Shown here: positions 1-32,000 of the stretch, piece after piece | How positions within the stretch are numbered: the first letter of the stretch is position 1 | Layout: every line of letters begins with the position of its first letter | Origin: Patescibacteria group bacterium | GTDB taxonomy: Bacteria; Patescibacteriota; Gracilibacteria; UBA1369; PNNO01 | Direction: 5' to 3' | Length of the DNA: 32,000 nt | Assembly: GCA_042568575.1 (NCBI GenBank) | Contig: JBHPIO010000011.1 | Location: forward strand, 1 to 32,000 | Made by a program: the position numbers and the translations under genes | Notes under the pieces: generated by a model | Seen by the model: only the letters and a program-made list of their open reading frames with translations | Told to the model about the DNA's origin: nothing | Databases searched by the model: none

Positions 1-422
1 GACATTTAATTGGAGCGGCTCTAGCTACAATAGTGCTTGGTCCGTTTTCCGGAGTTTTAATTATTTCTGCAGTTCTGGTTTTGCAGGCTTTCCTGTTTGG
101 CGACGGAGGGATTATGGCTTTAGGATCAAATATTATCAATATGGCCATAGTGGCGTCCTTTGTGGCTTACTTTGTTTTTGATAAACTTTTCAGTCTTCCC
201 AAGAAAGTCTCGTTGAAATTTTTTGTTGGAATATTTGTTGCAGCATGGCTTTCTGTGATAGCAGCCTCAACTGTGTGTTCGATTGAATTAATTATAAGCG
301 GACATGGAGGCGTCGAAATTCTCACTTCAATGAACCTTGTTCACGCGCTTATCGGAATTGGAGAAGGAATAATCACTATACTCATCATTGCGCTGTTTTT
401 CCCAAGGCTTTTAAGATCGTAA
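1..422 (+). CDS. cbiM: CbiM/NikM-type ECF cobalt/nickel transporter substrate-capture subunit (5'-partial)
   Basis: The frame is open from base 3 (HLIGAALATIVLGPFSGVLIISAVLVLQAFLFGDGGIMALGSNIINMAIV...). The protein is multi-TM and resembles CbiM/NikM as I remember it. The GTG at 33 in the ORF track is internal; the true N-terminus lies upstream of the window. Confidence 0.75.
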   Translation, partial: HLIGAALATIVLGPFSGVLIISAVLVLQAFLFGDGGIMALGSNIINMAIVASFVAYFVFDKLFSLPKKVSLKFFVGIFVAAWLSVIAASTVCSIELIISGHGGVEILTSMNLVHALIGIGEGIITILIIALFFPRLLRS

Positions 423-434
423 TTTTTTAGAAAT

Positions 435-719
435 ATGCAGAAAAAGAAACTTATCATACTACTTATTTTATCCGTTTTTATAGGACTTGCGTTATCGTTT
501 TTTGCGTCCCCTTCTCCGGATGGACTTGAGCGCATAGCGGAAAATCACTGTTTTATTGAAAGCGCAATAAGCTTTTGGAATGGACTTATGCCGGATTACA
601 CATTCCTAGGGATAGAAAATGAGTGGCTTGCTGTTGGTCTCGCCGGCTTAATTGGAACCATGGCGACATTTTTAGTTTTGTACGGACTTACGTTTGTATT
701 CGTAAAAGTTCAGAAATAG
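435..719 (+). CDS. PDGLE-domain small membrane protein (CbiM-associated accessory component)
   Basis: 94 aa with N- and C-terminal hydrophobic helices and the literal motif SPSPDGLERIAE, the name-giving PDGLE motif. It starts 12 nt after the cbiM stop. Confidence 0.6.
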   Translation: MQKKKLIILLILSVFIGLALSFFASPSPDGLERIAENHCFIESAISFWNGLMPDYTFLGIENEWLAVGLAGLIGTMATFLVLYGLTFVFVKVQK

Positions 720-734
720 GAAAAAGAATTTCTA

Positions 735-763
735 TTTCGCCAAAAATGCATTTTGAGTATAAT
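735..763 (+). promoter_or_regulatory. Candidate sigma70-type promoter for the split tRNA gene
   Basis: Perfect TATAAT at 758-763 with TG at 754-755 and a weak -35 TTTCGC at 735-740 (17-nt spacer). It lies about 27 nt upstream of the tRNA 5' end. Confidence 0.3.
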
Positions 764-823
764 GCCTTTAGTTTGTTCATTTACAATCAGGGCCTGTAGC
801 TCAGTTGGTCAGAGCAGTCGGCT

Positions 824-1428
824 TGAAGACCTTAAGCTAAGTTATGCTGTGGATTATGCAGTTCAGTGTGGCAATTGTGGCAAAGAAGAATACACTTTTT
901 AAGTTCTCTTTCTATTGCTGAATATTTTCGATTAGATAAAGATCTTAAATCTAATTTGAATTCTTTCTTTTTTGGATCTTGATGATGGAAAGTTAACGCA
1001 GAAAGATTCTTTTTATAACCACATATACCGCATTTACCTCCTAATTCTTGTACAATCCTCTTCTTTCTTCTTAATCCCCTCTCTTGTTGGGCATCATAAG
1101 ATTGATGAGCCTTATTCTTACAAGAAATAGAACAGAACATTTTCTGTTTGCCAATTAACTCCTTTCCACAAATCGTACAGTTTATGACCTTATTCATAAC
1201 TGTATAATAACATAATACGCTTAAGCGTCACAGGGCTGCTTGCGAAGTAATTCGCAAGTGATAACTTATCAAATTCGGGGAAGCCTAAATCTATTAAAGA
1301 TACGGTAATCCCGAGCCAAGCTCACATAAGTGAGAAGGTGTAGAGACTAGACGGTAAGCATCCTAACAGGATGAAGGGATAGTCCAGCTCACAAACCCGA
1401 AAGGGGCCATGAAAATGGTAGCGAGATG
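824..1428 (+). mobile_element. Group I intron (IC3-like, Azoarcus tRNA-Ile type) with a large P1-loop insertion
   Basis: The internal guide GGCTG (1234-1238) pairs with exon CGGCT (819-823), giving a U823-G1234 wobble at the splice site. It is followed directly by the P2 hairpin CTTGCGAA-GTAA-TTCGCAAG (1239-1258, GNRA loop). Core strings TCAAATTCGGGGAAGCCTAA (1269-1288), CCGAGCCAAGC (1311-1321) and GAAGGTGTAGAGACTAGACGG (1334-1354) are near-identical to the Azoarcus ribozyme core from memory. The intron ends in G1428. A stem between 828-837 and 1219-1229 closes the insertion. Confidence 0.85.
832..1197 (-). CDS. HNH (His-Me finger) homing-type endonuclease, encoded antisense to the intron
   Basis: 121 aa with CTICG and CGICG zinc-knuckle pairs, FHHQD, and a C-terminal LLCHNCHTELHN HNH signature. 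The whole ORF lies inside the intron L1 insertion but on the opposite strand. Confidence 0.8.
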   Translation of the reverse strand: MNKVINCTICGKELIGKQKMFCSISCKNKAHQSYDAQQERGLRRKKRIVQELGGKCGICGYKKNLSALTFHHQDPKKKEFKLDLRSLSNRKYSAIERELKKCILLCHNCHTELHNPQHNLA

Positions 1429-1542
1429 CATAACCGATTTGTCGCTGGTTCAAGTCCAGCCAGGCCCACCAAACGCTTTAGTATGCGAAAAACACACTCA
1501 AAAACTCTACATTGTTATTCAAAACCTTCTTTTTTAGGAGGT

Positions 1543-1686
1543 ATGTCTCGTATACTTGATATTGGATGCACCATTCGAAATGGTGCTTTATACGATTCGC
1601 CTATAGAAGCCGATGCAAAAGCGATATACAGTGATTGGAGAGCAGTTGGTGAAGATATATCCTTTAGTATGAAAGAAATCTGTTAA
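1543..1686 (+). CDS. Small hypothetical protein (47 aa)
   Basis: ATG at 1543 is preceded by AGGAGG (1536-1541), although the spacing is very short. The upstream part of track ORF 1426..1686 overlaps the tRNA 3' exon and is discarded. No family recognised. Confidence 0.3.
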   Translation: MSRILDIGCTIRNGALYDSPIEADAKAIYSDWRAVGEDISFSMKEIC

Positions 1687-1689
1687 ATA

Positions 1690-1709
1690 GTGGTCGTTGA
1701 GCTCCACCA
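1690..1709 (+). repeat. tRNA-3'-end-like element, copy A (GTGGTCGTTGAGCTCCACCA)
   Basis: 18/20 identical to copy C, same orientation, ends in CCACCA. It begins 3 nt after the stop of the small ORF. Confidence 0.6.
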
Positions 1710-1856
1710 AAAACACAGCAAAGGTCTATTCTATGTGGAGTTATTGACTTTTATCTTGTTCCAATCCAGCAATATTAGTACCATTCCACAAAATACGGAG
1801 TTCACGAAAATTCTCTGTTTAAAGCACAGATTTATTGATAAAATTGTGGTGTAATT

Positions 1857-2645
1857 ATGATCTGTTTGATGAGAAACAATATATTGTTTAAAATACTTTG
1901 CGTTCTTTTGTTTGTTCTGATTGCACTTGGAATAGCAGATTACTGCATATTGGATAGTTTTTGGCTAACAGATTATATTCGAGGCTCTTTTACTGAGACT
2001 ATAGGGATTCTTATTACGTTAATATTTGTTGAACGAATAGTAGCTTCACAGCGCAATAAGGAAGAAAAAAACGGTGAAAAGAAACAAATAAGAAGACTAA
2101 ACAAAATCCTAAAACCAGAGTTAAAAAGGGTACTTCAATATGCAAGCTTCATGACAACTAAAGATGGAGAACAAAACTATACGATTACAAAGAATTTTCA
2201 ATTTAACCGCTTAGCGAATTTTCATATCCCAGCACTTTCAGTATTTGATGCTCCAGAAAGATCATTTAAGCTAATGTTTCAAAGCATTGAAATAAATCTT
2301 ACAACTATTCGCGAGGCACTTTTAAACCTAGAATTTAAATATTACCCAAATCTAGAGAGATTGCTTTTAGGTTATATAGATTCTATGAGCAAGGGAAACC
2401 CACTGAACTTTTTATCTTGCTTAGAACATAATAAAGGATTCCCTGAGAGTATAAAAAAGATGATCTCCGAAGTACCAGATGATGTAGTGCCTACATATGA
2501 GGAATATAAGCCTGATATTTATGAGGGCAAATCGGCAAATATTATGACCTCAATAATAAGGCTGTATGAAATCATAAACTTTCATATAGAATTTGAGCAT
2601 GAATACTCTGAACAGGTATCTGACCTTTTAATAGAAAAGAGATAA
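1857..2645 (+). CDS. Hypothetical membrane-anchored protein (two N-terminal TM helices plus about 190-aa soluble domain)
   Basis: Long ORF. Hydrophobic segments are ILFKILCVLLFVLIALGIA and ETIGILITLIFVERIV, followed by a charged linker (KEEKNGEKKQIRR). No family recognised. The start could also be the ATG at 1872. Confidence 0.5.
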   Translation: MICLMRNNILFKILCVLLFVLIALGIADYCILDSFWLTDYIRGSFTETIGILITLIFVERIVASQRNKEEKNGEKKQIRRLNKILKPELKRVLQYASFMTTKDGEQNYTITKNFQFNRLANFHIPALSVFDAPERSFKLMFQSIEINLTTIREALLNLEFKYYPNLERLLLGYIDSMSKGNPLNFLSCLEHNKGFPESIKKMISEVPDDVVPTYEEYKPDIYEGKSANIMTSIIRLYEIINFHIEFEHEYSEQVSDLLIEKR

Positions 2646-2694
2646 AGCGAACTCATCATAAATAGACGCCTATTATCCGTCGATTAATAATTCA

Positions 2695-3645
2695 CTACTT
2701 CTTCAATACACGAAGCAGGGTTTTTACTACCGCTTTGGGCTTATCGATTTCTGATAAAGATTTGAAAACTTTGGGGGTAATTACTTTTCTAATTTGATCT
2801 TCAGGAACCGGATTCCCTGCTTCCTTAGCTTCCTCTACTACAGCCTCAACGAATGCATCGTATGGACCAGCTTCTTGAGAAACCAATTCTATGTTTACTA
2901 TACACTCATTTGGATCAAGTTCAGACTGAGCCATATCCACTTTGCATTCTTCCAATAGATTATTGAGTAAGCTTAATACAAAGGGGTAGTATGGTTGCTC
3001 ATCAGGATTTCCGTCTGTTCTTTCTAAATCGATATCTTTCCCATATTCTGATGCTGGAAGTTTTGGCCACCTAGCCGGATCTTCTCCAAAGTCCCCAGTT
3101 ATATTCATTAGCCATTTGTAGTCTGTTCTTGATGTTCTATCTGCTTCGTTTCGATATTCACGATCTCTCAGTAATCCAACCTGACCAAAAACTTCTGCAT
3201 TCTTCTTCCCGCGATATCTAAGACTTCCTTTAAAGGACTTTACTAGCAACCATTCTCCATCCTGATAGCCCTCCATTCCAATATGTGGTTGTTTCCTAGG
3301 ATCTCCACCTCTAAAATTCGACTGATAGTACCAAATCCGCTCCAGCTCCTTCTCTTTCTCCTCAGTAGCCTCTTCCGGAGCCATAGTTTTTATATTAGCC
3401 AAAGTAGCAGATACAACTGCATCTATTGAAGCATTTTCAGCTGGAATATCACTCAGCAATGGAGAAATTCCATTTAGCAGAGCTCTTTCTTGTTCGGTTA
3501 GTTCTTCTGAAGCAGCAAGCTTGTCTTTCAATCTCGACAGAACCTGCACCAATTGATCGAGCTGGTGTTCTTGCCCTTCAGGTGGCTGATCTATATGACG
3601 CGAATCGTCATCAACGTCCATGTTATACAGGATTAAGTACGTCAA
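2695..3645 (-). CDS. Hypothetical acidic protein (316 aa)
   Basis: Uninterrupted 951-nt ORF with a non-repetitive, plausible soluble composition. No motif recognised. Confidence 0.5.
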   Translation of the reverse strand: MTYLILYNMDVDDDSRHIDQPPEGQEHQLDQLVQVLSRLKDKLAASEELTEQERALLNGISPLLSDIPAENASIDAVVSATLANIKTMAPEEATEEKEKELERIWYYQSNFRGGDPRKQPHIGMEGYQDGEWLLVKSFKGSLRYRGKKNAEVFGQVGLLRDREYRNEADRTSRTDYKWLMNITGDFGEDPARWPKLPASEYGKDIDLERTDGNPDEQPYYPFVLSLLNNLLEECKVDMAQSELDPNECIVNIELVSQEAGPYDAFVEAVVEEAKEAGNPVPEDQIRKVITPKVFKSLSEIDKPKAVVKTLLRVLKK

Positions 3646-3776
3646 TATTATAGCATAATTTTACATTTTGTGACAATTTAGGTTGCAAGGGAATTCAGTA
3701 ACTCCTTACATTGTGATAAACTAGTGTTTCCTAAATAACTCTTGATATTCACAATCACTCTCTCAACAAACCCACT

Positions 3777-3825
3777 CACAACCTTGTTGTCACTCGGTTC
3801 AATCCGTGGTCGTCCAGGCCCACCA
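3777..3825 (+). repeat. tRNA-Ile 3'-half-like fragment, copy B (att-like or pseudo-tRNA 3' half)
   Basis: CACAACCTTGTTGTCACTCGGTTCAATCCGTGGTCGTCCAGGCCCACCA aligns by eye with the whole tRNA-Ile 3' exon (CATAACCGATTTGTCGCTGGTTCAAGTCCAGCCAGGCCCACCA). The last 12 nt, CCAGGCCCACCA, are identical. It contains the GTGGTCGT...CCCACCA core shared with copies A and C. Confidence 0.65.
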
Positions 3826-3862
3826 GACAAGGAATTACTTAGATGTCATTTAAATATATAAA

Positions 3863-4771
3863 ATGGAAAAAAAGGAGCCATGGCTTCCTATCGAAGTAGT
3901 TTCATCATTGGTACGATCATTAGATCAAGGGGTTGATATTCTTACTATCGTCAATGAATATACAACGAATTTTACGAATCTTGATATTCTACGAGCATTA
4001 AGGAGAATGAAAGTTGATTCAGTTATAGAATTTAAAACCATGGATGAATACGTAACCTTTATGTGCACTTTAAATACAATAAATGATCCTCCAATAGATC
4101 CAGAAAATATTAGTATTAGAGATGCTTCGCATGATGATTTGGAAGAAATTGAGGAAATATACAAACTTTCAAGGGCTGACATCCACGATTTACCTGCATT
4201 TAGACGAAAAGGTGGGATTTTTAATCCTTTAAGCGAAGAGGATCTTCAAGGAAATCTAACTCACCCAAATTATAAATTACGTGTTTTAGAAGGTGAAGGA
4301 AAGATAATAGCTGCGACCGATTTTTTATTACCTCCAGGTAATGGTGAACTGGACAACATATACTTTGATTCAGCATTCGATCCTGTTTTTCTTGCAAAAG
4401 TTGAATCACGCTTAAGAGATTTTGTTTTAAAAAATATTGGAAAAATAACATGGATTCATGATTTAATAGTTCATCCAGATTACAAATCTTTGGTGGGAGC
4501 CATTTTTATGCAGAAAACGTTGAGGGCAATGTATGAAGAGTTTGGACTTGAATATGCTATGTCGGAAGTATGGGGCTTTTATCAAGGTGAAAAACCATAT
4601 GGAGAATTGTATTATAATATTCCTTCTACTTCTTTGCTTTTATTCAAAATAGGAGGATGTAGATTTGATGCTGTTGAAGAAAAAGTGCAAATTGATGATG
4701 TGGATTTAAACTTAGAAAGATATCCTTATTTATTTGATATCAAAAGATTAATTTCACAGGGGGGAATATAA
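3863..4771 (+). CDS. Hypothetical protein with a possible C-terminal GNAT-like acyltransferase fold and an about 80-aa N-terminal domain
   Basis: 302-aa ORF. The region ISIRDASHDDLEEIEEIY ... WIHDLIVHPDYKSLVGAIFMQKTLRAMYEEFGLEYAMSEV ... NIPSTSLLLFKIGG has GNAT-like beta4-alpha3-beta5-alpha4 spacing, but motif A is degenerate. Confidence 0.4.
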   Translation: MEKKEPWLPIEVVSSLVRSLDQGVDILTIVNEYTTNFTNLDILRALRRMKVDSVIEFKTMDEYVTFMCTLNTINDPPIDPENISIRDASHDDLEEIEEIYKLSRADIHDLPAFRRKGGIFNPLSEEDLQGNLTHPNYKLRVLEGEGKIIAATDFLLPPGNGELDNIYFDSAFDPVFLAKVESRLRDFVLKNIGKITWIHDLIVHPDYKSLVGAIFMQKTLRAMYEEFGLEYAMSEVWGFYQGEKPYGELYYNIPSTSLLLFKIGGCRFDAVEEKVQIDDVDLNLERYPYLFDIKRLISQGGI

Positions 4772-4790
4772 ATGTTTATATGTTTGTTCT

Positions 4791-4814
4791 ATCCGTGGTC
4801 GTTGAGGCCCACCA
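4791..4814 (+). repeat. tRNA-3'-end-like element, copy C (ATCCGTGGTCGTTGAGGCCCACCA)
   Basis: 22/24 identical to the corresponding part of copy B and 18/20 to copy A. Same orientation. It lies 19 nt after the stop of ORF 3863..4771. Confidence 0.6.
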
Positions 4815-4926
4815 ATTCAATTAAGCATGCTACGAAGAAGGAGCAAAGCGATGCTTATACATGCGTATGAACGAAGTGAATCGGATGGATAAATACGACG
4901 GAGTGCCTGACTAAGTAGGATGATGA

Positions 4927-6222
4927 TTAATCTCGAAGCCGAAGGCTGAGAGGCCCAGTACTATCCCAATCAGTCCTACTATCTTCATAAGCCGTAATAT
5001 CACTGGAATCTCCAAGTTCACATTCTTGATAATCTGCATCTGTATATTCTGGAAATGGTTGCCAATCTTCTTTGGTACATAATTGAACTTCATCGTCGAC
5101 TATTATGGCTTCTTTAGGCAATATTGACTCAACATCTCCATATTCATACTTAGGATACAGATTCATTATAGTTTCAATTCTCTCAGCAAAATCATCACTT
5201 GGTTCTGGTATTAAAGCTGCACCATTAGTATCAATAACTTCACGAACTTTTTCTGCTACAGCTTGATTTTGTTGTTGGATACTTGGTCTATACGTACGTT
5301 GAGCATGATCACGTGCTTCCCTTGTACGCCTACTTCTCGAAAACATTCCTAAGCGGTCATAATGAAGAGATTGACCAGTTCCGATTTCCAAATCCCTCTC
5401 TAATGAAGCAATAAACAGCATTGTATATAAATCATATTTGTAAGCTTCTGCTTCCACCTCATGAACAATCTGATTCCCGGAACGAATAGAATCATATGTT
5501 CTTTCAGGATCCCCAGGATAAGAACTAGTTATCCTATTTTCCCCAACTACTCTATCAATTCCACCTATCTCTGCAGGTGTTTTTTGAGCCACATAAACTG
5601 CCAAGTCATTCCAAAACTCATTTTTATTCATACTGCCACCTAGCGTTTCCATATTGTGTTTTTCATGTTTTTCGTTTCCAATCCAAAAAGTCATGTCACG
5701 CACCTTTAATTTGCATCGTGATTCTCTTAAGAACTCCATATATGGCTCAAATTCACTGGATCCAGCCTCAATCAAACTTCCAATTATTCTCATTCTTCTT
5801 TCAATAAACTCTAAAGCTCTCGGATAATCGGTATGAATATAACTTTCGTGTTCCTGTGGCATATAAAGACCCTCGGCAATTCGTTGTTTTAATAGAGTAC
5901 CAAAGATTTCACTTCTAAAATCTCCTTCACCATAGAGTAGCTCCCATTGCCATAGTTCTGATGCCGTCTCAACAATTTCTCTAGCCTGATCTGGGCTATC
6001 TACAAGTGCTTCTTTAATTAAATATATATAAGCTTGCTTCAGTTCATCCATTCTAGTCAGATTTTCTTCTCGCTGAGCATTGCTTATTCGATCCCTTCCT
6101 TTTAGCATCTGCTGGGCATGTAATTCACCAAATTCTGCCGAAAGTCGCGTCAACTCTTGCAACTCCGGAAACTCAAATTTTTCACCAGCTTGTTCTGACA
6201 TGCTTAACCTTTTAAGAGGCAC
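4927..6222 (-). CDS. Hypothetical protein (431 aa)
   Basis: Uninterrupted 1296-nt ORF with ordinary soluble composition. No motif recognised. The nested ORF 4911..5093 and the plus-strand ORFs inside it are treated as shadows. Confidence 0.5.
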   Translation of the reverse strand: MPLKRLSMSEQAGEKFEFPELQELTRLSAEFGELHAQQMLKGRDRISNAQREENLTRMDELKQAYIYLIKEALVDSPDQAREIVETASELWQWELLYGEGDFRSEIFGTLLKQRIAEGLYMPQEHESYIHTDYPRALEFIERRMRIIGSLIEAGSSEFEPYMEFLRESRCKLKVRDMTFWIGNEKHEKHNMETLGGSMNKNEFWNDLAVYVAQKTPAEIGGIDRVVGENRITSSYPGDPERTYDSIRSGNQIVHEVEAEAYKYDLYTMLFIASLERDLEIGTGQSLHYDRLGMFSRSRRTREARDHAQRTYRPSIQQQNQAVAEKVREVIDTNGAALIPEPSDDFAERIETIMNLYPKYEYGDVESILPKEAIIVDDEVQLCTKEDWQPFPEYTDADYQECELGDSSDITAYEDSRTDWDSTGPLSLRLRD

Positions 6223-6298
6223 GAATATAACTGTTTATTTTGTTTTTGTCAAAACAGTCGTAAAACAATCTCCAATATGTTACATTTTTTCTACTCGC

Positions 6299-6375
6299 GG
6301 GGCATTAGCTCAGTTGGCTAGAGCGCTACGCTGGCAGCGTAGAGGCCACCGGTTCAAGCCCGGTATGCTCCACCA
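6299..6375 (+). tRNA. tRNA-Ala(GGC)
   Basis: GGGGCAT TA GCTC AGTTGGCTA GAGC G CTACG CTGGCAG CGTAG AGGCC ACCGG TTCAAGC CCGGT ATGCTCC A CCA. It has the G3-U70 alanine identity pair, anticodon GGC and encoded CCA. Confidence 0.9.
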
Positions 6376-6418
6376 TTGTAATATGATATAGTTTTAGAGG
6401 CGCATTAATAGTTTAAAA

Positions 6419-6931
6419 ATGCTCGATCTCATCATCTCTTCTCTCTATTTTATTCTTCCGGCATATGTCGCAAATATGTGTCCGGTGATTTTTGGCAAAC
6501 TTAAATTCCCTTTTGGGAAGCCGATTAGCAAGAAACTTTTTGGTGCGCATAAGACGTATCGTGGCATTTATGTCGCTTATTTTGGCGCGCTTTTAACGTT
6601 ATTCATTCAACAAAAACTCGCGCTAACAGAAATCAGTCTCCTAGATTACGGTACGATTAATCTTTGGCTTTACGCGTTCCTTTTTGGAATTGGAGCAATT
6701 GTCGGCGATCTCGTAAAATCGTATATTAAAAGACGAATAAATATTAAACCTGGTGATCCGTGGATTCCTTTTGATCAACTTGATTTTATTGTTGGAGCAC
6801 TTCTGTTTCTGGCTCCTCTTTATGTTCCTTCATGGGAAGTTATCCTGGTAATAGTTATTGCAACTCCCCTTCTCCATCTTCTAACAAACGTACTTGGATA
6901 CGTTTTGAGGATCAAAAAAGTCTGGTGGTAA
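6419..6931 (+). CDS. CDP-archaeol synthase (CarS/DUF46)-like CTP-transferase membrane protein
   Basis: 170 aa, multi-TM. MLDLI...LPAYVANM..., GAHKTYRG, GDLVKSYIKRR, PFDQLDF and TPLLHLLTNVLGYVLRIKKVWW line up with the archaeal CarS pattern as I remember it (GDxxxSFIKRR, DQL, TPxLH). Confidence 0.65.
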   Translation: MLDLIISSLYFILPAYVANMCPVIFGKLKFPFGKPISKKLFGAHKTYRGIYVAYFGALLTLFIQQKLALTEISLLDYGTINLWLYAFLFGIGAIVGDLVKSYIKRRINIKPGDPWIPFDQLDFIVGALLFLAPLYVPSWEVILVIVIATPLLHLLTNVLGYVLRIKKVWW

Positions 6932-6961
6932 ATTAGGCGGGAAGCGGGAGAGAGCGAGGGG

Positions 6962-7255
6962 TTAGTAGAAGTGAATGATCAAAGCCACGATTGCGGCGAT
7001 CAGGAAGGCGGCACCAAGTATGAGTTGGAGGATTATAGGCCATATCTTATCGCCCATTCCCCATCTTGCCATACCTTCGATGCCTGAGAACATGTTCATC
7101 TTGCTTTCGGCAGGGGGATATCTCTCGGTTTCTTCGTTGAACTTCCTCGTCCCGAGAATGAAGAAAACGACTGCTAGCACGAATGCTATTCCAGACACAA
7201 CTAATGTCATAGGCATCTCCCTTCTATTCGCTCTGTCCCGCTTATCAAACGACAT
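6962..7255 (-). CDS. Small two-TM membrane protein, hypothetical
   Basis: 97 aa with two clear hydrophobic helices (MTLVVSGIAFVLAVVFFILG and IWPIILQLILGAAFLIAAIVALII). Preferred over the opposite-strand ORF 6975..7373, which looks like a shadow. The region is visibly richer in G+C than its flanks. Confidence 0.45.
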   Translation of the reverse strand: MSFDKRDRANRREMPMTLVVSGIAFVLAVVFFILGTRKFNEETERYPPAESKMNMFSGIEGMARWGMGDKIWPIILQLILGAAFLIAAIVALIIHFY

Positions 7256-7331
7256 GACGACTCACGTGATGGGGAAAAAATCCCACAACGTTATTGCCAT
7301 CAAGATGGTAACGTTATCACTTTTACTTAGA

Positions 7332-7361
7332 TTGTCAAGGCAGAGCTCTTCTCAATTTAAT
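7332..7361 (+). promoter_or_regulatory. Candidate promoter of the hypC-hydE/hydG unit
   Basis: TTGTCA (7332-7337), 18-nt spacer, TTTAAT (7356-7361). If it is used, the ATG at 7360 cannot be the start codon. Confidence 0.3.
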
Positions 7362-7401
7362 GAATATCTATAAAATGTTGGAGCGCAACCTACCAAATAT
7401 T

Positions 7402-8661
7402 ATGTGCCTCACAATCCCCGCAAAAGTAGTTGAAGTTAAAGGAGAAAAGGCTGTCATCCAAAAAAATGACAAGCTCCAGGAAATCGATATTCGTACGATC
7501 GAAAACCTTAAAGTAGATGACTGGGTTCTTTATATGTCTGATATTGCTGTGCAAAAAGTTACGCCAGAAGACGCAAAGGAAATTCTTGAGCTACTCGAGC
7601 ACGTACAAAAAACAGATCCTGAAAAACTTGATCCGAAGTTTGTTGAAGTCATTAAACATTCGAAACAGCGAAGGCTTAATAAAGACGAAATCGAGTATCT
7701 TCTTGAAACTGACGGACTTGAAAAAGAGGCTCTTTATAGCGAATCTGAGATGATTCGTCGAACGCACATTAAGGACTTCTTCTGCATTCACGGAATTATT
7801 GAATTTTCTAATTTCTGCCAAAATGACTGCCTCTATTGCGGCCTTCAAAAACAGAATACTGCTATTCGGCGTTATCGAATGCCTATTAATGAAATAGTTG
7901 ATGCAGCTGATGAGGCGGTTAATAAAAAGGGCTATAAGTTGCTAGTTCTTCAGTCTGGCGAAGATCCATATTACACAAAAGAAATGCTTGTTGAACTTAT
8001 TCAAAAAATCAAAGAGAAGTGTAAGGTCTTTATCTTCATGAGTATTGGTGAACGTGATTTTGAAACATACAAGGCAATGAAAGACGCAGGAGCAAGCGGC
8101 GTTCTATTTAGGTTTGAATCGTCTAATCCTGACTTGTTTAAGAAGATTCATCCGGACGGCAAGAGTCTCGAAAAACGTTTTGAGCATTTGAAGTTCATGA
8201 AAGATCTAAAATATTTCATAGCTTCTGGAGGGATTATTGGCATTCCTGGTCAAACTATTTCTGACCTTGCCAATGACATTATTACAATCCGCAATAATGA
8301 TTACGACATGGTTTCGATGGGACCTTTTGTGCCTTGCCCAAATACTCCTTATGCAAATGAAAAGCCCGGCGACATCGAAATGAATCTTAAAATGATTTCT
8401 ACTTTAAGGCTTGAATTAAACAATAAACGAATTCCAGTTGTTACGGCTTTGGAAACTCTCGATCCTGAAAAAGGTCGAAAAAGAGCAATCCAGGCGGGTG
8501 CAAATGCTTTAATGCTCAATGTTACTCCCGAGAAATACGCTCCGCATTACGAGATCTATAAACGAAAACAAGCGCTCGACAATGAGATGTGGGAAAAATA
8601 CGGGTTGTATAATTCTGATGAAAGTTACAAAATGCTTGAAGAAAAATTAACCATCGACTAA
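7402..8661 (+). CDS. hydE: Fusion protein: N-terminal HypC/HupF-like [NiFe]-hydrogenase chaperone domain plus HydE-type radical SAM [FeFe]-hydrogenase maturase
   Basis: From the ATG at 7402 the protein begins MCLTIPAKVVEVKGEKAVIQ...VDDWVLYMSDIAVQKVTPEDAKEILELLE. This carries the HypC signature M-C-[LIV]-x-[IV]-P and the OB-fold pattern. It continues in frame into IIEFSNFCQNDCLYCGLQKQN (CX3CX2C), RYRMPINEIV, LVLQSGEDPYY, GIPGQTISDL and MVSMGPFVPCPNTPYANEKPGD, which closely match Thermotoga HydE from memory. Start 7402 is chosen because HypC function needs Cys at position 2; the track start 7360 and the ATG at 7375 are alternatives. Confidence 0.8.
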   Translation: MCLTIPAKVVEVKGEKAVIQKNDKLQEIDIRTIENLKVDDWVLYMSDIAVQKVTPEDAKEILELLEHVQKTDPEKLDPKFVEVIKHSKQRRLNKDEIEYLLETDGLEKEALYSESEMIRRTHIKDFFCIHGIIEFSNFCQNDCLYCGLQKQNTAIRRYRMPINEIVDAADEAVNKKGYKLLVLQSGEDPYYTKEMLVELIQKIKEKCKVFIFMSIGERDFETYKAMKDAGASGVLFRFESSNPDLFKKIHPDGKSLEKRFEHLKFMKDLKYFIASGGIIGIPGQTISDLANDIITIRNNDYDMVSMGPFVPCPNTPYANEKPGDIEMNLKMISTLRLELNNKRIPVVTALETLDPEKGRKRAIQAGANALMLNVTPEKYAPHYEIYKRKQALDNEMWEKYGLYNSDESYKMLEEKLTID

Positions 8662-10034
8662 TGTCTAAAACTTCACATATATTTGATGCGGATCAAATCA
8701 CGCATCTGGTAAGCTCAACGAAAAATCCTTCAAAGGATACTATTGAAAAAATTCTCCAAAAAGCCAAAAAAATGAGGGGCATCAATTTAGAAGAAGCCGC
8801 AACTTTAATAAACGCAGACAACCCTCATACAGAGGCAATGTTTAAAACGGCGGGATATATTAAAAACGAAATTTACGGAGAGCGGCTGGTTTTATTCGCT
8901 CCTCTTTATATTTCCAATTACTGCATCAACGACTGTGATTATTGTGGATTTCATGCAAGAAATAAACAAAAACGAATTAAGCTTTCTTTAAAGGAGGTTG
9001 AAGAACAAACACGAATTTTGATCAACATGGGGCATAAAAGATTGCTTCTTGAATTTGGGGAGCATCCGGTTGAAGCACCAATCGATTATATAATTGATGT
9101 TATTAAAACTATTTATAGCGTTAAGGAAGGACGCGGAGAGATTCGTCGTTTGAATGTAAATATTGCTGCGACTACAGTTGAGGACTACAAGAAACTGAAA
9201 GCAGCTGAAATTGGAACGTATCAACTTTTCCAGGAAACATATGATCGGGAAACTTATGAGAGACTTCACAAAGGTCCAAAAGGAGATTTTGAAAGGCAGC
9301 TTTTTGCGCATGATAGAGCGTTTGAAGGCGGAATTGATGATGTGGGGCTTGGGGTGCTTTATGGACTTTACGATTGGAAATTCGATACACTTGCTCTTCT
9401 TTCACATGCGTTTTATTTGGATAAGAAATATGGAGTTGGACCTCATACTTTTTCTGTGCCACGCCTCCAATCTGCACCTACTGTTGATGAAGACTGGCCT
9501 TATGAGGTTACTGAGGATGAACTGCTTAAAATAATAGCTATTTTGCGAATGGCAGTACCTTATACCGGCATGATTATTTCAACGCGTGAAAGGGCTGAAA
9601 TTCGTGAGAAGGCGTTTGAACTTGGCATTTCTCAAACAAGTGCTGCGTCGCAAACATCACCGGGTGGATATGGAAAAGAAGAAGCGCTGAATCAATTTAC
9701 AACGTCTGATGAAAGAAGTGTCGATGAAGTAATTGAGAAAATCCTAGATGATGGATTTATGCCGAGTTTTTGCACGGCCTGTTATCGTTTAGGACGGACT
9801 GGCCAGGACTTTATGGATATTGCAAAACCTGGAGAAATTCATAATTTCTGCAGGCCAAATGCGATTCTTACGTTAAAAGAGTATTTGGAGGATTATGCAT
9901 CTGAGCGCTCAAAAGCAAAAGGACTTAAAATAATCGATAAATATGTGGAAAAGATTCCTTCAAATTCTGTTCGTGAAAAAACTGTAAACAGGCTGAAGTT
10001 AATTGAAAAAGGTGAAAGAGATTTATACTTCTAA
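8661..10034 (+). CDS. hydG: HydG-type radical SAM tyrosine lyase (CO/CN-synthon-forming [FeFe]-hydrogenase maturase)
   Basis: 457 aa. LVLFAPLYISNYCINDCDYCGFHARNK and MGHKRLLLEFGEHP are present, plus the HydG-specific C-terminal cluster motif SFCTACYRLGRTGQDFM...FCRPNA, which distinguishes it from ThiH. The ATG overlaps the hydE stop (TAATG). Confidence 0.85.
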   Translation: MSKTSHIFDADQITHLVSSTKNPSKDTIEKILQKAKKMRGINLEEAATLINADNPHTEAMFKTAGYIKNEIYGERLVLFAPLYISNYCINDCDYCGFHARNKQKRIKLSLKEVEEQTRILINMGHKRLLLEFGEHPVEAPIDYIIDVIKTIYSVKEGRGEIRRLNVNIAATTVEDYKKLKAAEIGTYQLFQETYDRETYERLHKGPKGDFERQLFAHDRAFEGGIDDVGLGVLYGLYDWKFDTLALLSHAFYLDKKYGVGPHTFSVPRLQSAPTVDEDWPYEVTEDELLKIIAILRMAVPYTGMIISTRERAEIREKAFELGISQTSAASQTSPGGYGKEEALNQFTTSDERSVDEVIEKILDDGFMPSFCTACYRLGRTGQDFMDIAKPGEIHNFCRPNAILTLKEYLEDYASERSKAKGLKIIDKYVEKIPSNSVREKTVNRLKLIEKGERDLYF

Positions 10035-10035
10035 T

Positions 10036-10064
10036 TTGACAATTTTGAACTTTGTGGCTAAAAT
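10036..10064 (+). promoter_or_regulatory. Near-consensus sigma70 promoter upstream of the PP2C gene
   Basis: TTGACA (10036-10041), exactly 17 nt, TAAAAT (10059-10064). The GTG at 10052 used by the ORF track lies inside the spacer. Confidence 0.5.
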
Positions 10065-10090
10065 TCGCTCCTTGGAAATTAATATCTAAA

Positions 10091-11272
10091 ATGATTGAAG
10101 AAAGCTTGAAAGACCCTGGGAGCAGGAGTAGTAGTGAAAAAAATGGCCATGACCCTGAGCTGCATGAAATTGCAGAGGAATGTGATAGAAATCCAGTAAA
10201 TATATTTGGAGAAGAAACTGGCAATGAAGCAGGTGAGGTTATACAGGCAATTTATGGAATTCCTAATAGCCACTTTGATCAACCGTTAAACTCGCTTGGT
10301 GTTATTCCAGAAGGAATGTACGCTGCAAGTTGCGATGAAGACAGAAGCCTCCGAGATGATGTCCCTGGTGGACTTGTTGAACATGAAGGTGTGATTTTTT
10401 ATGCAACAACCGATCACGGAGTGCTAAGAAGCTGTGACGAACGAAAACCGCACAATGACGATGCATATTTTGTGATTCCTGAACAAAAAACGATTGGTGC
10501 TGCAGATGGCGTTAGTGGGAACCCAAAAAGAAATGATAAAGGACGTATGGCAGCTTCGGTTGCAACACTTGCAGCACTAATGGAAGCGCACCTTGATCTA
10601 CCGATGAGAAAATTAATAGAAATAATGCATGGAGCCGCTTTAAAACATAGATTATTTATAAGAGATCAATGGAAAAAACAAAAACAAAAAAAGGAAAAAG
10701 AGCCTCCAAAAAACTTAACTACAAGCACCGTAGCTCGCCTTAATAATAACAACGTTATTGAGTGTGCAAGTATAGGAAATACACGAGCGTTAGTTATTAG
10801 AGGGGAAAAAGCTCATCGCCTAACTTATGATCACACGATGCTAAATAGCAAAATGGGACATATGGAAATAACTGAAGAGCAAGCTTTTCGTATATTCGGA
10901 CCTTTCGCAATTCGTATGAAAAACAACCTTGTACAAGCGCTTGGGAGTGATGAAAATTTGCATCCTGGCGAAGATCCTGATTCTAATATAAAGCATGTGA
11001 ATATCAAACCTTTCTATGAAACGTTTCAGGCTCAAGGTGGGGATGTTTTATTAATATGTTCGGATGGAGTTACAGATGTTATGACTGACGACGAAATCGC
11101 TGAGTTTGTTTATGAAAGGAGACAAAAAAACATGTCTCTAGCAGAAATAATTGATGAACTTAAAGAGCATGTAATTTATCTAATGAAATACAGTCGCAAT
11201 GGGGATCATGAATATCCAAATAAACACGATGGCGACAACATTGTGATAGTCGGACTCGTTGTTCCGGAATAA
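10091..11272 (+). CDS. PP2C/PPM-family Ser/Thr protein phosphatase with an about 120-aa acidic N-terminal extension
   Basis: NDDAYFV, GAADGVSG, LLICSDGVTDVMTDDEI and a C-terminal GDNIVIVGL are the PPM motifs. The start is set to the first ATG downstream of the promoter. Confidence 0.75.
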   Translation: MIEESLKDPGSRSSSEKNGHDPELHEIAEECDRNPVNIFGEETGNEAGEVIQAIYGIPNSHFDQPLNSLGVIPEGMYAASCDEDRSLRDDVPGGLVEHEGVIFYATTDHGVLRSCDERKPHNDDAYFVIPEQKTIGAADGVSGNPKRNDKGRMAASVATLAALMEAHLDLPMRKLIEIMHGAALKHRLFIRDQWKKQKQKKEKEPPKNLTTSTVARLNNNNVIECASIGNTRALVIRGEKAHRLTYDHTMLNSKMGHMEITEEQAFRIFGPFAIRMKNNLVQALGSDENLHPGEDPDSNIKHVNIKPFYETFQAQGGDVLLICSDGVTDVMTDDEIAEFVYERRQKNMSLAEIIDELKEHVIYLMKYSRNGDHEYPNKHDGDNIVIVGLVVPE

Positions 11273-11323
11273 TTATTTCTAAAATGTTGCGAAGGATGTC
11301 TTTTTGATATATCTTATTCATCG

Positions 11324-11854
11324 ATGTCTGAACAACAAAAAAAATTAAAAATAGGCTGGTTTTCCTTTACGTGCTGTGAAGATTCAACAATCATGTTCAC
11401 AGAAATGTTGAACGACCATTTTTTTGCGTGGTCTAAAATTATTGAATTTAGACATGCAAATATCCTCAAAAGTAAAAATGAGATGTCTGATATCGATGTA
11501 GCTTTTGTTGAAGGAGCTATCGCTTCTGATCGCGATAAAGAAAAACTTTTAAAAATCCGAGACGTTTCTAAGTATATTGTTGCAATTGGATCTTGCGCTG
11601 TAACAGGCCTTCCAACAGGACATCGAAACAATTTCAGCGAAGAAATGAAAGAAGAAATTTCGCCTTATCTAAAGCAATTTCATCAAAGTGCACGTGTATA
11701 TGCCCTTCACGAACTTATCCAAGTAGACGATAAAGTAGCAGGCTGCCCAATGATCGAAGCACAATTCGTAGTAGCCATCGACAAATATCTAAAAATGTTC
11801 AAAGTCATCTCCGAAGATGATTCAATAATCAACCACAAAAATGCATCAGATTAA
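11324..11854 (+). CDS. [NiFe]-hydrogenase small subunit, minimal (NuoB/HoxY-like, single-cluster) form
   Basis: 176 aa with exactly four Cys, located in FTCCEDS, IGSCAVTG and VAGCPM. This is the proximal [4Fe-4S] ligand pattern of the oxidored_q6 family. There is no region for medial or distal clusters. It overlaps the large-subunit gene by 14 nt. Confidence 0.75.
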   Translation: MSEQQKKLKIGWFSFTCCEDSTIMFTEMLNDHFFAWSKIIEFRHANILKSKNEMSDIDVAFVEGAIASDRDKEKLLKIRDVSKYIVAIGSCAVTGLPTGHRNNFSEEMKEEISPYLKQFHQSARVYALHELIQVDDKVAGCPMIEAQFVVAIDKYLKMFKVISEDDSIINHKNASD

Positions 11855-13154
11855 TATATCGATTGAAGGATTATCTAAAATTGAAGGACATCTGGATATG
11901 GATGTTGTTATTAAGGATAACAAGATTACAGATGTTGAATTTAAGATTATGGAGAATAAGAGATTTTTTGAAAAAGCAATTCTTGGGAAGCCTTTCAATC
12001 AGGTTCCACAGCTGCTTTCACGTATTTGCGGAACGTGCAGTATTGCGCATCTCCTAGGTGCAATTGAAGCTGTTGAAGACGCTCTTGATTACAAGCCATC
12101 CGAACAGACAATGATATTAAGAAAGCTTCTCACATATGGACTGATGATACGCGATCACGCACTTCATCTTTATATCTTCACATTGCCGGATGTTATCGGC
12201 AAGGATTCGATTCTTGATTTTGACGAGAATGACGAGAGAGAACACAAATTGCTCCACGACATGTTTGACGTAAAACGTGCCGGAAACAACTTATCTACAA
12301 TCATAGGAGGACGTGCAGTACATGCGCCTTTCCCAATGCCCGGAGGGTTCGTTAAATATCCAACTCAAGAAGAGCTGGAAGCTTCACGCAAAGAGCTTTT
12401 AGAAATGCGTGAAAAAATTCTCTACCTACTTCAGGTTTTCGATGAATGTGATTTCAGTCTTGAAAGAAAAACTAAATTCGTAGGTCTTAAAACTGAAGAT
12501 TATAGTTTCTTGGATGGTCCTGCATTATGTAGTGAAGGAAATTTTTGTGTTCCAGAAAAGAGTTTTAGAGATCAATTAAAAGAAGTTGTAATCCCCTACT
12601 CAACAGCTAAGGCATACACTTTGCAGGGCGAAGAATACATGGTTGGAGCTCTAGCTCGAATGAATGTAAATCGAGAGGCTCTCCACCCAAATACTCAAAA
12701 AGATGCAAAGAAATATATAGACAGATTTCCTTCAATTGACGTTTATCATAACAACCTTGCACAGGCTATCGAGACTCTTCATTCGATAGATCATGCAGTT
12801 GAGATTCTTGAAACACTAAAGATCACGCCTGTTCCACCGGATAAGCTTACTCCAAAAGCAGGTGAAGGAGTGGGAGTTCTTGAAGCACCTCGTGGAACTT
12901 TGTATCACTATGTTGCTACTGACGCTGAAGGAATTATTACAAAAGCTGAAGTTGTGGTTCCAACTGCGCAAAATCAAATCAATATTGAAAATGATATTCG
13001 CGCACTAGTCCAACTACATCTTGATAAGGATGGAGAGAATATGGATAAAGATCTAGTTCGCTTTGAAATCGAGAAGTTAATTCGCGCATACGACCCATGT
13101 ATGAGTTGTGCAACTCACTTTTTGAAGATTAATTGGCAAATTCATGGAAGTTAA
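11841..13154 (+). CDS. [NiFe]-hydrogenase large (catalytic) subunit, group 3-like
   Basis: 437 aa. LSKIEGHLD, the N-terminal RICGTCSIAH (RxCGxCxxxH) and the C-terminal DPCMSCATH (DPCxxCxxH) are present. An 11-aa tail, FLKINWQIHGS, follows and is the kind removed by the maturation endopeptidase. Confidence 0.88.
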   Translation: MHQINISIEGLSKIEGHLDMDVVIKDNKITDVEFKIMENKRFFEKAILGKPFNQVPQLLSRICGTCSIAHLLGAIEAVEDALDYKPSEQTMILRKLLTYGLMIRDHALHLYIFTLPDVIGKDSILDFDENDEREHKLLHDMFDVKRAGNNLSTIIGGRAVHAPFPMPGGFVKYPTQEELEASRKELLEMREKILYLLQVFDECDFSLERKTKFVGLKTEDYSFLDGPALCSEGNFCVPEKSFRDQLKEVVIPYSTAKAYTLQGEEYMVGALARMNVNREALHPNTQKDAKKYIDRFPSIDVYHNNLAQAIETLHSIDHAVEILETLKITPVPPDKLTPKAGEGVGVLEAPRGTLYHYVATDAEGIITKAEVVVPTAQNQINIENDIRALVQLHLDKDGENMDKDLVRFEIEKLIRAYDPCMSCATHFLKINWQIHGS

Positions 13155-13620
13155 ATTTCGCACAGCAGGCTTAGGCGATATTAAGGATCTACAAACCCTT
13201 AAGTACGATCTTTGGAAGTATGAAGACGATAATTTTTGCGATATCACAGATCCAAATTATGCAAAAACAGATAAATATGCTGAAGATCTAAAAAAACAAA
13301 TAGAAGACCCTGGTTTTGCAATTATTGTTGCTGAGTATGAAGATGAGATAATTGGTGCCGTTTATGGCGAAGTCTTTGAAGCGACAAAATATAAAAGGAT
13401 CAAAATTGACTCCGAACTGATGAGTCTTTACGTGAAGGAAGAGCATCGAAATAAGAAGATCGGAGCAAAACTTGTTGATGAGTTTACTAAATGGGCAAAA
13501 AGCAAAAACGCAGATCAGATTAAGGTAGAACCTTATTATAATAATGAGGGATCCTTAAGATTCTATGAACGCGAGGGTTTTGAAGGTTATGTTGTTATGT
13601 TGAGGAAGAAGCTGAAATAA
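13144..13620 (+). CDS. GNAT-family N-acetyltransferase
   Basis: 158 aa. IIGAVYGEV, LMSLYVKEEHRNKKIGAKLVDEF (motif A) and NNEGSLRFYEREGFEG are present. The ATG overlaps the last 11 nt of the hydrogenase large-subunit gene. Confidence 0.8.
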   Translation: MEVKFRTAGLGDIKDLQTLKYDLWKYEDDNFCDITDPNYAKTDKYAEDLKKQIEDPGFAIIVAEYEDEIIGAVYGEVFEATKYKRIKIDSELMSLYVKEEHRNKKIGAKLVDEFTKWAKSKNADQIKVEPYYNNEGSLRFYEREGFEGYVVMLRKKLK

Positions 13621-13643
13621 TCTAGGATACACACCTATCTAGA

Positions 13644-13672
13644 TTGGCAAAATCGCCTTTTTGTGCTATTCT
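13644..13672 (+). promoter_or_regulatory. Candidate promoter of acidic-protein paralogue 1
   Basis: TTGGCA (13644-13649), 17 nt, TATTCT (13667-13672) with TG-C just upstream. The whole block is duplicated at 14365-14393. Confidence 0.4.
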
Positions 13673-13697
13673 ATTAAGAATTACTAATCAAGTATTT

Positions 13698-14336
13698 ATG
13701 AATGCTGAACCAGCACATGGTGAGTCTAGTGAATCTCAAGATTCACTTATAAATAAACTCATCGATAGAACATTTGAAGTCCTTGGACAAGCAGATGCTA
13801 ATCAAGAACAGAGAGAAGAATTAGCAAAACAAGTCGTTGAAAAGCTAAGTGAATATGATGAAGAAACTGCACATGAAGCTTTATTAAGAATGACAGACAG
13901 TCTTAATCCCGGCGAAATTGATAACGAAGCACATATGCTTATGTTTCTTGGATGGGAAGCTAATGCAATTCTTGATGAAAAAAAGCCACCTATTGAGCTC
14001 GATGAGGGAGATGAAGTTATTGCTGAACACGCAATCGCAAAACTTAAAGGATTACGAACAGTTAATATAAATGTCTTTTCCGATGTAAGTGAAGCCCTCG
14101 ATACGATAATTAGCACTGAAATATCTCCTGATATAGAAGATAACGAAGCAGTATTCCCAGAAATCGAAGATAGTATGACTTTTGGGGAAGCAAAAGAAAT
14201 CATATCTAAAAATGCGCCACTTTTGGCTATTAGGCCAAATACAACAACTGCAGACATAGATTACAGACTCCTTGGAACGATTCGTGATCGAATGGAGGAT
14301 GAAATTGGACAAGATATTGAACAAAGTAGGAATTAA
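13698..14336 (+). CDS. Acidic hypothetical protein, paralogue 1
   Basis: MNAEPAHGESSESQDSLINKLIDRTFEVLGQADANQEQREEL...HEALLRMTDSLNPGE aligns with paralogue 2. The start is set to the ATG equivalent to the paralogue-2 start; the TTG at 13644 in the track is the -35 hexamer. Confidence 0.6.
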   Translation: MNAEPAHGESSESQDSLINKLIDRTFEVLGQADANQEQREELAKQVVEKLSEYDEETAHEALLRMTDSLNPGEIDNEAHMLMFLGWEANAILDEKKPPIELDEGDEVIAEHAIAKLKGLRTVNINVFSDVSEALDTIISTEISPDIEDNEAVFPEIEDSMTFGEAKEIISKNAPLLAIRPNTTTADIDYRLLGTIRDRMEDEIGQDIEQSRN

Positions 14337-14364
14337 ATAAATTCTTCCGGCGGAACTCTTATGA

Positions 14365-14393
14365 TTTGCAAAATTATCTTTTTGTGCTATATA
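14365..14393 (+). promoter_or_regulatory. Candidate promoter of acidic-protein paralogue 2
   Basis: TTTGCA (14365-14370), 17 nt, TATATA (14388-14393) preceded by TGC (extended -10 like). It shares GCAAAAT..TCTTTTTGTGCTAT with the 13644 copy. Confidence 0.4.
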
Positions 14394-14417
14394 AGATGAG
14401 ACATTATTCCAGAATTT

Positions 14418-15059
14418 ATGACTGCAGAACTTGCACATTGTGAAAATAACGAATCTAACGAATCTACGGATTCGCTTGTAACTAAATTGGTTGATAGAAC
14501 ATTAGAATCTTTGGGGCAGGCAGACGCTCAAAATAGCCAAAAAGAAGAATTAGGTCTTTTCATAGAAGCAGAATTACATGGTTTCGACGCAGATACCGCA
14601 AGAGATGCGCTTCTAAGAATGAGGCATAGCTTAATGCCAGATTCTCCTAACTTTCAACAAATTGCAAGTGCAAAAATGATGCTTCAATTGCTTAAAAGAG
14701 AAGCTTTAGAACTTAGAGAAGCAAGGCAAACTCCAAATGAACTCCCAAACTTAAATGAATTGAAAATAAATCAAGGACTATCAAGACTCAAAGAATTGCT
14801 TGTAATGGATGAAGAAGCATATAATCGTGTTTATAGCGCGTTAGAGCAATTTACAACAATTCTAATTGAGGACTATCAAGAAAATGACCAACCAATTTTA
14901 GAAGATGTAGGATGGGAAACTTTTGGAGAAGTTAAGCTTACCTTGGAATATCATATGCCATTTCTGTGCATAACTTTCTTAACAAGACCCACTGAAATAA
15001 ATATTGAAATATTGTCAGAAATTCTAGACCGTTTTAATGAAGACGCTGATTTGGCTTAG
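14418..15059 (+). CDS. Acidic hypothetical protein, paralogue 2
   Basis: MTAELAHCENNESNESTDSLVTKLVDRTLESLGQADAQNSQKEEL...RDALLRMRHSLMPDS is clearly homologous to paralogue 1. Its 3' end overlaps the convergent endopeptidase gene by 36 nt. Confidence 0.6.
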   Translation: MTAELAHCENNESNESTDSLVTKLVDRTLESLGQADAQNSQKEELGLFIEAELHGFDADTARDALLRMRHSLMPDSPNFQQIASAKMMLQLLKREALELREARQTPNELPNLNELKINQGLSRLKELLVMDEEAYNRVYSALEQFTTILIEDYQENDQPILEDVGWETFGEVKLTLEYHMPFLCITFLTRPTEINIEILSEILDRFNEDADLA

Positions 15060-15404
15060 AATATCATTAGTATTTCCTTCCGGCGGCACCCCGATTATTT
15101 TCACCTCGTTAATCATTCTTAGTTTTTTGTACAGTTTAAGTTGCCATCCAAGATCAAAGTCATGCATGGAATATGGCTTTTCTGTAACGAAATCCTCGAC
15201 TTTTGTAAAAACGTGAGGCTTTTTTAAACCCTCAACTGTATCTATTAGAACTAGTTCATCGGTGTCTTCTGGAAGGTTTTCGGTTGGATCAAATTCCCTA
15301 AAATCGATTTCCGGAAAAGCTTCACGCAATTGCGATGCAAGTTTGAGTGGCATTGAATCTTCTTCAACAAGTAGATTCCCAACTAGATATATTATTTGAG
15401 ACAT
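15024..15404 (-). CDS. Hydrogenase maturation endopeptidase (HycI/HoxW/FrhD family)
   Basis: 126 aa. The N-terminal IYLVGNLLVEEDSMPLKLA matches the GNxLxxDD pattern, followed by LVLIDTV and SMHDFDL (catalytic-site His). Size and context fit next to a large subunit with a C-terminal extension. Confidence 0.65.
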   Translation of the reverse strand: MSQIIYLVGNLLVEEDSMPLKLASQLREAFPEIDFREFDPTENLPEDTDELVLIDTVEGLKKPHVFTKVEDFVTEKPYSMHDFDLGWQLKLYKKLRMINEVKIIGVPPEGNTNDILSQISVFIKTV

Positions 15405-15438
15405 TTTATGAAATTTTTATATTCCTCCCGGGAGGACA

Positions 15439-15467
15439 TTGACATATTTACTATATTTATTTAATAT
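15439..15467 (+). promoter_or_regulatory. Near-consensus sigma70 promoter of the small Cys-rich ORF
   Basis: TTGACA (15439-15444), exactly 17 nt, TAATAT (15462-15467). The TTG start of track ORF 15439..15723 is this -35 hexamer. Confidence 0.5.
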
Positions 15468-15492
15468 CGATTCTCGTACTAACACAACTATT

Positions 15493-15723
15493 ATGACTAA
15501 AGAAGTATCAACTTGTCCACAACTTATTACAACAGAACCATTTCAACTACATCCAAAACCTACTATAAAAGCAGATGGTGAGATAGTAAGTGTAAGTAAA
15601 CTACAAACTCCAGAGTGTAGAGCCATGTCCCATTGTAGCGATACAATTAGAATAGATTTTAATCATGCAGTAAAAGTTTGCATGAGTGATGATCATGTAA
15701 ATTGTCCTCAATTCAGAGGCTAG
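15493..15723 (+). CDS. Small Cys-rich hypothetical protein (76 aa)
   Basis: It uses the first ATG after the promoter. Five Cys are present (C8, C42, C48, C63, C71). No family recognised and no obvious SD. Its stop TAG shares the tetranucleotide CTAG with the stop of the convergent ATPase gene. Confidence 0.35.
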   Translation: MTKEVSTCPQLITTEPFQLHPKPTIKADGEIVSVSKLQTPECRAMSHCSDTIRIDFNHAVKVCMSDDHVNCPQFRG

Positions 15724-17990
15724 ATCATCGGTTCCTCGAAATCTTCCGGCTGATCACCAGGCGCCAATTCAATTTCACCTGACTCATCCCACTTGGAAAG
15801 CATGTCTTCAACTTTAGCTACTGGAGTTGAGTATTTCTTTCGAGACTGTTCTACAATTTCTTTAGTGTAATCGTCTTTTGGCTTAACCACATCGAGAGTT
15901 CGGCCTGAGAACGGCCTTCGTACTTCTCCTTTTATGGACATCTTTGTGTAGAAATTTCGAACCGCAAGATTGATAATATCACGAACTTTAAATACCGGAG
16001 TGTACTCATTTTCCAAAACTACGGCATCGTCAGCACCTACACGGAATGTGATCATTGAGCCAACATTACCAAATACAGTCTTTACCATCTGATCAGTTAA
16101 TTGCCCCACAAACTGATGGGCAATCGTTAAATTTAATCTATATTTACGTGCCTCAGATAAAATTTCTTCAAAAGTATCTGTAGCAAAGTTCTGGAACTCA
16201 TCCACATAGAAGTAGAAATCAGTTCGATCCTCTTCTCGCATATCAGCACGACTCATTGCTGCCTGATACATTTTCGTAATAATCATAGCTCCGATCAAAT
16301 TCGAGTTTTCTTCTCCAAGTAGACCTTTAGACACCTTCATCAATAGGATCTTCTTTTTATCCATTACTTCTCGAATGTTGAATTTGTTAGTTGGTTGACC
16401 AATAATATTTCTAATCATGTTCGTTGCAACAAACTGACCAACTTTATTCAAAAGAGGTGTAATTGCCTCAGCATCAAATTTTTCACTCCATCCAGCAAAC
16501 TCGTTCACCCAGAAGTTTTTAACGACCGAATCTTTAATTCTGGCTGTGATCGTTTGTCTGTAATTCTTGTCCGAAAGCATCTTTAAGATACTCAAAACAG
16601 TTGTGTTTGGTGAGTCAAGAAGCGCCAGAGTTGTGTATCTTAAAACGTGTTCGAGCCTGTCACTCCAGTTTGAACCGAATAGCTTTTTAAAGATATTAAT
16701 AAACCCGACAGTCATCTGCATCTTGTATGCTTCATCAACCTTCTCCAGTGGATTAAACGCAATCGGGAAGTTTGTATCTCCAGGATCAAAATAAACTACA
16801 TCATTAATACGATCTTCTGGGATCATCTGCATAATATTATCAACAAGATCTCCATGAGGATCCAAAACCGCTACACCTTCACCATTTTTAATATCTTCAC
16901 TAATAAAAAGTTCAAGTAGTTTACTTTTCCCTGTACCACTCTTACCTACTGTATAAAGATGTCTTCTTCTGTCTTCACGTTTTATTCCAAAATCATCAAA
17001 CGAATTATGATAATTTGTTTTACCAAAGAAACTCACATCTTTGCCTCGAGTTTTTGGAAGATCCTGAGGCGGTTCCGCCTTTTTAGATAAGACATGGACG
17101 ATATGCGGCACATGGTCAGAATTTGGAAAATGATATAAAGTCGCCAGTTCCTTTGCGCTTAAGATCTGATCTTCATCCATATTTCTCTTTCGGAATGACT
17201 CCAAAAAGGATTTTGCACGAATTGGTCTGCCTGCGACAAACTCATTGAAGTCAATTTTATTATACTGATAAAACGCCTTCGAAATGGCTTCCAAACGAGC
17301 ATTGGCAAGTTGTTGATCTTTAGCAAAACATGCCAGTCGTACCTGGAACTTGAATGGATGAGTTGCCGTTTTTTCAATAAATGCCTTCTTCTCTTCTTCA
17401 AAGAATTCCTTTCTTCCCTTTAGCCTTGTGTAGTTTTTAAGGCGGAATACCCTTTTGATTCCGTTAAAGAACATGCGAAATCTCCGTTGTAAATGATAAA
17501 GCCAGTTGTCATGTTTAGGTGAAACAAGAATTTGAACCCAAAGTTGTTCATCCTGTCCTATTTTTGAAATAACCGCAAAGGCTCCTGCCAAACTATCTAC
17601 TTCAAAATCTTCATAATCGAGAATTGGATAAATGTCGCTCCTTTTTAATTTAAGCTTTGCTCCAGCAAAAGGAAGTTTTTGAGTTATTGCAAAATTAGTA
17701 TAATCCTTGCTATCAATAATTTCGCAATCCGGAAAAGTACTATATAAAAGCCCTTCAACAAGCGCAAAAAGATCAGCCGGCGCTACAATATAGAAATAAG
17801 AATATTGCCTATATCCAAATACTTCAAGACTAATTGTGCGACCTTTAATGGATTTATAAAGGTTATTCAGAAACTGAAGAAATTTTACTTCCTTTTTAGG
17901 ATCAGCTTCTGTTCCTTGAGGGACTACTACATGTAAATATTTTAGATCCATGTGAGGCTTTAAAAAATGTACCGTTGCATCGTGACACAT
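15720..17990 (-). CDS. VirD4/TraD-like (TraG_D_C / DUF87-type) P-loop ATPase with a large non-membrane N-terminal domain
   Basis: 756 aa. Walker A is YTVGKSGTGKSKLL, followed by AVLDPHGDL, Walker B FYFYVDEFQNF and ARKYRLNLTIAHQFVGQL, typical of type IV coupling-protein-like ATPases. No N-terminal TM helices. The start could be the ATG at 17951 (MDLKYL...). Confidence 0.65.
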   Translation of the reverse strand: MCHDATVHFLKPHMDLKYLHVVVPQGTEADPKKEVKFLQFLNNLYKSIKGRTISLEVFGYRQYSYFYIVAPADLFALVEGLLYSTFPDCEIIDSKDYTNFAITQKLPFAGAKLKLKRSDIYPILDYEDFEVDSLAGAFAVISKIGQDEQLWVQILVSPKHDNWLYHLQRRFRMFFNGIKRVFRLKNYTRLKGRKEFFEEEKKAFIEKTATHPFKFQVRLACFAKDQQLANARLEAISKAFYQYNKIDFNEFVAGRPIRAKSFLESFRKRNMDEDQILSAKELATLYHFPNSDHVPHIVHVLSKKAEPPQDLPKTRGKDVSFFGKTNYHNSFDDFGIKREDRRRHLYTVGKSGTGKSKLLELFISEDIKNGEGVAVLDPHGDLVDNIMQMIPEDRINDVVYFDPGDTNFPIAFNPLEKVDEAYKMQMTVGFINIFKKLFGSNWSDRLEHVLRYTTLALLDSPNTTVLSILKMLSDKNYRQTITARIKDSVVKNFWVNEFAGWSEKFDAEAITPLLNKVGQFVATNMIRNIIGQPTNKFNIREVMDKKKILLMKVSKGLLGEENSNLIGAMIITKMYQAAMSRADMREEDRTDFYFYVDEFQNFATDTFEEILSEARKYRLNLTIAHQFVGQLTDQMVKTVFGNVGSMITFRVGADDAVVLENEYTPVFKVRDIINLAVRNFYTKMSIKGEVRRPFSGRTLDVVKPKDDYTKEIVEQSRKKYSTPVAKVEDMLSKWDESGEIELAPGDQPEDFEEPMI

Positions 17991-18097
17991 TTTATTTTAT
18001 AATATTTTTTTGCACAATTTGCAAGCTCAAATTTATTTATTTACAAAATAACACACAAATGCTAAATTTACACCGCAAATAACATATAATTCAATAT

Positions 18098-18430
18098 ATG
18101 AGTACAACTGACGACAACCCCACGTCAGACGACAAGCCTCCCCCTAATTTAGGAATCTCTAGAGATGTGAAAAGAGTAATTCGAAAACTCTCAGATAGTT
18201 ACGAGCTGCGTGACTATGCTTTTCATATTGCGGCATATCATGCACAACATCTAACTGATGAGGCAGCAGGGTTTCGAAATCGCCTTTTGCTACAGGGACT
18301 GGATGAAGAGGACCTCTTTACTATTCATGAGTTTCTGAACATAAAGTTTGATGGCGAACTTATGAAAATGTATGACAAAAATCTCACAGAACAAAGAGCT
18401 GAGATGCTTGGATCATTTATTACTAAGTAG
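18098..18430 (+). CDS. Hypothetical protein (110 aa)
   Basis: Clean ORF in an otherwise empty interval. No motif recognised. Confidence 0.4.
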   Translation: MSTTDDNPTSDDKPPPNLGISRDVKRVIRKLSDSYELRDYAFHIAAYHAQHLTDEAAGFRNRLLLQGLDEEDLFTIHEFLNIKFDGELMKMYDKNLTEQRAEMLGSFITK

Positions 18431-18432
18431 GC

Positions 18433-18816
18433 TTATTTTTTACCGCATTTACCGCATTTACCGAATGCGTTTATATATGCATCTTCGATATTGAAGTCTT
18501 TTACCCAGCTTAAACAGGAAACACATTTAAAGCTGGCTGGCTTGAAAACATTCTGTATATCACCACATTGGCTGCAAATAAGATGATGATGCGGTCTTTC
18601 TTCTGCTTCATATACAGCTCTTTCTGAAGAAATAACAACTTTTCTTATTTTCCCAGAATGTTCAAGAACCCCAAGATTTCTATAAACTGTTCCAAAACTA
18701 ATCTTTGGAGCTTTCTTCTTTACGATTTTATATATCTCATCAGCAGTAAGGTGAGAATCTGCCTTCTTAAGCTCTTCAAATATAAGCTCCCTCTGATGAG
18801 AATATCGTTGCTGCAT
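18433..18816 (-). CDS. fur: Fur-family metalloregulator (Fur/Zur/PerR/Nur type)
   Basis: The winged-helix part is HLTADEIYKIVKKKAPKISFGTVYRNLGVLEHSGKIRKV, followed by HHHLICSQCGDI and the C-terminal CGKCGK CxxC pairs. The start is set to the ATG at 18816; the track uses the TTG one codon upstream. Confidence 0.8.
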   Translation of the reverse strand: MQQRYSHQRELIFEELKKADSHLTADEIYKIVKKKAPKISFGTVYRNLGVLEHSGKIRKVVISSERAVYEAEERPHHHLICSQCGDIQNVFKPASFKCVSCLSWVKDFNIEDAYINAFGKCGKCGKK

Positions 18817-18917
18817 CAATAATGATTAATGGTCGTTCCCATTGTAAGGCTAAACACTTGCTTTTTCAATAAAACAAATTATGATTAGACATGAAACATA
18901 TTATAACAATCTAGCTT

Positions 18918-19142
18918 ATGAAAGGCGCTCATGTTGACCCAGTAACTTGTATAGGATGCGGACTTTGCGTTCAACTTTGTCCAGCAGTTTTTGCAATGCA
19001 GGATGATGGGAAATCAAAAGCAGTAAATCCTACAGGAGATGGAAACGACGATTCTCAGCAATGCATTCAGGGATCTATAGACGCATGCCCTGTTACCGCT
19101 ATTAGCTGGACTGAAGAAGAACAAGAAGAAGCTGCTGCATAA
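18918..19142 (+). CDS. Small single-cluster [4Fe-4S]/[3Fe-4S] ferredoxin
   Basis: 74 aa. CIGCGLCVQLCP plus the distal ...DACP gives a Pyrococcus/Thermotoga-type monocluster ferredoxin pattern, with an acidic tail. Confidence 0.75.
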   Translation: MKGAHVDPVTCIGCGLCVQLCPAVFAMQDDGKSKAVNPTGDGNDDSQQCIQGSIDACPVTAISWTEEEQEEAAA

Positions 19143-19157
19143 CATTAACTGCAAATT

Positions 19158-20051
19158 ATGCCCGAAGAAAGCCAACTCACATGGTATGTTGTCCCTTCAA
19201 TAATTGCGATATCTATCTTTATTGCAGCTATTTTCATCGAATTTGTGGCACGAAAACATGCGGCTATTAAAAAACTCGAGGAAGTTTTAAAAAGTGGCTC
19301 TTTTCTTTCACCAACAATATTATCGATTACAATTGGAGTTCTATTGATTGTTAGCGGAGCTTATCATTTCTTGTTTGCACCCGGACTCGCTCTTGGAGAA
19401 TCAGCTTTTCACGTGATTCTGAGATATGCGGAAATAATTATTGGGATAGGACTGGTTATTGGAATCTTTAGAAGGTTAATGACTGCAGGCATGATTGCAC
19501 TTTTCATTGCTGCATTTTTTGCTTTCCCCTACTTAAAAGTCCTTGATTATTCTATTTACGCAGGCGTTGCTGCTTATCTGTTTCTGGTTCATAGGGATGC
19601 GCTTAGTTTCAGCTTTTTCTTTCACCCAATTGGAAAGAAGGAAATGCTAGATACTCAACGGAAATACGCATTTCCTATTTTAAGATTCATTGCAGGGCTT
19701 AGTCTTGCTTATGCGGCCTTCCATCACAATATTTTGCTCCCAGAAGGTGCGGTAGCATTTGTTGAGCAAAAGCCTTTATTGAATATAATGCAAAGCATTA
19801 TCGGAATGGAGACTTTCAGTCATGGTCTTTTCGTATTCCAAGCAGGTGTGTTTGGAATGATGTTTGGACTTCTTTTAACCTTTGGTCTGCTAGAAAGAAT
19901 CACTTCAACGATTATTATTATTGGCCTGCTTCTTGGTATTGGATTTGTAGGAGTCACTTTCCTTCCAGTTGCAATTCCATATTTTGCAGTGGTTTACATC
20001 GTATTTACAGGCAATCAATTTGAAGATAGAGAGAAGGTTGCTAAAGGCTAA
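19158..20051 (+). CDS. Polytopic membrane protein, hypothetical
   Basis: 297 aa with about 8 hydrophobic segments. It starts 15 nt after the ferredoxin stop, so the two are probably co-transcribed. Confidence 0.5.
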   Translation: MPEESQLTWYVVPSIIAISIFIAAIFIEFVARKHAAIKKLEEVLKSGSFLSPTILSITIGVLLIVSGAYHFLFAPGLALGESAFHVILRYAEIIIGIGLVIGIFRRLMTAGMIALFIAAFFAFPYLKVLDYSIYAGVAAYLFLVHRDALSFSFFFHPIGKKEMLDTQRKYAFPILRFIAGLSLAYAAFHHNILLPEGAVAFVEQKPLLNIMQSIIGMETFSHGLFVFQAGVFGMMFGLLLTFGLLERITSTIIIIGLLLGIGFVGVTFLPVAIPYFAVVYIVFTGNQFEDREKVAKG

Positions 20052-20320
20052 AGATCATATAAGTCTTTTAGACGTGGTCCAGAAAGAGGGGTGCAGCCCT
20101 TTCGACCTATTTCCATCTTCTTTCTGCTAAGCCATCTTGTAAATAAGTTGCATAAATCTTCATCACCAACATAAAAACCGACGCCTTTTTGAGTTACAAA
20201 AGACTTCAAAAACATTTTAACAAGTGGACTAAGACCTATGCCAAACTGTGTTTTACATTTATTTTTAGCCATTTGGTAGAGTTCGGAATCCATACGAATT
20301 GTAAGTTGTTGTTGCTTCAT
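20048..20320 (-). CDS. Ribbon-helix-helix (RelB/DinJ-like) antitoxin-like protein, no adjacent toxin
   Basis: From the ATG at 20320: MKQQQLTIRMDSELYQMAKNKCKTQFGIGLSPLVKMFLKSFV. This gives the beta-strand, helix, helix pattern of DinJ/RelB. The track start at 20359 is a TTG. Confidence 0.45.
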   Translation of the reverse strand: MKQQQLTIRMDSELYQMAKNKCKTQFGIGLSPLVKMFLKSFVTQKGVGFYVGDEDLCNLFTRWLSRKKMEIGRKGCTPLSGPRLKDLYDL

Positions 20321-20414
20321 GGTAGTAGTTGTTAATGGGGCTATCAAAATGTACAGCAAAAAGATAGCAAAATCGATAGCGTTGTTTTGATGCGACTCCT
20401 CACTGCCAGATCGC

Positions 20415-20443
20415 TTGATCGTTGTGTATTTTTATTGTATAAT
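20415..20443 (+). promoter_or_regulatory. Candidate promoter of the RuBisCO gene
   Basis: TTGATC (20415-20420), 17 nt, TATAAT (20438-20443) immediately preceded by TG. It lies about 30 nt upstream of the start codon. Confidence 0.5.
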
Positions 20444-20472
20444 ATACTAATGTAAAACTAACAAAAACAAAT

Positions 20473-21777
20473 ATGAAATACCAAGACTCATTTCACTACA
20501 TAGATGAGAATTATACTCCGAAAGATTCGGATGTGATTTGCTTGTATCGTTTTGTTCCAAAACCAGGAACTAGTGTTGAAGAAGCTGCAGAGCAAATTGC
20601 TGCGGAATCTTCAATTGGTACATGGACAAAGATTTCAACAATGAACGAACACATTGCAAACACCCTTAAACCTCATATTTTTGCTTTAGACAAAGTGAAA
20701 GGATTAGTGAAAATTGCTTATCCAATTGGACTTTTTGAGATTGGAAATATGTCTGGGATCCTTTCTTCAATTTGCGGGAATATCCTGGGAATGAAAATTC
20801 TGGAAGAACTGAGAGTTTGTGACATCAAATTTCCAAAAGACGTTATCGAGAAATTTCCCGGGCCAGCTCTTGGAATCGAAGGAATCAGAAAAACCGTTAA
20901 CGTTTACGACCGTCCTTTTACAGGAACGATTGTGAAGCCAAAAGTTGGACTAACTAGCGAACAGCATGCGGAAGTCGGTTATCAAGCGTGGTCAGGTAAT
21001 GAAGGACAAGGTCTTGATATCGTTAAAGACGATGAGAATCTTACTTCTCAGACTTTCAATAGTTTTGATAAAAGAATGGAGCTTACACTAGCAATGAAGA
21101 AAAAAGTTGAAGAGGAAACAGGGCAAAAGAAATTTTATCTTGCAAACATCACTCACTCGAATTTTGATGAAATGATGCGAAGAAGTGATCTTGTTAAAAG
21201 TCTTGGAGGTCATGTATGTATGCTTGATGTTGTGACTCTTGGATTCGCAGCAGTTGAAAGTTACAGACGAAAAAACACTGGTCAAATTATTCATGCTCAT
21301 AGGGCAATGCATGGAGCTATTACAAGGGAACCTGGATTTACAGTTTCGATGCTTGTTCTTTCTAAGGTTTATAGAATGCTTGGAGTCGATCTACTTCATA
21401 CTGGAACTGCAGGCGCTGGAAAAATGGAAGGTGGAGCTCTTGAGACAATGACAATCGTTGATGCACTTGAGAAAGACTCTGTACCTGAAGATCCAAAAGC
21501 AGAATCTCTCGGACAAGAATGGTACGGAATGAAGCCAGTTTTGGCTGTTGCTTCAGGCGGATTACATCCAGGGAAAATCCCGTTAGTCGTTGAGAAAATG
21601 GGAATTGATATCGTTTGCCAAATGGGTGGAGGTTGTCATGGACATCCGGATGGAACTGCTGTTGGTGCTCAAGGAATTGTTCAAGCTACTGAAGCTGCTG
21701 TAAAAGGAATCCCAATTGAAGAATATGCTCAGGATAAGCCAGCTCTAAAGAAAGCACTAGAAAAATGGGGAGTGTAA
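20473..21777 (+). CDS. rbcL: RuBisCO large subunit, form III or II/III type
   Basis: 434 aa. GTIVKPKVGL, GLDIVKDDENL (carbamylated Lys motif), HAHRAMHGA and GGGCHGHPDG are present. There is no small-subunit gene. Size and motifs fit the archaeal/CPR nucleotide-salvage type. Confidence 0.88.
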   Translation: MKYQDSFHYIDENYTPKDSDVICLYRFVPKPGTSVEEAAEQIAAESSIGTWTKISTMNEHIANTLKPHIFALDKVKGLVKIAYPIGLFEIGNMSGILSSICGNILGMKILEELRVCDIKFPKDVIEKFPGPALGIEGIRKTVNVYDRPFTGTIVKPKVGLTSEQHAEVGYQAWSGNEGQGLDIVKDDENLTSQTFNSFDKRMELTLAMKKKVEEETGQKKFYLANITHSNFDEMMRRSDLVKSLGGHVCMLDVVTLGFAAVESYRRKNTGQIIHAHRAMHGAITREPGFTVSMLVLSKVYRMLGVDLLHTGTAGAGKMEGGALETMTIVDALEKDSVPEDPKAESLGQEWYGMKPVLAVASGGLHPGKIPLVVEKMGIDIVCQMGGGCHGHPDGTAVGAQGIVQATEAAVKGIPIEEYAQDKPALKKALEKWGV

Positions 21778-21861
21778 AGTCCTCATAGATAGATACGGCA
21801 ATGTCTAAGAAGCTTACGCAAGCCAAGTTAGTTGCAGAAGTTATTTAAGATTTTATAATGA

Positions 21862-21881
21862 AGGCCTTTATTTTAAGGCCT
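21862..21881 (+). terminator. Possible hairpin terminator after the RuBisCO gene
   Basis: AGGCCT (21862-21867), 8-nt loop, AGGCCT (21876-21881). The two are self-complementary and give a 6-bp GC-rich stem, followed by CATTTTAT. It lies inside the N-terminal extension of track ORF 21858, which supports the 21888 start for the next gene. Confidence 0.3.
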
Positions 21882-21887
21882 CATTTT

Positions 21888-22853
21888 ATGTCCAAGTTCC
21901 AAAAAGAATTCGAAAAAGCGCTTAAACTAATTAAGAAATCAAATGACATCTTGATTGTTTCTCACAAGAATCCCGATGGAGACACCGTTGGATCGAATCT
22001 TTCGTTGCGGCAAGTGCTTATTTCTGACTTTGGCAAAAATGTAACTTCAGCCTGCGTTGATCCCCTGCCAAATTCGTTGCTTTTCTTGGCTGACAGCAAC
22101 ATTTTTGAAAACAAAATCGATCCGAATAAACACGACCTTATCATTACTGTTGATGCAAGTAGCATTGATCAGCTGAAATTTGCGGAAATAGATGAGAGAC
22201 TTCTAAAGTCAGGGAAAGACATAATTAATATCGATCATCATCCTACTAATAAAAAGTTCGGAACTCTGAATATTGTTGATGAAAATGTTTCATGTGCAAC
22301 AGAGATTCTTTATTATTTTTTCGAATTTATAGGAGCGACAATCGCGCCAAATACAGCGACATATCTTCTTGCAGGTCTTTACAATGATACTGGAAGTTTC
22401 ATGCATTCAAATACAAGCCCATCAAGTTACAAGATGGCTTCTAAACTACTTGAAGCTGGTGCAGCTTTGCCTCGCATAGTGAAACACATGTTTAAAACAC
22501 AGTCAGTTGAGCAATTACGTTTATGGGGAAAAGTACTATCTAATGCGCGAATGAATAAGAAAGGAACTCTAGTTTCCAAGGTCACCAACAACGATTTTTA
22601 TGAAACAAATTCCAGTCCAAGGGATTTGATGGGAGTCATTAATTATTTGAATTCTGTTTCGCAAAGCAATTTGAGTGTGCTACTTTCCGAAGATATGAAA
22701 GGGCATGTAAAGGGTTCTATGCGCACAGTCAAAGATGATGTAGATGTAGCTTCTTTATGTGAGAAACTTGGAGGAGGAGGACACAAAAAAGCTGCTGGTT
22801 TTACAATCCCTGGTAAAATCGTAACTGAAGAAGTGTGGAGAATTGAGGAATAA
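21888..22853 (+). CDS. nrnA: DHH/DHHA1 phosphoesterase (NrnA-like nanoRNase / pAp phosphatase)
   Basis: ILIVSHKNPDGDTVGS, IITVDAS, NIDHHPTN (the DHH motif) and the C-terminal GGGGHKKAAGF (DHHA1) are present. Confidence 0.8.
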   Translation: MSKFQKEFEKALKLIKKSNDILIVSHKNPDGDTVGSNLSLRQVLISDFGKNVTSACVDPLPNSLLFLADSNIFENKIDPNKHDLIITVDASSIDQLKFAEIDERLLKSGKDIINIDHHPTNKKFGTLNIVDENVSCATEILYYFFEFIGATIAPNTATYLLAGLYNDTGSFMHSNTSPSSYKMASKLLEAGAALPRIVKHMFKTQSVEQLRLWGKVLSNARMNKKGTLVSKVTNNDFYETNSSPRDLMGVINYLNSVSQSNLSVLLSEDMKGHVKGSMRTVKDDVDVASLCEKLGGGGHKKAAGFTIPGKIVTEEVWRIEE

Positions 22854-22891
22854 CATGATATATTTGTCGAGAAGTCTCTTAAACAACTAAA

Positions 22892-23080
22892 ATGAGAAGT
22901 TCTTGCTATTGCAAAGGCATCATTATGATTGTTGCTGGCGTACTGTATTTGCTTGAAAGCTTACAGGTTATTCAGCTTGGCATAATGCCATACTGGCCAG
23001 TACTCTTTATCTTAATGGGTCTATTATGCCTTCTTCCTGATTGCCTGTGTGGAGCAGGTAATGGTCGTAGGAAAGATTAA
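22892..23080 (+). CDS. Small hydrophobic protein (62 aa), hypothetical
   Basis: Two hydrophobic helices and a Cys-rich C-terminus (LLCLLPDCLCG). No family recognised. Confidence 0.35.
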   Translation: MRSSCYCKGIIMIVAGVLYLLESLQVIQLGIMPYWPVLFILMGLLCLLPDCLCGAGNGRRKD

Positions 23081-23178
23081 CAACCAGGAGCACAATTTTA
23101 TTCCTATCAAACCTTCCACTAAGCAGGTGATGTTGCTATACTTCTAGCAATAAATATTTTTGAGTAACTTTTATTGTT

Positions 23179-24891
23179 ATGGCAGCAAAAAAACGACTGA
23201 ATGGTTCGCAAATATTATTTGAATGCCTTCTTGCTGAAGGTGTGGATACAGTCTTTGGGTATCCTGGCGGCGCCGTCCTCCCAATTTATGACACAATGCC
23301 GCAATACAAAAAAATCAGACACATTTTAGTAAGGCACGAGCAAGGCGCCGCCTTCGCAGCAGAGGGTTACGCCCGTGTCACAGGCAAACCCGGTGTTTGC
23401 TTCGCAACCTCGGGCCCCGGTGCAACAAACCTCGTAACTGGAATCGCAAACGCATACTTGGACTCCATTCCTGTCGTCTACTTCACAGGCCAAGTACCTC
23501 TTAGTGTTATCGGAACAGATGCCTTCCAGGAAATCGACATCGCCGGTATCAGCATCCCAATCACAAAACACAACTACCTCGTTGATGACGTGAAAGACCT
23601 AGCTCGAGTAATTAAAGAGGCATTCCACATTGCAACTCACGGAAGACCCGGCCCGGTTCTTATCGACCTACCTAAAGACGTTCAAGTCCATGAAACCGAA
23701 TTCGAGTATCCTAAAACAGTTAACCTTCCCGGATATAGACCTAAAACCGAGGGCTCCTCTAAACAAGTTAAAAGAGCAATCAGTACTATTGCAAAGGCAA
23801 AAAAGCCACTTATCATTGCTGGCCACGGAGTACTTCTAAGCGATGCATCAAAAGAATTCGTTGAATTCGTTGATAAATATCAAATCCCTGTGGTTAACAC
23901 AATCCTCGGCCTCGGATCAATCCCAGAAGATCATCCGCTGGCACTTGGAATGCTTGGTATGCACGGTCACGCTGTTTGTAACTACGCTACCCATCATGCT
24001 GATCTCATTATCGGCCTCGGAGAACGTTTTGACGACAGAATCACCGGTGATCTCAAAACCTTTGCGAAAGGTGCTGACATCATCCACATCGACATCGATC
24101 CTGCAGAAATCGGCAAGAATACTCACGTTACTGTTCCCATCGTAGGTGACTGCAAAAAAGTACTTAAGTCATTCAATAAAGAAACTACAAAATCATCCAA
24201 AAGCAAATACTCAAAATGGATGAGCGAACTTACTAAATACACTGAAAAAACTGCTGCTTTCCAGGAAAGAAAACTCCGCACAAAAAGTCGAAAGGACTCA
24301 GATATTCCTCGTGTTGGGGAAGTAGTCCAGGCTATCCGCAAAGTTGCAGACAAGGATGCTATTTTCGTAACCGATGTCGGACAGCACCAAATGTTCGCAG
24401 CACAGAATTACCATTTCTCTCATCCAAATACTATTGTTACTTCTGGCGGACTGGGATCAATGGGTTTTGCCCTTCCCGCTGCTATGGGAGCGAAGTTAGC
24501 TAAACCTAACAAAGAAGTCTGGGTTATCTGTGGTGACGGAGGATTCCAAATGAACATTCAGGAACTTCAAACCCTTATTCAGGATAAAATCGATCTCAAA
24601 ATTGTCATTAGCAATAACGGATTCCTTGGCATGGTTCGACAATGGCAGGATCTTTTCTATAAGAAGCAGTATATCGGCACACCAATGACTGTGCCAAACA
24701 TTGAGAAACTCAGCGATGCATACGGTCACAAGTACGTTAAAGCAACTACAAAAGGTGAAATTCTTCCTGCTCTTGAGAAAGCAAAGAAAACTAAAGGAAC
24801 TGTTATTTGTGAATGCATTACTGAATCTGAGGAAAACGTATTCCCAATGGTTCCAAGCGGGAAATCCCTTGAAGACACATTAATCGGCTAA
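23179..24891 (+). CDS. ilvB: Acetolactate synthase (acetohydroxy-acid synthase) large catalytic subunit, ThDP-dependent
   Basis: 570 aa. GSQILFECLLAEGVDTVFGYPGGAVLPIYD, HEQGAAFAAEGYARVTGKPGVCFATSGPGATNLVTG and the ThDP motif GDGGFQMNIQELQT...NNG are present. Confidence 0.9.
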   Translation: MAAKKRLNGSQILFECLLAEGVDTVFGYPGGAVLPIYDTMPQYKKIRHILVRHEQGAAFAAEGYARVTGKPGVCFATSGPGATNLVTGIANAYLDSIPVVYFTGQVPLSVIGTDAFQEIDIAGISIPITKHNYLVDDVKDLARVIKEAFHIATHGRPGPVLIDLPKDVQVHETEFEYPKTVNLPGYRPKTEGSSKQVKRAISTIAKAKKPLIIAGHGVLLSDASKEFVEFVDKYQIPVVNTILGLGSIPEDHPLALGMLGMHGHAVCNYATHHADLIIGLGERFDDRITGDLKTFAKGADIIHIDIDPAEIGKNTHVTVPIVGDCKKVLKSFNKETTKSSKSKYSKWMSELTKYTEKTAAFQERKLRTKSRKDSDIPRVGEVVQAIRKVADKDAIFVTDVGQHQMFAAQNYHFSHPNTIVTSGGLGSMGFALPAAMGAKLAKPNKEVWVICGDGGFQMNIQELQTLIQDKIDLKIVISNNGFLGMVRQWQDLFYKKQYIGTPMTVPNIEKLSDAYGHKYVKATTKGEILPALEKAKKTKGTVICECITESEENVFPMVPSGKSLEDTLIG

Positions 24892-24902
24892 CATTACTTC
24901 CC

Positions 24903-25397
24903 ATGGCAATAACTGACGAAGACAAAAAATTCCTCGAAATTATTGATAGAGAAGAACCTAATGCAAACTGCCTGCGTGCAAACATAGCAGCAGCAATTGT
25001 TAAAGATGGAGAACTCCTCATAAAGCACTGTAACGACTGGCACCCTGAATATAACTGCAGCGAAATAGGATGCATCCGCAATGAAATGAAAGTTGAATCA
25101 GGTACTCGCCGCGAAATATGCTACGGTATATGTGCAGAACAATGGTGCCTTGCCCTTGCCGCAAAGCAAGGATTAAACGTTGAAGGCTCAACAATGTACT
25201 GCACAAAACATCCATGCCGGGTCTGCTCCAGTTTAATTGCCGAATCAGGCATTAAAAGAGTTGTCTTCCAAGAAGGTTACCCGGAAGTTGTCCCCCGTTT
25301 CAACATCCTTAAAGATCGAGGCATAATAGTCGAACAAGGTCCAAACATTGTTTACCCAGATGACGCACCGCCTGAACGAAAGATCTGGTCGGTTTAA
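24903..25397 (+). CDS. dCMP/cytidine deaminase-family zinc enzyme (ComEB-like)
   Basis: 164 aa. GICAEQWCLALAA (C-A-E in place of the usual H-A-E) and HPCRVCSSLIAESGIKRVVF (PCxxC) are present. Confidence 0.7.
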   Translation: MAITDEDKKFLEIIDREEPNANCLRANIAAAIVKDGELLIKHCNDWHPEYNCSEIGCIRNEMKVESGTRREICYGICAEQWCLALAAKQGLNVEGSTMYCTKHPCRVCSSLIAESGIKRVVFQEGYPEVVPRFNILKDRGIIVEQGPNIVYPDDAPPERKIWSV

Positions 25398-25410
25398 TAA
25401 TCATGTCCTT

Positions 25411-25860
25411 ATGAAAAGCAAAAGTCTAACACTATATAATGTTATTTTTCCTGTATTTGCAATATGGCTTATAATACCTCAAATATTTATATTAGTACTC
25501 CTCGGGAACTTAATTATTGATGGAGCTGTTATTTCACTTGGACTTTTTTTAAATAAGGCAAAAGTAAAAGTCAAAAAGACACTGGAGTTTATTTTGAAAG
25601 CATGGTTATTTGGACTTTTTGCTGACATTTGTGGAGCTTTACTTTTGTTCTTCATTCCTGTTGAGTCTATTAATATTTGGAATGATAAGCTTTCTCTTTT
25701 TGTACATGTAGGAGTAGTTTTACTTTTTGGATATATAATTTTTCTTTTCAATTATCACATGCTCAAAAAGCACAAACTCGAAGAAGGAATTTGTTTACAC
25801 GTAGCGCTTGGAATGGGAATTATAACCGCTCCTTGGTTTTTTCTTGTACCTTTATATTAA
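25411..25860 (+). CDS. Four-TM membrane protein, hypothetical
   Basis: The start is set to the ATG at 25411, which avoids overlap with the deaminase gene. Four hydrophobic segments. No family recognised. Confidence 0.45.
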   Translation: MKSKSLTLYNVIFPVFAIWLIIPQIFILVLLGNLIIDGAVISLGLFLNKAKVKVKKTLEFILKAWLFGLFADICGALLLFFIPVESINIWNDKLSLFVHVGVVLLFGYIIFLFNYHMLKKHKLEEGICLHVALGMGIITAPWFFLVPLY

Positions 25861-26588
25861 TAATCGAGAACCAACACATAGTCCCCTTCTTTCACTGAAT
25901 CCCAATCCATATCAAACACCTGACTCCAGTCTTTTTCCTCATAGTTGTTCAAAATTGGATCAATCGGACTTGCAAAATACCAAACGTGCACGCCAACAGG
26001 ATGTCCCGTTATTGAGCGAATAGACGCTGCATCAAGCGATCTAATTTCTGGATACAAATAATCAAAATCAACTAAATCCTCACGCACTTCTGGATTTTGA
26101 AGCTGTGGGATAACGTTGAAACGAAAACATCCAAGCACCTCTTTTGTAGATTTATCAATACTACATCCGTGAACTCTGCAATCATGCGGTCTTGATTCAT
26201 ATACTTCACATAATTTCTCATCATTCAAATAGGGGCAGTCATATTCCATCCCTCGCAAATGTGAGCCAAATTCATGCTGTTTTTTGTAGATCTCCTCTTT
26301 TGTTCCAACAAAAAATCGTTTTCCTTCAGAAAACGGGTTCTTATCTAGTTTATCCTTAATCTTGTTTGCTGCTTTCTGCATCAAACGACGCTGTTGACGA
26401 GACAATTCCTTAAGTCCCATACTCAAATAATGAGCTTCAATGAAAGAAACCGGAAAGAACTGCTCGCAACATTCGCTGCAACTTTCCTTACACGGAAGAA
26501 ACGATAACTTCTCGTATGTTTTGTGACAACGCTCACCAAGCTTAGCAAGTATCGCCTTATACTCCTCAATGTATCTCTCTTCAAGCAT
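25857..26588 (-). CDS. YkgJ/UPF0153-type Cys-cluster (CxxCxxCC) protein
   Basis: CKESCSECCEQFFPV and the second block CPYLNDEKLCEVYESRPHDCRVHG are characteristic of this family. Confidence 0.6.
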   Translation of the reverse strand: MLEERYIEEYKAILAKLGERCHKTYEKLSFLPCKESCSECCEQFFPVSFIEAHYLSMGLKELSRQQRRLMQKAANKIKDKLDKNPFSEGKRFFVGTKEEIYKKQHEFGSHLRGMEYDCPYLNDEKLCEVYESRPHDCRVHGCSIDKSTKEVLGCFRFNVIPQLQNPEVREDLVDFDYLYPEIRSLDAASIRSITGHPVGVHVWYFASPIDPILNNYEEKDWSQVFDMDWDSVKEGDYVLVLDY

Positions 26589-26593
26589 GGAGA

Positions 26594-28084
26594 TTATAAA
26601 TTCTGTAGGTAATTCACTAATAGTCTTACGCCGTATCCTGTTGCCATTGGCTGATCGAATGTTCGTGGTTTTTCAACGTACGCTGTTCCTGCTATGTCAA
26701 GATGCGCCCATTTTGCTTTACCAACAAATTCCTCCAGGAATGCCGCAGCTTTTGAAGTGCCAGCAAGGTAGTTAGATCCATTATCAATATTCCGTAGATC
26801 AGCAAGTTTTCCTTTAATAGTTTTTTTGTAATCTTTATGCAAAGGTAGCTCCCATAAAAGCTCGTCAGTTTCTTTACCGGCATTAATCAAATCATCTTTC
26901 AATTTCTCATCATTCCCCATTACTCCAGCATAATCTGTACCAAGAGCATACAAACAGGCGCCGGTTAACGTAGCTAAATCAATTGTATATTTCGGCTTAT
27001 ACTTCTCAATTCCATATGAAAGAGCGTCTGCAAGAATCATTCTTCCTTCCGCATCAGTATTTCGAACTTCTACAGTTTTGCCCGAATATGTTGTGACAAT
27101 ATCCGAAGGTTTTTGTGCTTTTGAATCAATTAGATTTTCAGTTAAAGGCACCATTCCAACTACTCTTTTCTTAATCCCAAGATCCTTCAAAACTTTAAAC
27201 ACACCAAGCACAACAGCACCACCGGCCATATCCTGCTGCATATCTTCAATATATTTTGTTGGCTTTAAATTATATCCTCCGCTATCAAAAATTACACCTT
27301 TACCAATAATCAAAATTGGTTCATTTGCATCAGACTTCTTTAGCCCTTCTGGATTGTAATCAAGGACAACAAGCTTTGCACTTTGATCTCCAGAACCTTT
27401 ATTTACACTTAAAAAAGATCCCATACCCATCTTTTCAAGAGCGGGTTTTTCAAGAACCGTTACCGAATATTTATTTTGCTTTGCAATCTTTTTAGCTTCT
27501 TTTGCAAAATACTCAACCGTTACAATATTTGGAGGACCATTAACAAGATCTCTCACCATATTGACTGACTCAACCATTTTTGAAACATTTTCAATCTTAT
27601 CTTTAACTGCCTTTGGGAAACTTTTTCCAACAAATTGAAGTCCCGTAAAAAGGTTTTCCTCAGCCTTTTTTGCATCTTTCCCCGTTTTGTATTTTGCTGG
27701 AGTGTAATTAACAAGCATAAGGCCTTCCACGATTTCTTGTACATACTTCTCCAAATCTTCAACAAGATAAAAGGCAACTTTATTATTTAGTTTATTCATA
27801 ATTTTCTTTGTAGCACCTGCAATTCCATCTCGCACATCATTTGATTCCAATTTTGATTTCTTCCCAAGTCCTACAAAATAAATCTTTTTTGGAAGCTTTT
27901 TCGATCCGGTTGTTACTGTTTCTATTTCACCACTTTTCCCGCTAAACAATTTAGCTTCTTTTAAATTCTTAATATATTTACGAAGATTAACATCATATGA
28001 TGAAAGTGTTTTTTGGTCTTCAAGAACCGGACAAATCAGTGCATCTGCCTGAGCATTCAGAGCTGGAGTGTAAGAGATTTTCAT
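26594..28084 (-). CDS. pepA: Leucyl aminopeptidase (M17)
   Basis: The NTDAEGRMILADAL signature, VIFDSGGYNLKP and DMAGGA are present. The start is set to the ATG at 28084 (MKISYTPAL...), which removes the overlap with the NUDIX gene. Confidence 0.88.
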   Translation of the reverse strand: MKISYTPALNAQADALICPVLEDQKTLSSYDVNLRKYIKNLKEAKLFSGKSGEIETVTTGSKKLPKKIYFVGLGKKSKLESNDVRDGIAGATKKIMNKLNNKVAFYLVEDLEKYVQEIVEGLMLVNYTPAKYKTGKDAKKAEENLFTGLQFVGKSFPKAVKDKIENVSKMVESVNMVRDLVNGPPNIVTVEYFAKEAKKIAKQNKYSVTVLEKPALEKMGMGSFLSVNKGSGDQSAKLVVLDYNPEGLKKSDANEPILIIGKGVIFDSGGYNLKPTKYIEDMQQDMAGGAVVLGVFKVLKDLGIKKRVVGMVPLTENLIDSKAQKPSDIVTTYSGKTVEVRNTDAEGRMILADALSYGIEKYKPKYTIDLATLTGACLYALGTDYAGVMGNDEKLKDDLINAGKETDELLWELPLHKDYKKTIKGKLADLRNIDNGSNYLAGTSKAAAFLEEFVGKAKWAHLDIAGTAYVEKPRTFDQPMATGYGVRLLVNYLQNL

Positions 28085-28136
28085 TTTTGGGATATATTTA
28101 AAAATATTGTGATAAATGTGCTTTACTAGACTAACT

Positions 28137-28559
28137 CTAACGAGCCAAAAATTCAAAGCCTTTTTTTAATATTTCTTTTCCATTCTCGAAAGTCATCTTT
28201 TCGTGTGCCTCTTCATATGAAAGCCACAGGAAATTCTTATGTTCATGAGATAGCGCCACATCTTGATCTGACGCTTCTACAAGGAAATATATGACATCCT
28301 TTGAAATCAATTTTTCTTTATGTTGGAAAAAATAGTGCATTTTTTCACGAAAACCTTCGTGAACTTTTCCATCTTTAATGTCTGTTTCTTCTTCTAACTC
28401 TCTTAAAGCGGTTTCAATTTCTGTCTCATCTTTTTCTACATGACCTTTTGGAAAATCCCAATGTCCTTCAGGATAATGAAGTAGCAAAAATTCATATCCA
28501 TCATCTTTTTTATGATAAACAACAGTTCCGCACGATTTTTCTTTAATAGTGGCAGCCAT
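28137..28559 (-). CDS. NUDIX hydrolase
   Basis: The Nudix box is GHVEKDETEIETALRELEEETDI. 140 aa. Confidence 0.8.
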   Translation of the reverse strand: MAATIKEKSCGTVVYHKKDDGYEFLLLHYPEGHWDFPKGHVEKDETEIETALRELEEETDIKDGKVHEGFREKMHYFFQHKEKLISKDVIYFLVEASDQDVALSHEHKNFLWLSYEEAHEKMTFENGKEILKKGFEFLAR

Positions 28560-28570
28560 TCAAATTTTAT

Positions 28571-29272
28571 TTAGAATTTTTCCCAATTAGTTTTTACAAG
28601 TGCATCTCTTGCTGCATCTTCTTCAGCTTTCTGCTTACTTGTTCCCTTTCCTTCTCCGACTTTTCTATCCCCAATGTACGCAGCCATCACAAACTGTTTA
28701 GAGTGATCCGGCCCCGATTCTGTAATCAACCGATACTCAGGGGTTGTATTTGCCTTTTCCTGAGCAAGTTCCTGAAAGTGAGATTTCGCATCAATATGAA
28801 GTCCAGCTTCAAGAATCTCCTCTAATCGCTGAAGGATATGTTCGTCAATAAATTCGTGTGAAACTCTATACCCCTTATCTAAATACAAAGCTCCTATAAT
28901 CGCCTCAAGAGTATTTGCCAGGATGTAATTTTTCTTCCTTCCACCCGACTTTTCTTCTCCCTTACTCAAAAACAGATACTTTCCCAAATCAAGATCAGTA
29001 GCTATCTCAGCTAAATGCTTTCCTTTAACAAGCGCAGAACGCCAGTTTGTAAGATCCCCCTCAGATTTATGAGGATATGTTTTGTATAGGAATTCAGTAA
29101 CTATGAGTTCCAAAACCGCATCTCCAAGAAACTCCAACCTTTCGTTATCTTCTTTTTCTTTTCCTTTATACTCGTTCATGTATGACTTATGAACGAAAGC
29201 CATATCAAGTAATTTCCTGTTTTCAAATGTTATTCCCAGTTTTTTTTCTAATCCTTCATAACGATTTTTCAT
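28571..29272 (-). CDS. rnc: Ribonuclease III
   Basis: The ERLEFLGDAVLELIVTEFLY signature and a C-terminal dsRBD (GPDHSKQF...GEGKGTSKQKAEEDAA) are present. Confidence 0.92.
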   Translation of the reverse strand: MKNRYEGLEKKLGITFENRKLLDMAFVHKSYMNEYKGKEKEDNERLEFLGDAVLELIVTEFLYKTYPHKSEGDLTNWRSALVKGKHLAEIATDLDLGKYLFLSKGEEKSGGRKKNYILANTLEAIIGALYLDKGYRVSHEFIDEHILQRLEEILEAGLHIDAKSHFQELAQEKANTTPEYRLITESGPDHSKQFVMAAYIGDRKVGEGKGTSKQKAEEDAARDALVKTNWEKF

Positions 29273-29709
29273 GATTTCTTTTTGTTAGTATGATTTGTCA
29301 TTACGGTGCTAAGTACTCCATTAATGAATTTCGGAGAATTAGTATCTCCATATACTTTTGCAATTTCAATCGCTTCGTTAATTGCAACAACAGGCGGGAT
29401 ATCACTTGAAAAAGCTATTTCGCACACACCAATTTCCAGAATTGCACGATCAACTGGAGCAATTTTATCCATTGGCCACTGTGGAGCATATTCCTGAATA
29501 ATCTTAGCAATTTTATCCTTCTTTTCAAGGACACATTTAAGCAAGGCCTCAGGAAAGGTCTTGTCTTCAATCTTTTTAGAAAGTTGGCGAATATTATAGG
29601 CAAGCATAGATGACGGATTCAAATCAGAAATGTCACAATTCTGAAGGAATTCGTATTCAAATATTGTTTGCATTACTGCAATCCTCGCAAGATGACGATA
29701 GCTTGCCAT
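29269..29709 (-). CDS. nusB: Transcription antitermination factor NusB
   Basis: 146 aa. ARIAVMQTIFEYEF, DRAILEIGVCEI and INEAIEIAKVYGDTNSPKFINGVL are present. There is a 4-nt overlap with rnc. Confidence 0.85.
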   Translation of the reverse strand: MASYRHLARIAVMQTIFEYEFLQNCDISDLNPSSMLAYNIRQLSKKIEDKTFPEALLKCVLEKKDKIAKIIQEYAPQWPMDKIAPVDRAILEIGVCEIAFSSDIPPVVAINEAIEIAKVYGDTNSPKFINGVLSTVMTNHTNKKKS

Positions 29710-29718
29710 ATTTTCAAG

Positions 29719-29958
29719 TTACGCTTTAACGGTAGTAATTTTTTTGACTTTCTTTTCAAGGTCGAGCACTTGTCTACCTTTGTATTTCCCACATGTTGGG
29801 CAAGCGTGATGTAACATCTTCTGAGCAGAACAATCAGGACATTTAATTAAATGTACACGGTTTTCAAGCTTCTTCCTTACGTTAGCCTGGAATTGACTGT
29901 AACGTCTTTTGGATCTTGCCGGAGATGTTTTCTTTTTAGGAACTGGATGCTTAGCCAT
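29719..29958 (-). CDS. rpmF: 50S ribosomal protein L32 (zinc-ribbon form)
   Basis: MAKHPVPKKKTSPARSKRR... plus CPDC...CPTCGKYKGRQV. Confidence 0.85.
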   Translation of the reverse strand: MAKHPVPKKKTSPARSKRRYSQFQANVRKKLENRVHLIKCPDCSAQKMLHHACPTCGKYKGRQVLDLEKKVKKITTVKA

Positions 29959-29961
29959 TTC

Positions 29962-30498
29962 TTATTTAGGTTTATAAAGATTTTTTAGAGCAGCTAAAGG
30001 TTTTTCTTCGGTTGGATGCTTATCACATGAACAGTTTTCCTCATTCAAATTCGCACCACAAGTTGGACACAAGCCTTTACAGCTCTTAGAGCATACTGGA
30101 ATAGTTTGAAAATGCAAGATTATTTCCTGTCTTAGGAAATCCTCGATATCTACAGTTAATGCTTTCTTATTCACGTAAAAGAGATCAAACATATCTGAAT
30201 CTTCCTTTTCACCCTCGGAGAAATACACCCTTTCTGTGCTTTCCATAGCTATTTTTTGAACAAATCCAGTAGTACATTTACTACATTCAACCTCAAGAGA
30301 AAGTTGCATATTTTCTATAAGCACATGTATCCCCTCCTGAACCTTCATTAAAGTTACATCAGCGGTAATTCTGGATTTTGGCTTTATATTATCTTCAAAT
30401 TTGATTGTATTTTCTTCATCAAATTTAAATTTATATTTCGTACCTTGATTCTCACGAATAAGGCTACCTATATCAAATATATATCCTGTTTGCTTCAT
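29962..30498 (-). CDS. yceD: YceD/DUF177 family protein
   Basis: 178 aa with the C-terminal CSKSCKGLCPTCGANLNEENCSC. It sits in the conserved position immediately upstream of rpmF. Confidence 0.8.
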   Translation of the reverse strand: MKQTGYIFDIGSLIRENQGTKYKFKFDEENTIKFEDNIKPKSRITADVTLMKVQEGIHVLIENMQLSLEVECSKCTTGFVQKIAMESTERVYFSEGEKEDSDMFDLFYVNKKALTVDIEDFLRQEIILHFQTIPVCSKSCKGLCPTCGANLNEENCSCDKHPTEEKPLAALKNLYKPK

Positions 30499-31187
30499 GA
30501 TCGTTGACTTAGAATTAATCTTAGAATAAAGATGAACAGATTGAAGATATCAAGGTACAAATGCATCGCTGCTTCGATATATCTGTCCTGTGGAAAACGT
30601 TTAATACGTTGAAAATCATACATTGTGTAGCCAGTAAACAGCAACACTCCAATACCAGCATAAATCATTTCGAAAGTACTTCCCCATGGAATAAAAATCC
30701 CAATCACACCAACAATAATCATCCCAATTAAAGAGACGAACAAAAATCCGCGCATTCCTTCAAGTGACTTTTTCGTTGTATATCCGATTACACCCGCAGC
30801 TGTAAACATCAAGAAAGTTGCAAGAAGTGCTTTGATAACAATTCCAATTCCACCAATAACAGTCGCCATTAACAAAAGTGGCGTAATCGTTATCCCTGTA
30901 AGTAAGGCGAAAAGCGAGAACAGAATATAATTGAGAGGACGGATCGTGCTCCATTTTCTGGATGTAAAAATAAGTGCAAGTTCAGCAATGAACACAACCC
31001 AAATCAAACTCTGATTTGCTATAAAAACCTCAAGGAGATAAGTAAAACCAAACCATACACCAACAGTCGAAACTAAAATTGCCAGTGCAAAACAAAACAT
31101 AACTCTTCCAAAAAAAGTTGGAGTGAATTCTTCGAGCCTTTGAGCGGCAACATCACTTCTTTGTGAAAAAGGATTTTGCTTTAACAT
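30495..31187 (-). CDS. BAX inhibitor-1/YccA family membrane protein
   Basis: 230 aa with 7 TM segments and the C-terminal AAMHLYLDIFNLFIFILRL pattern. Confidence 0.75.
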   Translation of the reverse strand: MLKQNPFSQRSDVAAQRLEEFTPTFFGRVMFCFALAILVSTVGVWFGFTYLLEVFIANQSLIWVVFIAELALIFTSRKWSTIRPLNYILFSLFALLTGITITPLLLMATVIGGIGIVIKALLATFLMFTAAGVIGYTTKKSLEGMRGFLFVSLIGMIIVGVIGIFIPWGSTFEMIYAGIGVLLFTGYTMYDFQRIKRFPQDRYIEAAMHLYLDIFNLFIFILRLILSQRS

Positions 31188-31315
31188 AACTTACGTATTT
31201 TATGATTAAAAATTGTGTTGGTATACTCCACCAAGAGCATCTAGCTTACCTAAACTACCATATTTTGTAAATGGGTGCTATAGTTCCGATAGTTTGTATC
31301 ATTAATGCATGACTT

Positions 31316-32000
31316 ATGTCTAAAAAAATACGTGTAGCAGTCATTTTTGGTGGTAGAAGTGGTGAACATGAAGTGTCAATTATTTCGGCAAAAAATGTTA
31401 TAGAGGCAATGGATCTGGAAAAGTACGATGTTGTCCCTGTTGGCATCACGAAAGAAGGAAAATGGCTCACAGGAGAGAAAGCAATTAAGGCCTTCAAGGA
31501 AAGTGATTATAGTGGACTTAATGAAGTATCTGTAAATACAACCGCAGGAGCAAATGAGCTTATTCATTTCACTGACGGTCATTACGAAAAAATTCATGTT
31601 GATATTTTCATGCCAATCTTGCACGGCCCATATGGTGAAGATGGGACGATTCAGGGACTTTTTGATATGGCTAATGTCCCTTACACAGGATGTGGATGTC
31701 TTGCGTCGTCAGTTGGAATGGACAAATTGATTTCAAAAGCATTATGGGAACAAGCAGGACTTCCTGTTATTCCATACGTTGGAGTTACTAAAAATGCATG
31801 GAAAAGTGATCCTGAAGAAGTAGTTAATAGAGTTGAAAGCGAACTTGGATTCCCTATTTTCGTGAAGCCTTCGAATATGGGATCGTCTGTTGGAATTAGT
31901 AAAGTAAAATCAGCAAAAGAACTTCCTGCGGCAATGGATCTTGCTGCGGAATTTGATCATCGAATATTAATCGAAAAAGGACTTAATATTAGAGAACTTG
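31316..32000 (+). CDS. ddl: D-alanine--D-alanine ligase (3'-partial, runs off the window)
   Basis: This gene is absent from the ORF track because it has no stop in the window. My translation from the ATG at 31316 is MSKKIRVAVIFGGRSGEHEVSIISAKNVIEAMD...PILHGPYGEDGTIQGLFDMANVPYTGCG...SKALWEQAGLPV...FPIFVKPSNMGSSVGISKV, a classic Ddl N-terminal and ATP-grasp pattern. Confidence 0.88.
   Translation, partial: MSKKIRVAVIFGGRSGEHEVSIISAKNVIEAMDLEKYDVVPVGITKEGKWLTGEKAIKAFKESDYSGLNEVSVNTTAGANELIHFTDGHYEKIHVDIFMPILHGPYGEDGTIQGLFDMANVPYTGCGCLASSVGMDKLISKALWEQAGLPVIPYVGVTKNAWKSDPEEVVNRVESELGFPIFVKPSNMGSSVGISKVKSAKELPAAMDLAAEFDHRILIEKGLNIREL

Follow-up and report, generated by a model that had tools for sequence, protein, structure and literature searches.

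How can a protein-coding gene reside within a gene for a structured, untranslated RNA? The question is raised by a locus in the 32-kb stretch of DNA analysed here (hereafter the window), in which two halves of a tRNA gene, a 5' exon at 790-823 (+ strand, tRNA positions 1-33) and a 3' exon at 1429-1471 (+ strand, from the anticodon CAU to the encoded CCA), are separated by 605 nt that hold an open reading frame (ORF) on the opposite strand. Other genes of the window encode IlvB (relatives at 74-94% identity; Chloroflexota/Dehalococcoidia at ~55%), a HydE-type protein and biosynthetic functions, a gene set that speaks against a typical CPR host. When joined, the exons are recognized by ARAGORN as a 77-nt cloverleaf with the anticodon loop CT|CATAA, and the 3' end of the first exon is U33, i.e., U(-1) of the intron. 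The split gene was missed by ARAGORN on the unspliced window; the intron-mode calls of the program, e.g., a tRNA-Ser(tga) with an intron at 37/38, were rejected, since under them the 5' splice site would follow an A and the intron would end in U. When the spliced tRNA was compared with those of 5426 E. coli genomes, the top match in every genome was the annotated tRNA-Ile with a CAT anticodon (86-87% identity, full-length). Additionally, C4-G69 and C5-G68, which we take to be determinants for TilS, the enzyme of the C34-to-lysidine conversion, are found in the spliced tRNA. Because G1-C72 is paired and the anticodon stem reads GUCGG, not GGG, an initiator is excluded, and, judged by its sequence, the host gene is an elongator tRNA(CAU) nearest to tRNA-Ile2 and not a tRNA-Met. 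A weak candidate -10 box of this gene, TATAAT (758-763, + strand), precedes the 5' end of the tRNA by 26 nt; for want of a good -35 element it was not called by the consensus promoter scan.

The sequence between the exons (824-1428, + strand) has the features of a group I intron of the IC3-like bacterial tRNA intron type, its boundaries being set, in the window as across 72 split loci found in other genomes (see below), by the rule that U(-1) precedes the intron and a G ends it. The Rfam Intron_gpI model (RF00028) matches 1219-1409 (+ strand) over its full length with 64.7 bits, above the gathering score of 50 (E = 1.9e-14). The exon strand of P1, CGGCU (819-823), pairs with the internal guide sequence GGCUG (1234-1238), which places the 5' splice site at the wobble U823·G1234; this U·G wobble recurs in 72 of 72 split genes, the window counted, as does the terminal intron G (omega G, here G1428), which is itself a criterion by which the splice sites were placed. 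A motif search found one guide motif GGGCUG per split gene in all 72 (window counted), and at one locus (L070) P1 shows a compensatory change, the exon GGACT facing the guide GGTT. P2 follows as an 8-bp hairpin with a GUAA loop (1239-1258; 1239-1246 with 1251-1258), and across 64 loci 9/9 aligned pairs of the P2 region, in two helix segments, are kept, 8 of them with compensatory changes. The catalytic core P3-P8 (1265-1384, + strand) was assigned from covariation and an alignment (A2) that places P3 at 1265-1270/1353-1358, P4 at 1275-1280/1309-1314, P5 at 1284-1285/1304-1305, P6 at 1315-1317/1337-1339, P6a at 1321-1325/1330-1334, P7 at 1345-1349/1380-1384 and P8 at 1359-1364/1368-1373. Covariation likewise defines the P9 domain (1388-1425, + strand), which comprises P9 (1388-1390/1423-1425), P9a (1396-1398/1403-1405) and P9b (1406-1410/1415-1419), the latter two with GAAA loops, and which shows compensatory changes in 10 of 11 pairs.

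Taken over 64 loci, the named ribozyme structure is paired in 96.7% of cells and carries compensatory changes in 40 of 54 pairs, compared with 30-46% pairing for slid control structures and 0/500 shuffles that reach the observed values. RNAalifold on alignment A2 gave compensatory changes in 37 of 56 pairs. The P7 pair 157/214, for instance, is AU in 37, GC in 25 and UA in 2 of the 64 loci, and the P3/P7 pseudoknot core of the window intron is thus backed by covariation. This evidence supports the assignment of 824-1428 as a group I intron that splits tRNA-Ile(CAU) at 33/34 and is predicted to self-excise. The preliminary description of this DNA, drawn from the bare sequence, had already arrived at the perfect cloverleaf from the two exons, the splice point between nucleotides 33 and 34, the CGGCT-GGCTG pairing with its U-G wobble, the 8-bp P2 with a GTAA loop and the intron end at G1428; all of these held up, as did its expectation of a covariance-model match.

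The same data bear on whether the interrupted gene could be a dead copy, the work being done by a second, uninterrupted tRNA-Ile2 gene elsewhere. ARAGORN found no further tRNA(CAU) gene in the window, which covers 32 kb of the genome and so leaves room for such a gene, and P10 is nearly absent, amounting to at most 1 bp (C1429-G1233). However, the exons form a perfect cloverleaf, small CPR genomes have the split arrangement as a rule, and every ribozyme helix persists across 64 loci with compensatory changes, a pattern that decay would not yield. We therefore consider a dead copy extremely improbable.

The intron had been described as Azoarcus-type, a label that is only partly apt. Like the Azoarcus pre-tRNA-Ile(CAU) intron (Ile2.5Ug), it interrupts the same tRNA species and has an IC3-type core, with the strings AAAUUCGG.GAA, CCGAGCCAAG, GGUGUAGAGACUAGACGG and AUAGUCCAG in common; these conserved strings are, however, shared by all IC3-like bacterial tRNA introns. 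The identity of 77% to the Azoarcus ribozyme over aligned columns is not above that to tRNA-Leu or tRNA-fMet introns. Moreover, the Azoarcus intron is inserted at 36/37 with a CAU/GUG P1, as opposed to 33/34 and CGGCU/GGCUG in the window (the difference in splice point having been noted in the preliminary description), and it lacks an ORF, its P1 being short and its P9 region different. Seven gammaproteobacterial loci described below share the Azoarcus site, and the window does not. Over aligned columns, higher identities were obtained with the seeds of the classes Met.2Ug and Ile2.2Ug (82% each) and with fMet.2Ug (80%). The insertion class Ile2.2Ug has already been catalogued (K. P. Williams 2020, bioRxiv 10.1101/2020.01.27.920355), and the supplement of that work contains the ORF-less seeds Sba135.Met.2Ug and Gba28.Ile2.2Ug, with the same site and the same guide. 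These classes and the window intron share insertion after the second anticodon-loop nucleotide, U(-1), the terminal G and the guide GGGCU, and Ile2.2Ug also shares the host tRNA type. In contrast to the window intron, the seed members are short and ORF-less, and the published account of the class describes no nuclease, antisense gene or promoter.

What sets the window intron apart lies in its P1 loop. The sole long ORF of this loop (832-1197, - strand) encodes 121 aa, and none of the sense-strand ORFs in the loop exceeds 52 aa according to the ORF list, which also settles the earlier concern that one might have been overlooked. In the protein a Cys4 zinc ribbon at the N terminus precedes an HNH domain, with matches to Pfam HNH (PF01844; 24.4 bits, cut-off 21.4) and to the PHROG family phrog_2255 "HNH endonuclease" (7.8e-20). 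A look-up of the exact protein sequence returned no entry. The protein has 212 homologues at 57-83% identity, and in 28 diverse homologues C56, C59, H71, H72, N89, C106, N108, C109, H110 and H114 are invariant, including the C-terminal motif C106-x-N108-C109-H110 followed by H114. The AlphaFold model (pLDDT 91) shows a strand at 69-72, a strand at 102-105 and a helix at 107-114, candidate elements of a ββα-metal fold. Its top Foldseek matches are nearly all HNH nucleases (Cap5, T4 EndoVII, Gme HNH, Cas9), at weak scores (best E 0.07), and a PDB sequence search returned McrA alone (E 0.03). The profile matches, the invariant residues and the model support the assignment of 832-1197 as an HNH-family nuclease gene within an extended P1 hairpin, encoding a protein predicted to be active. 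Its small size, together with the weak structural matches, speaks against a homing enzyme that has a long target.

The loop is closed by an extension of P1. Nucleotides 828-837 pair with 1219-1229, C1226 being bulged, and RNAduplex adds 841-850/1207-1216, which lengthens to 19 bp the 10-bp closing stem with one bulge that had been proposed. The 5' strand (828-850, + strand) shares its sequence with the final codons and stop codon of the antisense ORF, and the 3' strand spans 1207-1229 (+ strand). The earlier reading of this region, an opposite-strand HNH gene as the only ORF in an extended P1 hairpin loop, with its stop codon inside the closing stem, was borne out in each respect: the stop TAA (834-832) falls within 828-837, and the architecture recurs across 72 genome loci. 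The extension has a predicted stability of -17.5 kcal/mol in the window (z = -3.1 versus shuffles). Across loci, cognate duplexes average -16.4 kcal/mol versus -8.5 kcal/mol for non-cognate ones (p = 2.5e-13), the cognate duplex being the better in 69 of 72 loci, with a median z of -2.8 versus shuffles. In 60/72 loci the use of G·U pairs makes the fold of the sense strand more stable than that of the antisense strand. A third helix, a perfect 11 bp in the window (853-863/1198-1208), would bring the E-L-H-N codons into pairing with the nuclease gene's -10/start region; it is not claimed as conserved, because its fixed register is 62% paired across loci, compared with 30-56% for other offsets, and clean covariation is lacking.

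The opposite strand of the same stem appears to carry the promoter of the nuclease gene. A promoter scan of the minus strand shows TATTAT at 1209-1204 with a TG extension (extended -10 element TGtTATTAT, 1204-1212) and the -35 element GTGACG (1226-1231), which falls within the sequence of the 3' P1-extension strand. In 60/68 loci the -10 hexamer, of the pattern TAnnnT, is spaced from the ATG by exactly 6 nt, and base frequencies over -12 to -7 in the 68 loci are T 91% and A 92%, followed by A 69% and T 95%. A Shine-Dalgarno-like motif occurs in only 3 of 68 loci. The -35 hexamer matches TTGACA in at least four of six positions in 34/68 loci (4/6 in the window), and in 49 of 67 loci its start and the guide-sequence complement are 0-1 nt apart. 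Since the window -35 matches at 4/6 and the scan of the region yielded sites not above shuffles (3 versus 4.8), we base the promoter call on cross-locus conservation, which supports a σ70-type promoter belonging to the nuclease gene itself. The fixed distance between the -10 element and the ATG suggests a leaderless mRNA, with transcription predicted to start at the ATG. Of the two promoter elements pointed out previously, TATTAT is thus upheld by its conserved position, whereas TATACA merely overlaps it. Additionally, a possible mimic of the target site (TTCATAAC/TTCATAATC) is located near the nuclease start in type A and type B loci and in 6 of 38 viral loci; we note it as an observation that perhaps reflects mimicry, not as a finding.

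Relatives of the nuclease are encoded in 520 GTDB species genomes. In 72 of the best 80 genome loci the nuclease gene lies antisense in the P1 loop inside a tRNA(CAU) gene split at 33/34, in the pattern GGCT|...G|CATAA and with introns of 593-684 nt. The hosts belong to at least seven named lineages, among them Gracili-, Peregrini-, Morani- and Saccharibacteria (CPR), Anaerolineae, Latescibacteria, Krumholzibacteriia and Acidobacteria, and type A nuclease copies are also found on IMG/VR contigs. Because the same three-part layout is present in at least 72 genomes, the predicted design of a split tRNA with an antisense HNH gene is real and widespread across many bacterial phyla.

Two further layouts place the nuclease next to a tRNA gene. 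In seven gammaproteobacterial loci a free-standing homologue precedes a tRNA(CAU) gene by 77-123 nt, in divergent orientation, and this tRNA gene is itself interrupted at 36/37 by an unrelated intron that lacks an ORF. On IMG/VR contigs, 74 of 79 homologues are located in tRNA arrays, and a Tequintavirus homologue likewise lies in a phage tRNA cluster. The nearest tRNA within 200 nt is a tRNA(CAU) in 32/60 cases, compared with 17% CAU tRNAs there, an association with tRNA(CAU) in phage contigs that is an enrichment and not a rule.

These layouts help to judge whether the HNH gene could be a selfish passenger that invades the intron instead of travelling with it, its target being the P1-loop DNA of ORF-less 33/34 introns, so that the intron would spread or persist independently of the nuclease. 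That ORF-less introns with the same site and guide exist (Sba135.Met.2Ug and Gba28.Ile2.2Ug), at 82% identity over aligned columns, would fit such a history, and so would the peripheral position in the fold of a gene with its own promoter, as expected of a late invader. These relatives are known from the published seed alignment only, because a metagenome scan with the pattern GAGCAGNCGGCTN{4,30}GGGCTG returned chance matches in GC-rich coding DNA with no tRNA context. Against a passenger, the nuclease family adjoins uninterrupted tRNA(CAU) genes in phage arrays and, elsewhere, a tRNA-Ile2 gene with another intron, which ties it to the tRNA gene and not to one particular loop. In addition, the P1-loop flanks are so different among loci that they would make a poor conserved target. 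A passenger within the intron is therefore unlikely, and the most likely target of the nuclease, as far as its genomic neighbours indicate, is tRNA-Ile2 DNA.

Alternatively, the nuclease or the antisense transcript could have been domesticated, acting as a maturase or tuning tRNA-Ile2 supply and AUA decoding, with homing no longer the main role. The ORF is intact in 64/72 loci, and in 70/72 when UGA is read as Gly in code-25 hosts, which would indicate long residence under purifying selection instead of the usual cycle of gain, decay and loss. Its end and its promoter belong to the P1 helix, and it even extends into exon 1 in 49 of 64 loci. However, the HNH catalytic residues are invariant, and the 55-72% identity of the protein across unrelated phyla (best 80 loci), together with its occurrence on viral contigs, fits recent horizontal spread. 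Furthermore, the existence of ORF-less relatives of the ribozyme indicates that the nuclease protein is dispensable for folding in general. Domestication thus seems very unlikely, more so than a passenger.

Instead, we regard it as likely that the element is a mobile intron and that its nuclease homes together with it by way of intron-less tRNA-Ile2 genes. Under this proposal, transcription from the tRNA promoter would yield a precursor in which the P1 extension of 18-20 bp loops out the antisense nuclease sequence (~330 nt) and also positions the 5' splice site (U823·G1234) opposite the internal guide. The IC3-type ribozyme (1234-1428) would then excise all 605 nt and ligate U33 to C34. On the opposite strand, a σ70-type promoter within the DNA that codes for the 3' strand of the P1 extension would drive the nuclease gene, its -35 element abutting the guide complement and its -10 element ending 6 nt before the ATG, to give a leaderless mRNA that would never be part of the pre-tRNA. 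Because this transcript would begin at the ATG, it would be without the partner strand of the stem. The nuclease would act on intron-less tRNA-Ile2 genes by a nick or cut in the region of the anticodon loop, and repair from the intron-bearing allele would copy in the intron along with the nuclease gene; the carrier would be immune because the intron itself splits the target. The tRNA and nuclease promoters would be convergent and ~440 bp apart, which probably holds nuclease expression at a low level. From this geometry it is a reasonable inference, already drawn earlier from the antisense orientation, that convergent transcription would collide with tRNA synthesis or give antisense RNA to the precursor.

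Several known systems share parts of this arrangement. The tRNA-fMet intron of Synechocystis PCC 6803 (fMet.2Ug) occupies the same anticodon-loop position and, with 655 nt and a 150-codon ORF, is of similar size; its endonuclease I-Ssp6803I, however, is of the PD-(D/E)XK family and its host is tRNA-fMet, as opposed to an HNH nuclease in tRNA-Ile2. Antisense endonuclease genes with their own intronic promoter are known from eukaryotic nuclear rDNA introns (I-DirII of Didymium; L2066) (PMC3073962; PMC9548176), where, as in the window, the gene lies opposite the host RNA gene. Whereas those systems combine a His-Cys box enzyme with a Pol II promoter, a spliceosomal intron, a poly(A) tail and an rRNA host, the window system is bacterial and combines an HNH enzyme with a predicted σ70-type promoter, a leaderless mRNA and a tRNA host. 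Free-standing endonucleases of phage tRNA clusters, such as T4 SegB and T5 F-TflI/II/IV (PMC2330249), resemble by their setting the relatives of the window nuclease (35-60% identity) that stand free in phage arrays. The window gene differs in lying inside an intron, and SegB is a GIY-YIG enzyme, as opposed to the predicted HNH nuclease of the window. Finally, the gammaproteobacterial loci, with a free-standing nuclease and an ORF-less intron in its presumed target, fit the idea of trans or collaborative homing, as in T4 mobE with I-TevIII (PMC2790892; PMC2330249). Our search of the literature, which covered few subscription journals, turned up no bacterial tRNA intron whose endonuclease gene is antisense. 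The architecture is thus apparently undescribed, its intron class Ile2.2Ug having already been catalogued.

A more far-reaching reading, which we put forward tentatively and to which we give somewhat less than even credence, is that ribozyme and nuclease gene are physically interlocked in a selfish element that crosses phyla, with dual-use sequence, stages of capture and possibly regulation. In this reading, the strands of the P1 extension double on the opposite strand as the σ70 promoter and the last codons of the nuclease gene, and the mRNA never contains the P1-extension helix because it is leaderless and antisense. The free-standing genes of phage arrays, those beside an intron-protected tRNA-Ile2 and those embedded in the intron would be a series leading to the merger of endonuclease and intron. 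Convergent promoters, perhaps with the mimic TTCATAAC/TTCATAATC, would make nuclease expression fall as transcription of the sole AUA-decoding tRNA rises, and vice versa.

The split gene also has practical consequences, as carriers seem to be without tRNA-Ile2 or to have spurious tRNA-Ser, -Leu or -Thr genes, which affects inferences on completeness and codon usage for metagenome-derived CPR and Chloroflexota genomes. If the 121-aa nuclease recognizes a nearly universal 20-30 bp segment of a tRNA gene, it could serve as a small site-specific nickase or cutter. According to the literature found, this would be the first homing endonuclease gene of a bacterial intron located on the antisense strand. 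The occurrence of one nuclease family in three layouts at one target gene offers a natural series on which ideas about how mobile introns arise can be tested. Placed on the opposite strand and read from its own predicted promoter as a leaderless mRNA, the gene would represent a compact solution to expressing a protein from within a structured, untranslated RNA gene while ribosomes do not disturb the folding of the ribozyme.

Region 790-1471 was inspected on both strands, and in the raw window sequence ARAGORN called no tRNA there. Once exons 790-823 and 1429-1471 are joined, the same program folds them into a 77-nt cloverleaf of canonical form, in which the anticodon is CAU and the loop CU/CAUAA (the slash marking the splice site), as the preliminary description had claimed for the two tRNA halves. 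In its intron mode, ARAGORN returned tRNA-Ser(tga) with an intron at 37/38, which would require the 5' exon to end in A and the intron to end in U; this call is an artefact of the canonical intron position being forced. The spliced tRNA matched an annotated tRNA-Ile in all of 5426 complete E. coli genomes (86-87% identity, full length), and because the matched gene has a CAT anticodon, the product is assigned to tRNA-Ile2. In line with this, it contains C4-G69 and C5-G68, which we take to be TilS determinants, and its paired G1-C72 and an anticodon stem that is not G-rich show that it is not an initiator.

The Rfam group I intron model matches 1219-1409 (+) over its full length (64.7 bits against a gathering score of 50, E 1.9e-14), bearing out the proposed intron type. 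U823 is the last nucleotide of the 5' exon and G1428 that of the intron, and the elements expected from the preliminary description can be read directly from the plus strand: P1 pairs CGGCU (819-823) with GGCUG (1234-1238), placing the wobble U823·G1234 at the splice site, and P2 (1239-1258) is an 8-bp stem closed by a GUAA loop. From the splice site to the guide sequence (the 3' strand of P1), the antisense HNH gene at 832-1197 (-), of 121 aa, is the sole ORF of substantial length; the search for an overlooked sense ORF in this interval gave at most 52 aa, and the stop codon lies, as described, within the closing stem 828-837/1219-1229. This ORF matches Pfam HNH (24.4 bits against a threshold of 21.4), and neither its zinc-binding cysteines nor its H-H...N...H catalytic residues vary among the homologues compared. 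Its AlphaFold model is confident (pLDDT 91), and the structural neighbours of the model are nearly all HNH nucleases, with weak scores.

The main result is that this arrangement is not unique to the window but recurs widely. A protein collection holds 212 relatives of the nuclease at 57-83% identity, mostly metagenomic, with CPR lineages making up those that are named. Several end in ...SLSRLL, which is what the 3' end of tRNA exon 1 encodes when read antisense and was a first sign that the layout is shared. Screening a single genome for each species turned up 520 that encode a relative. Among the 80 best loci, 72 have a tRNA(CAU) gene that runs antisense to the nuclease and is split as GGCT/...G/CATAA; two more loci are interrupted by contig ends, with the ribozyme on the strand opposite the nuclease. 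The hosts comprise Gracili-, Peregrini-, Morani- and Saccharibacteria, Anaerolineae and other Chloroflexota, Latescibacteria, Krumholzibacteriia and one acidobacterium. Introns at the 72 loci measure 593-684 nt, save one of 1307 nt. In the 61 whose true nuclease start was identified by the ORF finder, the ATG falls at intron nt 369-382 (in 59 of them at 369-377). The 1307-nt intron, from an Anaerolineae MAG (L026), has ~700 extra nt in its ribozyme half and gave no Rfam group I match at the gathering score; it may contain a second insertion or a disrupted ribozyme. Additionally, three IMG/VR contigs classed as viral (L201, L225 and L251; 38-113 kb) carry the full layout, one within a tRNA array, and are possibly vehicles of cross-phylum spread or misclassified bacterial contigs.

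Both the gene and the ribozyme appear conserved across these loci. The nuclease ORF is intact in 64/72 under the standard code and in 70/72 once UGA is read as glycine in six Gracilibacteria-type loci (L031, L034, L043, L044, L046 and L047, whose broken ORFs then become intact at 120-151 aa), which indicates a gene adapted to its hosts' genetic code. Its stop codon falls inside the intron at 15/64 loci, the window among them, and in the antisense of exon 1 at 49/64. For the ribozyme, aligned from guide sequence to terminal G over 64 distinct loci, RNAalifold predicted 56 pairs, 37 of them compensatory. With helices P2, P3, P4, P5, P6, P6a, P7 (the pseudoknot), P8, P9, P9a and P9b named for a pairing test, standard pairs occupied 96.7% of 3444 cells, falling to 30-46% when partners were slid; double changes occurred in 40 of 54 pairs, and none of 500 shuffles matched any observed measure.

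The long helix extending P1 was assessed by pairing the first 32 nt of each intron with the 34 nt preceding its own guide sequence (72 loci). Cognate duplexes, with a median of 18 bp, averaged -16.4 kcal/mol and non-cognate ones -8.5; the cognate duplex was the better at 69/72 loci (p = 2.5e-13), with a median z of -2.8 relative to shuffles of the same segment. Owing to G·U pairs, the duplex is stabler on the tRNA-sense strand than on the opposite strand at 60/72 loci, which marks it as a helix of the precursor RNA and not a mere inverted repeat in DNA. In the window, the predicted duplex comprises 828-837/1219-1229 and 841-850/1207-1216 (+). A further perfect 11-bp complementarity (one G·U), 853-863/1198-1208, joins the nuclease E-L-H-N codons to the gene's own -10/start region and would bring the extension to ~30 bp; this helix was not conserved in register at other loci.

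The nuclease gene was also expected to have its own promoter, with a TATTAT element on the minus strand, and a promoter scan independent of the cross-locus frequencies called precisely such a site: an extended -10, TGtTATTAT, at 1212-1204 and a -35, GTGACG, at 1231-1226 (-). Across loci, the six minus-strand bases at -12 to -7, counted from the first base of the ATG, are T (91%), A (92%), n, n, A (69%) and T (95%). This hexamer stands exactly 6 nt from the ATG at 60/68 loci and has a TGn extension at 27/68. A TTGACA-like hexamer (at least 4/6 matches at 34/68) starts 0-1 nt from the guide-sequence complement at 49/67; just 3/68 have a Shine-Dalgarno-like motif. A hexamer at the canonical -12 to -7 makes the A of the ATG +1, implying a leaderless mRNA. 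Such a predicted transcript would begin only past the 3' strand of the P1 extension, leaving the helix to be formed, probably, by the sense precursor alone. A candidate tRNA promoter (-10 TATAAT, 758-763, +) converges on the nuclease promoter from ~440 bp away, a spacing at which transcriptional interference between the two is plausible.

Copies of the tRNA anticodon loop and 3' stem, 7-9 nt long, lie at the nuclease start or a little upstream of it in the window, in the intergenic regions of free-standing gammaproteobacterial nuclease loci and in viral loci L208, L252, L253, L256, L274 and L275. The window copy (1193-1200, sense) is TTCATAAC, for which the tRNA has CTCATAACC; TTCATAATC also occurs near the nuclease start, often as an inverted pair, its tRNA counterpart being CTCATAATCC. 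These copies could be an autorepression operator or a relic of insertion. GTT at -3 to -1 is 85-89% conserved, though expected to be untranscribed.

The free-standing relatives bear indirectly on the target of the nuclease. Seven gammaproteobacterial loci (L063, L074, L076-L080; MAGs) encode a homologue (52-60% identity) outside any intron; it is flanked on one side by the end of rpoD and on the other, 77-123 nt away, by a divergently oriented tRNA(CAU) gene (tRNA starts at reverse-complement ~2937-2985; 1007 in L076). There the tRNA is split after the anticodon (ACTCAT/...G/AATCC), at the 36/37 position of Azoarcus, by an ORF-less intron of a different subtype (234-274 nt, Rfam 64-82 bits), whose in silico splicing restores tRNA(CAU) in 7/7. 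At L074, a tRNA 5'-half fragment (GGGCCTGTAGCTCAGTTGGTCAGAGCAG; reverse-complement 2467-2494) adjoins the 3' end of the nuclease gene, with the complete intron-bearing tRNA 470 nt beyond; the fragment resembles the remnant of a tRNA copy that the antisense nuclease gene interrupted. IMG/VR viral contigs hold 297 relatives, and 74 of the best 79 lie within tRNA arrays; among these 79, tRNA(CAU) is the closest tRNA within 200 nt in 32/60 cases, CAU accounting for 17% of the tRNAs there. Cultured-phage homologues (35-43% identity) include one from a T5-like Salmonella phage, within a tRNA cluster. That one nuclease family occurs near tRNA(CAU) genes whose anticodon loops are split by one or other of two unrelated introns is the pattern expected if the nuclease recognises tRNA-Ile2 DNA around the anticodon loop, where an intron would then give immunity.

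Immediately upstream of the split tRNA gene lie CbiM/CbiN fragments; ORFs 1857-2645, 2695-3645, 3863-4771 and 4927-6222, just downstream, matched no NCBIfam family. The window also contains tRNA-Ala(GGC) (6299-6375), HydE-type maturases, one of them a radical SAM maturase with ORFs downstream (7360-11272), a VirD4/TraD-like coupling protein (15720-17990, -) and the acetolactate synthase large subunit followed by one ORF (23179-25397). IlvB has relatives at 74-94% identity, and Chloroflexota ones at ~55%. On this gene content and these matches, the host is probably no typical CPR bacterium.

Classical group I introns of bacterial tRNAs reside in the Leu, fMet and Arg genes and in the Ile gene of Azoarcus. 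The window ribozyme is 77-82% identical to all compared seeds over aligned columns, so that "Azoarcus-type" holds as a shared IC3-like core and not as any special affinity to Azoarcus; the insertion site differs, CU/CAUAA (33/34) versus 36/37. The intron class is already known: a catalogue of 21 tRNA/position classes includes Ile2.2Ug and Met.2Ug, as ORF-less seeds, and remarks that long introns may hold protein genes, with nothing further on them (bioRxiv 10.1101/2020.01.27.920355). I-Ssp6803I, the one endonuclease characterised from a bacterial tRNA intron, is a PD-(D/E)XK enzyme in tRNA-fMet, whereas the window nuclease is an HNH enzyme in tRNA-Ile2. Antisense endonuclease genes are known from eukaryotic nuclear rDNA introns, e.g., I-DirII (PMC3073962; PMC9548176), free-standing endonucleases from phage tRNA clusters (SegB, F-TflI/II/IV; PMC2330249), and trans-homing from mobE (PMC2790892). 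The literature covered, which was incomplete, described no bacterial tRNA intron whose HNH gene is antisense and has its own promoter.

Standard tRNA finders overlook the split gene (window 790-1471, loci L001-L075) or, with intron mode on and position 37/38 forced, name it tRNA-Ser, -Leu or -Thr, so that carrier genomes will seem to lack tRNA-Ile2. The feature is real and its earlier interpretation essentially right; judged from sequence, it belongs to a large family of mobile tRNA-Ile2 introns that spans several phyla. What appears to be a new twist on mobile introns is the antisense HNH gene embedded in P1, with its predicted leaderless mRNA, together with the links of this gene to free-standing relatives.

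Follow-up and report, generated by a model that had tools for sequence, protein, structure and literature searches.

A HypC-HydE fusion usually found beside [NiFe] hydrogenase genes points to an undescribed route to the [NiFe] metal centre

Introduction

A gene in the 32,000-nucleotide stretch of DNA analysed here (the window) joins HypC, a chaperone of [NiFe] hydrogenases, to HydE, a radical enzyme known only from the assembly of [FeFe] hydrogenases. Is this fusion real, and which type of hydrogenase does it serve? A first-pass annotation of the window knew of no described HypC-HydE fusion, and the literature that could be searched yielded no published account of one.

Results

A single reading frame joins HypC and HydE

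The hypC-hydE gene (7402..8661, plus strand) encodes 419 amino acids. The ORF map showed no interruption (7360/7402..8661, plus strand), and both halves lie over the cut-offs of their profiles (PF01455, TIGR00074 and TIGR03956), confirming that one unbroken ORF joins HypC and HydE. The HypC/HupF domain comprises approximately residues 1-73 (nucleotides 7402-7620, plus strand) and the HydE radical SAM barrel approximately residues 87-398 (nucleotides 7660-8595, plus strand), with a conserved helical linker between them. PF01455 matches residues 1-65, counted from Met7402, over its full length (59.6 bits, cut-off 28.5), so that the N-terminal part meets the HypC profile threshold. TIGR00074 scored 48.7 bits (cut-off 48) on the fusion and 52.9 on the HypC domain alone, and TIGR03956 scored 266.2 bits (cut-off 254.6) on residues 87-398. 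In the PDB, the fusion matched TmHydE with E = 4e-73 and HypC of T. kodakarensis with E = 8e-8. An AF2 model of the fusion reached a mean pLDDT of 88 and a pTM of 0.88, and its top Foldseek match was TmHydE.

Homologues of the fusion begin with MCLTIP, and M1, C2, L3 and P6 are invariant (24 sequences), showing that the true start is 7402 and not the upstream ATG at 7360. The cysteine reported earlier directly after the ATG at 7402 is this invariant C2. The radical SAM cysteines C139, C143 and C146 are invariant in the alignment of homologues, in which the likewise invariant M303 corresponds to TmHydE M224, and K/R389 to TmHydE K309. Both TmHydE residues have mechanistic roles (PMC11826987).

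The His51 equivalent of E. coli HypC is missing from the fused HypC domain in 60 of 60 aligned sequences, where Gln (39), Thr (7), Met (6) or other residues are found. We take His51 of canonical HypC to be used with HypD. Free HypC proteins encoded beside HypD/E/F have His at this position, those beside hydrogenases of the window type Gln or Ser. Since a free HypC of the His type is also present beside the fusion at three loci (L011, L014 and L024), a more complex relay is possible.

The start of hydG (8661..10034, plus strand) overlaps the stop codon of the fusion (GAC-TAATG-TCT); the overlap noticed in the first-pass annotation was confirmed in the sequence, hence the pair is translationally coupled. 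The gene encodes a radical SAM tyrosine lyase of 457 amino acids, which scored 570.7 bits on TIGR03955 (cut-off 312). Residues 15-457 match the HydG structure 4wcx with 551 bits. The HydG-specific C-terminal auxiliary-cluster motif claimed previously is indeed present as CTACYRLGRTGQDFMDIAKPGEIHNFC (CX2CX22C), and HydG keeps CX2CX22C in 37/37 fusion partners.

The window encodes a [NiFe] hydrogenase

The hydrogenase genes near the fusion were annotated as a [NiFe] small/large pair, and the profile matches agree. The minimal small subunit (11324..11854, plus strand; 176 amino acids; Oxidored_q6, PF01058, 65.7 bits) contains four cysteines (C17, C18, C91 and C141), which suffice for a single proximal [4Fe-4S] cluster and no more. 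Its best NCBIfam matches are sulfhydrogenase delta subunits, under their cut-offs, and it is 82% identical in L001. The large subunit (11841..13154, plus strand; 437 amino acids; PF00374, 117 bits) is group 3b-like and carries both CxxC metal-binding motifs, RICGTCSIAH and DPCMSCATHFLKINWQIHGS (DPCMSCATH), followed by an 11-residue C-terminal extension beyond the final His. Among solved structures, it comes nearest to T. kodakarensis HyhL (5yxy, E = 6e-68) and the alpha subunit of P. furiosus sulfhydrogenase I.

A compact endopeptidase of 126 amino acids is encoded at 15024..15404 on the minus strand. Single-sequence profiles gave only a weak hydrogenase protease match (E = 4e-4). Its proposed [NiFe]-type identity was borne out by profile-profile comparison with a HycI alignment (hhalign, probability 97%, E = 8e-11) and by an HMM built from HycI proteins of other fusion loci (E = 8e-11). 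D16, D55 and H81 are invariant in this HycI-type family, and the gene is kept beside the hydrogenase in L001, L007, L025, L030 and L087-L106.

The earlier gene map left out a PP2C-type Ser/Thr phosphatase gene (10052..11272, plus strand; PF00481, E = 1e-14; start codon uncertain), which separates hydG from the hydrogenase genes. The closest relative, L010, likewise has a PP2C gene after hydG (57% identity), whereas the gene is missing from L001 and L007. A GNAT acetyltransferase gene (13144..13620, plus strand; PF00583, 59 bits) overlaps the end of the large-subunit gene, a position conserved in Peregrinibacteria relatives (L001, L002). Genes for a CbiM-like protein (33-422, plus strand; PF01891, 104.6 bits; cut by the window edge) and a PDGLE-domain protein (435-719, plus strand; PF13190, 64.8 bits) may make up a module for Ni or Co uptake, with only a loose link to the system. 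HydA, HydF, HypA, HypB, HypD, HypE, HypF and a second HypC were found in the window neither by Pfam scans of ORFs of at least 90 amino acids nor by HMM and phmmer searches of six-frame ORFs of at least 35 amino acids, as the first-pass annotation had it for all but the second HypC.

The fusion is widespread and monophyletic

The fusion recurs at 61 non-redundant loci of species-representative genomes from many phyla, and at least 120 protein clusters contain it, with sequences stemming from several assembly sources (lgn, jgi, ncbi, ena). The best 120 clusters at 90% identity all contain PF01455 and PF04055 (120/120), and about 20 clusters at 50% identity have the architecture. No stop codon or frameshift separates the HypC and HydE halves in relatives. 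The carriers are labelled as CPR bacteria, DPANN archaea, Margulisiibacteriota/Saganbacteria, Omnitrophota, Planctomycetes and Nitrospirae; all data stem from metagenome-assembled genomes, and some of these labels are probably due to mis-binning. The HydE domains of the fusions group together in one clade, apart from 18 canonical HydEs. Triple HypC-HydE-HydG fusions are present in L017/P0121 (881 amino acids), P0130 (906 amino acids) and L141 (923 amino acids).

Other domain combinations were also seen: P0148 is a HydE-HydG fusion, and in P0151, P0154 and P0180 a carrier-like domain (PF11823, Se/S-carrier) is located N-terminal of HydE.

As the window is a single sequence, it was conceivable beforehand that separate hypC and hydE genes had been merged by an assembly or annotation error, with a gene order due to chance. 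Recurrence of the same unbroken architecture in these clusters, assembly sources and 61 species-representative loci refutes an assembly artefact, and with the conserved linker and the confident AF2 model we regard this explanation as practically ruled out.

Fused and unfused HydE genes differ in their neighbourhoods

Genes within 10 kb of 61 fused and 20 unfused HydE loci were compared (952 kb in total for the fused loci, some contigs being short). A [NiFe] large subunit is encoded near 35/61 fused and 1/20 unfused HydEs (Fisher p = 2e-5), HydF near 0/61 and 10/20, respectively (Fisher p = 1e-7); both tests ignore phylogenetic relatedness and thus overstate independence. ORFs matching the three H-cluster motifs of HydA were detected at none of the 61 fused and at four of the 20 unfused loci. 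HycI (24/61), HypA (11/61) and HypB (3/61) occur near fused HydEs and near none of the 20 unfused ones. HypD, HypE and HypF were each found within 10 kb of 0/61 fused loci (952 kb), and an aspartate ammonia-lyase-like gene was not found near fused HydE either.

At L037, L044 and L052 the gene order is hyhB-hyhG-hyhS-hyhL-hycI-hypA-[hypC-hydE]-hydG, with rex additionally upstream at L044; in E. coli, hypD and hypE come after hypC. RxCGxCxxxH and DPCxxCxx(H/R) are kept by 35 of 38 neighbouring large subunits, some of which we read, from their sequences, as putatively group 4-type. No hydrogenase is present in the flank of 26/61 fused loci, some on short contigs, and in the distant relatives L003 and L004 the fusion stands alone. 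Sampling from the hydrogenase side revealed the fusion in only 3/80 loci. Among these 80 loci HypD/E/F and the fusion never occurred at one locus, and the method detects HypD/E/F when present.

Discussion

The fusion is real, widespread and usually located beside [NiFe] genes, which points to an undescribed route to the [NiFe] metal centre. The most likely reading, which we hold with somewhat more confidence than doubt and without biochemistry, is that HydG and HypC-HydE form a radical-SAM pathway for the [NiFe] Fe-CO/CN unit, replacing HypC-HypD-HypE-HypF. That the fusion joins both maturation systems and hands Fe-CO/CN via HypC to the [NiFe] enzyme had been proposed in the first-pass annotation; the proposal gains support, albeit by comparison only, from the conserved monophyletic family, the co-location with [NiFe] genes, HycI, HypA and HypB, and the triple fusions. 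The bypass of HypEF is inferred from the lack of these proteins in the ±10 kb around 61 loci and not from whole-genome inventories.

In such a pathway, HydG would cleave tyrosine and use its C-terminal cluster to assemble an Fe(CO)2(CN)(cysteinate) synthon. This chemistry is known for the family; for the present HydG, conserved motifs suggest it. The synthon would then enter the HydE barrel, where a 5'-deoxyadenosyl radical removes the cysteine backbone to give Fe(I)(CO)2(CN)-S, as is known for TmHydE and suggested here by conserved residues. By inference, the tethered HypC domain could capture the mononuclear iron unit through the thiolate of its N-terminal Cys, without dimerisation and without HydF. 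Given the known function of HypC, this domain may dock to the apo large subunit and insert the unit. Nickel would follow, by HypA/HypB where present, and the compact HycI-type protease would remove the C-terminal extension. Several points speak against a replacement of HypCDEF. HydG yields an Fe(CO)2(CN) synthon, whereas [NiFe] sites carry Fe(CO)(CN)2, so that the ligand counts do not match. In [FeFe] maturation HydE leaves a sulfide on the iron and its product is thought to dimerise, neither of which fits the [NiFe] site. Co-location is incomplete (26/61 fused loci without a flanking hydrogenase) and weak from the hydrogenase side (3/80).

The ligand mismatch would disappear if HydG and HypC-HydE delivered only CO or Fe-CO under anoxic conditions and HypD/E/F encoded elsewhere supplied the cyanides. 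Where the CO comes from in anaerobic [NiFe] maturation has not been settled. HydG demonstrably generates CO (PMC11826987), a canonical His-type HypC lies beside the fusion at three loci, and HypDEF are known to be absent only within 10 kb, not genome-wide. Yet HypD/E/F were not found at any fused locus (0/61), not even with HypA, HypB and HycI clustered in one operon, the fused HypC lacks the His51 equivalent that canonical HypC uses with HypD, and many carriers are CPR and DPANN members with very small genomes; we consider such a partial replacement unlikely, without dismissing it. More doubtful still is that HydG/HydE build a non-canonical cofactor, such as Ni-Fe(CO)2(CN) or a sulfide-bridged or di-iron unit, in the [NiFe]-type large subunit of these lineages, which would make the enzyme something other than a standard [NiFe] hydrogenase. 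Fe(CO)2(CN)-S units are the natural yield of HydG/HydE chemistry, HydE has kept its residues for S-C cleavage, and no cyanide-adding HypE/F was seen nearby; but the large subunit is standard in all four Cys ligands, in its EAPRG motif and in the C-terminal extension with its HycI-type protease, the nickel insertases HypA and HypB co-occur, and the clients of the fusion would include large subunits that we read as group 4-type.

The least credible of these possibilities is that an [FeFe] hydrogenase encoded elsewhere is the client, with the HypC domain replacing HydF as scaffold or carrier and the proximity of [NiFe] genes being incidental. In its favour, [FeFe] maturation is the only setting from which HydE and HydG are known, and 26/61 fused loci have no [NiFe] genes. 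A full HydEFG set is missing from many archaea whose [FeFe] hydrogenases are active, and an alternative pathway has been proposed (PMC11216029). Against this, HypC is a chaperone of the [NiFe] large subunit, [NiFe] operons contain the fusion, with hypA or hycI on one side and hydG on the other, and HydA (three H-cluster motifs) and HydF occur at 0/61 fused loci compared to 4/20 and 10/20 unfused loci. The recruitment of the HypC fold into [FeFe] maturation, the other option raised in the first-pass annotation, is disfavoured, because neither HydA nor HydF was found at any of the 61 fused loci.

Comparison with known systems

The proposed HydG/HypC-HydE system shares its client with HypC-HypD-HypE-HypF (hypABCDE and hypF in E. 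coli): a [NiFe] large subunit with four Cys and C-terminal processing. Common to both are also the chaperone fold, whose invariant Cys becomes N-terminal after removal of the initiator Met, and HypA, HypB and a HycI-type protease as downstream helpers in the same operons. In contrast, neither the HypD scaffold nor the carbamoyl-phosphate cyanide machinery of HypE/HypF is found near the 61 fusion loci, the HypC module is covalently joined to a radical SAM enzyme and has no His51 equivalent, and the ligands would come from tyrosine instead of carbamoyl phosphate.

The HydE-HydF-HydG system builds the [2Fe] subcluster for [FeFe] hydrogenases. In common with it, both HydG and HydE score above their equivalog models here and retain the cluster motifs and the counterparts of the mechanistic residues M224 and K309, and the pair is translationally coupled. 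The fused HydEs differ in forming their own clade, in having a [NiFe] enzyme as their proposed client and in the lack of a nearby HydF, HydA or aspartate ammonia-lyase-like gene, whereas HydF lies beside half of the unfused HydE loci.

HypX, the CO-producing accessory protein of aerobes, is likewise an add-on route supplying a diatomic ligand to [NiFe] enzymes from a non-canonical precursor. It belongs to an unrelated protein family with a different, formyl-THF derived chemistry, and works together with HypCDEF in aerobes, whereas the present system appears without nearby HypDEF, and the lineages carrying the fusion are known mainly as anaerobes.

A HydE-HydF fusion exists in Chlamydomonas. 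Like this protein, the HydE-HydG fusion P0148 and the Se/S-carrier-HydE proteins, HypC-HydE places consecutive maturation steps on one polypeptide; those other fusions stay within the [FeFe] tool-kit, whereas HypC-HydE mixes parts of two maturation systems.

A HypC-HydE fusion gene is followed by hydG

The gene at 7402..8661 (+) had been proposed in the first-pass annotation to be a single ORF joining a HypC domain to HydE. Profile searches bore this out, with PF01455, TIGR00074 and TIGR03956 all scoring above their cut-offs. Residues 1-65 match PF01455 (HupF/HypC) with 59.6 bits (cut-off 28.5) over profile positions 1-65 of 65, and TIGR00074 (cut-off 48) scores 48.7 bits on the entire fusion protein and 52.9 bits on the HypC domain by itself; the N-terminal part thus passes both HypC thresholds. 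The HypC half also matches the HypC structure 2z1c in the PDB (E = 8e-8). Residues 87-398 score 266.2 bits against TIGR03956 (HydE, cut-off 254.6), and residues 82-390 were aligned to the structurally known HydE TmHydE with E = 4e-73. In the AF2 model of the fusion (mean pLDDT 88, pTM 0.88), a helical linker joins a β-rich domain at the N-terminus to a barrel that superposes on TmHydE, to which Foldseek gave target-normalised TM-scores of 0.85-0.92.

An upstream ATG at 7360 was ruled out as start codon, since homologues start at MCLTIP. M1, C2, L3 and P6 are, like the radical SAM cysteines, unchanged in 24/24 aligned homologues, and the start was therefore placed at 7402. Throughout the loci, the fused proteins open with MC[LY][TA][IL]P. 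A cysteine directly after the initiator methionine, which becomes N-terminal once the methionine is removed, is the hallmark of HypC, and this Cys2 is kept in the fusion. In the HydE part, C139, C143 and C146 of the CX3CX2C radical SAM motif are invariant, M303 aligns with TmHydE M224 and is invariant in the family, and K389 aligns with TmHydE K309 and is K or R in the family. One fused gene (locus L019, position 10001) seems to open with an Ile codon before CLTIPG, which is either a non-canonical start or a sequencing error.

The stop codon of the fusion overlaps the start of hydG (8661..10034, +) in GACTAATGTCT. The product scores 570.7 bits against TIGR03955 (cut-off 312), 289.6 bits against the ThiH model, below its cut-off of 380, and 551 bits against the HydG structure 4wcx. 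The C-terminal CX2CX22C auxiliary-cluster motif, which is not in ThiH, is present in the window HydG and in 37/37 fusion-adjacent HydGs. Its assignment as HydG, the stop/start overlap and the C-terminal motif had all been noticed before and were upheld. A histidine of the window HydG aligns with that of the LYHANH segment in 4wcx and may correspond to the ligand of the dangler iron, His265 of the crystallised HydG (residue number unconfirmed). In a HydG tree, the best fusion-associated clade takes 27 of the 37 fusion-adjacent HydGs; because this tree is not clean, no conclusion was drawn from it.

The window encodes a minimal [NiFe] hydrogenase

The initial description of this region was correct in every checked detail and needs one addition: a PP2C phosphatase gene (10052..11272, +) separates hydG from the hydrogenase genes. 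Apart from the window, this insertion is present only in L010, the closest relative; two further relatives (L001, L007) lack it. The [NiFe] pair reported there is supported by metal-binding motifs and by structural relatives of group 3b. The small subunit is encoded at 11324..11854 (+) and the large subunit at 11841..13154 (+); the latter contains RICGTCSIAH and DPCMSCATH, with 11 residues after the second motif. Among PDB structures it comes closest to two group 3b enzymes, HyhL of T. kodakarensis and SHI alpha of P. furiosus, and its best NCBIfam match is ShyA with 267.8 bits, under the cut-off of 700. No FAD/NAD or Fe-S diaphorase subunits were found in the window or in Peregrinibacteria relatives; both diaphorase subunits are present in other phyla having the fusion. 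Large-subunit motifs and closest relatives place the enzyme in group 3b; equivalog score and subunit architecture (four subunits in this group) do not. The Peregrinibacteria-type hydrogenase is minimal compared with the four-subunit 3b operons of other fusion-bearing phyla. Small subunits of this type (window, L001, L007, L087-L106) have 176-189 aa, 176 aa in the window, and contain four cysteines including an adjacent pair (TCCEDS), enough for one cluster.

A compact endopeptidase of 126 aa is encoded at 15024..15404 on the opposite strand (-); the genes from the fusion through 13620 and on to the unknown ORFs downstream are co-directional (+). Pfam gave no match to this ORF, TIGR00072 reached only E = 4e-4, under its cut-off, and the profile of the family found no more than a marginal match in the PDB (E = 0.27), so that the assignment as HycI-type rests on hhalign. 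Here the family matched the HycI alignment with a probability of 97% (E = 8e-11), and the HycI HMM also gave E = 8e-11 on the endopeptidase, which agrees with the earlier call of a [NiFe]-type endopeptidase. D16, D55 and H81 line up with conserved HycI positions; these are presumably the acidic/acidic/His metal-binding triad of the HybD structure. Searches of the window for HydA, HydF, HypA, HypB, HypD, HypE, HypF and a second HypC, small ORFs included, found none of them, and the reported absence of hydA, hydF and hypA/B/D/E/F is thereby confirmed.

Between the large-subunit and protease genes lie a GNAT acetyltransferase gene (13144..13620, +) and two unknown ORFs (13644..14336 and 14418..15059, +), which encode tandem acidic paralogues (36% identity, E = 9e-31). 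These match no known family, and tblastn found no counterpart in any of the first 85 loci; in L001 and L007 an unrelated ORF occupies their position. A 756 aa protein of the VirD4/TraG coupling-protein-like type (type IV secretion) is encoded at 15720-17990 (-) and adjoins the hydrogenase cluster in the window as well as in L001 (16396-18627, 78% identity). Further genes of the window encode NusB, RNase III, YceD, a CDP-archaeol synthase-like protein (CarS, 6419-6931) and the RuBisCO large subunit (20473-21777), a set pointing to CPR, and the best named matches are to Peregrinibacteria and other Patescibacteria. The RuBisCO is presumably form II/III, the type known from CPR nucleotide salvage (form unchecked). 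A Fur-family regulator is encoded at 18433-18819 (-). At 790-1471, a group I intron of 605 nt (Rfam RF00028 at 1219-1409, 64.7 bits) splits a tRNA-Ser(UGA) gene at position 38; within the intron, the other strand encodes an HNH endonuclease (832-1197).

The fusion is found in many lineages

When 5.8 billion proteins were searched with the fusion, 1047 matched; among the best 120 of these (54-88% identity), which stem from assemblies of differing origin (lgn, jgi, ncbi, ena), 120/120 protein clusters carry PF01455 together with PF04055. In an exhaustive search of 1.84 billion representatives, about 20 of the best 150 clusters (50% identity) were fused; two of these are proteins of about 900 aa identified with Pfam as HypC-HydE-HydG triple fusions. 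A scan with one genome per species yielded 80 loci, and with the HypC-domain HMM 61 non-redundant loci proved to encode HypC and HydE in one ORF. Proteins with the N-terminus MCLTIP stem chiefly from CPR-labelled MAGs. The MCYAIPG type occurs in MAGs labelled DPANN archaea, Margulisiibacteriota/Saganbacteria, Omnitrophota and Elusimicrobia, and also in those labelled Scalindua and other Planctomycetes, Nitrospirae, WOR-3 and Desantisbacteria. Annotation has overlooked the fusion, since databases name the fused proteins either '[FeFe] hydrogenase maturase HydE' or 'biotin synthase'.

In a neighbour-joining tree of HydE domains, all fused sequences form one clade separate from 18 canonical HydEs. 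Two seemingly unfused HydEs fall into this clade. One (L066) is a fused gene severed by a contig end. The other (L047, Parcubacteria GW2011_GWA2_38_13b) is truly unfused and adjoins hydG and a 3b hydrogenase of four subunits; a HypC ORF could not be detected in the 21 kb of this locus, and its HydG has the variant motif CTACEFQGRMG.

Other HydE fusions were seen as well: three proteins (P0151, P0154, P0180) have a PF11823 'Se/S carrier-like' domain N-terminal on HydE, P0148 is a HydE-HydG fusion of 803 aa without HypC, and P0192 is a HydE fused to dephospho-CoA kinase. A small N-terminal carrier domain on HydE may perhaps be a recurring theme.

Many fused genes lie near [NiFe] hydrogenase genes

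The neighbourhoods of fused and unfused HydE genes were compared in 84 loci (81 after removal of duplicates), whose ORFs were clustered and named via Pfam, E. coli Hyp references and H-cluster motifs. Flanks of ±10 kb were used for 61 fused (952 kb) and 20 unfused loci (323 kb); the truncated fused gene of L066 was counted among the latter. HydG is encoded in 37/61 fused and 14/20 unfused loci. The [NiFe] large subunit is found in 35/61 fused loci and in 1/20 unfused loci (L047), the small subunit in 30/61 and 2/20, and the HycI-type protease in 24/61 and 0/20. HypA was detected in 11/61 fused and 0/20 unfused loci, HypB in 3/61 and 0/20, and an aspartate ammonia-lyase-like gene in 0/61 and 4/20. 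Within ±10 kb, which is not a genome-wide scope, HypD, HypE and HypF are each found in 0 of the 61 fused loci, and in 0, 1 and 0 of the 20 unfused loci; the window likewise has no HypD. Fisher exact tests gave p = 2e-5 for the large subunit and p = 1e-7 for HydF (0/61 fused, 10/20 unfused); these values are descriptive only, as common ancestry is ignored.

Both metal-binding motifs are retained in 35/38 neighbouring large subunits. Four neighbouring large subunits terminate in DPCxxCTER and were, judged by sequence, read as putatively group 4-like. In several CPR large subunits the final His is the last residue, and the three loci of this kind that were mapped (L013, L017, L022) showed no protease gene nearby. 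In nine loci (L018, L023, L029, L037, L044, L048, L051, L052, L054) the HypA-like genes near the fusion encode only about 80-94 aa, and those of L037, L044, L051, L052 and L054 lie directly upstream of it. These short proteins keep the N-terminal MHE/MHD and have neither of the zinc-domain CxxC pairs; full-length HypA with two CxxC pairs is encoded in L035, L079 and L080.

In the reverse test, 80 metagenomic loci were sampled from the large-subunit side, and the picture was weaker than in the fusion-side survey. The fusion was present in 3/80 loci (L100, L125 and L141, the last as a 923 aa triple fusion), HypD, HypE and/or HypF in 5/80, and most loci have neither. Fusion and HypD/E/F occurred together in 0/80. 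The five positive loci show that HypD/E/F are detected when present. In the nearest relatives of the window hydrogenase (45-55% identity), genes for the small and large subunits and the compact protease are arranged as in the window.

The fused HypC domain lacks a characteristic histidine

His51 of E. coli HypC acts together with Cys2 in iron binding, in the iron chemistry of HypC and HypD. Among 60 fused domains, none has His at this position; the residues are Gln (39), Thr (7), Met (6), Ile (3), Val (2), Ser (2) and Ala (1), with Met in the window. Free-standing HypC beside HypD/E/F has His (L118, L130, L135), and Gln or Ser takes its place in free-standing HypC-like genes beside hydrogenases of the window type (L087, L095, L097, L102). 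In three loci a second, free HypC of the His type lies directly upstream of the fused gene (L011, 100-315; L014, 9807-10010; L024, 10001-10234); two HypC modules of differing type in one operon are unexplained.

Possible roles of the fusion

We suggest, tentatively and with slightly less than even confidence, that these genes represent a fourth, chimeric maturation pathway. The Fe-CO/CN unit of the [NiFe] site would come wholly from tyrosine via HydG and a dedicated HydE paralogue and be delivered by the fused, His-less HypC domain, with HypD/E/F absent from the genome (searched in ±10 kb only). The pathway would operate in CPR, DPANN, Margulisiibacteriota/Saganbacteria, Omnitrophota, some Planctomycetes and Nitrospirae, and serve group 3b and some group 4-like enzymes. 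The site may have non-canonical ligands, or surplus cyanide from HydG may be used to obtain (CO)(CN)2.

HydG makes [Fe(II)(Cys)(CO)2(CN)] and can pass this product straight to HydE, which adds a 5'-deoxyadenosyl radical to the cysteine sulfur and breaks the S-Cβ bond; in HydE, M224 holds the Fe(I)(CO)2(CN)S intermediate and K309 takes part in the radical relay (PMC11826987). From the conserved mechanistic residues and motifs of HydE and HydG and from the model, we infer that synthesis and processing would run as in the [FeFe] pathway. The tethered Cys2 of HypC, whose position in the model was not measured, could then intercept the mononuclear iron unit, and the HypC domain would carry it to the large subunit. 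This mechanism leaves a mismatch between (CO)2(CN) from HydG and (CO)(CN)2 in the [NiFe] site unresolved, and it does not account for the fate of the cysteine-derived sulfide.

Other explanations have to be weighed against this proposal. An assembly artefact is excluded because the same architecture recurs in independent assemblies. A role of the fusion in [FeFe] maturation would fit the known function of HydE and HydG and is disfavoured by the neighbourhoods: HydA, encoded in 4/20 unfused loci, is missing together with HydF from 61/61 fused loci within ±10 kb (HydA 0/61), and the fusion is located within [NiFe] operons. It remains open whether HypDEF are encoded elsewhere, with HydG and the fusion supplying only CO, since the absence of HypDEF rests on ±10 kb flanks and not on a whole-genome inventory; such a CO supply would still be new and would bear on the anaerobic source of CO. 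A non-canonical cofactor in a [NiFe]-type large subunit is possible as well, although the standard ligand motifs and the nickel and protease accessories do not suggest it.

The searchable full-text literature (subscription-only literature was outside its scope) yielded no account of the fusion or of [NiFe] maturation linked to HydE/G, and none of the papers there containing both 'HypC' and 'HydG' describes the fusion or a link of HydE/G to [NiFe] enzymes. A survey of HydEFG in archaeal hydrogenases does not mention the fusion (Cell 2024, PMC11216029), and maturation is not discussed in the papers on Margulisbacteria and Peribacteria genomes. While the component families are all known, their combination and its client are undescribed. 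Since the proteins are labelled 'HydE' or 'biotin synthase', surveys using HydE/HydG as markers of [FeFe] maturation misread fusion-bearing lineages.

Comparison with known maturation systems

To our knowledge, [NiFe] and [FeFe] hydrogenases are regarded as convergent, with wholly separate maturation machineries, and we know of no resolved origin of the CO ligand in [NiFe] hydrogenases under anoxic conditions, a question on which the finding bears. The [NiFe] route takes its cyanide from carbamoyl phosphate, with HypEF acting on a scaffold of HypCD; the [FeFe] route uses tyrosine-derived CO/CN via the radical SAM enzymes HydG and HydE. If the chimeric pathway is real, a natural system coupling HydG/HydE to HypC and to [NiFe] enzymes would connect the two for the first time. 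Genome-reduced CPR and DPANN could then mature hydrogenases with far fewer genes, and heterologous [NiFe] hydrogenase production could benefit from a system of only two or three genes. The operons of L037, L044 and L052 have the order diaphorase, diaphorase, small subunit, large subunit, hycI, hypA, hypC-hydE, hydG (with an additional rex upstream in L044), whereas the corresponding run in E. coli is hypA-hypB-hypC-hypD-hypE, in which hypD comes directly after hypC.
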